This document shows, one piece after another, positions 1-64,000 of a stretch of 64,000 bases of DNA. The notes beneath the pieces are model-generated. The model worked only from the letters and a program-made list of their open reading frames with translations. It had not been told where the DNA came from and ran no database searches. Positions within the stretch are counted from its first letter, which is position 1, and each line of letters starts with the position of its first letter. The position numbers and the translations under genes are program-made. The DNA lies in the NCBI GenBank assembly GCA_009859145.1, contig VRVR01000051.1, positions 171,155 to 235,154 of the forward strand, given 5' to 3'. The DNA is from Andalucia godoyi And28 (taxonomy: Eukaryota > Protista > Jakobida).

Positions 1-2
1 CG

Positions 3-371
3 CCAACGCACTTTGCGGATCTTGTCGCGTGTCTGCAGCGCACTGTGCGCGGGCTTCAGCGGTAGTACAACACCGAGTCGTACAACGTCATTCTCCAGGA
101 CGGACCGCTCTCTGGCCAGTCCATCCAGCATCTGCACTGGCATGTCATCCCGCGCACCCTGCACAGCCAACTCTGCCCGTCTCCCTCCGTCCCTTCCGCT
201 CCTGCTGCTGCCGTCTCGGAACAGAGCGAGTGGTTCGACGAGTTTCAAAGACACGAACGAGACACCGCGCGCATCGCACTCTCTGTCGAACAGCGCGATC
301 ATGAAGCCGCTACACTGCTCTACCACATCCAGCTTGCCGAATCCGAAGCCACGTCCACATCAAAGCAGTAA
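3..371 (+). CDS. HIT-family hydrolase, FHIT/Ap3A hydrolase-like (5' end outside window; in-frame TAG at 63-65)
   Basis: Frame starting at nt 3 reads THFADLVACLQRTVRGLQR*YNTESYNVILQDGPLSGQSIQHLHWHVIPR...TSKQ* (TAA 369-371). QDGP-x-GQ-x-x-x-H-x-H-x-H-x-x-P-R is the Fhit-branch HIT motif. Absent from the ORF track because of the internal stop. Confidence 0.75.
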
Positions 372-447
372 TAAACTATATATACATACGCACACTCACC
401 CCCACACCTCCACACACAAATGCACATACACACGCGCGCATGCATCC

Positions 448-960
448 TTACTTACTTGCAACGGGATGACTCATCTTTGGAGCAACGTTAAAAGACGCAG
501 AGGGGGAAGAGGAAAAGGAGGCATGGTCGCGTTGGAACCGCAGAATATCGCGTTCGATGCGCTCGCAGCGATCCTGGATCCACTCGATATGTGCCTTTTT
601 GCGCAAAGCCTTGTTTTTGAGCTCGAGAGCCTGCTGCTCAGCTTGCCGAACACCCATCCGCAGCACCCTGTTTGTCTCTTCCATGCGCTGATTTGCAACA
701 CGCGCAAGCGCAAGTTCCCGAGTCGCCGTCTGCATGCTCTCTGGATTCCCTCGCGTCGACACGGACGCATGCTCACGATCTGCAGTCTGAAGACGCACTA
801 GCACACTGTGCGCTTGCTCGACGAAGTGGCGCAGTCGGTCAATGCGAGACTCGGTGGACACGAGCAGCCGCTCCGTCTCCAGCGACTCGCGATACGTCTG
901 GTCAATCGCACTCTGCAGCCCGTGTCGCTCCATTGTCGCCTGCGCATTTGTTGGGGTCAT
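448..960 (-). CDS. Hypothetical coiled-coil protein (170 aa)
   Basis: ATG-initiated ORF rich in E/R/Q/A/L with heptad-like stretches (RELALARVANQRMEETNRVL...LELKNKALRKK); flanked by AT-rich spacers; no family recognised. Confidence 0.5.
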   Translation of the reverse strand: MTPTNAQATMERHGLQSAIDQTYRESLETERLLVSTESRIDRLRHFVEQAHSVLVRLQTADREHASVSTRGNPESMQTATRELALARVANQRMEETNRVLRMGVRQAEQQALELKNKALRKKAHIEWIQDRCERIERDILRFQRDHASFSSSPSASFNVAPKMSHPVASK

Positions 961-1179
961 GCAGCTATCGAGAGCGTTCGGGCATTGTTTTGGACCGTGG
1001 TTCTCTTCTCGTTGTGGTGGGGGGCTACGACTGCTGCGTCGTGTTGTTATTGCTTTGATTTGTTGGCAAGGAAGTTGAGGAGGGTCAAGAGGTGGAGTTG
1101 ATAAACTCCAAAATGAAAAACATTAAAAGAAAAAGGATGGAAAAAAAAATTTCCGGTTCAAAAGACAGGGACGAATGAT

Positions 1180-1605
1180 TTAAGCCTCGGCGGTCTGGGA
1201 CTCCTCGCCCTTTCCTCCCTTGGTCTTCTTGGGCAAAAGCGCGTTGTTGATGCGGGGCAAGACACCTCCCTGCGAGATGGTGACGTTGGCCAAGAGGCGG
1301 TTGAGCTCCTCGTCGTGGCGGACCGCGAGCTGGATGTGTCTCGGGATGATGCGGGTCTTCTTGACCTCACGGGCTGCGTTTCCTGCAAGTTCGAGGACTT
1401 CGGCAGCAAGGTATTCGAGGACGGCAGCGAGGTACACGGGTGCTCCGGCTGCAACACGCTCGGCATACTGACCCTGCTTGAGGAAACGGGCAATACGGCC
1501 AACGGGGAACGAGAGGCCAGCCCGCTGAGAGCGGGAAACGGCCTTCTTGGAGGACTTTGCACGGTTGCCAGCGGGTTCGGCAGCAGGGGCGTTCTTGGGG
1601 GCCAT
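1180..1605 (-). CDS. H2A: Histone H2A (divergent)
   Basis: [59 protein letters not shown] and GGVLP...LLPKK are H2A signature segments. Confidence 0.97.
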
Positions 1606-2067
1606 CTTTGACTTTTTCTTGGGGGTGGGTGGGTTAGCGGGGTTAGTTTAAAAAAAGTTTGAGGTTTTGAAAACGAAAAAAATGAAAAAGAAAAAACAAA
1701 AGGAATCAAGAAACCGAAGATGGATAAAAGGAGAATTGGAATACTTATGGAGACACAAGAATGCTCGAAACAGGCTTTGCAGTAACCCGCCCAAAATGAA
1801 ACTGGGCGCGGGACAGTCTTTTGCATGCGCCGTGCAAATGCATCAGTTGAGAGACTTGCCAGCGAGGTCGTGGGGGTTCGGCCATTTCCCCCACCCGTCG
1901 CTTATTTCCTGTCGGTTTTCCATGAAATTTCTACGCTTCGGGCATTAAAAAATCCCCGAACGGCCGTCTTGGGCGAATGATTTACTTTATTATTATTATT
2001 ATTATTATTATTATTTTGAAAACGGGGTTTTCTCCTCGTTGTTGCAGTACGATGATTGTGCGAATCG

Positions 2068-2823
2068 ATGCAGACGGGCATGCGAATATCGCTGATTCGG
2101 CATGGGGAAACGGAAGCGAATGCACAGAGTGTCATTCAGGGACACGGTGATAGTCCGCTTACCTCTCGCGGTCATTTGCAGTGCAAAGCGCTGTGTCACT
2201 ACCTCGTTTCCGAGGGCATTCAGTTTGATGCAATGTATGTTTCGGATCTCGGAAGGACGCAGACGACCGCATCGTATCTTTTACAATCTGTGAAGCGTGC
2301 TCAGAATGAAGATGCCAACTCTGCTGATCCGAGTCGGTCGGCGCTTGTCGTGCTGGACAGCAGGCTTCGCGAGCGGCGATTTGAAAAGGAACAGGGTCAC
2401 AGTGGGAATCCAGAGTCGGAGTCGATGGAAAAGGTGTGGATGCGAGCAGTGTCCATGCTGTGCACTGTGGTTTCCAGACATGCCAATCATAAGAATCTGC
2501 ACCAGCACCAGCACCAGCACCAGCACCACGTGGCATTGGTCACACATGGGGGATGGATCGCATGTGTGCTGAAGAACCTGCATGTCAAGATGTTTGGCTT
2601 CCCTCGCAATGCATCGATTTCCACGCTCCAATTCACATCCTCCCTCTTCATGGACTCGGACCGTATTGCGCATCAGCTGCGAAACATGCACGTGAGCAAG
2701 GACTGTCTCCAAGTGCTCAGGATGAACCACCAACCAAAATACCGTGACCCAAAACAGCGGACTCTCGAGGCCTTCGTCTTCCATCCACAAACCGAGAAAC
2801 AACCAGACACGGATGGAGAGTGA
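2068..2823 (+). CDS. Histidine phosphatase superfamily, branch 1 (phosphoglycerate mutase/TIGAR/CobC-like)
   Basis: LIRHGET catalytic motif, QG-x-x-DSPLT, SDLGRT, LRE, and LVTHGG second-His motif. ATG at 2068 preferred over the track's TTG at 2056. Confidence 0.85.
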   Translation: MQTGMRISLIRHGETEANAQSVIQGHGDSPLTSRGHLQCKALCHYLVSEGIQFDAMYVSDLGRTQTTASYLLQSVKRAQNEDANSADPSRSALVVLDSRLRERRFEKEQGHSGNPESESMEKVWMRAVSMLCTVVSRHANHKNLHQHQHQHQHHVALVTHGGWIACVLKNLHVKMFGFPRNASISTLQFTSSLFMDSDRIAHQLRNMHVSKDCLQVLRMNHQPKYRDPKQRTLEAFVFHPQTEKQPDTDGE

Positions 2824-2875
2824 GTGGGTGGAGAAGGAAGAAGAAAAGGGCACTCCCCTTGGATCATGTTCTCCG

Positions 2876-4078
2876 CTATGCAGACGAAGAGGAAGAGGAT
2901 GGCTCAAAGAGCGAGTCGACGTGCTGTCGGAACCACGCGGGAACCACACGATGCTGGGGCTCGCTTTCTTGGTAGATGCGCACGCTGCCGTCCGAGTCGC
3001 CGTCGGATCTGGAAACGTTGCAGAACTCAACCTTGTAAACGACACCCTCTTTCTTGCAATTTCTCGAAATAATGTTCAGAAATGCGACAATGTTTCGCAG
3101 CGAATAGTACGCATCAAACCGGTACTTATCCGGGAGGCTCTCGACATCCTCGTCCACGACTTGCACAACCTGGCCCTCTGCATTCCGCATTCCAACAATA
3201 AGTGTCGGCACATTCGCCAGAAAACACTGGACCCATGCCTTGCGCAGCTTTCGAAACGGGACATTACGAAGCCCAGGTCCTTGTCCTTGTCCTTGTCCAT
3301 ATCCTTGTCCTTGTCCATGCGAACTGTCCGATTTCCAGCACTTAATTTCAATCGGCCTTCCTTGCGAATCCATGGCGTCCATTTCCGCACCCATTGCGAT
3401 CAAGTAGTCGTTAGCGAGCCGCACTCCAATCACCTGACAGTGCTGCTCGGACGACACGGCAATGGCATTCTCGGGCACTGTGGTCGCTGCGCTGGAAGCA
3501 GCGACACACATGGACTCCCAGATCCTTCCCATTTTCGACTCGTCGGTTTCGTCCTCGCCGTCTGTCTTCCCACTGTCCACGATGTCCAGCACAAGGACGC
3601 CGCGGAATACTTCCACGCAGACTGCAAAGGGCGAGTCGGCCGCAGCCATCTTGTTCAAATTGTTGCGAAACGTCAGCACCTGCATTTGCTGGAAGAGTCT
3701 TTTCAGGTGTTTGTATGCGGACAGAGCCTTCAGGAGTGGCTCCAGAGAAGAATCGTTCGGGGGAGACACATAGTCAAACAGATGTGGGCGCAGAGAAATC
3801 GGGAACTGAGAGTGGTGTGGTGGCCGGAACCGCTTCGCAGCACCGTACGACGACAGCTCAATCGGCATGTGCACAGGCACGCGCAAAGGCACCCCGGACC
3901 GCGACAGGGACAGCACAGTCTCAAACAGCAACATCGAGCACCCATCCTCATCCACACCCGCACCCGCACCATTCATGTTCACGTCCATGTCTCGACTCGT
4001 CTTTGCTCGCTCGAATGCCAACGGAGTGTGCCTTCTTCGAATGCTGGTCTTTTCGGTCTTTCGCACACCGCATTGCAT
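2876..4078 (-). CDS. RAI1/DXO family decapping/exoribonuclease-like protein
   Basis: Ordered motifs TFRN, MGRIWE (GxxFE-like), GAEMD, IEIK, KAWVQCFL and IVGMR match RAI1/DXO motifs I-VI. Start codon uncertain. Confidence 0.8.
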   Translation of the reverse strand: MQCGVRKTEKTSIRRRHTPLAFERAKTSRDMDVNMNGAGAGVDEDGCSMLLFETVLSLSRSGVPLRVPVHMPIELSSYGAAKRFRPPHHSQFPISLRPHLFDYVSPPNDSSLEPLLKALSAYKHLKRLFQQMQVLTFRNNLNKMAAADSPFAVCVEVFRGVLVLDIVDSGKTDGEDETDESKMGRIWESMCVAASSAATTVPENAIAVSSEQHCQVIGVRLANDYLIAMGAEMDAMDSQGRPIEIKCWKSDSSHGQGQGYGQGQGQGPGLRNVPFRKLRKAWVQCFLANVPTLIVGMRNAEGQVVQVVDEDVESLPDKYRFDAYYSLRNIVAFLNIISRNCKKEGVVYKVEFCNVSRSDGDSDGSVRIYQESEPQHRVVPAWFRQHVDSLFEPSSSSSSA

Positions 4079-4653
4079 CTGCGCAAGGGGCCTCGCGGTC
4101 TACGACAGAAGAGGGCTCTTGGATTTTGGATCTACAGCAGGTTCCGGACGCTTGACAACGTTGCACATCAAACAATACGATTTTCTTACCTTAATCATGT
4201 CTAGAAAAATTTCTTCATTCTTCACGTTTTCTTTCATTCTACCACTTTCTGTTTATTTGTGTTTTATAATCGAACTCTCAAGCAGCACCTTTCATCAGAG
4301 ACAAAAACAAAACATCTCATGGCTCCAAAAAAGAGGGGATCTTCCCAACAAACTCAAACCGGCCATGCTCGAAGATAGCGAGAACCAAGAAAACCCCGTT
4401 GATCTTCTCTCGTCAGAGGCGGAGAGCAAGAAGAAGCGATGACCCTTTTGATGCAGAGGTGGTGCTCTCCCCAAACTGGATCTATCTTCGGTGACAGCTC
4501 AGCCGATGATGATCAATAATGATTCATGTTTTGGCGAGCGGTTACTTGGGAGAGGTTTAAAAAGAGGAATTAATGTATACCTCCTATATGTCTAGATAGT
4601 AAGAAAATAAAAGCAAAACAAAACAATAACAAAGCACGACTGCAAAGAAAGTG

Positions 4654-5289
4654 CTACCTGCTGAGTTTATCCTTGTGGACGATATCGACAAAGAGGCTGT
4701 GGAACCTCGAGTCAGTTTCGCAGAGCTCTGGATGGAACACACAGCCGAGTTTATTTCCCTGCCGGACGGCCACGATGACGTCGCCGTACCGCGCGAGGAC
4801 CTCGACATCGTCTCCGAGGGTTCTGAGAATTGCCGGAGCACGGATAAAGATTGCTCGCATCTTGCCGATTCCATGCACCTCCAAGTCTGTCTCAAACGAC
4901 TGGATCTGACGGCCAAAGTAGTTGCGCGCGGTTTCGACATGCAGTCCTCCAATCAGCCCCTGTCCTCCGTTTTTCTGATGGTCGACCTTGTCTGACAAGA
5001 GAATGCAGCCCGCGCATGTCCCCCACACTGGTCTTTTCAGCTCGTTTGCAAAACGCGAGAGCTGCGCAAAGAGCCCATCTGGCTCTGCAATCAGCGCCAT
5101 CGACGTGGACTCCCCACCGGGTATAATCAGCCCGTCGCACTTCTCAAGCTCTGCACTCGTCCGAACCTCTGCCACACTTAGCCAAGGACACGTCGTCGCA
5201 GCAAGACGCCTCAGATGCTCCACATGCTCCGCAAACGCTCCCTGCAACGAAAGCACGCCAATCACAATCGCACCCGCACTCCCACTCAT
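4654..5289 (-). CDS. PDX2: PLP synthase glutaminase subunit (PdxT/SNO)
   Basis: GVLSLQGAFAEH, DGLIIPGGEST, WGTCAG (catalytic Cys), RNYFGRQ, FIRAP and FHPE (His/Glu of the triad). First ATG at 5289. Confidence 0.95.
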   Translation of the reverse strand: MSGSAGAIVIGVLSLQGAFAEHVEHLRRLAATTCPWLSVAEVRTSAELEKCDGLIIPGGESTSMALIAEPDGLFAQLSRFANELKRPVWGTCAGCILLSDKVDHQKNGGQGLIGGLHVETARNYFGRQIQSFETDLEVHGIGKMRAIFIRAPAILRTLGDDVEVLARYGDVIVAVRQGNKLGCVFHPELCETDSRFHSLFVDIVHKDKLSR

Positions 5290-5835
5290 GATGTACACAA
5301 CCGCAGGAAAAAGACGCTCTTTTTTAATAATCCACTTCAACCAGATAAATAAGAATCATACAAAACAACAACCATGCATAAGCAGATGCTCATAAAATAA
5401 AAACAAAACAAACAAACAGACTATAGAAAATGCATATATAAAAAAATAAAGCATGCCGGAGACACGTACTCTTCTGAATTTTTTTATTTAATTAAAATAT
5501 CTGTGTCTCACTCACTCGTCGATCGTCTTCGACATGGAAAGTCCCGACGGGTTCAGGAAATTGAAGTTGAATCCGCCGGGAAAAACAAGCTCCTTTTCCC
5601 AGACAGTGAATTTCCGACTTTTCTCCGAAAATTCAAAGTTCGTGTCTCGCCCTCGACGTTCTTCTTCATTCTTTCTTTATATTTCATTCATTCTCTATGT
5701 TTCCTGTGTTTTCTTTTTCTTTTTCTTTTTCTTTTTCTTCCTCTTCTTTCGTTTATTACTCAGGTTTTTTATTATTATATTTATTTCGCCTTGGGTTCTG
5801 ACTGGGTTGTAGAACCACGGGAAGAAAAGAAGAGA

Positions 5836-5842
5836 ACACACA

Positions 5843-5884
<42 letters not shown>
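5836..5884. repeat. Compound (CA)n(GA)n microsatellite ending at the PDX1 ATG
   Basis: Direct reading: CA tract 5836-5860, GA tract 5861-5884, ATG at 5885. Confidence 0.95.
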
Positions 5885-6811
5885 ATGTCGACTGAAGGTA
5901 GTGTGGTGAAGAGTTCGCGAGCGACGAAAGTGGGGCTTGCAAAGATGCTTCGTGGAGTGATTATGGACGTGATGAATGTTGAGCAGGCGCGGATTGCCGA
6001 GGAAGCGGGGGCTGTGGCAGTGATGGCGCTTGAGCGGATTCCGGCAGACATCCGTACAGCGGGCGGAGTATCGCGGATGAGTGATCCGCAGATGATCAAG
6101 GAGATTTGCGCAGCGGTGACGATTCCTGTGATGGCGAAGTGCCGGATTGGACACTTTGTCGAGGCGCAGATTCTGCAGGAGATCGGCGTGGACTACATTG
6201 ACGAGTCCGAGGTTCTTACTCCTGCAGACGATGAAAACCACATCAACAAGCATGCGTTCCAGGTCCCGTTTGTGTGCGGATGCCGGAACCTTGGTGAAGC
6301 GCTGCGCAGAATCGCAGAGGGTGCCGCGATGATCCGCACCAAGGGAGAGGCTGGCACAGGGAACGTCGTTGAGGCCGTCCGTCACATGCGCACGCTGCAC
6401 AGGGAAATCAGACAGCTGCAGGGAATGGACGACTCGGAAATCTACACATATGCAAAGACCATCCAGGCCCCCGTCGAGCTTGTCGCAGAGTGCAAGCGTC
6501 TTGGGAAGTTGCCGGTCATTAACTTTGCAGCCGGCGGTGTCGCGACTCCCGCCGACGCTGCGATGTGCATGCAGCTTGGAATGGACGGCGTCTTTGTTGG
6601 CTCGGGAATCTTCAAGTCTGGGAACCCGGCGGCGAGAGCCCGGGCAATTGTCCAGGCTGTCACGCACTACAAGGACCCCAAGATCATTGCACAGGTCTCC
6701 GAGGGGCTCGGCGAGGCAATGGTGGGAATAACGGGCGACAGTCTCAAGCAGAGGTGGGCCGATCGAGAGCCAGGAAACATGCCCGGTTCATCATGGGCTC
6801 AAAAATACTGA
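5885..6811 (+). CDS. PDX1: PLP synthase synthase subunit (PdxS/SNZ)
   Basis: VIMDV (catalytic Asp), [28 protein letters not shown] and [10 protein letters not shown] (both catalytic Lys), [22 protein letters not shown]. Confidence 0.97.
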
Positions 6812-7218
6812 GTGACGTGACTGTAGTCGATGCCTCCTACGAGAGTCGGGCCACTCGAATCGAAGAGTAAAAAATGGAGAAAGAAGTACTGGAAATGGAC
6901 ACACGCCTACATTGCACACTAACCACGGATAATCATCGCTGATCACCCATAATCAATGTAGCAACCCAACAACATGCATAATGCAACGCGGCGGCGTGTT
7001 TATATAGGGATTTCATGATCAAAATGGGGGCGAAACGAATCGGGCATCGTGTGACGGAGCTGTTAACATAGCAAAAGCATGTGCATGGCGCGTGGCAGTG
7101 TTTTTGTTTACGTGCGCTTTAGGTTGCTTCATCATATCGCAATTAGTAGCAGCGGTGTTTTGCTCTGTTCTTCTTCATTCTCTCTTTTCGCAGGATTTGT
7201 TTTCCTCGGATATACATC

Positions 7219-7231
7219 CACACACACACAT

Positions 7232-7284
<53 letters not shown>

Positions 7285-7309
7285 CGTGCATCCATCCATC
7301 CATCCATCC
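7219..7309. repeat. Compound (CA)n(TA)n(TCCA)n microsatellite
   Basis: Direct reading; lies about 30 nt upstream of the AKR start. Confidence 0.95.
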
Positions 7310-7337
7310 GCGATAAAATATACAGCCAACACAGAGA

Positions 7338-8378
7338 ATGGAAATGCACAAGGAGCAGGGCGCAAAAGATATGAAGAGTTCGTTAATTGGGTTTGGAGCA
7401 TCGCCGCTTGGGGGGATGATGGGCGAGATGAATCTGTCGATTGCAAAGCGGGCGGTGTCGACGGCGCTTGCGCATTCGATATCACAATTTGACACGTCTC
7501 CGTACTATGGGAATTCCGAGTCTGTGCTTGGCGAGTGTCTGACCGGCATTCCGCGTTCGTCGTACACAGTGTGCACGAAATGCGGGAGATATCCGGGGGG
7601 CGAGTTCGACTACTCGGCCTCGCGAGTGACGTCCTCTGTTCTCTCGTCGATTGAGAAGCTACGATGCACGTACCTTGATCTTGTTCTCGTGCACGACATT
7701 GAGTTTGCCGACTCGCTGGATCAGATCGTCCATGAAACGCTCCCTGCGCTCCAGAAGCTCCGCGAACGAGGTCTGGTCAAGCGACTTGGGATCTCGGCGT
7801 ATCCACTGCACGTGCTTCGGTACGTTGCCGAGCGAGCCGTCGACCCGCGTCTCGATGTCGTTCTTACATACTGCCATCTGAACCTCGCAGACACTTCGCT
7901 GCTGCCCGAACTCGAGTTTTACAGAAAGCGGTCCATCAAGCTGATCGTCGCATCGGTGCTTTCCATGGGCCTCTTCTCTACCAAGGGACCGCAGAGCTGG
8001 CATCCCGCGTCCGAGAAACTCAAGGCCGCGTGCGCTGATGTTCGAGCCGAGTGTGCAGTGCGCGGCGTCAATGTCTCCGCGTATGCCTTGCGCTGGGCTC
8101 TCGATGCCGTGCACGGATACAACCAGGAGTGTCACCGTGGCTGTATGAATGACAGTAGCAATCGCGATGACAATGACAATGGCGATGCGATCGAGAGCGT
8201 GCTGGTTGGGTTTGCGTCCGAGGAAGAGGTTCTGCAGGCAGTCGAGGTTTGTGACGGCAGGGAGTCGACCGCTTCGGCACTTCCAGACGCTAATCTGCGC
8301 GATTGGATCCGCAGACGACTCGACAGTGTGCCTTCATCCGACCGCACCTGGCCATCTGGCAAGCATCCCCCGTCCTAA
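7338..8378 (+). CDS. Aldo-keto reductase, L-galactose dehydrogenase / D-arabinose dehydrogenase-like
   Basis: GFGASPLG, FDTSPYYG (catalytic D and Y), TKCGRY (K), VHDIEF (H) and LDQIVHETLPALQKL closely resemble plant L-galactose dehydrogenase as I recall it. Confidence 0.85.
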   Translation: MEMHKEQGAKDMKSSLIGFGASPLGGMMGEMNLSIAKRAVSTALAHSISQFDTSPYYGNSESVLGECLTGIPRSSYTVCTKCGRYPGGEFDYSASRVTSSVLSSIEKLRCTYLDLVLVHDIEFADSLDQIVHETLPALQKLRERGLVKRLGISAYPLHVLRYVAERAVDPRLDVVLTYCHLNLADTSLLPELEFYRKRSIKLIVASVLSMGLFSTKGPQSWHPASEKLKAACADVRAECAVRGVNVSAYALRWALDAVHGYNQECHRGCMNDSSNRDDNDNGDAIESVLVGFASEEEVLQAVEVCDGRESTASALPDANLRDWIRRRLDSVPSSDRTWPSGKHPPS

Positions 8379-8546
8379 TCACACAGTCACCATCATCATC
8401 ATCATCATCATCACAGCGTTCACCTCTTTCACGATGTCCAACCAGGGAGTGTTTGAAGTTTACGACGACGCGTGGTAATAAATATGGTACAGTACAACAA
8501 TGACATTAAAAAAATAAAATAAATAACAATGCTTGGGCGATGGATG

Positions 8547-9095
8547 TCACGGACGATACGTCGCGTTTGCGGAGAATGCAGTGGTTCTGCGCGAGGCTCG
8601 TCGGCCGCCGCTGCGTAACATGGCACTTGCTTCGAGTCTTTCGAGGTCGACGGCGAGACCGAGGGCAGGGTCTTTCCGCGGCGCAGACGCAGATGCTGTC
8701 GTGCTTGCGGGCGACGGAGAAGCAGAGGACAGCGGGAGACCGACGATGCGAGCTTGTCCCACCATGTAGTCGTAGATGTGCTCGAGATGGAACTGCAAAG
8801 CAAGCGAGCGAAACTCGCTGTCAGATTCCAAGAGTCTCTTAACCGTCGTCACATCAAATAATTTGGAGTGGGAGCGCACGAGCCCGTCGACCGTCTGTCT
8901 CGCAAGTGCATCCAGCCGTTTTCGCGCGAACCGCATCTGCTCCACTCGCTCCACCGCACTCGCATCCCGTCGCGCAAAACAGCCCATTTCCCGCGACCGT
9001 AGTTCAGCCTCGGTCGGAACTATAGCCGCCGAGCTTGCAGCATTCGATCGAGTTCGAAGAAGCACCCGACGCAATGTAAGCGGCCGTTCTCCCAT
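8547..9095 (-). CDS. Hypothetical protein
   Basis: GC-balanced ORF between AT-rich spacers, head-to-head with UTP6. First in-frame ATG at 9095; an upstream exon is possible. No family recognised. Confidence 0.4.
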   Translation of the reverse strand: MGERPLTLRRVLLRTRSNAASSAAIVPTEAELRSREMGCFARRDASAVERVEQMRFARKRLDALARQTVDGLVRSHSKLFDVTTVKRLLESDSEFRSLALQFHLEHIYDYMVGQARIVGLPLSSASPSPASTTASASAPRKDPALGLAVDLERLEASAMLRSGGRRASRRTTAFSANATYRP

Positions 9096-9594
9096 ATCCC
9101 AACTACCGGTCCGTATTGTACTTTGCCACAAACAACAACAACAACAAACAACAAGCAACACGCAACACGCAAATAAACAAACAATGCCGATGTTTCTTCT
9201 TCCTTCTTGTCTTCCCTTGTCCTGTTCGCAGATCGTCTATAGTAAAAACCGCACTATCCGGATGCATACGCAATAAGAAGCCATCTCAAAAATCCAAAGA
9301 AACCGTTTGTCAATGGGATTTTTGTGACTGCTTTTTTAATTTTTTACGACAGCTACATCACTGCTGCTTTATCGACCGTAGTTACGTCCTTATGGCATGC
9401 ACTCCTTTCTCTTTTTTTTCTTCGCTCTTTCCCGTAGTTCGATTCCTTTTAGCGTTCTCTCTCTCTCTCTCTGTCTCGGTCTCTGTCTCTCGTTTTCGTA
9501 ATTGTTTTCGTTCTTACTGGTTTCGGTGTATGAATGTTTATATTTTTGAATTTTGGATTTGAAATTTTTTGTTTTGTGAGTTGGCGGGAAGGGA

Positions 9595-11012
9595 ATGGCG
9601 TCTCAGGGAGTGCGTAGGATAATTGAAGCGACGCTTCCGCATCTTGCGGAGCTGTGCGATCGAGGGTTGTTTTCGGGCGAGGAAGTGAAGCAGGTGATTG
9701 CGACGAGGACGCGTTTGGAGCACAAGATCCTCGGGAAAGTGAAGCCGCTTGTGTATACTGATTTTGTACGACTTCTTCAGTACGAACTGCGACTGGAGTC
9801 TCTGCGAAAGCTGCGGTCCAAGCGACTATTTATAGCGAAGAAGCACGACTCGGACTATGCGTTTGTGCGGCGGATTGTGTTCACGTTTGAGCGATTTTTA
9901 AAGAAGTTTCCGCTGTTGCCTGTTTTTCAGTCATATGCACAGTTCTCGAAGCGTGTGGGTGCACGCTCCGCACTGTCGCGACTGTACGGACGGCTTGTGC
10001 AGGCGCATCCGACGAGTGTGGATGCGTGGATGGAGGCCGGGAAGTGTGCCTGGGAGTCGCTCAGCGACCCGCAGATGGCGCGGCGGCTCTTCCTGCGAGG
10101 ACTCAAGATGGTCGGTGGAAGTGAGGAACACAGAGTGGGAGAGTTGTGGACGGAGTACGTCAAGTTTGAGCTGTTGTATGCGCAATTTGTCGCGCGGTCC
10201 ATCGACTCCGAGTCAGAAGATAAGATCAAGCTCAAGACCACAAAGACCAGAACAAGTCGAAAAGGAAAAGCCGGCCGCAAACGCTCGCGACAAGAAATGA
10301 TCGCGAAAAAGAACGAGCAGCAGGATGACGAGGACGAGGGCGAAGGCGAAGATGTGGAGGGCAAGAAGAAGACGGAGGGGAATGAGGATCAAGAATTGAT
10401 GGAGCAGAGAAGGAGAATTGCGAATGGACAGTTGGTGCTACTGGCGCTGAAAACGCTGGAAAAGAAAGAGTATGAGAATATAGTGTCGCCTTTGCTTGTT
10501 TCGACGCTCATGGAGGCTGCAAGCAAGTTTCCTGCGTTCCTGGCAGGTCCGGTGCTTGCGCATCTGGTGGAGATTGCGGCAGTCCGTGCACGCACTGCAG
10601 CGACTCAAAAAAAGGAAGCGTGGAGGAGAGGATTTATGGAAATCGTCGTCATTCGACATCCGCTGCAGACTCTCGAAGAAAGAACAGATCAAAGTGCTGC
10701 TGCTGATGACGATGATGAGCAAAAAGAAAGCACGCTGGATTCGCTGGTCCAGAACGCCGTTGAAAATCGTCTGTTTCGCGAAGTGTACAGTGTTCTTCGC
10801 GCAAGGAATGACCTTGCTCGCATCGAATCCGTCTTTTCTCCGTCATCCGACGTCTTTGATGTTGCAGTGGACGACCTGTCCGCTGCGCATGTCTTGGATC
10901 TTGTGCGGATCTATCGCGCAGAGGGCCGGTCATCTAGTGCTGTGGAAATCTTGAAGAAGGTGCTGTTCGCCTCCACCTCCACCTCCAGCTCCAGCTCCAC
11001 CTCCAGCTCCAT

Positions 11013-11043
<31 letters not shown>

Positions 11044-11736
11044 TCGAGCACGCGCTTTTCGTCGGAACCTGCGCTTCACGATGCGTTGTCCATGGAGTAC
11101 GTCTCGCTGCATCCGACCGACTCTCGGCGCCTGTTTGAATCGGCACCATGTGCACCCCTCTTTTTTGCAACCCTCGTGTCTTCACACTCTCTGCAGAGTT
11201 CTGCGCCGCAGCAAAACGTGCTGTCTGACGAAGTGTTCGTGAACGCGCTGGCACTCATTATGAAGCGATCGGTCAAGGACTCGGCGTTTCCGTGGGAGAC
11301 GGAGTACACTGCGGTTTCTGGGGCGTACCTCGGCTGGGCTCGAGCTTCGGGAGGTCTCGAGGGAATGCGGCGCGCGGAAAAGAATGTTCTTGGAATGCAT
11401 GCAAAGCAAGGGGTGTTGTCATCCATGCACAAAGGAACGGGCATCATGGTTGCTCCCCTCGCGCTTTTTGCAAAGATCACCGACATGGAGTCTTTGTTTG
11501 ATCCAGCGTCCGATCACCTTCGAATGCTTCTCTCGGTCGCTGTCCAGCACCATGGATCCGATTCTGTGCGAAATAGTCCCGAGCAGCTTATTGGACTGTG
11601 GGTCCGTGTCGTTCGAGCTAATCGGGCAGTCCATAAGCATGTTGATGCGTCGAATGCAGTCAAGAAGGCTCTTGCAGTGCTTACCAACCCCCGAGATTCC
11701 AAAAGGTTCCTTGACACGGTCAACATGGCCAGCTAG
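9595..11736 (+). CDS. UTP6: U3 snoRNA-associated protein 6-like (HAT repeats)
   Basis: N-terminus (LPHLAELCDRGLFSGEEVKQVI...DFVRLLQYELRLESLRKLR) matches the Utp6 N-terminal domain; HAT-like segments follow (HPTSVDAWMEAGK, ARRLFLRGL, LWTEYVKFELLY). Confidence 0.85.
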
Positions 11737-11900
11737 TCTTTGGGGGGTTTCTTTTTTTGTTTGCTTGCTTGCGTTCTTGCTTCGGCACTGAGCTCAAAAA
11801 AGCTACCAAAAGGTGGATTGTAAAAGCGGATCACTGCATTGTTGCAGCTGTACGACGAAAATGTCTTCTCTCTAGTCTCCGTGTGTGATGTGTTTGTTTA

Positions 11901-12746
11901 TCATCCGTAAGTGTAGATCATGTCCTTGGTGTATCCGAGGGACTCGAGAGCTGCGCGGATGGCCTGCATAGCCTTCAAAGGTCCGCAGACGACAATGTGG
12001 ACGCCCTCTGCAGGCGGCGGCATCGTGTCTTTGAGCAACGCCGCGTCGATTCTTCCGACCCGATTGTTCCACGCGTGCCTGTCCTCTTCTTTGACCCAGT
12101 CAACCGTGTATACAAGTTTGAAATGATCGTGGTTCTGCTGATACGAGTTGAGTTCCTCGGTCAAAACCATGTCGCATGGCTGCAGCGACGAGTACAAGAA
12201 TGTGATTGGGATGTTTCTGCAGCGCGGATCCGCAACGTCTACCTGCCCCTGCCCCTGCCCCTGCCCCTGCCCCTGCCCCTGCCGCAGATGATCATGATGA
12301 TGATACTGCATGACTTCGCGAGTAATTTGGATCATCGGCGATAACCCGGTGCCCATTGCAATAAGTCCAAGTGCGGTTGTATGCTCGGGATCGAGCTCGA
12401 ATCCCGCAATCGGTGCCTTGATTTCCACGACCGACTCATTTGGAATGAGCGTGTTTAAGAAATGCGACATTATGCCATTGTCATCGATCTTGATCAACAG
12501 CTCCACAAAGCCCGTCTGATGCGGACTCGAGATCGGTGAGTAGTATCGAACCACGTCTTCTCCATTAATCTTTGCTCGCAACGCAAGGTACTGCCCTGCC
12601 TTGCACTCGGTGGAGTCATCCGTCGGATTCTGAAAGCGAAACCGAAAAATCTTGATGCATTCCGAAACTCGCTCCGAATGATCAAACACAAGCGGCCGGA
12701 ACTCTGTGGGAACTACCCCAGAGTGCGATTCTCGGGTCGGCTGCAT
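11901..12746 (-). CDS. NADH-cytochrome b5 reductase-like flavoprotein (FNR family)
   Basis: GQYLAL, RYYSPIS (RxY[ST] FAD motif), ELLIK, MGTGLSPM (NAD-binding) and VCGP. Confidence 0.9.
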   Translation of the reverse strand: MQPTRESHSGVVPTEFRPLVFDHSERVSECIKIFRFRFQNPTDDSTECKAGQYLALRAKINGEDVVRYYSPISSPHQTGFVELLIKIDDNGIMSHFLNTLIPNESVVEIKAPIAGFELDPEHTTALGLIAMGTGLSPMIQITREVMQYHHHDHLRQGQGQGQGQGQGQVDVADPRCRNIPITFLYSSLQPCDMVLTEELNSYQQNHDHFKLVYTVDWVKEEDRHAWNNRVGRIDAALLKDTMPPPAEGVHIVVCGPLKAMQAIRAALESLGYTKDMIYTYG

Positions 12747-13341
12747 GGTTCTGTTTCTTCTTCTTCTTCTTCTTCTTCTTCTTCTCTCTCTTTAAATAAA
12801 AAACACTGTTGCTGTCCGCTATCTCTTCCAGCCGATAGTAATAAATACCTATAATTAAAAAAATACAAACCATAAAATAAACCAAAGATTATTGGGAAAA
12901 CACAGATTCTGGTTGATTTGGTTTGATTTTCGTTTCAGGCTATTTTTAGACATGACGCCTCAACTCAACTGCTGGTGAGAAAATCTGCTGTAAAAAAACC
13001 GGAAGATAACAACGTCCACTCACATCACACACACGTCACATGCATCAACTCTCTTCTGGATTGCTCCTGTGGAAGCGGAAGTCCAAATCAGGACGTTACG
13101 CACTTCCGCTGCATAAGGGAGCCGATCCTCTGGGGCTTCCGGCTCCCCCAAAGAATATCTGGAAATATATAAATAAATAAATAAATATATATATATAACT
13201 CGGGTTTTTACATTTTCCTTTTCAAAAACAAAAAAACATAATCATAATAGCATTTTCCAAGTTTTTTTCTTTCTTTTTTTTGAATATCAAATCTCTTTGA
13301 TAACCTCCCCCACCCCCCTCGCCTCGTCCTACGTTGCCACG

Positions 13342-13524
13342 ATGCACAAGACAGAGTCAAAGAACGCAACTGCAGTGGCTGCGCCCACCGTGCTCCCGAA
13401 AGGGACGTCGGACCAGCCAAGAAAACCCCATGCGGCGATCAACGAGAACCAGTCGTCGAACCACCGAGGCCCAACCGAGTTTGTCAAGCAGGGCAATTAC
13501 CAGCATCGCCAGAGCAACTCCTAA
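13342..13524 (+). CDS. Possible small hydrophilic protein (60 aa)
   Basis: ccacgATG context, ORF MHKTESK...QHRQSNS*, followed by an A-rich tail converging on the DUF1275 3' end; no homology recognised. Confidence 0.3.
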   Translation: MHKTESKNATAVAAPTVLPKGTSDQPRKPHAAINENQSSNHRGPTEFVKQGNYQHRQSNS

Positions 13525-13648
13525 TCCTTAGGCTACGCAACGTCTGTTGTGAACAATGTAAAAATAAAGAACAAAAAAGAATAAGAAAGAGCAGCACCAA
13601 CAACAAGAAAAGGAATTGAAGCCGAGAACCCCGTACAAGAATCGAACG

Positions 13649-14698
13649 CTACGATCGATGGGCTGGTGGTGGAGGACTGAGCAACTGTGCGTACATCTCA
13701 TCTCCAGGAGGCACGTAGCTTCCACCGCTGGGCTGCCGACTGTTCGTTGCGTTGCTGTTGTTATCGTCGTCGTCGTCGTCGTCGTCATCGTCGTCATTGT
13801 CATCCTGCAAGCTCTGCTCGCCGACGACAGAGTCTGGACGCGTGGAGTCTGAGGCCGAGTCTGATTTGAAGAGCCCAACTGCGACGATCTGGGCAATGCC
13901 CCCATCCTCGCGGAGCCTGCGTGACTTGCGCAGCTTGTATCGGATTCTGAGGCCGACGAGCACGAGGAACGCAAGGAACAGCACGCAGATCGCAGGGATG
14001 AGCGTGTACACCTGAATATGAAGAGTAGCGAAGGCGCCACACAAGGCGCCGGTCACAAAGGAAAAATAAACAGGTGCAAATAGCCGGAGCTTCCACGTGT
14101 TTCGAAAGTCCTTGTGGAAGAGCATGTTGCCGACGATGATGCCCATGTCCACTACGAGTCCGGTTACGTGGGACGTTCGGAGCATTGCTGAGGAGAACAT
14201 TGTAAAGATGCCGTTTTGAAGAGCGCTTGAAAACGCAATGAGAAACTCTGCAACCCAGAAGAATGGCGATGCTTCCTTTTCCGTCGTGGAAACACCTGCC
14301 GATACAAGAAATGCGGTCGCAACTGACAGGATCGCAGACTCGATTCCAAGCGCAAGGCCGTACCTTCTGCGAACATGAAATGCCTGGTTGCGCACAATTC
14401 CGCCCGCAAACACAGATCCAAAAAAGAAGCCGCAGAGTGCATTTAGCGAGTGGCCAAACAGCACTGTCGATGATCTTGCAATCCCAATCGACGCAGACGC
14501 AGAGTTTCCCGTCATGTGCGTCAGACCGCGGCCAATCCACATGATCGCAAACGCATTGATGTACCCCGCAACCAACGCAAGACTGCTCGCAATGACTACC
14601 ATCTGCAAAAACAAGCCTTCGGGAACCCCAGTCAACGCACCTGCTCTCATTTCCCGGTGTCGCCCTGTTGCTCCAGGCGTGTTCATTCCTCCAACCAT
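13649..14698 (-). CDS. DUF1275/YoaK-family multi-pass membrane protein
   Basis: VAGYINA, THMTGN, ALQNG and RTSHVTG motifs with about six hydrophobic segments; acidic low-complexity C-tail. Confidence 0.8.
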   Translation of the reverse strand: MVGGMNTPGATGRHREMRAGALTGVPEGLFLQMVVIASSLALVAGYINAFAIMWIGRGLTHMTGNSASASIGIARSSTVLFGHSLNALCGFFFGSVFAGGIVRNQAFHVRRRYGLALGIESAILSVATAFLVSAGVSTTEKEASPFFWVAEFLIAFSSALQNGIFTMFSSAMLRTSHVTGLVVDMGIIVGNMLFHKDFRNTWKLRLFAPVYFSFVTGALCGAFATLHIQVYTLIPAICVLFLAFLVLVGLRIRYKLRKSRRLREDGGIAQIVAVGLFKSDSASDSTRPDSVVGEQSLQDDNDDDDDDDDDDDNNSNATNSRQPSGGSYVPPGDEMYAQLLSPPPPAHRS

Positions 14699-14977
14699 AT
14701 CGCACGTGCCCGATCCTTCATGCAGTTTTTTTCCCCCCTAACCTCCTGAGCGGGTGGCGGACAGCCAAGAGCGCAGAGTCCAGAGTCCAGAGTTCAGAGA
14801 CGACAGGACAAATTCCCGTTGGATTTGTTTGCTCAAACAACAAAACAAAACAACAACACAAAACAACAACACAAAACAAAACAAACCCAAAAACATTATC
14901 AAAGGCAGGCAAAGCGGAGTCGGAGATTTCGGACCTGTCAAGCGGGCAAATTCAAATTCCCGCCTTCCTCTAATTGA

Positions 14978-17953
<2,976 letters not shown>

Positions 17954-18352
17954 GTTTTCTTCTTCTTCCCTTTATTTCTTCTTTCTCCTTTTGGGGCTGG
18001 TAAATTGTATTTTCTTGAAGCTAAAAGTGCGCAGGTTCCATCAGAGATTTTTCCACAGGGCGATGATATCTTGCCGTGTTCGGGAAAAGCAAACTAACAA
18101 ACAGACAAAAACAAAAACAGGAGGAAATGCCAATGAATCGCTTTGCAAACGTAAACGGCGTTCTTAGCAAGAAGCAAAAGAGAACAAAAAAAAAGCATGA
18201 GAGGGGAAAAAAGTGGCCGTTCGCTTTGCATCGGGAACGGTGTGTGAGCACACATCCAGCGCCCGTCGACAGGACATGCGAGCAACGAGACAAGAAAAGA
18301 AAGGCGAGGGAAAGAACAAAGAAGACAGGACTTCTTCCGTAAAAAAATCTGT

Positions 18353-20780
18353 TCAATTGATGTCCTGCTGAGGAAACGATCCAAATTGCTCGTTCCATTC
18401 CTTGTATCCGACAAGATCCTTCTGACTGACGCTGGCTCTGACCTGCTTAAACGCAGCCACAAAGTCGCACATTGAAACAGGCCGAACTTCGTCCGCGTTC
18501 ACCGTCGCGATGTCACCCATTGGCAAGCTTCGGATTGGCCCCAGTGCAGCTTCTGCACACAGAGCTCGAATGTCGGCACCGGAGTATCCAATGCTTCGTT
18601 GCACAACGCTGTCCCAGTCAGTGTCCTTCAGGTCGTTTGATTGAGATCGGAAAAGCCGGCGTACCAGTTGCCGCCGAGCATCGTCGTCAGGCAAGGGAAT
18701 ATACAATCTCTTGACCAGCCGACGTCGGGCGGCTTCATCTAGTTCCTGAGGCCGATTTGTCGCCCCGATAACGAGCACTCGATCCTCGCCATTGCCTCCT
18801 GTTATTTTGAAACAGCACGTAAGTAATCGTTAGAAGTGGAAAACGGGGCGGCGGGGCGGCGGGGGGTGGGAAGAGATGCACCACAGACGAATACTTGCGC
18901 ACAGATACAAGTAACGTGCAATTTGACGGGGAAGGAAGCAGAGAGAAGGGAAAGCAACAACAAAGAAACATACCTGAGCTGGATCCAACGCCGTCCAACT
19001 GGACGAGAAATTCTGTCTTGACACGACGAGATGATTCCATATCTCCTTCGGACCTCTGGGACAAAAGCGAGTCAATTTCGTCAATAAACACAACAGAGGG
19101 CTGCAGGGAATGGGCGACTGCCATGAGGGTGCGAACCATTTTCTCGCCTTCTCCCACCCACTTGGACATTAGAGAAGATGCTGAAATGCTGAAAAAGCGC
19201 GCTCCCGACTCCGAAGCAATCGCCTTTCCAATGAGCGTCTTTCCGGTTCCCGGAGGTCCAAACAGCAAGAGACCTCTCGGCGGCCCACGGAGTCCCTTGA
19301 ATATGTCGGGTCGAAGCATTGGCCACACGACGATTTCTTTGACGCACTGCTTTGCGAAAACCAGACCCGCAATATCGTCCCACGACACTTGCGGAGTCTT
19401 ATCCACGACTTCCGATAGGATCAGCTCAATCATCCGTGGGTCAAGAACCCGCAGGCGCTCGGGAAGTTCATCGAGAGAGCCAAAGTAGGACTCGATCATT
19501 GGCCAGTCACTAGGGCCGTCCTTGGATTGCTGGTTGGATCCTTCGTCCAGTCCTGGAAGAGCTCGCTTCAGCATTTTCTTCGCAGGCGGCTCGTCTGGCT
19601 CGTCTGACTTGCGAGGAGCAACAAATCGTCTTGAGCCCAGCGTCTTCGATGTGACAGACTCTGCGCAGGCCGCTCCGCGACTACCAGATGTTGCGAAGTG
19701 CTCTCGGTTGGAGCTGGCCGAAGAAGGAGCCACAGCAGCAGCAGCAGCAGAAGAAGAAGAACAAGAAGAAGGTCGCAGTGAAGAATTGCTCGACGCTGGG
19801 GGCTTCGCGGATCCCAGTTTGGACCGCACATCGCTCGATAAACAGCTGAGAGCGGTCTTGAAACTCGTGCCAGACTGCAGTGCACCAGCATCCTCCTCCA
19901 TCCGTTCGTTCTGCTCGTTTCCCTTTCCGAAGCGCGCACCACCTGCATGCGAGTTGCCCACATTTGACGCCTGCAGGACCGGTGGATATGTATCCGTTGT
20001 CTGTGTCATCACATGCTTCCTCTCCGGTGCACTGAGCAGAGGAGAGCCGCTCGCAGCCCCTGGCGGGGCCCGCACCGACACCCCTACAGCACTGACTACC
20101 GGACGCACGGAGTTGCTGGTCAAATCCAGCGAAGGAGGCTTTCCGACAATCAAGGGCGGGCCAAAACGAGCCGCAGGCGCCGCGGAGAACGACGATGCGC
20201 GATCCGGAAGCCTCGCAGCACTTTCCCCCGCACTCGCCAAGTCTGCAGGTGGAAAACCGAGAGTGCGATCTGTGGCAGGACTAACAATCGCTGGTTTCGA
20301 AATCGCCGCTTTTGCAGATGGGGGCTTTGTAGCAAATGTGCTGGATGAGACTCCAGGCCGGGCATTCTGTGGAATGGACGCGATCAACGCCGCGAACTCG
20401 CTCCACAGTTCCTGCGTGCAGTTGACTTTCTCGGTGTTCTGCGACTCGGGAAGAGACTGCAGCAGTTTGTGGACTCGATGTCGTGCATAGAATGCACAGA
20501 TCGCAGCTTCTAAGTCCCACTGCAGCCGCGAATGGACGGGAAGTTTCGACTGCAGTTCGAACGTCGCATCGAGACACGCGACAAGCGAACCGAGCTTGTC
20601 ACACTCTGACTTCTGGGCGTCCTTCTCGGCGGTTGGAGAGGAGGAGGACGCAAGAATGGGTGAGGATGAGGCGGTCTTTTCCGTTCGACGGTTGCCATGC
20701 GGCGGTGATACTACGTCTGCGTGCAGCTTCGAGACGTGAAACCGAGCCGAAAGCCATTGACTGAGCAGCGAACCGGACAT
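18353..20780 (-). CDS. FIGNL1: Fidgetin-like 1 AAA ATPase; exons 20780-18974 and 18798-18353, intron 18799-18973
   Basis: [30 protein letters not shown] (Walker A), FIDEIDS (Walker B), [18 protein letters not shown] (SRH), and a Vps4-C-like tail. Phase-1 intron with GTATGT donor, CTAAC branch and AACAG acceptor joins the two track ORFs in frame. Confidence 0.9.
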
Positions 20781-21110
20781 CAATCCTTCTTGATTTTGAC
20801 TGCGCACGGGCTCGGGGATATATAGCGAGCGAGCGGACGAGGAAGAGCGAGAAAAACCGGCAAGCAACTCCAAAGATAGAATAAGAAGAAAAAGACAAAT
20901 GAATATTTTAACAGCAATAATAAACAAATCGAGTAAAAAAACCTGAAAAGTCAACACCATTCGAATACAAACAAGGATAAAACGTGTTTTTCCCACTCGG
21001 CAGAGATTTTGCGGGAAACTCAAGTGATAATGTCCTATTTTTTTGGCGGCGCAGCGGGGTAGGCAGCAGCAGACGTGATACTACGATCCAGAAGCTGATG
21101 GCGCTGGTGG

Positions 21111-21183
21111 TCCGCTATAGCTCAGTAGGTAGAGCGCTCGGCTGTTAACCGGTAGGTCCTAGGTTCGATCCCTAGTGGCGGAG
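21111..21183 (+). tRNA. tRNA-Asn (GTT)
   Basis: Acceptor TCCGCTA/TGGCGGA, D-arm GCTC/GAGC, anticodon loop CT-GTT-AA, T-arm CTAGG-TTCGATC-CCTAG; T-run Pol III terminator follows. Confidence 0.95.
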
Positions 21184-21336
21184 CTTCTTTTTTGTTTTCT
21201 TTTTGCGTCCGGAGCTCTCTTTTTATACAGCAGGTCACCGGGAAAAAAACAAAAAAAAAAACGAGTCCTTGGATATGAAGATATACGCACGTATTGTCAA
21301 TGAAAAAATAAAGAGGCAGATTTTTACACGGGAGCG

Positions 21337-22266
21337 TCAGGGACGACGAACGATGCGATCGATTTGTTCAATTACATTCATTTTAAACGGCGTTGTGGCA
21401 GGCTTTTGCGACCGAATGTACGTCCGTACGTCCGCTAAGATCCGTCTGCGGTCTGCATCGTCTGCGGGTGCATGGACAGCTTGATCGGAGTCGAGCTGCT
21501 GCATTGCGTCATCGGCAGCCAACATGCGCAGAACGTTCGTATAGTCCTCGTCTCGCGCACTTGCATTCAGTGTTGCAACGACACCAAACGACGTGAGTGG
21601 CGGCCACGTCACGTCCTTGTAGTAGATCGCACCCACAACGTCCCTCCAGTACACAGCATCAAGCGGCGCGGTCACCACGTACGCGCCGAACATCTCTGCA
21701 CGGCCTGCGTTTGCATAGAACGACTGGACCTCCGGCGCCGCGATTCTCTTCTTCACATGCTGGTTCATTCCTTGCAGAAACAACCTACCCGCATGTCGAG
21801 CCTTGTCAAACTGATCGCACATTCCGTGCCGCTGCATTTGGCCCTGTAACCGCCACCGCTGCAGTTGCTGTCGGCACGAGAGACAGTTCGAGGAGAACCA
21901 TTGTGCAGCTGCAAGTGATGCATCGACGCGGCTGGAATCCGCAGACCCGATCTTTTGAGATGCGAGAAAGTCGCTGCAGAGCGCCCATTCCGCTTGCCAG
22001 ATCTCGTGCTGCCTGTGCAGTGTCTCCTGAATGAACCCGTTCTCACGGACACGTGACTGCTCTGCTTCTTCATCCAGCCTCCTGCGGTGGAGACTATATG
22101 CGTACACTCCAAACCCCACCGCAGTCGCCGCAAATCCTGCTGCTGCTGCAACCAGCCCTTTTCTGCCGCGTCGCATAGGTCCGGTTGTTGTTGAGGATGA
22201 CCGATCGTCAGAGCCTACTCTCGTGAGCATCCGACGTACCTGCTTGCGTTTGCAGTATGTAAGCAA
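21337..22266 (-). CDS. Hypothetical protein with basic N-terminus and one N-proximal hydrophobic segment
   Basis: 309-aa ATG ORF; R/K-rich start, then LVAAAAGFAATAVGFGVYAYSL (TM-like), then a helical body; no family recognised. Confidence 0.6.
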   Translation of the reverse strand: MLTYCKRKQVRRMLTRVGSDDRSSSTTTGPMRRGRKGLVAAAAGFAATAVGFGVYAYSLHRRRLDEEAEQSRVRENGFIQETLHRQHEIWQAEWALCSDFLASQKIGSADSSRVDASLAAAQWFSSNCLSCRQQLQRWRLQGQMQRHGMCDQFDKARHAGRLFLQGMNQHVKKRIAAPEVQSFYANAGRAEMFGAYVVTAPLDAVYWRDVVGAIYYKDVTWPPLTSFGVVATLNASARDEDYTNVLRMLAADDAMQQLDSDQAVHAPADDADRRRILADVRTYIRSQKPATTPFKMNVIEQIDRIVRRP

Positions 22267-22475
22267 CGTATCGGTAAACAGTACACTGCACCTCTGATGT
22301 TGTTGATATCGAGCAAAGTTTCTTCATAAGCATGTTCTTAATTCAAATAAACATATAATTCATTTACAAGCCAATTAAAAAAAGTTGAAGTCCTTTTTTT
22401 ACGAGCGACAGGGTTTGCCGAGTTCGACGAGTAACGACTGGCGACGAGTCGACGACGCCGTGAGCTACTGGCGAT

Positions 22476-23976
22476 TCACCACTTGTTGGCAGACTGGCTG
22501 TACAATATCAGCGCGTTCCAAAAGACGTGTGAATGAAGATACTTTCGGAACAGTGGGGCAAACTCGGCAGGTACTATGCGTATGCCCAGTCGAAAGACAA
22601 CGAGGACGTTGGAGCAATCATCACTGTACAGCACCTTGTCGTACGCGTCGGCGCCGTCCGTGCTTGGCCCGACAACGACCAAGAATGGGTCGCATCGTTT
22701 GAGCCTCTCCAGGATCGAATGCAGTAGATCGATGAACAAGGACGAGGAGCGTCGAGGAATCTGAAACAGCAACACACGCCTGGAGCAAGTCGCCGGGGGA
22801 CTTGTTAGTATACAATCCCAGAACCGTGCGTCGCGTCTGGAGCGCTGCGAGTCGGAGTTGTCCAAGTCGTTGGACCACATCTCATTGACAGGAATCGCAG
22901 GAACACACAACAGGCCGCGAACAACACACAGATTTGGCGAATAGGCATCGATCATGAGACCGTCCAATTTTCGAACGGTCCTTGAAGCCTGTTCAACATC
23001 GTCCAACAACGCGTAGCTCACGGAGATTCCGTCTCCGGATGCCTTGGAAACCGGACCTCGAGAAAAGATATAGACTGGAGAGCGGGTCTCGTGCTCACGA
23101 AGCTGCAGTCGCTGCATCCCGCTGTCCAGTCGCGCATTGGACCTTCTGCAGTTTCCAAAGCGAGATCCAACGCAGCGAACGACGCTGGCCGTGGATGAAA
23201 CAAGGTGCTTTATAGAATTGCACCACGTTCCTCGTGGAAGCGGTGCGATCACCACAGTCCTCAAAAGACAGTCTAGCAACGTACCACGTCGCCAGCGAGC
23301 ACGATGACTCGGCAGTCTCATTCCCACTGAAAGTCGTTGTTGTTGTTGTTGCTGTTGGTGTTGCAGGAAGCAACATCCTCCACCATCATCCGACGATATC
23401 GAAGAGTGATCAGAGTACAATCCACCTTGCGGAGAACACGGATGACAGTCTCTCGGCGACCTAGACTGCTGTGCACATCCCGAGCGTTCAATGCCTACAA
23501 TCTTCCATCTTTCGAATTCTTCCGACACACTCATCCCGGAGCTCCAGGATCCTGATCCACTGCCCAACGATGACGGTGATGGCGATGACGATGGCGATGG
23601 CGATGGCGATGGCGATGAGGATGACGAAGAGGTCCCTGAGGAAGTAGTAGAAGATGGAGATTTTCCTTCGAGGTCGTGGTGATCGTCGTCGGAACCGTCC
23701 GCATCAGGATCGCCGCGCCACCCGCTCGGGTTGAACGACGCCTGCAATTGCACGAGTTGTCTAGAACTTCCAAAATCCGCAATCCCTTTGAGCACAATCA
23801 TGAACGAGCGCACGTCACGCGGATTGGGAACAATGCTTACAACCTCTGCAAAATCTGAAAAAAAAAGCGCGGGCTCTTTTCGCCAGATTTTGCTGGACTT
23901 CGCCCAACATCAAAGACGCCCCACGGGCTGGCCACACGACATGACCAAGAAATCGTACACGGAGAGTCACCGCCAT
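22476..23976 (-). CDS. Hypothetical protein, possibly with degenerate RRM-like segments; apparent 1-nt frameshift at A9 run 23858-23866
   Basis: ATG 23976 frame (MAVTLRVRFLGHVVW...KRARAFF) joins the 445-aa track ORF frame (SDFAEVVSIVP...) if the T9 run on the minus strand is T8. ISVSYALLDDVEQASRTVRKLDGLMI resembles RRM beta3-alpha2. Confidence 0.55.
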
Positions 23977-24008
23977 GTGCACACCCTAAGCATTCTACGT
24001 ACCAACAG

Positions 24009-24009
<1 letters not shown>

Positions 24010-24047
<38 letters not shown>
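24010..24047. repeat. (AAC)n microsatellite
   Basis: Direct reading. Confidence 0.95.
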
Positions 24048-24048
<1 letters not shown>

Positions 24049-24210
24049 TAATAATAATACTAAAAATAAAAGCAAAGAGGCGACTGGACGGATGATGGAT
24101 GAATGAAGAGGATTCGCGTGTTTTCATTTGCCGATAGCGGCGTTTCAAGTTCCAATTTTGACATTTACAAAAGATGGGCATTTTACGACCACTGCAGGAG
24201 AGCAAGCAGC

Positions 24211-26895
24211 TCAGATTTTGGAGCGAACGCGGTGTTCCGCGACCGAGTACCTTCCAACTGCCAGGGCATGAACTTCGTCAGGGCCATCTGCAATGCGCAG
24301 ACAGCGAGCAGCAACGAAAACGTGCGCGAGGAAATCGTGGTGCAGTCCTTCGGCGCCAAATACCTGGATGGCAAAGTCGATGACAAACTGCGCTGTTTGA
24401 GGGATCGCAAGCTTGACTTCGGATACAAGTCGGCGGATCAGGTTTTCCTTTGCATCGGCAGTTGTGAGCGGTGGACTGACACCATCGCAGATTGCTGCGG
24501 TACGGATCGACGCCAACGCCGACCGCGAATTGCCGTGGATCTTTGCGGATTCCAGATGATCCAGTTCAACGCACGTGGACATGGTCAGGAGCCGAGCTTG
24601 GTCCACGAGCGATCTGCATTTTGCAAAGGTCTGGAGAAAAGACGGCTGCTGCACCAGCGGCATTCCAAACACGACACGGGACGAAGCGCGATCGACCACT
24701 TCTGAAAGCGATCTCTCCATGGCCCCGACAAGGCGCATGCAATGATGGAGGCGGCCAGATCCGAGCCGGGCTTGCGAAATTCGGAAGCCTGCCCCAAACC
24801 CTCCAACAAAGCCAGTCGAAATTGGCACGCGGACATTCGTGAACTTCAATTCCCAGTGGCCTTGAGGAGCATGGTCGAATCCAAAAGTAGTCAGGGGTCG
24901 GATGACTTCTACGCCACGGGTTTCGACCGGAACAACAACGATGGATTGCGCGTGTCGTTTCTCAGACGCCTTACTGGAAGCACCTTTCACGGCGGTGGCA
25001 GAAGGCGACGATACACTCGCTTCTTTGGATTCCGGCTGCGGGGGGGACGTTGCAACAACAAGCAAGAATCGACATCGAGAATCACCAGCTCCAGTAATCC
25101 ACCATTTTTTGCCGTTCAGCACAAGTTCCTGCGATGCCTCATCAACCTCGACAGAAAACGAGAGATTAGAGGCAGGGTCCGAAGACGCCGTTCCTGGCTC
25201 GGTCATGGCAAACGCACTGCGAATCTGCCCGTCCAACAGCGGTTTGAGCCATTTCGACTGCTGTTCCTCTGTTCCGAACTCCATCAGCACTTCCATGTTT
25301 CCAGAATCAGGGGCATTGCAATTGCACACCTCCGACGCGATTGCACTGCATCCCATGAGCTCGCACAGGATTCCGTATTCTGTATTGGAGAGCCCGGGGC
25401 CGCCGAATTTCTCTTGAAACCGCACCGGAACAAACAAGTTCCACAACCCCAGCGACTTGGCATCACGTTTGAGAGTCTCAATGAGCGGATGCGGAGTGGC
25501 AAGGCGGTCCTCGGATGAAAGCCCACAAGACTCTCTTGCAATATCAGCTTCTGCCGGAATGATCCTTGCCTCCAAAAACCACTTTAATTTCCAAAACAAA
25601 AACACACACTCCTTGGAAATCAAAGGATAGAAGGGTGCCGGGATGAAATGGGGCATCGCAGGGGTCCAATCCAGAGACTTTTCCGCGATGCTCCAACCAG
25701 CGGCGGCAAGATTCTTGGACAGCGCACCCACAACCGCTGCGTTCGCAGAAGACGCATTGCCGTTCAAATGCCGTTTGTATACGCCTTGCAAAATCGCTGC
25801 GACTCGGAAGAACGAAAACGCAAGATAAAATTGCCAGTTGTCAATTCGCTGCCAATCTCGACGAACGGCGTAGGCCAACAACAGGGACTCTTCACGCGGA
25901 ATGTTGTGTTGCTGCAACGGGTCGACGGGTTTTCTGCGGTCCTGTCCCCGCGCAGTCGAAGCATCCTTCTTCGACTTCGAAAAACTGGAGGTGCCTCCGA
26001 ACCCTGCAAACATGGGCGAATCGGACGGCAAGTGATACAGCAAGCAGAGATAGGACAGGTCTGCAAGTGGGTTGCCCACCGCCGCAAGTTCCCAATCGAC
26101 CACGCCGATAATACGGGGCTCTGTTGGATGAATGATTAGGTTATCAATGCGGAAGTCGCCATGCGTCATGCACACGTTTTCCGAAGTGGACGACTTGCCA
26201 GACCACGGAGCCCATTTCAGCGAATCGGCGTCTGCGGCGGACTTCTCCAGATTTTGGCACAGGCGATCGAGGTCTGGCTGTGGTCCCGTCGCAGATGCCT
26301 GGGCCTGGGTTTTCCATCGCCCAACCTGCCGTTGGAAAAACATCGAGTTGGAGCCCTTTTGTCTTTCTCGGACACCGCCACTGCTGCTGCCAAACAAGAT
26401 GGAGAATGAACTGATGGGGAGTGAATGCAGATGGACAAGGACGTCAATCATGCTTCGAAGCACCAGCGGCCGTTCCTTTTCTGGAACATCCAGGCAGCGC
26501 GGATCGCGGAACGAGCGTCCTTCAAGATACTCCATTACAAAAAACGTCACTCCAATGACCGACGGGTCCTTGCACAGCAGATACGGCTGCGGAACAGGCA
26601 CGCTTCCGGGGTGCTTGTCTGAAATGACGCTCATGATCAGGAACTCTCGATCCACCGCATGCGCAGTCTTGAGAAGAGTCCCCGGGGGCTGGCGGCGCAG
26701 TACAAACGGAACATTGAGCTCATCACGAATCAAATACGTTGGGTTGGACTGACCAGTCGCGAACTTCTCCGCAGACGCAATCGACCCCGTAAATTGAAAC
26801 GACGGCCGAACAAGCACGTCTCGCGAACTCGCAAGCTCACCACGGACTGCCTTTCCAAAGAACGCAGACAGCTTTCGAATGTCGTCTGTATTCAT
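24211..26895 (-). CDS. ACAD11: Acyl-CoA dehydrogenase family 10/11 (APH-kinase-like domain fused to ACAD domain); C-terminal -SKI
   Basis: GQSNPTY, LRRQPPG, HAVDREF, HGDFRIDN and DWE (kinase-like); NCNAPDSGNME, SAFAMTEP, GKKWWITGA, QARLGSGRLHHCMR and RIADGPDEVH (ACAD). Confidence 0.92.
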   Translation of the reverse strand: MNTDDIRKLSAFFGKAVRGELASSRDVLVRPSFQFTGSIASAEKFATGQSNPTYLIRDELNVPFVLRRQPPGTLLKTAHAVDREFLIMSVISDKHPGSVPVPQPYLLCKDPSVIGVTFFVMEYLEGRSFRDPRCLDVPEKERPLVLRSMIDVLVHLHSLPISSFSILFGSSSGGVRERQKGSNSMFFQRQVGRWKTQAQASATGPQPDLDRLCQNLEKSAADADSLKWAPWSGKSSTSENVCMTHGDFRIDNLIIHPTEPRIIGVVDWELAAVGNPLADLSYLCLLYHLPSDSPMFAGFGGTSSFSKSKKDASTARGQDRRKPVDPLQQHNIPREESLLLAYAVRRDWQRIDNWQFYLAFSFFRVAAILQGVYKRHLNGNASSANAAVVGALSKNLAAAGWSIAEKSLDWTPAMPHFIPAPFYPLISKECVFLFWKLKWFLEARIIPAEADIARESCGLSSEDRLATPHPLIETLKRDAKSLGLWNLFVPVRFQEKFGGPGLSNTEYGILCELMGCSAIASEVCNCNAPDSGNMEVLMEFGTEEQQSKWLKPLLDGQIRSAFAMTEPGTASSDPASNLSFSVEVDEASQELVLNGKKWWITGAGDSRCRFLLVVATSPPQPESKEASVSSPSATAVKGASSKASEKRHAQSIVVVPVETRGVEVIRPLTTFGFDHAPQGHWELKFTNVRVPISTGFVGGFGAGFRISQARLGSGRLHHCMRLVGAMERSLSEVVDRASSRVVFGMPLVQQPSFLQTFAKCRSLVDQARLLTMSTCVELDHLESAKIHGNSRSALASIRTAAICDGVSPPLTTADAKENLIRRLVSEVKLAIPQTAQFVIDFAIQVFGAEGLHHDFLAHVFVAARCLRIADGPDEVHALAVGRYSVAEHRVRSKI

Positions 26896-27204
26896 TCCTC
26901 CTTCTTACCAAGTCACGCATAAGTGAGAGACGAAAAAAGGGAAGGGAAAATTAAAATAAGAATATGAGTTATAAAAAAAATAATAATGAAGAAGAAATCT
27001 AGGGAAGAAATGTCAAAAGAAACAGTATGAGTAAAACTCAAAATGCAGGACGCAGGTTTTGCACGCAGGTTTTGCACGATCCACAAAAAAGCCAAGAACC
27101 AGCTTCATAGTATTTTACAGTCCAGCCCAGTCCAGCCCAGTCCACACACACACACACACACACACATGCACAGACGCAAGAGAATGATGGCAAGGCAGCG
27201 TGAT

Positions 27205-28416
27205 CTAAGGTTTGAACCATTTTCCAAAGAGACTGCCGGCAGGCTTTGCTTCGGGTTTTGTGAATCGCATAGGGACGTCTTTGCCCAAGTAGCGGTCGAT
27301 AAGGTCCGAGTATGCGGCGGCGGCGCGGGCCTGGTCCTCTGGCTTGTTGCCCTTGTTTGAAATGACGGGTTTTCCTACGTTTGTCGCCTGGATGATCTCG
27401 TCGCTTTCCGGGATGACTCCGATGAGCTTGATTCCGAGCATTTCTTCAATGTCGGTGACCGAGATCATAGACTCCATGAGCACCTTTTCGGGCTGATACC
27501 TCGTTACGAGCAACATCTGCCGCATGGGGGCCACGTTGCGCTCTGCTCTTAGCGACTGTGAAGCAATCAGTCCAAGCATCTTGTCCGAGTCGCGCACACT
27601 TGATAGTTCCGGGTTCGTGCAAATGATCGCTTCATCTGCAAAATACATCGCCATGAATGCCCCATTTTCGATTCCAGCCGGCGAGTCACATACTATGTAT
27701 TGGAAATCCTTCTTAAGATCCGAGAGCACCTTCGCGACCCCTTCTTTGGTGAGCACTGACTTGTCCCTTGTTTGCGACGCAGCAAGCAAATGCAGGTTCG
27801 GGTTGTGTCTGTCCTTGATGATCGCCTGATGCAGCTGGCACTCTCCATGAATAACATGCACAAAGTCAAACACCACTCTGCGCTCCATGCCAAGATGCAG
27901 GTCCAGGTTGCGAAGCCCAATGTCAAAGTCAATCGCACACACCTTCTTCCCAGCCGCAGCAAGCCCGTACGCAAATGACGCAGCCGACGTCGTCTTCCCA
28001 ACACCCCCCTTCCCAGATGTCACCACCACTACCTTGCATCCTGGATCATCAAGCACAAACCCCTTCACAGCCGACGACACCACCACTCCTCCACTCGATG
28101 TCTCTGATGTCTTGGAACGCACAGATCGAACTATCGTCGCCAGCCGCTCCCAAACAAAAACAAAAACAAAAACAAAAAAACAACACATCCAACACACATC
28201 ATCCAATCCCATTCAATTGGCAATCCGTATTTTTAAATAAAAATCACAAAATTAATAAATTCATCATCACCACCACAAACTACAGCAACGTGCGGACATA
28301 CCTTGCTGAGACTTTAGAGTCGACGAGCCTGTTGGATATGCAGAAACTGCAAATCGACGCAGAAACGAACCGTGCTTTGAAACTGCACTCGGAACGCGAA
28401 ACGCACAAAACATCAT
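27205..28416 (-). CDS. minD: Septum-site-determining ATPase MinD, organellar (probably mitochondrial); exon 1 28416-28302, intron about 28301-28131, exon 2 to 27205
   Basis: Deviant Walker A SGKGGVGKTT, DFDIGLRNLD, DSPAGIE, ELSSVRDSDK and a C-terminal amphipathic SLFGKWFK. Upstream ATG exon MMFCAFRVPSAVSKHGSFLRRFAVSAYPTGSSTLKSQQ ends at CAAG|GTATGT and splices in phase 1 to ATAG|TT (28130) or TCAG|AG; acceptor choice uncertain. Confidence 0.92.
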
Positions 28417-28691
28417 ATTCTCGCAACAACCACACCACCAGTTCAACTGCCGCCACCCTTCCTCACGCTCCTCTGGTCTATCCAGGATCTCCAATTTATA
28501 TGCAAAATTACAAAAGCAAAAAATAAAAAGTAAATGAAAAAATCCCAAAGCTAAAAGACTGCATTGAGCGCGCGCGTTTTTCCTGGGTTTGATTTATTAT
28601 TTCATTTTTTACGGCGGTTGACGCGATGGGTGACTGCGTACGACAGGGATGGAGTTCCGAGAACAATCACGTATTTTCCCTCCCGATCTAA

Positions 28692-28699
28692 TATAAAAG
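28692..28699 (+). promoter_or_regulatory. TATA-like box (TATAAAAG) upstream of the cystatin-like gene
   Basis: Exact TATAAAAG about 60 nt before ATG 28759; function unverified. Confidence 0.3.
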
Positions 28700-28758
28700 C
28701 TGGACCGATTTCTCGTTGGTCCTTTTCCATCCTTTTTTTTTAAAATTTAATTGGTCTC

Positions 28759-29196
28759 ATGACGATGAAGAAGATGATGATGTGTGGGATGAAGAGTCGA
28801 ACGGTGAGATTCATTGTACTGTGCGTAGTGCTCTTGGGTCTCGCAAGTCGGTCGTTGGCAGTGCACACGCAATTAAAGGAGCATCTGAAAAGAGCTTCTC
28901 GAATCGACACGGAGTCCGAGATTGGGCAAAGAATCTCAGAGTTCATTGTCCACAAACTCAGGTCGTCATTCTCTGATTCTTACCAGACACTGGAGCTGCA
29001 GCAGCTGGACATCACCTCGATTATGAACATGACGTCGCTTGTCGGCCCGTGTAATTACTTTGTCAAGTTCCAGGTGACAAAGGACCCGAGCGCCCATAAA
29101 AGGACGTTTGAAGCCGTCGTGTTCACGCCACGCAACGGCTCGCCTCTCGATTTCGACGGGCTTGCAATAGACGAGTTTCCGGATACCGATGCTTGA
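28759..29196 (+). CDS. Small secreted protein, cystatin-like
   Basis: Signal-peptide-like RFIVLCVVLLGLASRSLA; TSLVGPCNYFVKFQV and FEAVVF resemble cystatin QVVAG-x-NY and EAKVW strands, but the canonical QxVxG is absent. Confidence 0.5.
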   Translation: MTMKKMMMCGMKSRTVRFIVLCVVLLGLASRSLAVHTQLKEHLKRASRIDTESEIGQRISEFIVHKLRSSFSDSYQTLELQQLDITSIMNMTSLVGPCNYFVKFQVTKDPSAHKRTFEAVVFTPRNGSPLDFDGLAIDEFPDTDA

Positions 29197-29387
29197 CGGG
29201 GGACCGGAGGACGGGGGAAGAAGCAAGAAGATGTCCTGCCCATCCACCAGCACCTTGTACTAACAAAAACATCCAATCCAAACCGCGAAATTCCTTGAAC
29301 TCACGTTTTTTACTTGTGCGTGTGGGGAAATGTATCTCCGGAAGATATATGCCTAATATCGAACAAAAATTAACACGTATACACAAA

Positions 29388-29411
29388 TCAAAACTGTCTT
29401 TGTTGTTGTTG

Positions 29412-29442
<31 letters not shown>

Positions 29443-32400
29443 TCGACTTCTCTGCGCATCTTGCGTTCACGCAAAAAGTTTCGCATGGCGGTCAGATCCG
29501 GGCCGCTGTTGGGACGCGCATTGCCACCGGTGGCGGCGCGACGACTGCTATCCGAACTGCCTAGGGACTGAGACTGAGTGCGGTGGCTGGACTCTTCGGG
29601 AGCGGAAGAGAACGTCGTGGCGGTCGTCGGCGTGGAAAAGAAAGGGTCCGATGCATATGTGTTCAACGACGCAAGCGCCGAGCTTCTGGACGTAGAGGGC
29701 GCAAAGCCTGTGGACGGCGGCGACGTAAAGTCATTCGTTGTCGCACGATGTTCAAAGTACGAAGAGTACAAATTCGAACGCGCAACACTGCTGCTCTCCT
29801 GTGATTTCAAATCTTCCTTGCGTTCTTGCGCACTGTTCCAGTTCGTGCTCGTGTACCCGTACCCTCCATTGTGCGGGTCGGATGGCTGGTAGGAAGACGA
29901 AAATGTCGATGCAGTCGTCGACGAGTCGTCAAGCGACGCAGCCAGTGCATTGGCGCCAGTTGCAGGTCCCGAGAGGCGCTGCTCAAGGAAGCGATTCGAA
30001 GAATTCAGCTGGTCATTTGCAGCACGCAGACGCGCGACTTCTGAACCCATGCGCTGCCGAGCAACCTCCGCTTCGTGCAGCCGATCGACGACGGCAGCCA
30101 TGTCTCCCAACTCTTCTTTCACGGACCGCACCACTGCGAATTGCTGCCGGAGAACAGTAATTTCCGTCTGCAGCTTTTCGTTCGCAGCACACTGCTCCTC
30201 CAGGCGTTGCTTCAGGCTGCCAAGCATGCTCTGAACTTGTTCAGCCATTCGAGAAACCCGGCGGCGGTGAGCCTCTTCCAAAACCTCGTCAGCAACGACG
30301 GAGTAGCTGCCATGCACCGAACGAGTGACAGACTGACCAGCGTGGGTTGTGCGAGGAGGCGAATAAACTCCAGGTGCAGCCGCAACCGTCGGATTTGGAA
30401 GCTGCAACATCGCTGCGACATGCGCAAGAATATGTGTCCACGATTCTCGGGACTTGACGTGCACCTCTGTAACAGACGAGCCAGGAACGATGGCAACCAC
30501 CTGGCCTTGGGTATTCGATGTATACTCACCTGCATGTTCTCTTCCTGGGGAAGAAGCCAGAGACGACGACGGTGTCGATCCTGGAAGCGAAACTCCCGTA
30601 ACCGCATACGCAGCAGGCTGCAGAACAAGAGTGGCAACAGTGAGTTCCTCTTGCAAATTCGCAATGAGAGCATCTCGAATTGCACACATGCGAATCAGCA
30701 TCAGAAGTGCCGCTTCCAGTCGAGGAATGGACAACGTTGGCGGCCCAGCATACGCCATCATCGGACCAGTCAACGAATCAGAGGACACGGAAGCCGATGT
30801 TGAAGAGGAAGAGAAGGAATGCGCATTGCTCGACGATCCAAGCACAATATGCTCTCCTTCAGACTCCAGGTTGCTCATGAATGCAGCTGCAGGCATGCGT
30901 ACAACATCGCCGTCCCTGGTCAGATAGTCCACGGTAGCGTGCACACGAAGCAGTGCTTCGTGGATCGCCCGAATCGCGGCCTTTTCAGAAGGGTTTGCAG
31001 GACCATTCTCTCCGGATCTGCGAGATGTGTGGAACTGAGGATCCATCGACGACGACGACGACTGCAGCACGTGAATGGTGTCCTCCAGTGTCCTCACATT
31101 CGACTCCGCAAGACCCACTTGGTCCCTCAAACTCGACAAATGTTCTTGCAATGATGTATTCTGCTTCCTCAGCGACACCACCTCCGAAGTCAACGAGCGG
31201 ATGTGCTCACGAAGACCCGCAGCGCCATTCACACCGTTCGGAGTGCTCAGCAGTGCCGATCGAGCATCCTCGGCGTGCGAATCCTCCGCCCAGCCATTCG
31301 AAACGACCAAGGGATTATTCATGAATGCATTGCTGTTCGGGGGTTGGCTTTGTGACAGCGATGTGCTATTCACTCCAATACTTCCGCCATTCACGGAGAC
31401 TTGCAAAGACTTTTCGGCAAGGGCGTTCACCAGTTGGGATTCGAGCTGTTCGGCTTTCGTTTTCTCTCTCATCCACGCTTGCCGATAATGCTCCACTTGG
31501 TCCTTGAGAGACGTAATTTCTTCCAAGTATTTCCGGATGTCCTCGGATGGATACTGATGCGAGGCCTGCGCATCCAACTTTGATTGCAGCATTCGACACA
31601 GGGCCTTGAAATCAACCTCGGTGTTGATCGTGGGATGTACACGAACCTTGGCGGCCCGCTGTCCAAACAGCAGGGACGTGAGCGACTCTTGGAGATTATC
31701 GTTTGAAGGACCGACATTGACAACCAAAGATGTACGTGCATTCCCACCAAGAACATCTTGCAGAAGCCGTGTAAGTTTGGAATCTCTCCAAGGAATGAAT
31801 TTTTCGCTGGTGGAATCTCCTCTGGAAGTCGGAGTAGACGGTGGTTGATGCGAGGGAGACGACGACGATCCGTCATCGTAGAACGTGTTACTCTGCGGGG
31901 CGTGTGACGAGTTCGAGGACGCGGCCAACGCTGCAATCACATTACCCAGCGCGGACAATGACAAATTGATGGCTTTGGCCTCCTCAAAGAGCTGGCCTTC
32001 TGGGAGGGTTTTCGAGGCCCTTTCCGATCCTGCAAGGTCCACACACATCAGCTTGGACCGCGTAACGGAGTGGTCTGCTTCATTCCGTCGCTCCACGGTC
32101 AACGTGAACACAGTGTGCGAGCGGGACGACTTTGCATTCATCTTCGTGGCCGCAACTGCTTTTGCCTTCGACCCATGCATCAGCAGCGCCATCACCTGTT
32201 CTTTGGACCGCACAACATGCTCCGTAAGCCCGTCCACATAAACGCGGCCATCGCTAGATTCTCGAATCTTCAGGTTATTTCGATTCAGATTGGACATGGA
32301 CATGGACATAGACGGCGATGCAGACAGCGATCCCGACGATCCGTTCTGCTGCAGTGTCGAAAACAGATTCTGGCTCGCGAATGCTGACCGCGATGAGTTG

Positions 32401-33248
32401 GACGACGGTGACGCAGGGGTGTACACAGAGGAGGAGCTCGCCAGTAGATCCTGGATGGTCTCCAAGTAGATCTGGCAGTACGACACGGTCACTCGGAATG
32501 GGTTCACAAACGCACTTGGGGCCGAGGTCGACGTGGGAACCCCGCTCATCGCCAAGCCTGAAGTCCCACCCGGGTGCGTCGTCATTCCTGCAATCTTTCC
32601 AAGATCCGGATGGACCTTGTTGAAGTACGAGAAGCTCGCTGCCCGAGCAATCTCCTGTTCTCCATGGACCCTGCGGAACAAATCCGACAATGCACGAGGG
32701 ATGATGCCTTCATTTTCATGCGGTTGCAGCTCTGCAAGGGTGTATGTCTTTCCAGCACCTGTCTGTCCGTATGCAAGGATGCATGCATGCACGCCCTGCA
32801 TGACTGCATCGACCGCTGGGCGACCGACTTGCTCGTATACATCTGCCTGTGTACTCGACGGCGAGAACACGGAATCAAAGACAAACGACTTTGTCTTTTC
32901 ACCGACCTGGACGCTGATTTCCCGGTCAATAGGCGACGCCCGAATCAGCGAGCAGTCCACCTCGGACATTGTTGGAGGTCGCAGCCGCGCACTGACCATG
33001 ATGCGCGAATTCGCAGGAGACGCCGCACTCAGCATGCTCTGCACCGTTGCATCGTGCTCGGACACCTTGGAATGAGACCCAGCGTGCAACTGAGGCTGGC
33101 TCTGTAAATGACTCGACGCCACATCGTAACTCCCAGAGATCCCAGACGACGACGACGACGACGACGACGACGAGCCAGACTTCGATTGCGGTCCATTCGG
33201 CCGAGCAAACGACACTCGCGAAGGAGTCCGGGGCGAAGAAGCACGCAT
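29388..33248 (-). CDS. N-terminal-motor kinesin with coiled-coil stalk (about 1286 aa)
   Basis: ARLRPP, FVFDSVF, AYGQTGAGKT (P-loop), SSRSH (switch I), DLAGSER (switch II), INLSLSALG and RDSKLTRLLQD; coiled coils and poly-Q end. ATG 33248 preferred over the track start, whose extra sequence is repeat-like. Confidence 0.93.
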
Positions 33249-33742
33249 TCCAGCCAGCCAACCAACCAACCAAAAAACAAACAAAGAAACAAACGAAACG
33301 TGAGAACACCTCGATCCACACACTCTCAGCACACACTCACGCTCTCTGACACACGCTCTCTGACGCACGCTCTCATGCAGGCATCCGCGCAAGAACGGAA
33401 GAGAAAGGAAAAGTATCCCACAGAATTTTGGTGTTTGGACGGACTTTTTACTGCTGATCACCAAAAGTTGCGGACGTTTGGGCGGCCAGTAGGAAACCAG
33501 TCTTGGTAATTCAAAAAGGAAATTGCGCTTTGATGCTGGATGGATGATGCTAGAATCCGCTACAGTCGATAGGAATTCCCACCTCTCTCGAAACAAAGCG
33601 AGAATAAGGCAACGGAGTCCATTTAAGAACAAAATGACGAAAGTGTGCAGAAGAAATGGGAATTTATTGATGGCGATTGTCGAAGTTGCTCTCACCACCG
33701 ACCATTCCGCGCTATTGACGAGGTTGTTATTGTTATTGTTGG

Positions 33743-34375
33743 ATGTTTGTTCGGCACGTGTCGTCGTTGTCGTCGTTGTCGTCGTTGTCGTCGTTGTCGT
33801 CGTCGTCGTCGAAGCAAGTACTGCTGGATGGGATACTAAGTCGGCGTCCGCTGTGGAACCGGTATGTGGTGGAGAAGAACAAGCTGTTTTCGCTGTTGCG
33901 CAAAGTGCACTATGACAGTCGGTCGACGCTGATTCGGATGCCGTGTCCTATGCGGTTCTTGTACGGACCTCTGGACCACCTTTCCGTGTATGTTCCTGCG
34001 ACGACAGCGTTTGCCGAGAAGGACGTGTCACAGGTCACTCTTCGATGGTGGTTCTGGGAGCGGTCGTTTGCGCCGTCGGAGTTGGACCAGATGTGTGCAT
34101 TCATCGACGAGATCCAGCTGGAAAAACGCTGCATTGCCCTCGTGGGAGATATTGCAAAGTCTTTTTCACCGTCAGCGGACGTACGGCAGAAGTTCGAGAT
34201 GGCTCGCAGAGCCTCCACGAGCCTTAACCTCGACGACTGGGTCGGGAATACCAAGAAGATCGTGCTGAACCCGGGGGAGCACCCGGATATGGAGGAGGGC
34301 CAACGGGCGATTGTGAGATCCTGGAGAGGCACGTTTGATGTGCAATACGAGTGGCTCCCGAAACACAAGGTGTAG
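33743..34375 (+). CDS. Hypothetical protein with presequence-like N-terminus (210 aa)
   Basis: ATG ORF beginning MFVRHVSSLSSLSSLSSLSSSSSK (no acidic residues); head-to-head with the kinesin; no family recognised. Confidence 0.6.
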   Translation: MFVRHVSSLSSLSSLSSLSSSSSKQVLLDGILSRRPLWNRYVVEKNKLFSLLRKVHYDSRSTLIRMPCPMRFLYGPLDHLSVYVPATTAFAEKDVSQVTLRWWFWERSFAPSELDQMCAFIDEIQLEKRCIALVGDIAKSFSPSADVRQKFEMARRASTSLNLDDWVGNTKKIVLNPGEHPDMEEGQRAIVRSWRGTFDVQYEWLPKHKV

Positions 34376-34861
34376 CACCAAACGTGGTCCACAGGATGTC
34401 TCATCAACGTCGTCACCCCAGAATGTCCTCTCCTCTTCCAAACATCGGAGAGAGTTGTCTTTTGAGATCCCACACTCTGCAGCCCCTCCGGCTCGTTGTA
34501 CAGGCACAGGAATGTCTATGCGATGCTGTGCGCCGAGAAGGAGAGCGCTTGGTTGAAAACCGGTGGGAATTAGAGTGTTTTATATAGAGGAGAGGCTGGG
34601 GAAGCAAAGCGTGTCTACTGGCCACGCGTCGAGAAAGAAAAGAAAACCAACAACACGAAACAACTGCTGCGAGAGGATAGGCCAAACATAAACGACAAGC
34701 CACCAGCAGATTAAAGCAATCATACGAGATAACGGGCGGGGAGAAAAGAACATTGACAGACGAGCAGCAAAACCAAAACCAAAACCAAAACCAAAAAAAA
34801 TAAATATTTAATAATAAATAATAAATACAATCCAATATATATGTGAGATGCACTGTTGGAA

Positions 34862-37800
34862 TCAGCGATTTGGATTTGCAGCTGGACGGCGAGCAGGTGC
34901 CTTTGCGAACAGAGCATCCATCTGGCCAACAAGGTCTTCTGGACGCCCTCGACTGGAATACACGGGCATGGTAAGCGCATGTTTTCGTGACGGCTCCTCT
35001 GTCATGTTCTGCGAGCTCTTTGATTTTGATTTCAGTTGTGCCACAGCAGAAACCATTTTGGACATTCCGGCTTCAAAGAAGCTCTTCTTCCTTGCCTGAA
35101 CATTGGACACGGCTGCCTGGATTTCCTCGGCACTCTTACCTTCCCGACGAGCAGCCACAAACGCCTTGTACCGTTCCTGCTCAAACTTGAATGCTTGCGA
35201 AAAGTTCATCAGTTCGCCCAGCTGATCAACTTTCACCTTTCCTTGCGAGAATGCCTTCATGTACGTGACGGAGCCGTCCAAGATGTTCAACAGCGTGGGA
35301 CGGTCAATACGAAGTGTGCACGACGGACTCGCACACGCACACTTCTCGACGGCAACATCGGCATTCGAGACAATAATGGAAGCAACTTCTGCTTCGACGC
35401 CATCCACAAGCACCACGAACAGCAGGGCACCGTTCCAGTTCGTCGGGGTGTAGCAAGTGGGGATGAATTCCAGAGCTTCCTGCAGCCTTTCGCTTTCTGA
35501 CATCTCCCCCTTGTCGACGTCCGAGCTGTCGCTTTCGTCCTCTAGCACCCAATGAAAGGCAGCACAGAACATCACCATTCCAGAAATATCTTCCGAGCGA
35601 ATGACACCGTCCTGGAACAACTTGGAATAGGAAGTCCGACCTGTGAGAAACCGGCACACAACTTCTATACTCGCTTCCAGGACGAAGAAGAATTCCGACC
35701 CGTCTTCCGTCTTCTCTTCCCGGCCTGCAGAATACCTCTCGACAATGAGGGACTCCGAAGTGGTCCGAACAATAATTGCTGGAACATGGCCTCCAGAAAC
35801 ACGAAAGAGTGCGCTCTTCGGCATCAGCGACCCATTCCAGGAGGCAACAAGTTTTGCGAATGCTGCTTCAAGACTCGCCTCATCGCGCGCACGCACATCC
35901 TCCACGGCCTTTTCTTCTGCAGTCAGAACCTTTGGCTTGTTCCCGTTCTGTACAAACGCCTCATAGCCGTCTTTGGACATTGGAAACGCCTGCGAAAACA
36001 TCAGCGCCATACCAAGATCCGATACCATGAGCTGACCCTGCATAATGGCCATCATACTGTCCAGGGCCCCGGACAGCAATGCCTCGAAAACCTCCAACGT
36101 CCCAGACACATGCAGGACAAACACATCAAGTCGGTTCTTGCACGTCAAAATGCAGCACTTTCCTTCCGCGACGCGGATAACCACGCAAACGACTCCCAAT
36201 ACTTCCCACAGGATATCTCCTTGGAAAAAACACGAGGCCGGCGAGAAGATTGTCAATAAATAATGCAACGCGTGTTTGAGCTTGGCGTGGCGTGCAACGA
36301 TGTTGCACTTCTCAAAAGATCGCAAACCAATTTTCGACTTTGCAGCATCAGCAAACGCAGCAAACCCCTCTTTCGAGACAGGAAATGCTTGTGTAAACAT
36401 CAGCCCCATAGTCAAGTCGGACAGCGACAACCTTCCCTCCATCATTGCTGCCATCGTATCCAGAGTACCCGACAAAAGTGATGAAAAGGTCTCCAGCGCA
36501 CCTGAAACTTTTAGAACGAATGGCGAGGACGGAGACGTTTCCGTTGAGAATATAGCACAGCATCCGTTTTCCACGCGAATGACGATAAATACAACATCTA
36601 TGATTTCCCAAATAATGTCGCCCTGGAAGACTGCCGTTGCCGGAGAAAATGCAGAAGCCAAGTACTCGAGAGCCAGCAGCAAGCTCTCGTGCTCCCCGAC
36701 AACCTCCGATTCGTCAAAAGGAACAAGCAATGATTTCCGTTCCGATTCTTTCTTCGCCGCCTCAAAGACTGCAAAGCCCTCTTTTGATACCGGAAAAGCC
36801 TGCGAAAACATGAGTGCCATTCCCAAATCCGAAACGGACAATCGGCCCTCCATGATCGCCGACATGCTATCCAAGGTCCCCGACAGCAGCGCTTCGAACG
36901 TTTCCATCGCTCCAGACACTTTCAGAACAAAAACATCGCTGGCTGCCGAGCACGGAGTCGACAATATCTCGCAAGCCCCGACAGCTACGCGTATGATAAT
37001 TGACGCAACATTTTGAACTTCCCACACAATATCACCCTGGAAGTAGCAGGTCAGCGGGGAGAACGAAGACACCAAATACTGAAGAGCAGTGCGCAGTTTT
37101 GGGTGTTGCAGAACAATTGGGCACGTGTCAAAGGGAACGGGAACAGGGACGGCGGACTTGTCATTCTCTGATTCTTCCAAATGTTTCCGAGCTTCAAAGG
37201 CTGCAAACCCTTCTTTGGAGATAGAGAATGCCTGCGCAAACATGAGAGCCATGCCGATGTCCGAGACAAATAGTTTTCCTTCCATGATTGCCGCCATGCT
37301 TTCCAACGAGCCTGACAGGAGTTTTTCAAACGTTTCAAGAGAGCCAGAGACCTTCATCACAAACGCATCCAGCGGTTCGGAAGCCGAAAAAACCTCGCAT
37401 ACTCCGTTCTGCACGCGAATGACCACATACACAATCCCCTGAACTTCCCATAGAATGTCACCCTGGAAGAAACACGTTGCCGGGGAAAACGTGGACATCA
37501 AGTATTCGAGAGCCAGCTTCAACGGTCCCCGGCTCTGAATGTCCGTGCTCTCTGTAAACCTGACCAATGCCGCCGGTGTCGCCGCAGCAGCCGGTGATGG
37601 CTCCGTGATGCTGTTGGAACTGGACGAAGAAGACAGCGACGGCGACGGCGACGACGACGATGACGTCTTTATATTCCGTCGCCTAATACCAGCATTCGCA
37701 AACAAGTCGGCCGCTGCACCAGGACTGGAAAACAGCACGTCATTCGCGGTTGCCGACTGCCCTGCCGTCGCCATCTGCAGCTCGGGAAGCTTCGAACTCG

Positions 37801-38164
37801 TGACATGGTCATTTGCCTGGATAGATGGCATTGTCGTCTCGGAGCCCGCGCGAGCAACAGGCTGCTTGTCGAGCATCTTGAGCGTTGGAACCCTCGATAT
37901 AACATGCTCTCTGTAGTCGGGCTTTCGGCATACTGGGTTTCCCGACAAGTCGAGTTCTTCAAGGGCCGGGGCATCCAGAATCCCATCCAGCTGCCGAAGA
38001 AACGAGAACTTGTTGTGGCTTAGATCAAGATATCGGAGACTCGCACACTTTAAAAACGAGTCCGTTTCATGGTACTCCTGGCGCGAAATCGTCGCTCGTT
38101 CAATTCGAGAAACATCGCCCCGAATCCCTGCAGCGATTCCAATCTTGTCCGCCAACAGCTTCAT
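34862..38164 (-). CDS. LRR protein followed by six tandem SCP2 (sterol carrier protein 2)-like domains (1100 aa)
   Basis: N-terminal LRYLDLSHNKF / LEELDLSGNPV plus LRRcap (YREHVISRVPTLKMLD). Four near-identical ~115-aa repeats plus two diverged ones; the last contains CTLRIDRPTLLNILDGSVTYMKAFSQGKVKV, the SCP2 signature. Confidence 0.85.
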   Translation of the reverse strand: MKLLADKIGIAAGIRGDVSRIERATISRQEYHETDSFLKCASLRYLDLSHNKFSFLRQLDGILDAPALEELDLSGNPVCRKPDYREHVISRVPTLKMLDKQPVARAGSETTMPSIQANDHVTSSKLPELQMATAGQSATANDVLFSSPGAAADLFANAGIRRRNIKTSSSSSPSPSLSSSSSSNSITEPSPAAAATPAALVRFTESTDIQSRGPLKLALEYLMSTFSPATCFFQGDILWEVQGIVYVVIRVQNGVCEVFSASEPLDAFVMKVSGSLETFEKLLSGSLESMAAIMEGKLFVSDIGMALMFAQAFSISKEGFAAFEARKHLEESENDKSAVPVPVPFDTCPIVLQHPKLRTALQYLVSSFSPLTCYFQGDIVWEVQNVASIIIRVAVGACEILSTPCSAASDVFVLKVSGAMETFEALLSGTLDSMSAIMEGRLSVSDLGMALMFSQAFPVSKEGFAVFEAAKKESERKSLLVPFDESEVVGEHESLLLALEYLASAFSPATAVFQGDIIWEIIDVVFIVIRVENGCCAIFSTETSPSSPFVLKVSGALETFSSLLSGTLDTMAAMMEGRLSLSDLTMGLMFTQAFPVSKEGFAAFADAAKSKIGLRSFEKCNIVARHAKLKHALHYLLTIFSPASCFFQGDILWEVLGVVCVVIRVAEGKCCILTCKNRLDVFVLHVSGTLEVFEALLSGALDSMMAIMQGQLMVSDLGMALMFSQAFPMSKDGYEAFVQNGNKPKVLTAEEKAVEDVRARDEASLEAAFAKLVASWNGSLMPKSALFRVSGGHVPAIIVRTTSESLIVERYSAGREEKTEDGSEFFFVLEASIEVVCRFLTGRTSYSKLFQDGVIRSEDISGMVMFCAAFHWVLEDESDSSDVDKGEMSESERLQEALEFIPTCYTPTNWNGALLFVVLVDGVEAEVASIIVSNADVAVEKCACASPSCTLRIDRPTLLNILDGSVTYMKAFSQGKVKVDQLGELMNFSQAFKFEQERYKAFVAARREGKSAEEIQAAVSNVQARKKSFFEAGMSKMVSAVAQLKSKSKSSQNMTEEPSRKHALTMPVYSSRGRPEDLVGQMDALFAKAPARRPAANPNR

Positions 38165-38580
38165 TCCTGTGCGTCGTGAGGCCGCTCTGTGTCGCTCTGT
38201 ATACGACGCAAATCAACGAACACACACACAACACTAATAAAGGAAAATGATATATATTACAACAACAAAAAGAAAAGAAAAGAAAACTGCAAACTGCAAA
38301 CAAGCTTTGATGAAGCAGTAAATAACAAAACAAAAGACAAAACAAAAGTCCGAAAATCGGGGAACGTTCTTCGCTCTTTCTTTGGACAGTTTGATTGTGC
38401 ATGATGCTTGAGTCCGGAGCTTCCAAAATTCCCGAAATGTCGAAAGCGCAAACCGTTTCCTCGCAAGTCAACTCATGAATAGTTCCCGTAATCAGCAAGT
38501 TGGTGGCCTGTTTGTGGAGTCAGGAGTCGTAGTAGTAGCCGTGGCGGCCGTGGAAGCAGCAGCAGAAGAAGTGCTCGAGT

Positions 38581-39927
38581 ATGCGGCATACTGCGAGTGC
38601 AGTGGTGCTGGTGGTCGGGGTGGTCGTCGTGATGTCTGCAATGTTTGGTGGTGTTGTGCATGCGGTGACGGGCGATACACTGCTGTTTGATAATTTCTAT
38701 ACTGGCGACTTGGACGCGATTGGGTGTTCGTGTGACGCGACCCTTCCGAATGGGTCGTGGGACAATACGCGAAACTGCTATTGTGTGAGCGGAATATGCG
38801 ATAGACAGCGCATTGCAGCCGAGCCGTGTGTCTCGGGGCTTCAGTGCTTCTCTGGGAACTGCACGTCTGGGCTGTGCGCTGCGGTGCCGACCGGGCAGCC
38901 GTGTTTGCGGTCCAGAGCCCGGACGTACCGAGGCGAGATTCCCAACCCGTGCGCAAGAGACTCGTTCTGTACGTTCAATGACTCGTCGAGTCTGCGAGGA
39001 ATGTGTGTGCCGAAACTGCCGCTGGGGAGTGCGTGCGGCTGGCAAGAGCAGTATTACGATGGATGCAGCGCCGGGACGTTCTGCTACATTGCCAACGAAG
39101 ACAGCGGCACGTGCGTCCCCATGTTTCAGCGTGGGTTTGAAGCTTCGTGCTCGGGAGGGTCGTTTTCGGATGATTTCTACTGCAAAGCGAGTCTCGTGTG
39201 TGCCGATGGCGTTTGCCAGCAAAACACGCCGTTTTTGTGCGAGACAGACAGCGACTGTCCACGGCTCTCTGGAGGATGCGCAGTCTCCACGGGCAAGTGC
39301 TTGGCCGCAAATCCGGCTGTTATCAATGTTACCAAATGTGATGAATCGTACCAGTCCTTGGTCAGCTGTTTGGCGCAGCACCAGTGCTCCTGGACTGTGG
39401 GCGGTGCACCAACGCTGCAGGACTCGTGCAAGTCACATTGTTTCCGTGAGCTCATTCAGGTGTCTTGCTGTGAAACACCCAATGCACTTCCAGAGGGATT
39501 GAGTTGTTCTGTCGACGCCTTTATCCCTCCTCCCACTGCAGGCTGCAGGAGCTTAGGTGCCAATTCGGGCAGTGACAGCACTCGCGTTTGCAGCCTGTGT
39601 GTGTTTGCCATCGTGTTGGGTGTTGCGATGCTCGTTGCTGGCGTATGTCTGCTGCGTTTTGGCGTGAACTCCTCCACGATTCGTCTGCTGTCTTGGATGA
39701 TGTTTGTGGGGAGTTTTGCTTCGATTCTGACTGGCTTCCTTGTTCAATTCGCAGGCTATGACTGCGCAGTTTGTCTGTTTTGCATCATTTTCCAAACTCC
39801 TTTCGTGTTGACATGGATTGTGGGATCCTTGTTCTACAGAAGAAACCTTTACGGAAAGACAGTGGCTTCCGAGTACGCAATGTTTGATGTGCCGAGTGCC
39901 TCCCGAGACGACCCAGATGCAGATTGA
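38581..39927 (+). CDS. Cell-surface Cys-rich protein with signal peptide and about three C-terminal TM helices
   Basis: Hydrophobic N-terminus ending VVHA; ectodomain with many C-x-S-G-x-C and G-x-x-C motifs; three hydrophobic segments, then a short tail containing YAMF. Confidence 0.8.
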   Translation: MRHTASAVVLVVGVVVVMSAMFGGVVHAVTGDTLLFDNFYTGDLDAIGCSCDATLPNGSWDNTRNCYCVSGICDRQRIAAEPCVSGLQCFSGNCTSGLCAAVPTGQPCLRSRARTYRGEIPNPCARDSFCTFNDSSSLRGMCVPKLPLGSACGWQEQYYDGCSAGTFCYIANEDSGTCVPMFQRGFEASCSGGSFSDDFYCKASLVCADGVCQQNTPFLCETDSDCPRLSGGCAVSTGKCLAANPAVINVTKCDESYQSLVSCLAQHQCSWTVGGAPTLQDSCKSHCFRELIQVSCCETPNALPEGLSCSVDAFIPPPTAGCRSLGANSGSDSTRVCSLCVFAIVLGVAMLVAGVCLLRFGVNSSTIRLLSWMMFVGSFASILTGFLVQFAGYDCAVCLFCIIFQTPFVLTWIVGSLFYRRNLYGKTVASEYAMFDVPSASRDDPDAD

Positions 39928-40275
39928 TTCTCGATGATTCTACTCCTTGCGCATCTGTGCAGTTTATTTTTCTGTCTCCTCTTCTCCCTGTTTTCTCTGG
40001 TCTTTTCCGACCACCCGCAATTTTAAGGTTGGTCGTTCTGTCTTTTTTTCCTTCCTTCCTTCTCTCTTTCTCTTGTCCTGTTGTTCGAATCTGTAGGGAG
40101 TTAAAAATAATAAAAAAAGGGCGGACCCAGAGTCGTATTAATTGATTAATTTTGTTTTTTGTGGTTGCTGAGCTCGCGGGGGTGAAGATGATGACAGACA
40201 GGGGGGAGACAGGCCGACGGTTCATTCACGGTTTCGATTTATTACTATTACCATTAATTTATCAATATACGCAGT

Positions 40276-42945
40276 TTACTCGTCGTCAACAGCATCCTGT
40301 TCTTCAACGGCTGCGCCAGCATTGGCATTGGCGTTCTTCTTCTTGTTTCTCTTCTTCTTCTTCTTACCCTCTCCACCAGCGGCATTTCCCTCGGCAATCG
40401 TGGCCGATTCCTCTGCACCACTGGCGACAGGCGCAGACGCTTCAGAAGACGGATGGCTCACCGAGGCACTGTCGGTTTCCGGCTGCGGCTCCGGCTCCGA
40501 CTGCACTGCTGGAAGGGGTTCCGAAGACACATCAGACACGGAAGTAGGAGCAGCAGCAGGAGCGGCAACCTCGGTCGAGGAAGATTCTTGCTGTGGGCTT
40601 TCGACAGCTGCTGCGGCGGGAGCAGTCGCAACCGGGGCAGATTCTTCCTTGGTCTCTTCCTTCGCAGGCTCTGCAGGTGCTACAGCAGCGGCGGCGGCAA
40701 CAGCGGGTGCAGCCTCGGAAGTGGCTGATTCTGGTTTTGCTTCTTCAGCAGGCACAGGGGCAGCTGCTTCGGACTTGGCACTCTCCGCAGGCGCTTCAGC
40801 AGGCACAGGGGCAGAAGAGGTCTCAGCCGCGGCAGGAGCAGCAGCAACAACCGGGGCAGGCGCAGAAGGGGCGGCGGCGGTCGCAGGGACGGCAGCAGGA
40901 GTGGCAGCGGAGGACTCCTTGGAAGATTCTTGCTTCTTCTCCGTCTTCGAGGCCGACGCCTCTTCTGTCTCTGCATACATTTCCTCAATGACCGAACCAT
41001 ACTTCTCATTGACAATGCGCCGCTTCAATTTCATAGTAGGCGTAAGCTCCCCACCATCAATTGTGAAATCAGCCTCGAGAACGCGAAACTTCTGGATCTT
41101 CTGCGCGCTGGAAATCGCTCTTGCATTGGCCTTGTCAATTCCTTTCTGGATAATTCCAATGACAATCGGATCCTTGGCAGCATCCGTGGTGGTGGTCGAC
41201 TTCGATCCTGCAGCAGACAAAATTTCGATGACGGATGCAGACAGATCCTTTGTTGGAACACCGTTCTCATCAGGCTTCGACCTCAGCGTCACCACGGCAG
41301 ACAAGAACTTCCTCCTTTCGCCAATGACCATAATGTTCGAAATAATGGGAGTCTCCTCCTTCACAGTATCTTCGATCAAAACAGGAGGAATGTTCTCTCC
41401 GCCAGAAGTAATGATAAGTTCCTTGGCCCTGCCAGAAATCATAATCAGTCCTCGCTCCTTGTCCTTGTACATGCCAAGGTCTCCCGAGTGAAGATATCCA
41501 TTTTCATCAACAGACTCTGATGTAGCTTGATCGTTCTTCAAATATCCCAGGAATCGGTGGCGCCCCTTGAAGATCAATTCTCCTTGTCCTTGCTCATCTG
41601 GTTTATCGAGAACAAGCTCAGTGCCTGGCATCGCAAATCCGACAGATCCCGTAGCATAGCGGTCTGGCAAGGAGATGGTCTCCGGACCCGAGCACTCAGA
41701 CATGCCGTAGATTTCAAGGATTGGAATGCCCAGCGACAGGAAAAACTCGAGGGTTTCACGACCGATTGGTGCTGCAGACGTTGCACACAAACGGCACTCG
41801 TCGAAACCAAGTTTTGCACGGACCTTGTCAAACACCAAGCGACGTGCAATTCCATAGCCCCAAGGCTTGGACTTTCCCGACTGCTCAGCAAACCCGCCTT
41901 CCAAACCCTTTCCTCGGGCCCATTCCGCGATCTTCTTCTTCATTCCTGTGGTTTGCCGACCCGCAGCTTTCATGGCTTCCATGATCTTTTCCCACACTCG
42001 GGGAACTCCCAAGAAGACAGTCGGCTTGACGGTCTGCAGAGTGTGCGGAAGCGATCCGCGCAATGCATCGGGCTTTGCAAACCAGACAGAATAGCCAACA
42101 GACATTGGTCCGTGAACATCAAGCATTTGCGCTGCAATGTGTGACAGCGGCAGATAGGAGATCATGCGATCCGTCTCGACAACCTTGAGGGACTCGATTG
42201 CAACACGAGCAGTCCAGGTGCAGTTGTCATGCGAAATCATGACTGCCTTTGGGAAAGACATGGTTCCAGAGGTATAAATGAGCGTGCAGCAATGGCCAGT
42301 CTGTTGGTCCTTGATTCGCTCTTCAAGAACTGCATCCTCCACTGCATCGCCAAGTGCCATGAAATCCGTCCAATTGTACACAGGCGGGCGATTCTCCGGA
42401 CGCTGCGTTGCAAAGCCCTCGGCCCAGCAAACGTACGCCTTTACCTTTGTCAATCGATCCGAACCAAACGAAGAAAACTTCTTCAACTGCGATTCATTCT
42501 CAACAAGCACCACGGAGGAATCCGAGTGTTCCGCGACGTAAGCGCATGCCTCGGGATTGTTGGTCGTGTAAATTCCAGCCGCAATTGCACCAGCAAAAAT
42601 CGCGCCATTGTTTGAAAGAAACCACTCGAGCGAGTTGAAACCCAAAATGGAGACCCCGTCGAATCTCTGCACGCCAGCGCCAATTAGTGCTTTTGCGGTC
42701 TTTCGGATCAGTGCTGCATACTCAGACCAAGTGATCTTGCTGTACGTGTCCTGGCCGGGTTTCAAGTAGTACACAGCATCACGAGAGCCGTTCTTCTCTA
42801 CGCACTCGGCAAGAACCTGCATGACGGTCTTCGGAGCATACCCTGCAGCACCTTCCCCGAGGGGAAACTGCATCGGAACGCGCACATCCGTCGTCCAGTG
42901 CGTGTCCTTTCCAGGAAAAACGGTCGCTTCAGTCGAAGAAGACAT
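40276..42945 (-). CDS. Long-chain acyl-CoA synthetase, bubblegum (ACSBG) type, with long low-complexity C-terminal extension
   Basis: LIYTSGTMSFPKAVMISHDN (AMP-binding), SYLPLSHIAAQ, EIYGMSECSGP, GYLHSGDLG and GRAKELIITSGGENIPP; WTT-type N-terminus typical of ACSBG. ATG 42945. Confidence 0.93.
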   Translation of the reverse strand: MSSSTEATVFPGKDTHWTTDVRVPMQFPLGEGAAGYAPKTVMQVLAECVEKNGSRDAVYYLKPGQDTYSKITWSEYAALIRKTAKALIGAGVQRFDGVSILGFNSLEWFLSNNGAIFAGAIAAGIYTTNNPEACAYVAEHSDSSVVLVENESQLKKFSSFGSDRLTKVKAYVCWAEGFATQRPENRPPVYNWTDFMALGDAVEDAVLEERIKDQQTGHCCTLIYTSGTMSFPKAVMISHDNCTWTARVAIESLKVVETDRMISYLPLSHIAAQMLDVHGPMSVGYSVWFAKPDALRGSLPHTLQTVKPTVFLGVPRVWEKIMEAMKAAGRQTTGMKKKIAEWARGKGLEGGFAEQSGKSKPWGYGIARRLVFDKVRAKLGFDECRLCATSAAPIGRETLEFFLSLGIPILEIYGMSECSGPETISLPDRYATGSVGFAMPGTELVLDKPDEQGQGELIFKGRHRFLGYLKNDQATSESVDENGYLHSGDLGMYKDKERGLIMISGRAKELIITSGGENIPPVLIEDTVKEETPIISNIMVIGERRKFLSAVVTLRSKPDENGVPTKDLSASVIEILSAAGSKSTTTTDAAKDPIVIGIIQKGIDKANARAISSAQKIQKFRVLEADFTIDGGELTPTMKLKRRIVNEKYGSVIEEMYAETEEASASKTEKKQESSKESSAATPAAVPATAAAPSAPAPVVAAAPAAAETSSAPVPAEAPAESAKSEAAAPVPAEEAKPESATSEAAPAVAAAAAVAPAEPAKEETKEESAPVATAPAAAAVESPQQESSSTEVAAPAAAPTSVSDVSSEPLPAVQSEPEPQPETDSASVSHPSSEASAPVASGAEESATIAEGNAAGGEGKKKKKRNKKKNANANAGAAVEEQDAVDDE

Positions 42946-43409
42946 TTCACAAAACAATGCTAACGAGCGGAAAGATAGCCGACTTCAGAGCGAAGAAAAA
43001 AACATACAAACAGAAAAAAAAAAAAAAACCAGGAAAGAAAGACTAAGAAACAACAGCAACGAAAACATCAACAAGAAGCAGCAGCAGCAGCAAGGGAAAG
43101 GCAAGCTACGGGCTTCCAAGTCTTTCAAGTGACAAACAGAAACGACAGCCATTGTGGTAGGACTGACATTAGAGGGGAGAGCTCTGACATTTTTTACGCC
43201 TGCGTTCTGACTTTTCTTCTTCTTTCCCAATTTCAGGGGTGTGACTACCGATTACAGCAGGCAGTTTTTTGAGAATACAAACACGCACGCGTCCCCAAAG
43301 CACAGGCCGGCGCATTTTAAATATTAAAATAACAACAACATAAATACCAATAATAATAATAATAATAATAACAGCTGAAAAAAAAGAATTTACAGGAAAA
43401 TGAATTGGT

Positions 43410-44537
43410 TTAGAACCACAGGCTATACGAGTCGCCGAAAACTCGGTACAGCACAGGCACGGGCATGGCGTATCGGGGATCGATTACCGAAAACAGCTGT
43501 GAAGAGTCGGCAGGACCGCCACTGCTCGACTTTAGTTCATCAAACCACCGTCGAATCTGCGCTCGATCAACGGCCAGGAGCGAGAGCCCGGCGATTCCAA
43601 AAAAAGTATGCCAAACATCTGGATAGTTGCCAGGAGCATCTGCAATTCCGCCGTTCTCCTCGTCCTGACACTTTTGGATGAATCCCCGCAGTCCATCCCG
43701 GTTAATCCAGTCAAGACGGCCAAGAATCTCGAGCGAGGCCAGGACCCACCAGCTATAGCAGACATCCGACGATTTCTCCGGCCTGCCATTCAATCCACCG
43801 TCACACGCGTTCTGCCTCTCGGCCAGCCACCACGACAATGCATCGTCCGTCGGGAACAGTACACAGCGCCCCTCAGACGCCGAATTTTGCACGGATGCGG
43901 TCAACGACTCCGGAGCACAAGGGTCCCGTGGAGAGACCCGGTCTGCAACAGCAAACGCCGCGACAATCGTCCAGATTTGCGCTGCATGGGACTCTGCGCC
44001 AGGAACCGCGCCATACCCCGCATCAAAATTCCTGCAAGAAGAAAGCCACCTCAGAGAAGAATCGACATCAATCGCATCGAGACACTTTAACAATTTGAGC
44101 GACAAGAACGCACAAAGGACAAACCGGCTGTCGACTTCTCCGTACTTGTCGCCAGAAACGGAGCCATCCGGATTCTGTAACTCTCTTATGAACGACACCA
44201 CTTTGGAGCGAACGGCGTCGTCCAGCAACCGATCTGTTCGACCGACCTGCACAAGCAGTTGGATCGCCGACAGTGTGTGCAGTATGTGAGCGTCATGGCC
44301 GATGTTTCCGCCGAACCCGCCGGTTTCGGGGTCATAGCATTTCCAGCAGAATTCCTCAATGGCTGACGGCGAGGGCATCACGGAAAGCTCACTTCCAAGC
44401 AGCATGGAAGCAGTGTATCCCCAGTACACACCAGAGATGCGCAGATGCTCCGTCGCATGGTATTCGAAAGACTCTTTCGCAACCGACGAGTCAAGCGAAG
44501 CAAGGTAGACGTTGTGTTTTTCTCGAAGCAACACCAT
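43410..44537 (-). CDS. RABGGTB: Rab geranylgeranyltransferase beta subunit
   Basis: TEHLRISGVYW, GGFGGNIGHDAHILHTLSAIQ, GEVDSRF, AESHAAQ, GGLNGRPEK-x-x-DVCYSWW and DVWHTFFGIAGLSL. ATG 44537. Confidence 0.95.
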   Translation of the reverse strand: MVLLREKHNVYLASLDSSVAKESFEYHATEHLRISGVYWGYTASMLLGSELSVMPSPSAIEEFCWKCYDPETGGFGGNIGHDAHILHTLSAIQLLVQVGRTDRLLDDAVRSKVVSFIRELQNPDGSVSGDKYGEVDSRFVLCAFLSLKLLKCLDAIDVDSSLRWLSSCRNFDAGYGAVPGAESHAAQIWTIVAAFAVADRVSPRDPCAPESLTASVQNSASEGRCVLFPTDDALSWWLAERQNACDGGLNGRPEKSSDVCYSWWVLASLEILGRLDWINRDGLRGFIQKCQDEENGGIADAPGNYPDVWHTFFGIAGLSLLAVDRAQIRRWFDELKSSSGGPADSSQLFSVIDPRYAMPVPVLYRVFGDSYSLWF

Positions 44538-44775
44538 GAATAGGAACACTAAACACACACACACACACACACACACAAATGAATAAATAAAAATAAAAAA
44601 AACAAAAAACAACCGGGAACAGCAACACAACTCGTCAAGGGAGAGAAATGGATCCGAAACCAGGTACAATAACCGCGATGTGAATCGCCCCTTTACAAAG
44701 CACAAAAAGAAAAGAAGACGAGAATGAATATCGCAAACACAGAAGAAGAATTAAAAACGGGAGCAAAAAAGTCAC

Positions 44776-44847
44776 CTCTCCTAACAGGATTCGAACCTGT
44801 GCATTGGGATTCAAAGTCCCACGTCCTAACCACTAGACGATAGGAGA
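44776..44847 (-). tRNA. tRNA-Gln (TTG)
   Basis: Minus strand TCTCCTATCGTCTAGTGGTTAGGACGTGGGACTTTGAATCCCAATGCACAGGTTCGAATCCTGTTAGGAGAG: acceptor TCTCCTA/TAGGAGA, anticodon stem TGGGA/TCCCA, loop CT-TTG-AA, T-arm ACAGG/CCTGT; T-run follows. Confidence 0.95.
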
Positions 44848-45253
44848 TTGCTTATTCGGATGGCCACCATGTTTTGTCTAGGAACCTTTCTTTTCCTCCG
44901 CGTCCTCCGACCCCTTTTTGCTGCTGTTTCCGTCCAACTACGACCAGATCACGATGGCACTCGTGAGCGGCCGGGGCGTTCCGAGTCAGGCAGGTCATTG
45001 TTATAAGAGCATTTGTGCTGCTTGCGCATTCCGATGCATGCTTTTAAAACGAAAACGTGAACGCAGAGAAGAGATAGTGTGAAAAATACCAAGAAAAAAA
45101 AAAAAAAAAGAAAAGAAAAAGAAAAACAATTTTAAATGAAAAAAAATTATTAAATAAAACAGCAAAAAAATACCAAACGACGAGAGCGTTGTCTTACGAT
45201 TTGCAAGTCACGATGTCAATACGCAGTTTTTATATACAAGCACAATGCATCAC

Positions 45254-45598
45254 TCATGGTTTTCGCGGCGGGTCATTTCTAGAAGACTCGATGTTGCTCT
45301 TTAGCTTTTCCCATTGATCATGATAGGCATTCACGGTCTTGTCAAGACAGTCTCGCCCGACAACCAACAGTCTCGCTATGACCTCGGGATCCTTCTCTTG
45401 CTTTGCACTCTCAAATTCCTTTCGTGCAGATTGCTGGAGAATCACGGACCACGGATGCCCAGACTCGGAATTCCAAGAAAACCGTCGCGCCACGCGAAGA
45501 ATGTCGCGATACAGGCACAGAACCTCGCGACGCTGTCGACTGAGACTTGTTTGCACATGCGGAGCCGCTGTGTTCAGCAGCTTTGTGATCGTTTCCAT
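45254..45598 (-). CDS. LYR-motif (Complex1_LYR) mitochondrial protein
   Basis: VLCLYRDILRVAR (LYR), then ARKEFE and KDPEVIARLL, typical of the family. ATG 45598. Confidence 0.85.
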   Translation of the reverse strand: METITKLLNTAAPHVQTSLSRQRREVLCLYRDILRVARRFSWNSESGHPWSVILQQSARKEFESAKQEKDPEVIARLLVVGRDCLDKTVNAYHDQWEKLKSNIESSRNDPPRKP

Positions 45599-46221
45599 CT
45601 TTTGCTTTTCTTCTTCTTCCTTGTGTCGGATTGTTTGCACAAAGACAGAGATTTTTTGTGCGCCTGTGGAGTTCAAAGTGGGAGGAAAACGACACGAAGC
45701 AAGAGGAAACCAAAGATCTATCAGGAAGCCCCCCGGATAGCAACAGTCTTAAGAAAAGAAAGACGAAGAGGTGGGGGAAAAAAGGTAAAAAGAAAGTAAA
45801 AAGAAAAAGAGAGAAAGAAAAAGCTGCAGTGGGAACGAGGCCACTGTCAATGAATCGTGTAGATTTGTTTCCAAGAAGGCAACGAGATGGAAAGGACTCC
45901 AAATACCAGTATTACCCTCCAACCCAAAACCTCTCTCTCAAGCATTTGTCTCGCATGCTGCGCCTCTTTTTTTGGGGCATAAAATGACTTTTACAATCAG
46001 CATCAGCGCCCATAATCAATTATATGGAATCGGTTGTCAATATCCGACAGTGTCTCATTGGGCCTCGACCTGCACACCTTCAGCCATGCTATCCGATGAT
46101 ATATATACCACAGCCGTCCAGCAGTCGTTTTGGGTTGGAGGGTCATAATAATAATGATAATGATAATGAAATAATAATAATAATAAACAATTTAGTGTGA
46201 TTCGAAGGTTTGTAGGATCTA

Positions 46222-47841
46222 TCAAAACTCGACGGGTTTCAAGAATTTGCACGTATCCAGGTGCGGGCATGACTCGCACGAGTAAAGACTCTGGGCTGCT
46301 TCTCTGTCGGAAGCTGCGGCTTCTGGCAGACCCAACATGTCAAAGGCGACTGCGCGTCGCTCATACAGATTTCTGACGGGGCCATTCATTTTTTGGATAG
46401 AGACCATCTCGATGGCTCTGGTCAAGTCATCCATGGCCAGTTGAAACTTCGACTGATCCATGAACAGTTCAGCTCGTTGTTTTCTCCACTCCACCGTCCA
46501 CGGCTCTAATTCAATCGCCGTCGAAACGTCCTGTACGGCGCTGTCAAAATTGTTCATCAAGCGATGCAACAGTGATCGGTTTGCATACGCATCCACAAAC
46601 TGAGGATCCAAGGAAATTGCCCTCTGGTAGTCCTGCAAGGCGTTCGCAAACTCTCCTAATCCGACATACAACACACCTCGATTGTTCAATGCAAGCGGGG
46701 TGCTCATCTCGTCCAATTCAATCGCTCGCGAGTAGTCCGCCACGGCTTCTTCGCTCCTTCTCATGCGCTCAAGAAGTCGAGCGCGGCGAATGAAGAAAAT
46801 AGCCAAAGGCGGGGAAAGTTCCATGGCAGACGAAACCGCCTCAATCGCAACATGAAATTGCCCAAAGTGCTCAAGAATGAGAGACCGGTGGAACAGGAAG
46901 ATCGTGTCTGGATACAACGGATTCGAACCTGCATGGGCGCTCAGATGCTGCTCGATGAGCCTGCAGTCCGCGTCCGCGGCTTTCCATCGCTTCATTTGAA
47001 TGTACAGTGCAATGCGCGTAGCATACAAATGGTATGGGAAGACTCCTTTTTGGCTGATTTCGAGCGCCTTCGAAATGGCTGCCGAAATTGCATCCACCGC
47101 CTTCTTTGTTTCCCCGAGGCCTTGAGATGCCTCTGCAACGCTCTCAAGCAACAGCACGGGAGTTTCGTGTGGATCTACTTCGTCCCATTTTCTTCCTCCC
47201 AGCAGCAACCCGACCGCTTCGGCATGCCTCGACAGCAACAAAAGAGCAATGGTTCGGAGATACGACACACCGAAGATGACTTGCGGTCCTGGCGCAAACG
47301 CCGCAGAGGGAGAAATGGCGTGGGTGGATGACGATGAGTTCATGTGTGTTGTTGTAGAAGCCGGAGAACTCCACGTCGCATCAGAAGGGAGAAGTCCTGC
47401 GGGCGACGCGGAGCAGGAAGATGCATTTGGAAGTGGAGCGCAGGAAGCCGGATACCCCAAAGTAGACGGAAGAGGAGGGGGATGTGCGTACTGTGGTCTG
47501 TAAACAAGTTCCGGGGAAACCACGAAATGCTGCAAAAACGAGACGTCGTCCTCTGTTGGCTTGCGACCCAACGAGGAAGCTCGGACGAGAATAAGAACGA
47601 CTCTTGCGGAGTTCACAGCAGAAGCAGACCGAAGCCCAGCAGAAGAAACACCCGCGTCTGCGACTGAGGAGTTTAAAATCATGTCCTCAAGAGCCTTGAC
47701 GACTTCCCGAACTGGCACCTGCCAAGCATAGTACTTGCATAGAATCGAAAATGCTGCATAGTCCATGGACGACAGCAGACTGGAGGCCGTCGCAAAATCC
47801 CCTGCGAGAAACGACTGAAACGCACGCGATTGTTCCAACAT
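46222..47841 (-). CDS. TPR-repeat protein
   Basis: C-terminal ~34-aa repeats (AVADYSRAIELD, ALNNRGVLY...ALQDYQRAISLDP, AYANRSLLH...AVQDVSTAIELEP, AMDDLTRAIEM). ATG 47841. Confidence 0.8.
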   Translation of the reverse strand: MLEQSRAFQSFLAGDFATASSLLSSMDYAAFSILCKYYAWQVPVREVVKALEDMILNSSVADAGVSSAGLRSASAVNSARVVLILVRASSLGRKPTEDDVSFLQHFVVSPELVYRPQYAHPPPLPSTLGYPASCAPLPNASSCSASPAGLLPSDATWSSPASTTTHMNSSSSTHAISPSAAFAPGPQVIFGVSYLRTIALLLLSRHAEAVGLLLGGRKWDEVDPHETPVLLLESVAEASQGLGETKKAVDAISAAISKALEISQKGVFPYHLYATRIALYIQMKRWKAADADCRLIEQHLSAHAGSNPLYPDTIFLFHRSLILEHFGQFHVAIEAVSSAMELSPPLAIFFIRRARLLERMRRSEEAVADYSRAIELDEMSTPLALNNRGVLYVGLGEFANALQDYQRAISLDPQFVDAYANRSLLHRLMNNFDSAVQDVSTAIELEPWTVEWRKQRAELFMDQSKFQLAMDDLTRAIEMVSIQKMNGPVRNLYERRAVAFDMLGLPEAAASDREAAQSLYSCESCPHLDTCKFLKPVEF

Positions 47842-48862
47842 GATGGCGTCGTGAACGCTCCGACAGAAATCAAAAAAAAAATAATTATTCAAAAAGGAAA
47901 AACTAAAAGCCAAAGGAAAGAAAACAACAACAACGCGAGATGAAGAGGATGTGAAGAAATCGCTCAATCACGTTTTCCCAAACCGATCGCAAACAGGAAT
48001 GCAAAAAACAAAAGGAAAAGAAAAACAACGGGAGATGCCCGCGTACAAAGATTCAGCGCGAGCGGATGCAAACACCGTCTAGAAGCCTCCGCAAAAAATC
48101 AAAAACAAAAACAAAAACAGACGCTAACGAAAAACAAACAGCAAAAGAAAAAGAAGAGAGCGCAAATTGACACACCTGAACGAAAAGCAGAGAAATCTGA
48201 GCGAGTGAAGAAGAGGGGAGAGGCGGAACACGAGGCAGGAAAGCAAAAAACGACATCAAAGGGAAGAGAGAAATCGATGGGGGCTGTTGAGGGGGGTGGT
48301 CGGGGAAATTTTTTCTTTTTGTGATTGGGCAGAAGTACGTGAGAGCAGACGCGACAGTAGCTGTGGAAACAGTGAAACCTCCGATGAGCGGCAGATGCGT
48401 GGAGGTTGACGGGACCCGACTTGGGGGGTGCGACTGTAATGTTGGCTAAACTTAGACGGCGGTTTCGGATTTGCTTGGGTCGTCACGTGTGGTTGGTCGT
48501 ACGGCAGCTTCCAGTTGCTCCGATTGCAGAATTTGCAGGTGATCAAAACATCAGGCCCCCGAGTTGCGTGGTTGTGACTGGCTGAAAGGGGGTGTGCCCC
48601 GGTGTCCAGTCCCTGAAGCTCTGCTCATGCGCAAGTCCAAAGATGGAAAGCAGAGAGACAAATCAGGGAGCACAGGCAGTCGAACTGTTTTCTCGCACGT
48701 TGTCGCTTGCTTCTCCCCGGGCGCACGAAATCCACGACGTGTGTGTTGTTTTTGTCTTGTTGCAAATGCGCCTGACCACGCCGGGGACCCATCGCAAGTT
48801 GGAAGGTAGAGGATGGGGGAACACTGGGCTCGTTTTTTTGTTCATTTATTCATGCATTTTCC

Positions 48863-50653
48863 TCAGATTTCTGGAATCTGAAAACTGGACAAGACGGGGA
48901 AGCGGCTGGCGGACGAATGCTGCACATGCTCATGTTCATGCGCATGCGCCACTTGAGATAACCACGTAGAAATGTATCCCTTTGTCAATAAAACACTGTT
49001 CTCTTCTTTTGGTTCTTCAGCGAATTTAGACACCGCAGACGGCGCCGTTGGCTTCGATTCGGAGGACAGTGGGAGCTGCGTCGCCGAGGATGCAGCAGAC
49101 TTACTCGGCTCGGTGCTCGGTGCTGGTGAGACTGGGTTACTTGCAGAGGGGCTTTTGGACATTAGGGGATTGGAGAAATCTTCTTCTTCCCAACCATCGT
49201 CGTCATCCCCAACCACAGAGACATCCGTCGTCATGTCGTGACGGACAAGCGCAGAGTTGAATGCTGGAGCTGGAACAGAAACTGGAGCCGGAGCCGGAGC
49301 CGGAGCCAGAGGGGTCGTGGTGGCGGCAGCAGCAGTGCCGGGTGCTGCAGCTGACTTGGAAGGAGAAGTGCTTCGCGGAGCGGCTGGAGAGGATATCTTC
49401 GACGGAACTGCGGATGCGGCTGAACCCGAACCGAGCGTCATCAGCTCCTTGTCTTCCAACGGAGTCATGTTCTCCCGAAGAGATATGCGGACGAGGCTCC
49501 GGTAGCGCTGCAGCAGAACAATCAGCGGCTTGTACACCTTGATGTCCTGCATGGACCAGTGCATGTCGAGCATCACATCGATTTCGCGAAGCATTGGCAA
49601 GCGGAAGGCCGCTTGCAGATCCCAATCAGAGATGCGACCCCGGACCGTGTGGATATTCGGGGCGTCGATCCCGCACAAGAATGGAAATGTCCGAAGCGAC
49701 AGGAGACTGGTGCTGCCCGAGTCTGGTCGAGCGACAGACACCAACGAAGGCAGTCGTGGCAACCGTGCATCCATTCCAGACATTTTCTTTGATATCTTGT
49801 TTTCTATCGTCATTACACTGTACCGCGCACAAGATTCATTCAACAGCAGCGTCGAACGAACTCGGCATCCGATGAAGACGTGCGTCAGCGTGATCGGAAG
49901 ACTTTTGAGTTCCAACAGGAACAGAGGCACGTTCCCCGAGTCAAGGTGCAAATGTCTCAGGCGCTTGCACGACTTCAGGTCGACGGCGATAACGCCAGGT
50001 GAGTTGGAGTGCAGAATACGAACGTCGATCGACGACAGATATACCATTCTCGACGTCGCGACGTCCAGAATCTCCGAAATGCTCTCTGGTTTCATAGACT
50101 TGTGCCGTCCATCTTCCACTGAAATCTTGTCCACGTGGATCCAAAGGTTGAAATGCTTGGAAGTTCCCGCAGGAGAAGCCGCACCGTCCGACGCACCATA
50201 GGACTTTTGCCGTCTGGGACTGGAAGAAAGCAATGCAGCTTCCGCACTGCTGACGCTATCCGAAATAAGGCTCTTATCCACCCATCTGTTCTGAGCAACA
50301 ACAATGTGCCGCATAATTGTCCAGTCGTCAAGAGAGCGAATCGCCACTCGTCGGTACAGCGCTGGAGACTGGAAAATGCATCGATGCACAGTCGAACGGA
50401 TCGTGTGCAGACGCGTTCGTTCGCGAATCGAAAGGAACGACAAGATTCGCACCCAGATGTCATCAGACAAGCAGCGCGCATCTTCTCGTGACATTTCGGC
50501 GGACTTTCTTTTTCGTCTGTTTGGTACGCTTCGTCGTGCCGCGTATTTTTCTTCCCCCCTATGTCCTTGTAGTTCTTTTTCGGTTATGCAGAGGTTCGAA
50601 AAGGCCAAGCCTCCAAACGAACCAGCCGTCGTTGCTGGGGTAAACCGGGGCAT
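48863..50653 (-). CDS. F-box protein with LRR-like region and low-complexity C-terminus
   Basis: LSDDIWVRILSFLSIRERTRL is an F-box motif; later LKSCKRLRHLHL and LPMLREIDV are LRR-like. Start may be ATG 50653 or 50725. Confidence 0.65.
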   Translation of the reverse strand: MPRFTPATTAGSFGGLAFSNLCITEKELQGHRGEEKYAARRSVPNRRKRKSAEMSREDARCLSDDIWVRILSFLSIRERTRLHTIRSTVHRCIFQSPALYRRVAIRSLDDWTIMRHIVVAQNRWVDKSLISDSVSSAEAALLSSSPRRQKSYGASDGAASPAGTSKHFNLWIHVDKISVEDGRHKSMKPESISEILDVATSRMVYLSSIDVRILHSNSPGVIAVDLKSCKRLRHLHLDSGNVPLFLLELKSLPITLTHVFIGCRVRSTLLLNESCARYSVMTIENKISKKMSGMDARLPRLPSLVSVARPDSGSTSLLSLRTFPFLCGIDAPNIHTVRGRISDWDLQAAFRLPMLREIDVMLDMHWSMQDIKVYKPLIVLLQRYRSLVRISLRENMTPLEDKELMTLGSGSAASAVPSKISSPAAPRSTSPSKSAAAPGTAAAATTTPLAPAPAPAPVSVPAPAFNSALVRHDMTTDVSVVGDDDDGWEEEDFSNPLMSKSPSASNPVSPAPSTEPSKSAASSATQLPLSSESKPTAPSAVSKFAEEPKEENSVLLTKGYISTWLSQVAHAHEHEHVQHSSASRFPVLSSFQIPEI

Positions 50654-51042
50654 TTTTTTTTTTGCAGCACTGCAGAGAATTACAGCGGCCCAAAGCGGCC
50701 TTTCCTCGAGCTTCGGACAATGCATGACGATGCTTACGCAGGTAATCAAAAAATAAATAGAATGAAAAGAAATGAAAAGAAAAGAAAGAACGAACATTTC
50801 GTGCAGGACCTGTGGGCAGAAGGTCTTTGGGAGCTTGAGCGTGTGTTGGATGGCTTCGAAAAGCACGACGGAATACCTTTGATACGCGCGGGTGGGAACG
50901 TTTTTCATTTTACGGGGGGGGGGAAGGGAAAAGAAAAGAGGCCGGGGGGAAAAGAGGGATTGGGGAAACTCCGAAGAAGAAGAAAAAATAATGGAAAAAA
51001 AAAACTAAAAATGCGAGAGCACATGCAGTGAACAAGGACACG

Positions 51043-52509
51043 TTACTTCTCTTCGACGCGCTCAATAATGGCGACGCCGCCCATTCCGCCTGCAGCGCAC
51101 ACCGACAGCAGCGCATATCGCTTTCCTGTTCTACGAAGTTGGTTGGATGCCGATGCAACGAGTCTTCCACCAGTCGCCGCGAATGGGTGTCCAATAGCAA
51201 TCGACGAGCCGCATGGGTTGATCTTCTCAAGCGGGATCTTACCGATGACCTTCTTGCCGGCTGGCAGATATTCCTGGGGAATTCTCTTCGCACAAAATTC
51301 TTCATTTGCGAGAACAGCCACCGTGCACAACACCTGCGCCGCGAACGCCTCGTGAAGCTCAAATATGTCAATGTCGTCGAGCGTGAGGCCAGCGTCAAAC
51401 AACGCCCGGGGGATGGCCAGCGCTGGAGCCAGAAGCAACTGCGGATACGGATCCACTGCACAGTTGATGAACGCGACGAGACGAATATCCGTTGGAAGCC
51501 CCAGTGCCTTGGCCTTTGCTTCCGACACGACAAGCACGGCGGAGCCGCCATCCGTTAATGGGGACGAGGTTGCGGCTGTAACAGACGCTTCAGCCCCCGA
51601 ACGGAAACACGGACGAAGTTTCGACATCTTTCCGGAAATCTCCGGTCCGTTCGTGAGAGCGTCCTTGCGCACAATATTATCTTCAGACAACAGCTGTGCA
51701 GGATTGCGGGCCGATGGAACGGGCACAATCTCTTCGGCGAGGTAACCGTGCTTCTGTGCGGCAGCGGCCTTTGCGTGTGAAGACAGTGCGAATGCGTCTT
51801 GCGCAGACCGCGAGATTCCGTTAATTTCAGCCATTAGATCTGCGTGATATCCCATCTTCTTTCCGGTCGAGCGCTCTGCGATTTGCGGAGGAGACGGCAT
51901 CCAGGAAAGAGGCGAGCCCGCCATCTTGAAGAACGAAATCACCTTGGCAATTGGCGACTGCGACTTTCCCGCGTACTGCAGCATCGCCAAAGCATGAGTC
52001 AGGTGTCTTGGAAGCGGCAACTCGCCGTTGGACATGGAGTCCGAACCGCCAGCAATGACCACATCCGCATCGCCGTGTTCAATTCGGGACACCGCCAGCT
52101 CGATTGCCTCGAGTCCTGACAAGCATGCACGGGAGACCGTCACACCATGAATGTGCGGCGGAAGATTCAGATCCACCACGATTTCCCGAGCAATGTTTGG
52201 CGCAGCGGTGTTGAGCACAACATTTCCCCAGATGATCTCGTCAACCGCAGTCGCCGGCAGTTTTTCGCGGTACTTGTGCAGAAGACCACGAACGGAATGG
52301 ACGCCGAGATCAATCGACGTGAGATGCATCACGTCGGAAAATGCCTTTCGAAACGGTGTTCGGACACCTCCCACAATCACTGCGCGCTGCGGACGCTTCG
52401 ACGACGATCCAACAAAAGAAGCTGCGGCCTGCGGTTCCGACAGCGAGCCAGACGCAAGATGCGATGAAAGCACTGCAATTCGCCGGTGGGCCGATTCGGA
52501 CTCGCTCAT
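51043..52509 (-). CDS. 3-ketoacyl-CoA thiolase, HADHB/FadI (trifunctional enzyme beta) type, with N-terminal PTS2
   Basis: GVRTPF, NIAREIV, TVSRACLSG (catalytic Cys), ELHEAFAAQVL, GSSIAIGHPFAATGGRL (His) and CAAGGMG (Cys). HEAF, GHPF-AATG and CAAGG are the HADHB/FadI variants of these motifs. Confidence 0.93.
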   Translation of the reverse strand: MSESESAHRRIAVLSSHLASGSLSEPQAAASFVGSSSKRPQRAVIVGGVRTPFRKAFSDVMHLTSIDLGVHSVRGLLHKYREKLPATAVDEIIWGNVVLNTAAPNIAREIVVDLNLPPHIHGVTVSRACLSGLEAIELAVSRIEHGDADVVIAGGSDSMSNGELPLPRHLTHALAMLQYAGKSQSPIAKVISFFKMAGSPLSWMPSPPQIAERSTGKKMGYHADLMAEINGISRSAQDAFALSSHAKAAAAQKHGYLAEEIVPVPSARNPAQLLSEDNIVRKDALTNGPEISGKMSKLRPCFRSGAEASVTAATSSPLTDGGSAVLVVSEAKAKALGLPTDIRLVAFINCAVDPYPQLLLAPALAIPRALFDAGLTLDDIDIFELHEAFAAQVLCTVAVLANEEFCAKRIPQEYLPAGKKVIGKIPLEKINPCGSSIAIGHPFAATGGRLVASASNQLRRTGKRYALLSVCAAGGMGGVAIIERVEEK

Positions 52510-52790
52510 TCCTCAACCTCGACACAGCCTGGGGGTTCCGTCGCTCTGTACAGAAAGCACTCCGCGAGACGTTGTCCAAAAAAAAAACAAGCAAACAACA
52601 ACAAACACAAAAACACAAAAGAAAAACACACCCAAAACACACCCAAAACACACCTAGTCACAACAATAATGCTAGCTGTGGAAAAGAACGCCAGCGAGTC
52701 AAGTCTGTCGATCCGCCAATTTTCGCCGTGCACAAAAGAAACAGTTGCATAACAGTGATGGAGCCGCGGCTCGGACGGCCTCATGTCGAG

Positions 52791-52863
52791 TCGCCCATAG
52801 TTTAGGTGGTTATGACACATCCCTCTCAAGGATGAGACCCGGGTTCGAGTCCCGGTGGGCGAG
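52791..52863 (+). tRNA. tRNA-Glu (CTC)
   Basis: Acceptor TCGCCCA/TGGGCGA, anticodon stem CATCC/GGATG, loop CT-CTC-AA, T-arm CCGGG-TTCGAGT-CCCGG; T8 terminator shortly downstream. Confidence 0.95.
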
Positions 52864-53009
52864 TCAACTCCATTTTTTTTCCTCACTACAGCAGCATGAT
52901 CGGATATTTCTTGAGCATTGGAACCTCCCCAAAAACGTACCGAAACTCGACCATCCAGCAAACCCACCAAACATCAACGAGCATGTGGTGCCTTCTTCTC
53001 TTCCCTCGC

Positions 53010-53011
<2 letters not shown>

Positions 53012-53048
<37 letters not shown>
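53012..53048. repeat. (GT)n microsatellite
   Basis: Direct reading. Confidence 0.95.
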
Positions 53049-53051
<3 letters not shown>

Positions 53052-53289
53052 GGCTTGGTTTGAACAGTGCGTTTCTTTTTTTCTTTCTTTTTGGTCGAGG
53101 CTCCGATTCTGGTTTGATTTGTACTGATAACAGAAGTTCGCTGACTGCATGCGACTGCCGCGCAGTTCATTATTAGCTAGATTCGCTCTTTCCATTCAGT
53201 CGCGGTCCCAGCAGAAGCAGCGCTACTCCAAGAAAACCTGCTCGACACCGCTATTTTCGCTCGGGCGGCATCGTACGAAATACAGCAAC

Positions 53290-55704
53290 ATGACTTCGTG
53301 GTTGGGAAGCATTGGTGGCCTTTTCGAAGGCGCGTATTCGCAGATGGAAATGCTTTCGGGGGCGATTGATGTCTTGATTATCGAGCATGACGACGGGTCT
53401 TTGAAGTCGTCGCCTTTCCACGTGCGGTTCGGCCGGCTGAAGTGCCTGCGATCAAGAGAAAAACTTGTTCGACTGCGCGTCAATGGCGAGCTCACAAACA
53501 TTCACATGAAGATTGGCTATGCAGGTGAAGCGTTTTTCATCCACGACGACCCTTCGCTTTCTGGCCAGTACAGGTTGCAAAGCGAGCAGAAGAAGCATGA
53601 ACACGATCATGATCGTGATCGTAGTGCGTCAATGGAAGTGCAGAATGACCTGCCTCGCGATGTTTTGAGACGTGAGCGCGACCTTGAGAAGGGCTCGATG
53701 CAAGGCGTTGCGGGGGCTGTGGTTGAAGACCAGAGCCTGCGCACCCAGCAGTCGGCTACAGCACACTCTGCGTCGCTAGTGGAAGCAGACACGGCGTTGC
53801 TTCTCAAGAATCTATCCCGCGAGGGTCTTGCGAGTCACGAGGAGTTGGTCGGAGCAACCGATTCGGATCCGGCATCTCGAATGTCTCGTGTTTCGTCCGA
53901 GACAAGCTTTACTCTTGAGGATCCTGGAAGGCACTCTCCGGTGACATCGGCATCGACGTCTGGATCGCCGTCTGGGATAAGGAAAGGCTCGCCGGACAGG
54001 GCAGTCTCCAAGTCCAGTGGCCATCATATGGATGAAGAAGATATGATGTGGAGGTTTGACGAAGAGGACGAGCAAGCCGAAAGAGTCGCTGCGGTAGGAG
54101 GGGAAATGGCAGGGGTAGATTACGGCGGCGATAGTCGCCAGCGATCGCCCGTGGATCCGCAACCACCGTCATGCAGTTTGTTGTTGATTGATCCGGATCT
54201 CGTGGCGCCAGACAACATCACGTTTCCAAGCGATGCCCCGAGGAGGTCATATTCACCGAATCCCCTTGGACCATCGGCAGAAATGGCGTCAGATCAGATT
54301 CCTGGCGGGACAGAGTATCTGAACGTTCCTGTCCGGAAGGTCGAGTCGGATTTGCTTTCCACAACGTCCTCCAGGAACATATCACCGGCAACCTCTCCAA
54401 CTGCGTCCCAGGCCGGATCTCCGGGTCGCTCACCAACTCTCCGATCGTTCTTTTCCTGGCTTTCAGGAAGGGAAAAGGCTCCGCCTGCTTCCGAATCGCC
54501 GTCGCTTCTGCGAGAGAACAGCAGCAGCAGCAGCAGCACAGACTCCATGTCATCAGCTGGATCTCCGCTTACTACACAGTCGGAATCGAATGCAAAGCAC
54601 ATGATTGCGAGTGTTGCTAGAAAGACGGAACCGCGAAAGCTCGGTTTTAATCTCATGGGGCGGTCTGCTGCAAAGGAAAAGGACAACAAGTCGTTTCTGC
54701 TGTCAGATTCCGAACAGGTGGCAGCAGCAGCAGCCATCCTCGATACTGCCAAGCGAGCAGAAGACACTGAAAAGGAGGCCAAGGCCGTGGGCAATGACGA
54801 CCTCAACAAGCTCATGCGCAAAGTAGAAACCTTGAACGTCCGAACCGCACAAGCTGCAGCAACAAAGTTTGAGCCCAGTCTGACACCAAAGGACGAGGAC
54901 TTGAAGGAGCTGCGGAAGTTTCTCAAGCCGGGCGCGAACTCGATTGAGTTTGAAGTGTTTTCCCGGATTCAGGGCACCCAGAGAGTGTCGTCTCGCCTGT
55001 TTCTTTGGCCTGCGTCTGCAAGAGTGGTTATCAGTGACGTCGACGGCACGATCACGAAGTCGGATTTAATGGGTCAGATACTGCCGCTGTTCGGCAAGGA
55101 CTGGACGCACTCCGGCATTGGTGATTTTTATTCAAACGTGCTGAAGAACGGATATTCATTCTTGTACCTGACGACTCGATCGATTGTGCAAGCGAACATG
55201 ACCACCAAGCTGATTCAAAGTGCGAATCTGCCAGAGGGTCCCGTATTAACCTCTCCAGATTTGATCCTGCATTGCTTGGCCCGCGAAGTCATTCTGCGAA
55301 CGCCTCAGGAATTCAAGATCGCTGCACTCCGCAAAGTTCAGAGTTTGTTTCCTCCTGCGCGTGCCCCCCACGTGTTTTATGCGGGATTTGGCAACCGCCC
55401 GACAGACCAGCTGTCTTACGAAACCGTGGGCGTCCCTGCATCCAAGGTGTTTTTGATTGATACAAAGTCGCACCTGAAGATCCTGCACACGCAGTTTGAA
55501 TCGTACACTGGATTGAACGACGCGGTGGACCATTTGTTTCCGCCAGTTCGGCCTATTTCTTCGTCTCTCGGGAAGAAATCCGAAGATGTGCAGCCTGCGA
55601 CGTCTGCATACGCCGATTTCATGTACTGGAAAGGCGAAAATAACTGGCTGGTGGATTTGGAGAAGGAGATCCTTGCTGCGGACAAGGCGAAAGGGACAAA
55701 GTAA
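53290..55704 (+). CDS. LPIN: Lipin / Pah1 Mg-dependent phosphatidate phosphatase
   Basis: N-LIP (LSGAIDV, SSPFHVRFG, NGE...MKIGYAGEAFF) and C-LIP HAD domain (VISDVDGTITKSD, WTHSGI, FYAGFGNR-x-TD). ATG 53290. Confidence 0.95.
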   Translation: MTSWLGSIGGLFEGAYSQMEMLSGAIDVLIIEHDDGSLKSSPFHVRFGRLKCLRSREKLVRLRVNGELTNIHMKIGYAGEAFFIHDDPSLSGQYRLQSEQKKHEHDHDRDRSASMEVQNDLPRDVLRRERDLEKGSMQGVAGAVVEDQSLRTQQSATAHSASLVEADTALLLKNLSREGLASHEELVGATDSDPASRMSRVSSETSFTLEDPGRHSPVTSASTSGSPSGIRKGSPDRAVSKSSGHHMDEEDMMWRFDEEDEQAERVAAVGGEMAGVDYGGDSRQRSPVDPQPPSCSLLLIDPDLVAPDNITFPSDAPRRSYSPNPLGPSAEMASDQIPGGTEYLNVPVRKVESDLLSTTSSRNISPATSPTASQAGSPGRSPTLRSFFSWLSGREKAPPASESPSLLRENSSSSSSTDSMSSAGSPLTTQSESNAKHMIASVARKTEPRKLGFNLMGRSAAKEKDNKSFLLSDSEQVAAAAAILDTAKRAEDTEKEAKAVGNDDLNKLMRKVETLNVRTAQAAATKFEPSLTPKDEDLKELRKFLKPGANSIEFEVFSRIQGTQRVSSRLFLWPASARVVISDVDGTITKSDLMGQILPLFGKDWTHSGIGDFYSNVLKNGYSFLYLTTRSIVQANMTTKLIQSANLPEGPVLTSPDLILHCLAREVILRTPQEFKIAALRKVQSLFPPARAPHVFYAGFGNRPTDQLSYETVGVPASKVFLIDTKSHLKILHTQFESYTGLNDAVDHLFPPVRPISSSLGKKSEDVQPATSAYADFMYWKGENNWLVDLEKEILAADKAKGTK

Positions 55705-55818
55705 GAAAGCGTCGAATCGATGACGTTATGGTGGGGTGGGGGATCAAATACCTTTTATTGATACACGGCACGGGGGGCAGAGACCACCCAGTGGCAAAAA
55801 ACGCCGAGCACGTGGCAA

Positions 55819-56487
55819 CTACTGCTTCTCAATGATGTCGCGCACCTTGGCGAGAGACAACGGGTTCTTGACGGCAACTGCGTTGACCACCGGTGCCGGG
55901 ATCCAGCCCTTGGGGTCCACCGCAGTGACAGACGTGACGAATGTCTTGTTGGGGTCCTCAGGAGAAGGACGGAAGACCCAGCCAGACTGCTTCGTATCCG
56001 CGCGCACAACACCCTTGACTTCTGGTGCTGATGCATGAGTGGTGCTGACCGCCACAATGACCCACGATCCATCTTCCATTTTCTTGACATACCGTCCTGT
56101 CACAAAGTCTCTCTGAGAAACCATCATCGCCGGAGACTTGTACAACGCGTACTCAATCAAGGACTTTTCCTCGGCGGTATCCAGCAGGGTGTCAAGCAAG
56201 CGGCCTTCCTGCAAAGTGTCGTCCCACAGACGACGGTGGTTTACCGTGTCATAGATGAACAAAGCAACTTCGCTCGCTGGCTTGTTGATCACAACAGTGC
56301 CCTTCACCGCAGTAAACGCTGATCCAGCATCCTTCTTTCGGTACACTCTTACTCCGTTCTCCGCCTTCACAAACTCGTAGCCCGATGCCGTATCTGGGTC
56401 CGTTCCTTCCGCAGCGCCAATCGGGCTCGGGCAAAGCGCAACGATCGCCGCGACATCCGCTCGCAGAATCTCAAGTATGTCCGTCAT
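55819..56487 (-). CDS. Single START-domain lipid-binding protein
   Basis: GVRVYRK, RRLWDD, VSQRDFV, GVVRA...SGWVFRP and VDPKGWIP-x-x-VVN are START hallmarks. ATG 56487. Confidence 0.88.
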   Translation of the reverse strand: MTDILEILRADVAAIVALCPSPIGAAEGTDPDTASGYEFVKAENGVRVYRKKDAGSAFTAVKGTVVINKPASEVALFIYDTVNHRRLWDDTLQEGRLLDTLLDTAEEKSLIEYALYKSPAMMVSQRDFVTGRYVKKMEDGSWVIVAVSTTHASAPEVKGVVRADTKQSGWVFRPSPEDPNKTFVTSVTAVDPKGWIPAPVVNAVAVKNPLSLAKVRDIIEKQ

Positions 56488-57121
56488 CCTTTGATTCACA
56501 CGCGTTATGGCAAGTACAATCGGGAGTGGGGGGTGAGGGAAGTCTTATAAATAATATGCATAAATGAAGAAAGGAGAAGAATGATCAGAAAAGAGCAGAG
56601 AGAGGCAAGGAGGTCTTTTGCTTTCAAGTTGGATTCCCGAATTCCCGAATTCCCCCAATTTTCCCGATCAATCCTCAAGCTGCGAATGCGAGCCGGGTGC
56701 AGGAAACGGGGTGGTACGACTGCGGCAGAAGCGGTTGCACTCCGTGTCGGGGACCAGCATGGAGATGCATCATGCAGCGCAGCGCACAGACGCAGCAGAA
56801 GCAGATTCACAATCACTGCTTTTTGGAAACTAATGATGCCGATAGTCACAGGACTATGTACCATCGAAGTGTCATGCCCGAAACTGCAGATGCGCTTGTG
56901 ACTTGCAGCTAATTATTATTAAGTATTTTATTATTTTTCTCATTACTATTATTTTGTTTTGTTCGGCTTCATGCTAGCTTGCGAGTTTCGCAAAAACTGA
57001 CACGAGTGATGGGTGGGTGAGGCGATAATGACGCCAATTCATGCATGGGGTGTTTCGAAAAAATTAAATTAATTAAATTAAAAATGATAAGAACCAATAA
57101 AAATGCACATGCTGTATTCAT

Positions 57122-58480
57122 TCATTCTTCTTCTTCTTCGTCGTCGTCGTCGTTACGGCTGTCAGGATCGTCATCCTCCGCTTCGGCGACATTAAACGTG
57201 CTTCTGCCAATGCCGACAACTTGGCCCTTGTCAGAAACTGCAAATTCAGCAAACAATTCGCTTAGCGCATCTGTATGCACATCGTAGTTCTCCGCGTCTT
57301 TTCCAAGAATATGGCCACGAACCACATCCGGTTGGATACCATTGCTTGCGGCCCCGTCGCCGCTTTGAATCCGGCGCCAGGCCTTTTTGAGTTCGCGAAT
57401 GGACCACTGGATGACCAGCGGTCCGTATCTCGACTGAACATGCGCAAAATTCTCCCAGTCTCCGGCTTTTGAACAAATCAAAATTGCCGGTAGCAACTGG
57501 CACTTTGATGCAGCTGCTGGGTCTCTCAGCTCAAGTTCTCTTTTCATTTCGACAGCTTCGATCGGCAACATGAGACGGAGAACTGCCGGTTTGGTCTTCT
57601 TTTTGGCGCCAGAAGGGCCATACTCCGTCCATTCCGAATTTCCGTTGACGAAGTGGACTCCAAGCACCATGTCCTTCGTTGTCCACAGCACCCATCTTCC
57701 TTGCGGATCAATGCACAAGCCATTCTTCACGGGATTTCCAACGCCGGTATCAATCAGCAGGTCTGCGTTTCCATTGCCTCCGAAATTTCGAATGTAGAAG
57801 CGCACAGCGCCCTTTGCATCCAGTGTAACCACCTGGCCGTCTCCATTCGTCTTTGCATCCGCGTACTCATGAACAGTCTTCAACGTCACGGACAAGTCGT
57901 TCCTGAGCAGTCGGGAGAGCTCATCGGACGGAAGACGAATGTCGAACGTCTTGATAGCAACTGTCTGTGAAGCAGCCTTTGCACCGTCTTCTGCATGGGC
58001 ATCATACACCGCAACGATGGAATGCACGGGGTTTCCTCCAGCATGCGAAATGTATCCCTCGTCATACGCATGATTATGGATCAATGCAAAGTCGGCATCC
58101 TTCCCAGACTCTGTCCTGACGTCCACAGACCCAAGAATCAACCCTCGTTCCGTGTTGAGCATCGCAAGCTGATTCAGCTTCTGTGAGTTGTGCAGCATAA
58201 AGTCGTTTCCCATATTGTGCACCAAGAGCTCGTTTGTGTGAAAGGGAGTCCGTGACTGCCCAGGCGACATCAACTCGATTCGCTTTGATGCGCTTTCCGA
58301 GTCAAGATGCGATGAAGAAAAGAAATTCACAACCGACGAATCCGCAGCTGTTACTGCAACATCTGGGCCACCCTGGTTGTAGTACGACGCAACAGCCAGA
58401 CGACTCGCAGACGCCGGCGTCGCTGGCGTCGAAATGCGTGCAGTAAACTTTCTCGAAGGAGTACAAGGCGTCGTGGACAT
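57122..58480 (-). CDS. VID27/CYPRO4-like beta-propeller protein
   Basis: LNTERGLI, FDIRL, GQVVTLDAKGAVRFY, GNPVKNGLCIDPQGRWVLWT and GPLVIQW follow the order of Vid27 C-terminal motifs as I recall them; divergent. Confidence 0.65.
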   Translation of the reverse strand: MSTTPCTPSRKFTARISTPATPASASRLAVASYYNQGGPDVAVTAADSSVVNFFSSSHLDSESASKRIELMSPGQSRTPFHTNELLVHNMGNDFMLHNSQKLNQLAMLNTERGLILGSVDVRTESGKDADFALIHNHAYDEGYISHAGGNPVHSIVAVYDAHAEDGAKAASQTVAIKTFDIRLPSDELSRLLRNDLSVTLKTVHEYADAKTNGDGQVVTLDAKGAVRFYIRNFGGNGNADLLIDTGVGNPVKNGLCIDPQGRWVLWTTKDMVLGVHFVNGNSEWTEYGPSGAKKKTKPAVLRLMLPIEAVEMKRELELRDPAAASKCQLLPAILICSKAGDWENFAHVQSRYGPLVIQWSIRELKKAWRRIQSGDGAASNGIQPDVVRGHILGKDAENYDVHTDALSELFAEFAVSDKGQVVGIGRSTFNVAEAEDDDPDSRNDDDDEEEEE

Positions 58481-58499
58481 TTCGACGTTTTCGGCAAAT

Positions 58500-58516
58500 T
58501 CTCTCTCTCTCTCTCA

Positions 58517-58553
<37 letters not shown>
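58500..58553. repeat. Compound (CT)n(CA)n microsatellite just upstream of the VID27-like start
   Basis: Direct reading. Confidence 0.93.
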
Positions 58554-58554
<1 letters not shown>

Positions 58555-58959
58555 AAACAATTATAACAATTATAAATAAAAACAATTATTATCTCTCCTT
58601 TTGAAATTGAGCAAATTCAGAGAGGACTATGGAAAACAAAACGGAACACAAAAAGAAAATGAAATGAAAGAAATAAAGTGAAAGAATAGAGGAACAGAGG
58701 AAAAGAGGAACAGAGGAAAGAACCGGTGGCTGGTGACCACGTCCCTCACCGTACTCTACTCCACTCACGCCAGAAATTTCAGGTAGTGCTGCTCCGGTCG
58801 CCTTTTTTCATTCACACCAGTCCGTCGTCATCCATTTGGTTTTTTTTTTTTTTTTTGGGGTGCGTGTGTGTGTGTGTGTGTGCTGATTTTGTTTTGTTTA
58901 AATAATGACTGACGCCCAGGAAACTGCTTCGACCCTTCCCGAGTCCGTACACAATCCGG

Positions 58960-59892
58960 TCACGGCTGAAACGCCTTGTGTATGGCGGTCATACAGGACG
59001 CGACTTCCTGGGTCGTTCCAACACACATGAACGAGTCGATGTCCATTACAGTCCCTTCGGCAATGGGACCGTTCCAAATGCGCACAATGCTCCATTTCGT
59101 GGTGGATTGCTGGTACGGCGTTAGACCAGAGAAGTCATAATACGCATACCCTACTACTGGAAAGCGGGACATCGCTCCCATTGCATACGTGTCGTCTTGC
59201 GTTGAGAGGATGACAGGAAGTTGAGACAACAGGCCTTGGCTTTGCCCTGGTGACGGAAGATGCGTCAAATTGCGGGCATCCGCGTCGAACGAGTAAAACT
59301 TGCTGAAATCACCCGTCATGTAGCCAGTGGGACTTTCGATTTGCAAATGCGTGATGTTTTCAGGAACATGAACAGACGCCAAATATCGGAAGCTTTGACT
59401 CACGCCGAACGGATTGAAAGAGACCGTCTTGTCCATTTGGTACTTTGATGTCTTTTCCGTGTTCTGGGCACACCCGCACGCCTTTTCACAAGTGCCGGGC
59501 CACATCCAAAAGGCAGGCATGATGGAGGTGTGGAGAGCATTTCCGTCCTTGTTGACTTTCAGAATCTCACTGGACGTGTGCGTGCCGTACCCATCCTTGG
59601 ATGCCCCGGCCTCCGTCGGGTTGTAACACTCGCCAATGGTCGTTGTCACGGCCATCTGCAATTCTCTTCCGTGGTCGCAAGCATTGATGAATTGCCGATT
59701 CCTAAACACCACCGAATCGATCGCGCCTGCAGTTCTCCTGCTTACGCTAACTTCAATGCCTTCCGGGCTCTTAATAGTCCATCGCTCCGAGATGTCAAAC
59801 CCGCAGGCCACAACACCCTGTGCTTCCGAGAAGTGCAGTGTGGACACTGCAAGTATCCCGCAGAAACATATCACCAAAGTAAGCGACGTCAT
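58960..59892 (-). CDS. Secreted hypothetical protein, beta-rich (310 aa)
   Basis: Signal peptide MTSLTLVICFCGILAVSTLHFSEA; intronless; motifs AGAIDSV, DHGRELQ, YNPTEAG, PAFWMWPG and SPTGYM. Confidence 0.8.
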   Translation of the reverse strand: MTSLTLVICFCGILAVSTLHFSEAQGVVACGFDISERWTIKSPEGIEVSVSRRTAGAIDSVVFRNRQFINACDHGRELQMAVTTTIGECYNPTEAGASKDGYGTHTSSEILKVNKDGNALHTSIMPAFWMWPGTCEKACGCAQNTEKTSKYQMDKTVSFNPFGVSQSFRYLASVHVPENITHLQIESPTGYMTGDFSKFYSFDADARNLTHLPSPGQSQGLLSQLPVILSTQDDTYAMGAMSRFPVVGYAYYDFSGLTPYQQSTTKWSIVRIWNGPIAEGTVMDIDSFMCVGTTQEVASCMTAIHKAFQP

Positions 59893-59970
59893 TTCAGAAA
59901 GCGTTTTTTCCCGACAGGCCTCGAAACGAGAAGAACAAATGATTCAGACCTCCTTTTTTGCCTGTATTAA

Positions 59971-59971
<1 letters not shown>

Positions 59972-60006
<35 letters not shown>
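59972..60006. repeat. (GA)n microsatellite
   Basis: Direct reading. Confidence 0.93.
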
Positions 60007-60010
<4 letters not shown>

Positions 60011-60184
60011 GGCAGCGGAGATTTACGGACAGCGCACCTGCATTGACAAAGTCGTACGTCGCAACAACACTGAAAAGAACAATAGGGAATAAGTGCAACA
60101 CACGCAACAAAACGACAAGATAAGATGGGATAACATGACACATCACAACATGACACCAGAAGCGCGTTACGAATGCGGCGTCGC

Positions 60185-61468
60185 TCAGTGGCTTTCAATC
60201 CAATCGATAGCTCGCGACACAATGCTCGTCATGTTGGTATCTGGACCATACACTTCAATGGGGATTTGAAGTTCATCTCCGATTTGCTTCATCAACCGGA
60301 GCCCTGCCTTCTCATTCGGCCCGCCACGACGCACAAAGATCTTGAACCGACAAGCTTGCAGCTTTCCGTGAAATTCGTTGAATGCAGCAATAATCCCCTT
60401 GAACGAGCTCAATACATCCGTGAAATTGGCCACACCACCACCAAGCAACAATGCGCGGTTGTGTCCATCGGACGATCTTGTGGCGATTTTGAGAACAGTA
60501 CGGGCATACAAGTATGTTTCTTGCTCTTTTGGCGCTCCAGAATACTCGGCATAGTTTGCAAGTAACTTGCCGTATCCCATGTTGATAACCGTGTCGGCAA
60601 AAATCACAGACGCACCCCCTCCAGCTACCATAGTCCAGATGCGAGACGTGTGTGGATCATTGAGAATTGTGAACTTCAAGCTTGCGCCGGATTTCTCGTC
60701 CAATTCCTGGATACAGGACTCTTCTTCGGATTTCTCCCGGCCCCAAGGCTCCGGGAACTCCAGATTTTCTCCCCATTTCCTAACGTTCCGGAAGGACGCG
60801 TACGAATCGAGCTCCACTCGGAGATCCAGCGGAAATGCGGTGAAATTGTTCAAAATTGTAAACGGATTGCATTCCAGTAAAGTCATATCCAAATCGACGT
60901 ACACCAGGAAGCAAGCGCGGATAAATGCCGCGATTGCGTGCAACTCTTGATCTGATAGGTTCGCAGAGACAAAGAGATCCGAGATGGCAGCGTCCTCCAA
61001 CCTCTGCCCGGGAACGATCAGAATCTGCTTGACAAGATCCCAGTGCTCCTCGATGTCCATACCACCCGCCGTGGAAAACGACACCATTTCCCCTTCGCGC
61101 ACAGAGCGTATCGAGAAATAAAATTCTCTCTCATGGGGAACAAAGGGTTCGACAACAAACGATGTCATGCGACCAGTCACATCGTTGACGCAGACGGACT
61201 GACCCATACGTTCTTCAATCCAATCATGGGCTTCTTGCAATGATGCATTTAATTTGATTAGATTCTGTTTTCCTCTCTTTCCAAAGAGCATATCTGGCTT
61301 TACAACAAAGCGCGAGGATCGATCCACATCTTTGGACTGCTCCAGAAGAGTTGGTCCCCCAAGACGAACTTGATGCACAGCCAGGGGAAGAGCGAGATTC
61401 GACAGCCGAGCCGCATGTTCTCGCAACAACCGCTTTGCATCAAACTCTCGGATCTTCTTTCGTGCCAT
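60185..61468 (-). CDS. ACLA: ATP-citrate lyase, ATP-grasp subunit (plant ACLA / fungal-type split enzyme)
   Basis: MARKKIREFDAK, VKPDMLFGKRGK, GASLKFTIL, IWTMVAGGGASVIFADT, ANYAEYSGAP, GGGVANFTDV and VRRGGPN; stops after about 427 aa with no fused CoA-binding/CS half. Confidence 0.93.
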   Translation of the reverse strand: MARKKIREFDAKRLLREHAARLSNLALPLAVHQVRLGGPTLLEQSKDVDRSSRFVVKPDMLFGKRGKQNLIKLNASLQEAHDWIEERMGQSVCVNDVTGRMTSFVVEPFVPHEREFYFSIRSVREGEMVSFSTAGGMDIEEHWDLVKQILIVPGQRLEDAAISDLFVSANLSDQELHAIAAFIRACFLVYVDLDMTLLECNPFTILNNFTAFPLDLRVELDSYASFRNVRKWGENLEFPEPWGREKSEEESCIQELDEKSGASLKFTILNDPHTSRIWTMVAGGGASVIFADTVINMGYGKLLANYAEYSGAPKEQETYLYARTVLKIATRSSDGHNRALLLGGGVANFTDVLSSFKGIIAAFNEFHGKLQACRFKIFVRRGGPNEKAGLRLMKQIGDELQIPIEVYGPDTNMTSIVSRAIDWIESH

Positions 61469-62044
61469 GGATACTGTACGCTGCAATCCTTACAAAGTGA
61501 AAAAATAATAGCAAACTGATAATCAAGAAGAAAGAGTCTGAGATCCAGGAGGGAGATGGTGGTGGGAAAAAAAGAAAAAGACCTCGGTTTCCTGTGCAAC
61601 CAGAAGAAACTCGACACATCGGCCTCCACTCAACACTGCGTGCGATTTCAGCACATGGGAAGATGTCGCTTGCTTTCGACGAAAAGGATTCAGCCCTCCT
61701 TGCCCGCAGCTTGCATGGAAGAACTGGGAGCCGCGCAAGCTGCTACGAAGCGAAAAAAAAAAACTGGAAAGCTGCCAGCCTTTTTCGAGGCCCACTGATG
61801 GGCAACGATGTCCAGCGCGTCCTGCATCAAGGGCTTCAATTGATGCTCATGTTGAGTGTGGATCCTCTCTTTCACCACAATTTCTCCAGCATCCTGTTTT
61901 GCAGCTCGTTTGTTCAGATTCTTCTTTTTCTTTTCGTTCACCCTTGTTGAAAACCTCCCGAGTCGTGAGCAAAGGCAGATTCCTTTTTATTTTTTTTCAA
62001 AGAAGAAAAAAAAAAAAAGGAAAATTAAATTAAATTTAAAAAAA

Positions 62045-62599
62045 ATGGAAGTGGATCGCATGCCGCTTGAAAATACTCTGGATGAGCCGATAATCGACAC
62101 GGTGATGAGGGATTTGCGGGACATTGCCGCAAAGATATCCTACGTCCTGGTTCCGCGGAAAGGCTCTTTCGAACAGCTGCGAAGATGGGATCTATGGGGA
62201 CCAATGATTCTCTGTCTGCTTCTAGCTTCTTGCTTGTCTATTTCTGCTCCAGCTGGACAGGCGTCTCTCGTATTTGCGTCGGTGTTTGTTATCATCTGGT
62301 TTGGATCTGCGATTATCACTCTAAACTCGCAAGTCCTCGGCTCGCCTGTGTCCTTTTTCCAGACCGTGTGTATCCTTGGCTACTGTATCTTTCCTTTGGA
62401 TCTGGCTGCTTTCGTTTCGCTGTTCCTCCGAGACTTTTTTGTGTTGCGAGTCAGTTTGGTGGTGTTTTGCTTGATTTGGTCGTGCGGTGCGTCTCTTGGG
62501 TTTCTGTGGACTGCGGTGCCACCCAATCGCCGAGCACTATGCATATACCCCATTATCCTTTTTTTCTCAAGCATCTCCTGGATTATATGTGTTTCATAA
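62045..62599 (+). CDS. YIPF6: Yip1-domain protein, YIPF6/Yip4-like
   Basis: TLDEPI-x-x-T-x-x-RDL, LRRWDLWGP, TLNSQVLG-x-x-VSFFQ-x-x-CILGYC; five hydrophobic segments. ATG 62045. Confidence 0.9.
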   Translation: MEVDRMPLENTLDEPIIDTVMRDLRDIAAKISYVLVPRKGSFEQLRRWDLWGPMILCLLLASCLSISAPAGQASLVFASVFVIIWFGSAIITLNSQVLGSPVSFFQTVCILGYCIFPLDLAAFVSLFLRDFFVLRVSLVVFCLIWSCGASLGFLWTAVPPNRRALCIYPIILFFSSISWIICVS

Positions 62600-62703
62600 C
62601 AGCTGATTTATTTGCCTGTGCATTTTCGATAGGACAGTGTTTTATTTCCCCCCCCGTTCACCGCTTGGAATTCGTGTTGTCTCGTCTTCCGGCAGGAAAC
62701 GGA

Positions 62704-62955
62704 ATGCAAAGCAGACTGTCTGCAAGGATCAGCGAATACTGTGATGAGTCGATTCTTTCCGAGGATCGCCGGCGGACCGTGCAAATGCTTGTGCGTGACG
62801 TACCGGTGGCATTGTACCACAGGTTTCCGGACACGGATGGCCGCTTTGAAATCATGGCTTATGAACGGAACGTTATCACGGTGGGTCCAGAAGTCGAACG
62901 TCTGTTGTCCCCTCAGCTGGGCATCGGAACGAGGATCCTATCCGCAGAATCCTAG
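62704..62955 (+). CDS. Possible small hypothetical protein (83 aa)
   Basis: ATG ORF MQSRLSARISEYCD...RILSAES* with protein-like composition just downstream of YIPF6; no family recognised. Confidence 0.35.
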   Translation: MQSRLSARISEYCDESILSEDRRRTVQMLVRDVPVALYHRFPDTDGRFEIMAYERNVITVGPEVERLLSPQLGIGTRILSAES

Positions 62956-63778
62956 CGAAAATGAACATTTGTCCGGGGAGACAACTCGTGTTTCCTTCAA
63001 TGCAAACATGCTTTTTCAGCGGGAAAAAGCAAACCGGCAAAATCATTTTTGTTGTTTTCATCCAACTTAAAGAACGCTCTCCTCCCCTGTACCATTCGTA
63101 TTAGCAGGATCAGGCGTTGCACTTTGTGCCATCACAAATATGCACCGTTGCCACTTGTTGCGATATGATGAAGCAGTCTGAAGCACACGTAGGCAAAAAC
63201 ACTGCCACGAGCCATGCGCATGCGTTTGCTATCTTAAGTGATAGTACCAGTGTCGATCGTCGACCGCTAGGTCGCTAGACTGCGCGGCCTAATATATAAT
63301 ATCTTCCAGTTCGTTCATCATTCGTTGCACGTGTTTGTTTGTTTCATCACAATACTGTTTTCCACTCGAGATTATCATATGCCGTCTCATCCTATACACA
63401 TGCATATATATGATGATGATCAATAAAAACGCTCCAGCACCCAGTTCCCGTTGTCAGTGAGCGTAGCGAAGCTTTTCCCCCCGACCTCACGTAAGGACCC
63501 CCAATTCCGTGCGGTGTGCGTCCGTCCACCCAAATTAACAAATTTAACAGAAAAGCGTGTTGCTTTGTTCTTTTTTTGTACGCATTTAAAAACATATACA
63601 GTTTTACTTTCTTTGCAACTTCTAATCCCTTTCCACAATCAAGCCTGTGCGCCTTCTCCAGATTGTTTCAAAGAGAGACAGAAAACCGCAATCCGAGGGG
63701 TGCAGGGGGTCTCCCCTGAACGAAAAGCACAAATAAAGAAGAACAGTGTTCTTCAGCCATCATCATAAACAGAAATTG

Positions 63779-64000
63779 TCAGCATTCATTGCTCACATCA
63801 GTACAAAAAGAAAATGCTGCAGATTTGCCCATAATGACAGTCTGCAAGCTGTACAGAAGCTCCTCTTCTTTTTTAGCTGACTTCACAGTCCGAAGATCGT
63901 GTGTGTTGCAGGCACTACAATTTTTGGTTTCTCCACATGTCTCCATCCCCAATGCCCCGGATGGCGTCCCACAGGAAGATGGGCAGAACAGAAATCCGGC
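63779..64000 (-). CDS. Possible 3' end of a gene running off the window (Cys-rich)
   Basis: Open frame from nt 64000: AGFLFCPSSCG...CGETKNCSACNTHDL...DVSNEC* (TGA 63781-63779); too short to assign. Confidence 0.25.
   Translation of the reverse strand, partial: AGFLFCPSSCGTPSGALGMETCGETKNCSACNTHDLRTVKSAKKEEELLYSLQTVIMGKSAAFSFCTDVSNEC

Follow-up and report, generated by a model that had tools for sequence, protein, structure and literature searches.

An LRR module joined to six tandem SCP2-fold units in Andalucia godoyi, a putative multivalent binder of hydrophobic ligands

SCP2 is a classical lipid-carrier fold, and nearly all work on it concerns either single domains or domains appended to beta-oxidation enzymes. 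The fold consists of an N-terminal helix, a five-stranded sheet and helices that close a pocket, and it provides the hydrophobic-ligand pocket of SCP2 itself, the C-terminal domain of MFE-2, UbiJ and the C-terminal domains of alkylsulfatases. In its classical form, SCP2 is a single domain of ~13 kDa that ends in a PTS1. Two SCP-2 domains, fused to a dehydrogenase, are described for the D-bifunctional protein TgHAD-2SCP-2 of Toxoplasma gondii (Lige et al. 2009, cited in PMC3234224), and, according to one review, Leishmania donovani lacks a homolog of the SCP2-type LTPs. Here, we describe a gene of the jakobid Andalucia godoyi And28 whose product links an N-terminal LRR module to six SCP2-fold units. 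It is located in a 64,000-nucleotide stretch of contig VRVR01000051.1, the whole of which was analyzed and is referred to below as the window.

Gene model and N-terminal LRR module

The gene is a complete coding sequence at 34862..38164 of the minus strand and specifies 1,100 amino acids, followed by a stop codon, in the order LRR module, spacer, six SCP2-fold units, long helix and basic tail. Its ORF starts with ATG and has in-frame stops at most 25 codons upstream, and the protein collection holds an identical 1,100-residue gene model, whose sole source is 'eukprot'. A first-pass annotation of the window had proposed an LRR/LRRcap, an S/P-rich linker and six SCP2-like units for this protein, an architecture on which Pfam, an HMM built from foreign units and the AF2 and Foldseek analysis of the fifth unit now agree (see below). 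No enzyme domain was detected in a Pfam scan of the whole protein, and its 1,100 residues contain no PTS1, PTS2 or transmembrane segment; the C-terminus reads ...PAANPNR, in line with the earlier remark that a PTS1 is lacking. Members of the peroxisomal SCP2/SCPx/MFE-2 group are marked by a C-terminal PTS1, by a thiolase, dehydrogenase or hydratase domain joined to SCP2, or by both, and the protein displays none of these traits.

Genes of lipid metabolism abound in the window, among them those for an APH+ACAD fusion, a TFE-beta-type thiolase, lipin and ATP-citrate lyase, and an acyl-CoA synthetase-like gene is situated 2 kb upstream of the SCP2-array gene. Other neighbors encode RabGGT-beta and an aldo-keto reductase. 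Genes alternate strands around the SCP2-array gene, with plus-strand genes at 33743-34375 and 38581-39927. The long ORFs are intronless, a polypyrimidine tract is found upstream, and a search against Rfam returned three tRNAs only.

The N-terminal LRR module (37844..38116, minus strand; residues ~17-107), identified by Pfam and by sequence matches in the PDB, comprises one degenerate and two canonical LRRs, followed by an LRRcap (YRxxVIxxxPxLKxLD). In the full-length scan, the Pfam families LRR_9, LRR_8 and LRR_4 match residues 34-107, with LRR_9 scoring 28.3 and thus below its gathering score of 30.5; once the N-terminus is scanned alone, the scores are 31.7 for LRR_9 (against 30.5), 29.6 for LRR_8 (against 27) and 29.4 for LRR_4 (against 27). 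The best PDB sequence matches are FAP279 (7n6g; 32.6 bits) and the N-terminal domain of TbCFAP410 (8axj; 32.5 bits), to both of which the cap aligns, and further matches include U2A', dynein LC1, DRC3 and LRRC23. TbCFAP410 has an N-terminal LRR domain of five repeats, and CFAP410 is characterized by a conserved patch on the surface of this domain and by a helical bundle at the C-terminus that tetramerizes (PMC11865075). Orthology to CFAP410 (C21orf2) was considered and rejected: only residues 17-103 align, with residues 42-128 of 8axj and at 32.5 bits, and the rest of the protein is the SCP2 array, without the C-terminal tetramerization domain of CFAP410. The LRR module is followed by an S/A/T/P-rich low-complexity spacer (37553..37834, minus strand; residues 111-204), whose 94 residues include 21 S, 16 A, 8 T and 8 P. 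With pLDDT values of 24-34, this segment of ~95 residues is predicted to be disordered.

SCP2-fold units and their predicted arrangement

Compared with the Pfam SCP2 family (PF02036; curated cut-off 21.3 bits), the whole protein scores 96 bits over five stretches. An HMM built without the query, from units of other organisms (hereafter the foreign-only HMM), recognizes six of six units in register, and its unit starts are within ~10 nt of the repeat starts given in the first-pass annotation (37531, 37105, 36691, 36289, 35880 and 35500). When the units, all encoded on the minus strand, are scanned individually, R1 (37157..37525) reaches 25.7 bits with Pfam and 52.8 with the foreign-only HMM (AF2 pLDDT 74-91), R2 (36734..37111) 23.5 and 54.8 bits (pLDDT ~78-94, with one low-confidence loop at residues 404-410), R3 (36332..36700) 21.6 and 48.5 bits (pLDDT 73-91), and R6 (35120..35503) 23.8 and 113 bits (pLDDT 82-96). 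These four units exceed the Pfam cut-off, whereas R4 (35936..36289) lies marginally below it at 20.7 bits, with 52.4 bits in the foreign-only HMM and a pLDDT of 65-93.

The diverged unit R5 (35552..35887) has no Pfam match when scanned alone. It contains an inserted loop, lacks the trailing AFxF..F..F helix and is followed by an acidic hinge; the foreign-only HMM covers it over HMM positions 4-110, with 19.8 bits. AF2 nevertheless models it confidently as an SCP2 fold (pLDDT 86.4, pTM 0.79), and the significant Foldseek matches of this model in the PDB are SCP2-fold domains only (E values down to 1.9e-5, TM 0.42-0.63). The assignment of an SCP2 fold to all repeats, as initially proposed, thus holds for six units. 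A profile of the units also matches SCP2 structures in the PDB (1c44/2c0l/1qnd; E 3.6e-6) as well as the SCP2-like domain of MFE-2 (1ikt/6z1w). The fold itself also occurs in non-lipid-transfer roles, as in the C-terminal domains of Eis and alkylsulfatase, which are among the Foldseek matches. The terminal unit, R6, is the most conserved one, with the signature SEE.+LEEA..F.P..Y ... AFKFEQERYKAF. Its earlier description as the clearest SCP2 signature is borne out by the family-specific HMM (113 versus 48-55 bits) but not by Pfam, which scores R1 slightly higher. A conserved aromatic helix (AFxF-[ED]xxx[FY]xx[FY]) trails each of R1-R4 and R6.

Units R1-R4 have a pairwise protein identity of 50-59% and share the motifs quoted for them in the first-pass annotation, and R5 and R6, which it had called diverged, show 19-31% identity to the other units. 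Its suggestion of a recent internal duplication, by contrast, is contradicted at the DNA level: the identity among R1-R4 is 52-64%, synonymous sites are saturated in four of the six pairs (pS 0.69-0.85), and TRF detects no DNA-level repeat. With dN values of 0.33-0.50, dN/dS is ~0.2 or lower. With these divergence values, the duplication is ancient, and the units have been kept by long-term purifying selection.

In the full-length AF2 model, the six units share a common helix-4 beta-2 alpha-beta-alpha order, with pLDDT values of ~65-96 in the blocks and below 50 in the hinges; the alignments guiding AF2 consist of SCP2-like units, and the full-length alignment contains no LRR rows. The pTM of this model is only 0.34, which argues for the absence of fixed inter-unit packing, and Foldseek searches with it return single SCP2 domains only. 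The units are thus predicted to fold independently, in a beads-on-a-string arrangement with flexible hinges. The array is followed by a C-terminal extension (34865..35131, minus strand), in which AF2 and charge distribution indicate a long helix (residues 1012-1050; block pLDDT 81-95) and then a disordered basic tail (pLDDT <50), with a net charge of +9 over residues 1020-1100. An amphipathic membrane helix in the tail is not supported, given that the sole nearby window with a high hydrophobic moment (residues 1005-1022) is, for the most part, located ahead of the tail and has a mean hydrophobicity below zero.

Enzyme-free SCP2 arrays in other protists

The protein has no close ortholog in 5.8 billion clusters, and neither these nor 1.84 billion representatives yielded a second protein that joins this LRR to an SCP2 array of this kind, consistent with the initial impression of an unfamiliar architecture. 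Word-indexed searches with the full-length protein or the array only returned just the query itself and LRR-only matches, and a profile search yielded one metagenome fragment. An exhaustive HMMER search, finally, gave 45 matches, the best of them with 29% identity. A search of bacterial and archaeal genomes found no encoded relative, and no kinetoplastid ortholog was found. A literature search on LRR+SCP2 proteins, tandem SCP2 domains and Anaeramoeba SCP2 retrieved no described architecture of this kind.

Among the relatives are SCP2 arrays without an enzyme domain, of 4 to 8 or more units, from Anaeramoeba, Prymnesium and marine/environmental eukaryotic metagenome contigs. KAJ6234109.1 of Anaeramoeba flamelloides (P0005), listed as an 'SCP2 domain-containing protein', contains at least eight full units, KAL3898313.1 from a Prymnesium sp. 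MAG is likewise an enzyme-free SCP2 array, and loci L001-L004 and L006 encode arrays of 3 to 5 or more units. The gene model of the Anaeramoeba homolog is wrong, being split at a poly-A run. BLASTP aligns residues 416-1021 of the query with residues 34-700 of KAJ6234109.1 in a collinear manner over 690 residues (E 2e-37), a stretch that takes in a diverged penultimate unit, the counterpart of R5, as well as the canonical terminal unit. R6 also aligns with the terminal units of P0005, P0012, P0015 and P0017, and a helical or charged tail follows the terminal unit in P0012, P0015, P0017 and P0043. No LRR was found upstream of the array in L001-L006, within the available sequence.

The next-best relatives are bacterial SDR-SCP2xN-MaoC proteins of the MFE-2-like type (P0006, P0011, P0014 and P0020), which contain 2-4 tandem units. 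The post-unit motif AFxF-[ED]xxx[FY]xx[FY] is restricted to the enzyme-free matches of eukaryotic type, and since the bacterial proteins lack it, they represent a different branch. TgHAD-2SCP-2 is absent from the 45 HMMER matches and therefore not a close relative. The view of the first-pass annotation that SCP2 domains usually occur singly or in short tandems is not supported in light of the long enzyme-free arrays (4 to 8 or more units) and of bacterial enzymes of the SDR-SCP2x3-4-hydratase type, whose existence places the array in a wider, still unnamed family. The enzyme-free arrays to which that of A. godoyi belongs make up an old family that is scattered among protists. The protein represents an unstudied type, with remote relatives only, in a few other protists.

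Possible functions and comparison with known systems

Going by the identity of its domains only, the protein most likely functions as a flexible, multivalent binder or shuttle of hydrophobic ligands that is anchored by its LRR module. We lean, with moderate confidence, toward a soluble, non-enzymatic poly-SCP2 protein that serves as a locally anchored, multivalent buffer or shuttle for such ligands. Its units may bind several hydrophobic molecules at once, such as fatty acids or acyl-CoAs, sterols or isoprenoid lipids, which would make the chain a locally anchored lipid buffer or shuttle of high capacity. Two possible docking elements would flank this chain, the LRR+LRRcap at the N-terminus and the long helix with its basic tail at the C-terminus, and the former, connected through the disordered spacer of ~95 residues, could fix the cellular site of action. 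We infer that the units bind ligand, and of which type, that the LRR, which was probably gained by the array in this lineage, acts as an anchor, and that the protein is cytosolic. Long chains of enzyme-free SCP2 units are kept under purifying selection in several distant protist lineages and are therefore functional.

The linkage of LRR and array could, in principle, be an annotation or assembly artifact, with adjacent LRR and poly-SCP2 genes read as one ORF, as might be suspected from the lack of an LRR in all array relatives, the low-complexity nature of the joining spacer, its internal Met codons (residues 111 and 131) and the split Anaeramoeba homolog, an example of an erroneous gene model within this family. 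We regard such an error as highly improbable, however, because the 3.3-kb frame is unbroken from the LRR through the array and both other frames are stop-rich, the spacer stays open with a probability of only 0.033 in shuffled sequence, and the codon-position GC of LRR and array alike resembles that of the adjacent genes. Moreover, the LRR alone (~110 residues) would make an unusually small stand-alone gene, without a stop codon. A different role for the intact protein is suggested by the origin of the two best PDB matches of its LRR, FAP279 from the Chlamydomonas central apparatus (7n6g) and the N-terminal domain of CFAP410 (8axj; PMC11865075), which are both ciliary and followed by dynein light chain 1, DRC3 and LRRC23. 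The SCP2-fold units might accordingly have ceased to carry lipids and be structural or protein-interaction beads of a cytoskeletal or ciliary scaffold, docked by the LRR onto an axonemal or basal-body complex; the named relatives, Anaeramoeba and Prymnesium, belong to flagellated lineages, and R5 has lost its Pfam-detectable SCP2 signature. Yet, matches of ~32 bits are weak and typical of the LRRcap class, which also includes spliceosomal U2A', ANP32 and NXF1. None of the array relatives carries an LRR, so that the core role of the array cannot depend on it, and the residues conserved across units correspond to standard SCP2 helix and strand motifs, making a scaffold of this kind unlikely overall.

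The multi-unit bacterial relatives with their SDR and MaoC hydratase domains and the abundance of lipid-metabolism genes in the window would fit an array that acts in trans as a substrate-holding accessory, in effect a detached SCP2 part of MFE-2/SCPx, and presents acyl-CoAs to enzymes of fatty-acid or steroid beta-oxidation. However, the protein has no PTS1, PTS2 or obvious presequence for peroxisomal or mitochondrial delivery, the neighboring genes lie on both strands, the functional clustering of genes is uncommon in eukaryotes, and the bacterial matches form a branch without the post-unit helix, so that we consider an accessory role of this kind distinctly unlikely. The lipid buffer or shuttle remains our preferred reading. 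It could be extended to the bolder and quite doubtful notion that poly-SCP2 proteins are an unrecognized class of eukaryotic lipid-transfer proteins, in which flexible chains of 4-8 or more box-type carriers pass or buffer lipids between two anchors, here an LRR-bound partner and an acidic membrane contacted by the basic helix or tail, in a mode that would match neither single-domain shuttles nor VPS13-type bridges. If so, the LRR-tipped protein would be the first poly-SCP2 member with an identifiable docking module. The LRR also offers an experimental handle, as its binding partner would reveal the working site of the chain. Should the units bind lipid, the family would bring a multivalent, tethered design to non-vesicular lipid transport, alongside the kinds already known; should they not, it would plainly exemplify an SCP2 fold that has been put to a second use as a structural repeat.

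Among the described systems, the small LRR proteins of the LRRcap type (LRR_9; CFAP410 N-terminal domain, FAP279, U2A' and dynein LC1) share the LxxLxLxxN repeats and the YRxxVIxxxPxLxxLD cap with the N-terminal module, although the alignments span 60-90 residues at ~32 bits, a likeness at the class level only, and the module has only about three repeats, whereas TbCFAP410 has five. The six units are members of the SCP2 family (PF02036; 1c44, 2c0l_B and 1qnd) by profile and predicted fold. Unlike classical SCP2, however, the protein has six units per chain, no PTS1 and an extra aromatic helix on units 1-4 and 6, and it exceeds the two units of TgHAD-2SCP-2. It contains SCP2-fold units of the same family as MFE-2/HSD17B4 and the bacterial SDR-SCP2xN-MaoC proteins, but in these enzymes dehydrogenase and hydratase domains flank SCP2, whereas here there is no catalytic domain. 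The protist arrays, at 24-31% identity, differ in that the LRR is limited to the A. godoyi protein, within the available sequence, and in their number of units, which is six here, at least eight in Anaeramoeba and, for the GC-rich contigs of metagenomic origin, 4 to 5 or more. Nevertheless, they share with it the post-unit helix, the collinear order, a diverged penultimate unit followed by a conserved terminal one (SEE.+LEEA..F.P) and the charged tail.

An array of six SCP2-fold units behind a short LRR

The target open reading frame (34862-38164, - strand) comprises 1,100 codons in a single frame and begins with an ATG that is preceded by two in-frame stops, both no more than 25 codons upstream. 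An identical 1,100-residue gene model is present in a large protein collection, where it carries "eukprot" as its only source label and forms a singleton at 90% identity. At its N-terminus (aa ~17-107), one degenerate and two canonical LxxLxLxxN repeats are followed by an LRRcap (YREHVISRVPTLKMLD). LRR families are matched at aa 34-107 when the full-length protein is scanned against Pfam, and the isolated N-terminus exceeds the curated cut-offs of LRR_9, LRR_8, LRR_4 and LRR_1, in agreement with the LRR/LRRcap proposed in the first-pass annotation.

In the remainder of the protein, SCP2 (PF02036) scores 96 bits across five stretches. When the array was cut at the boundaries originally proposed and each piece was scanned on its own, the expected SCP2 match was obtained for R1, R2, R3 and R6 (units numbered from the N-terminus), but not for R4, which fell 0.6 bits below the cut-off, or for R5, which gave no Pfam match. 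An HMM built from units of other organisms, excluding both the query sequences and a diverged Anaeramoeba unit, nevertheless recovered all six units in register, at 37525-37157 (R1), 37111-36734 (R2), 36700-36332 (R3), 36289-35936 (R4), 35887-35552 (R5) and 35503-35120 (R6) of the - strand, starting within ~10 bases of the positions first called. R1-R4 scored 48-55 bits, R5 19.8 bits (HMM positions 4-110) and R6 113 bits, and a six-frame translation of the window contained these six unit matches only. A profile of the unit alignment matched rabbit/human SCP2 (1c44, 2c0l_B, 1qnd) at E 3.6e-6 as well as the SCP2-like domain of MFE-2.

Structure prediction likewise points to the SCP2 fold. The AlphaFold2 model of R5 (mean pLDDT 86.4, pTM 0.79), guided by a 22-row alignment whose rows are themselves SCP2-like units, shows the order helix, four strands, two helices, strand, helix. 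When it was compared with the PDB by Foldseek, every significant match was to an SCP2-fold domain, namely alkylsulfatase C-terminal domains, the Yarrowia, archaeal, human and mosquito SCP2 proteins, UbiJ-SCP2 and the C-terminal domain of Eis. The full-length model (mean pLDDT 69, pTM 0.34) was guided by a 16-row alignment that contains no LRR rows, such that it is informative beyond the first 200 residues and silent on the LRR. It contains six folded units with a common secondary-structure order (block pLDDT ~65-96), separated by hinges with pLDDT <50 (aa 334-344, 476-489, 612-620, 743-751 and 874-885), and again matches only single SCP2-fold domains in the PDB. An extra helix, formed by a conserved AFxF-[ED]xxx[FY]xx[FY] segment, trails each unit except R5, and R6 leads on into a long, confident helix (aa 1012-1050) and then a disordered tail. 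Because the low pTM implies no fixed packing between units, the array is predicted to resemble beads on a string. Net charge is negative in the units (-2 to -9) and positive in the tail (+9). Neither a PTS2-like motif nor a hydrophobic segment long enough for a transmembrane helix was found in the protein, and its C-terminus (...NPNR) bears out the reported lack of a PTS1. The target is thus a soluble protein in which six maintained SCP2-fold modules are strung together. It has no catalytic domain or organelle-targeting signal, and its array is bounded by a small protein-binding LRR at one end and a helix with a basic tail at the other.

The similarity of R1-R4 had been attributed to recent internal duplication, a view that our results contradict. 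Their pairwise identity is 50-59% at the protein level and just 52-64% at the DNA level, synonymous differences (proportion 0.69-0.85) are saturated in four of the six pairs, and Tandem Repeats Finder did not detect a DNA-level repeat at the unit period in the target. Given these values, together with a dN of 0.33-0.50 and a dN/dS of ~0.18-0.20 in the pairs where it is computable, the duplication is old and every copy has been held by purifying selection, which makes it more likely that each unit is important.

Possible function and genomic setting

By analogy with the role of the SCP2 fold in SCP2, MFE-2, UbiJ and a two-SCP2 Toxoplasma protein, each unit would hold one hydrophobic ligand, and the chain would thus act as a multivalent buffer or shuttle for lipids, with the LRR setting where it sits. 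The strongest of three competing explanations is that the units serve as structural or ciliary scaffold beads. By sequence, the top PDB match of the LRR is FAP279 (7n6g, 32.6 bits), from the central apparatus of Chlamydomonas, closely followed by the LRR at the N-terminus of CFAP410 from Trypanosoma brucei (8axj, 32.5 bits); U2A', dynein light chain 1 and others come next. However, CFAP410 has five LRR repeats and tetramerises through a distinct C-terminal domain, whereas the target has three repeats; as the likeness reaches only the LRRcap class, we reject the target as a CFAP410 orthologue.

We give less weight to the idea that the array assists beta-oxidation enzymes in trans. Lipid-metabolism genes are unusually dense around the target, with an APH/acyl-CoA-dehydrogenase fusion (ACAD10/11-like; 24211-26895, -), an AMP-binding acyl-CoA-synthetase-like gene (40276-42957, -), a thiolase of the trifunctional-enzyme-beta type (51043-52509, -), lipin (Lipin_N+LNS2; 53149-55704, +) and the ATP-grasp/citrate-binding subunit of ATP-citrate lyase (60185-61486, -). 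However, functional clustering of genes is rare in eukaryotes, so this density counts little and is a weak hint at most. Least favoured is a fused gene model. The S/A/T/P-rich spacer that joins LRR and array (aa 111-204, - strand) is open in the target frame and contains stops in both other frames, only 3.3% of shuffled spacers keep an open frame, and the codon-position GC of both parts resembles that of neighbouring genes. On these grounds, we accept LRR and array as one gene, as predicted from the DNA and pending transcript evidence.

The window derives from an intron-poor eukaryote and has genes on both strands around the target. Immediately before the target ATG, a polypyrimidine (T/C-rich) tract of some length and a (TG)n run that follows it (38240-38330, - strand, sense) resemble a trans-splice or 5'-UTR signal. 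A divergent 448-aa ORF (38581-39927, +) begins 416 bp from the target start; its product is hydrophobic at the N-terminus and in C-terminal segments and Cys-rich in between. This ORF lacks a Pfam match and may encode a lineage-specific membrane or secreted protein. On the other side, a 210-aa ORF oriented opposite to the target, also without a Pfam match (33743-34375, +), separates it from a long kinesin-like ORF (29388-33698, -), whose translation displays motor motifs, extensive low-complexity stretches rich in Ser and a poly-Gln run at the C-terminus, and whose real ATG probably lies downstream of the listed GTG start. This alternation of strands disfavours a kinetoplastid-style polycistron. 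Three intron-less tRNA genes, Asn-GTT (21111-21184, +), Gln-TTG (44776-44847, -) and Glu-CTC (52791-52863, +), are interspersed among the protein-coding genes.

Relationship to other tandem SCP2 proteins

Apart from the query itself, word-indexed searches of 5.8 billion clusters for close relatives found nothing but LRR-only proteins. An exhaustive HMMER search with aa 205-1100 against 1.84 billion representatives gave 45 hits with E <= 1e-3, of which the top one reached 151 bits and 29% identity; as single-sequence HMMER would miss overly distant SCP2 domains, "unique" refers here to this subfamily in the databases searched. No paper on LRR+SCP2 proteins or long SCP2 arrays was found. The target is built from well-known domains, and their combination, which the first-pass annotation did not recognise, is real and undescribed as far as database and literature searches reach.

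The HMMER relatives fall into bacterial-type MFE-2-like enzymes and enzyme-free SCP2-unit proteins. The latter include Anaeramoeba flamelloides KAJ6234109.1 and KAL3898313.1 from a Prymnesium sp. MAG, with the remainder on marine/environmental contigs. The KAJ6234109.1 gene (8001-10694 of locus L001, JAOAOG010000272.1) begins mid-unit, and the ORF directly upstream (6280-7953) encodes three complete, near-identical units and the end of a fourth. Since only a poly-A/Lys run divides them, the two probably represent one gene with at least eight full units that was divided in two by a frameshift in a homopolymer or by a wrongly called boundary. Other relatives' loci contain three to five or more units. 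P0043, a marine metagenomic protein (963-1892 of locus L005), has a single subfamily unit and, behind it, a helical tail of ~150 aa rich in Lys/Ala/Glu, suggesting that the family may descend from a minimal form of one unit with a charged tail. None of the proteins or loci of enzyme-free relatives examined showed an LRR, indicating that the enzyme-free array is an old, patchily distributed family to which the LRR was added in the target lineage. This wider family is a more interesting result than the single target gene.

KAJ6234109.1 is collinear with the target over ~690 residues (E 2e-37) and shares its plan, in which the penultimate unit is diverged, the terminal unit well conserved and the tail charged. 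In contrast, the bacterial-type relatives (metagenomic proteins P0006, P0007, P0011, P0014, P0016 and P0020) are single chains in which two to four tandem SCP2 domains are joined to a short-chain dehydrogenase and a MaoC hydratase, an arrangement of tandem SCP2 within an enzyme that appears common among uncultured bacteria, whereas the target has no catalytic domain. The aromatic helix motif following the units is likewise absent from these enzymes but common to the target and the enzyme-free group.
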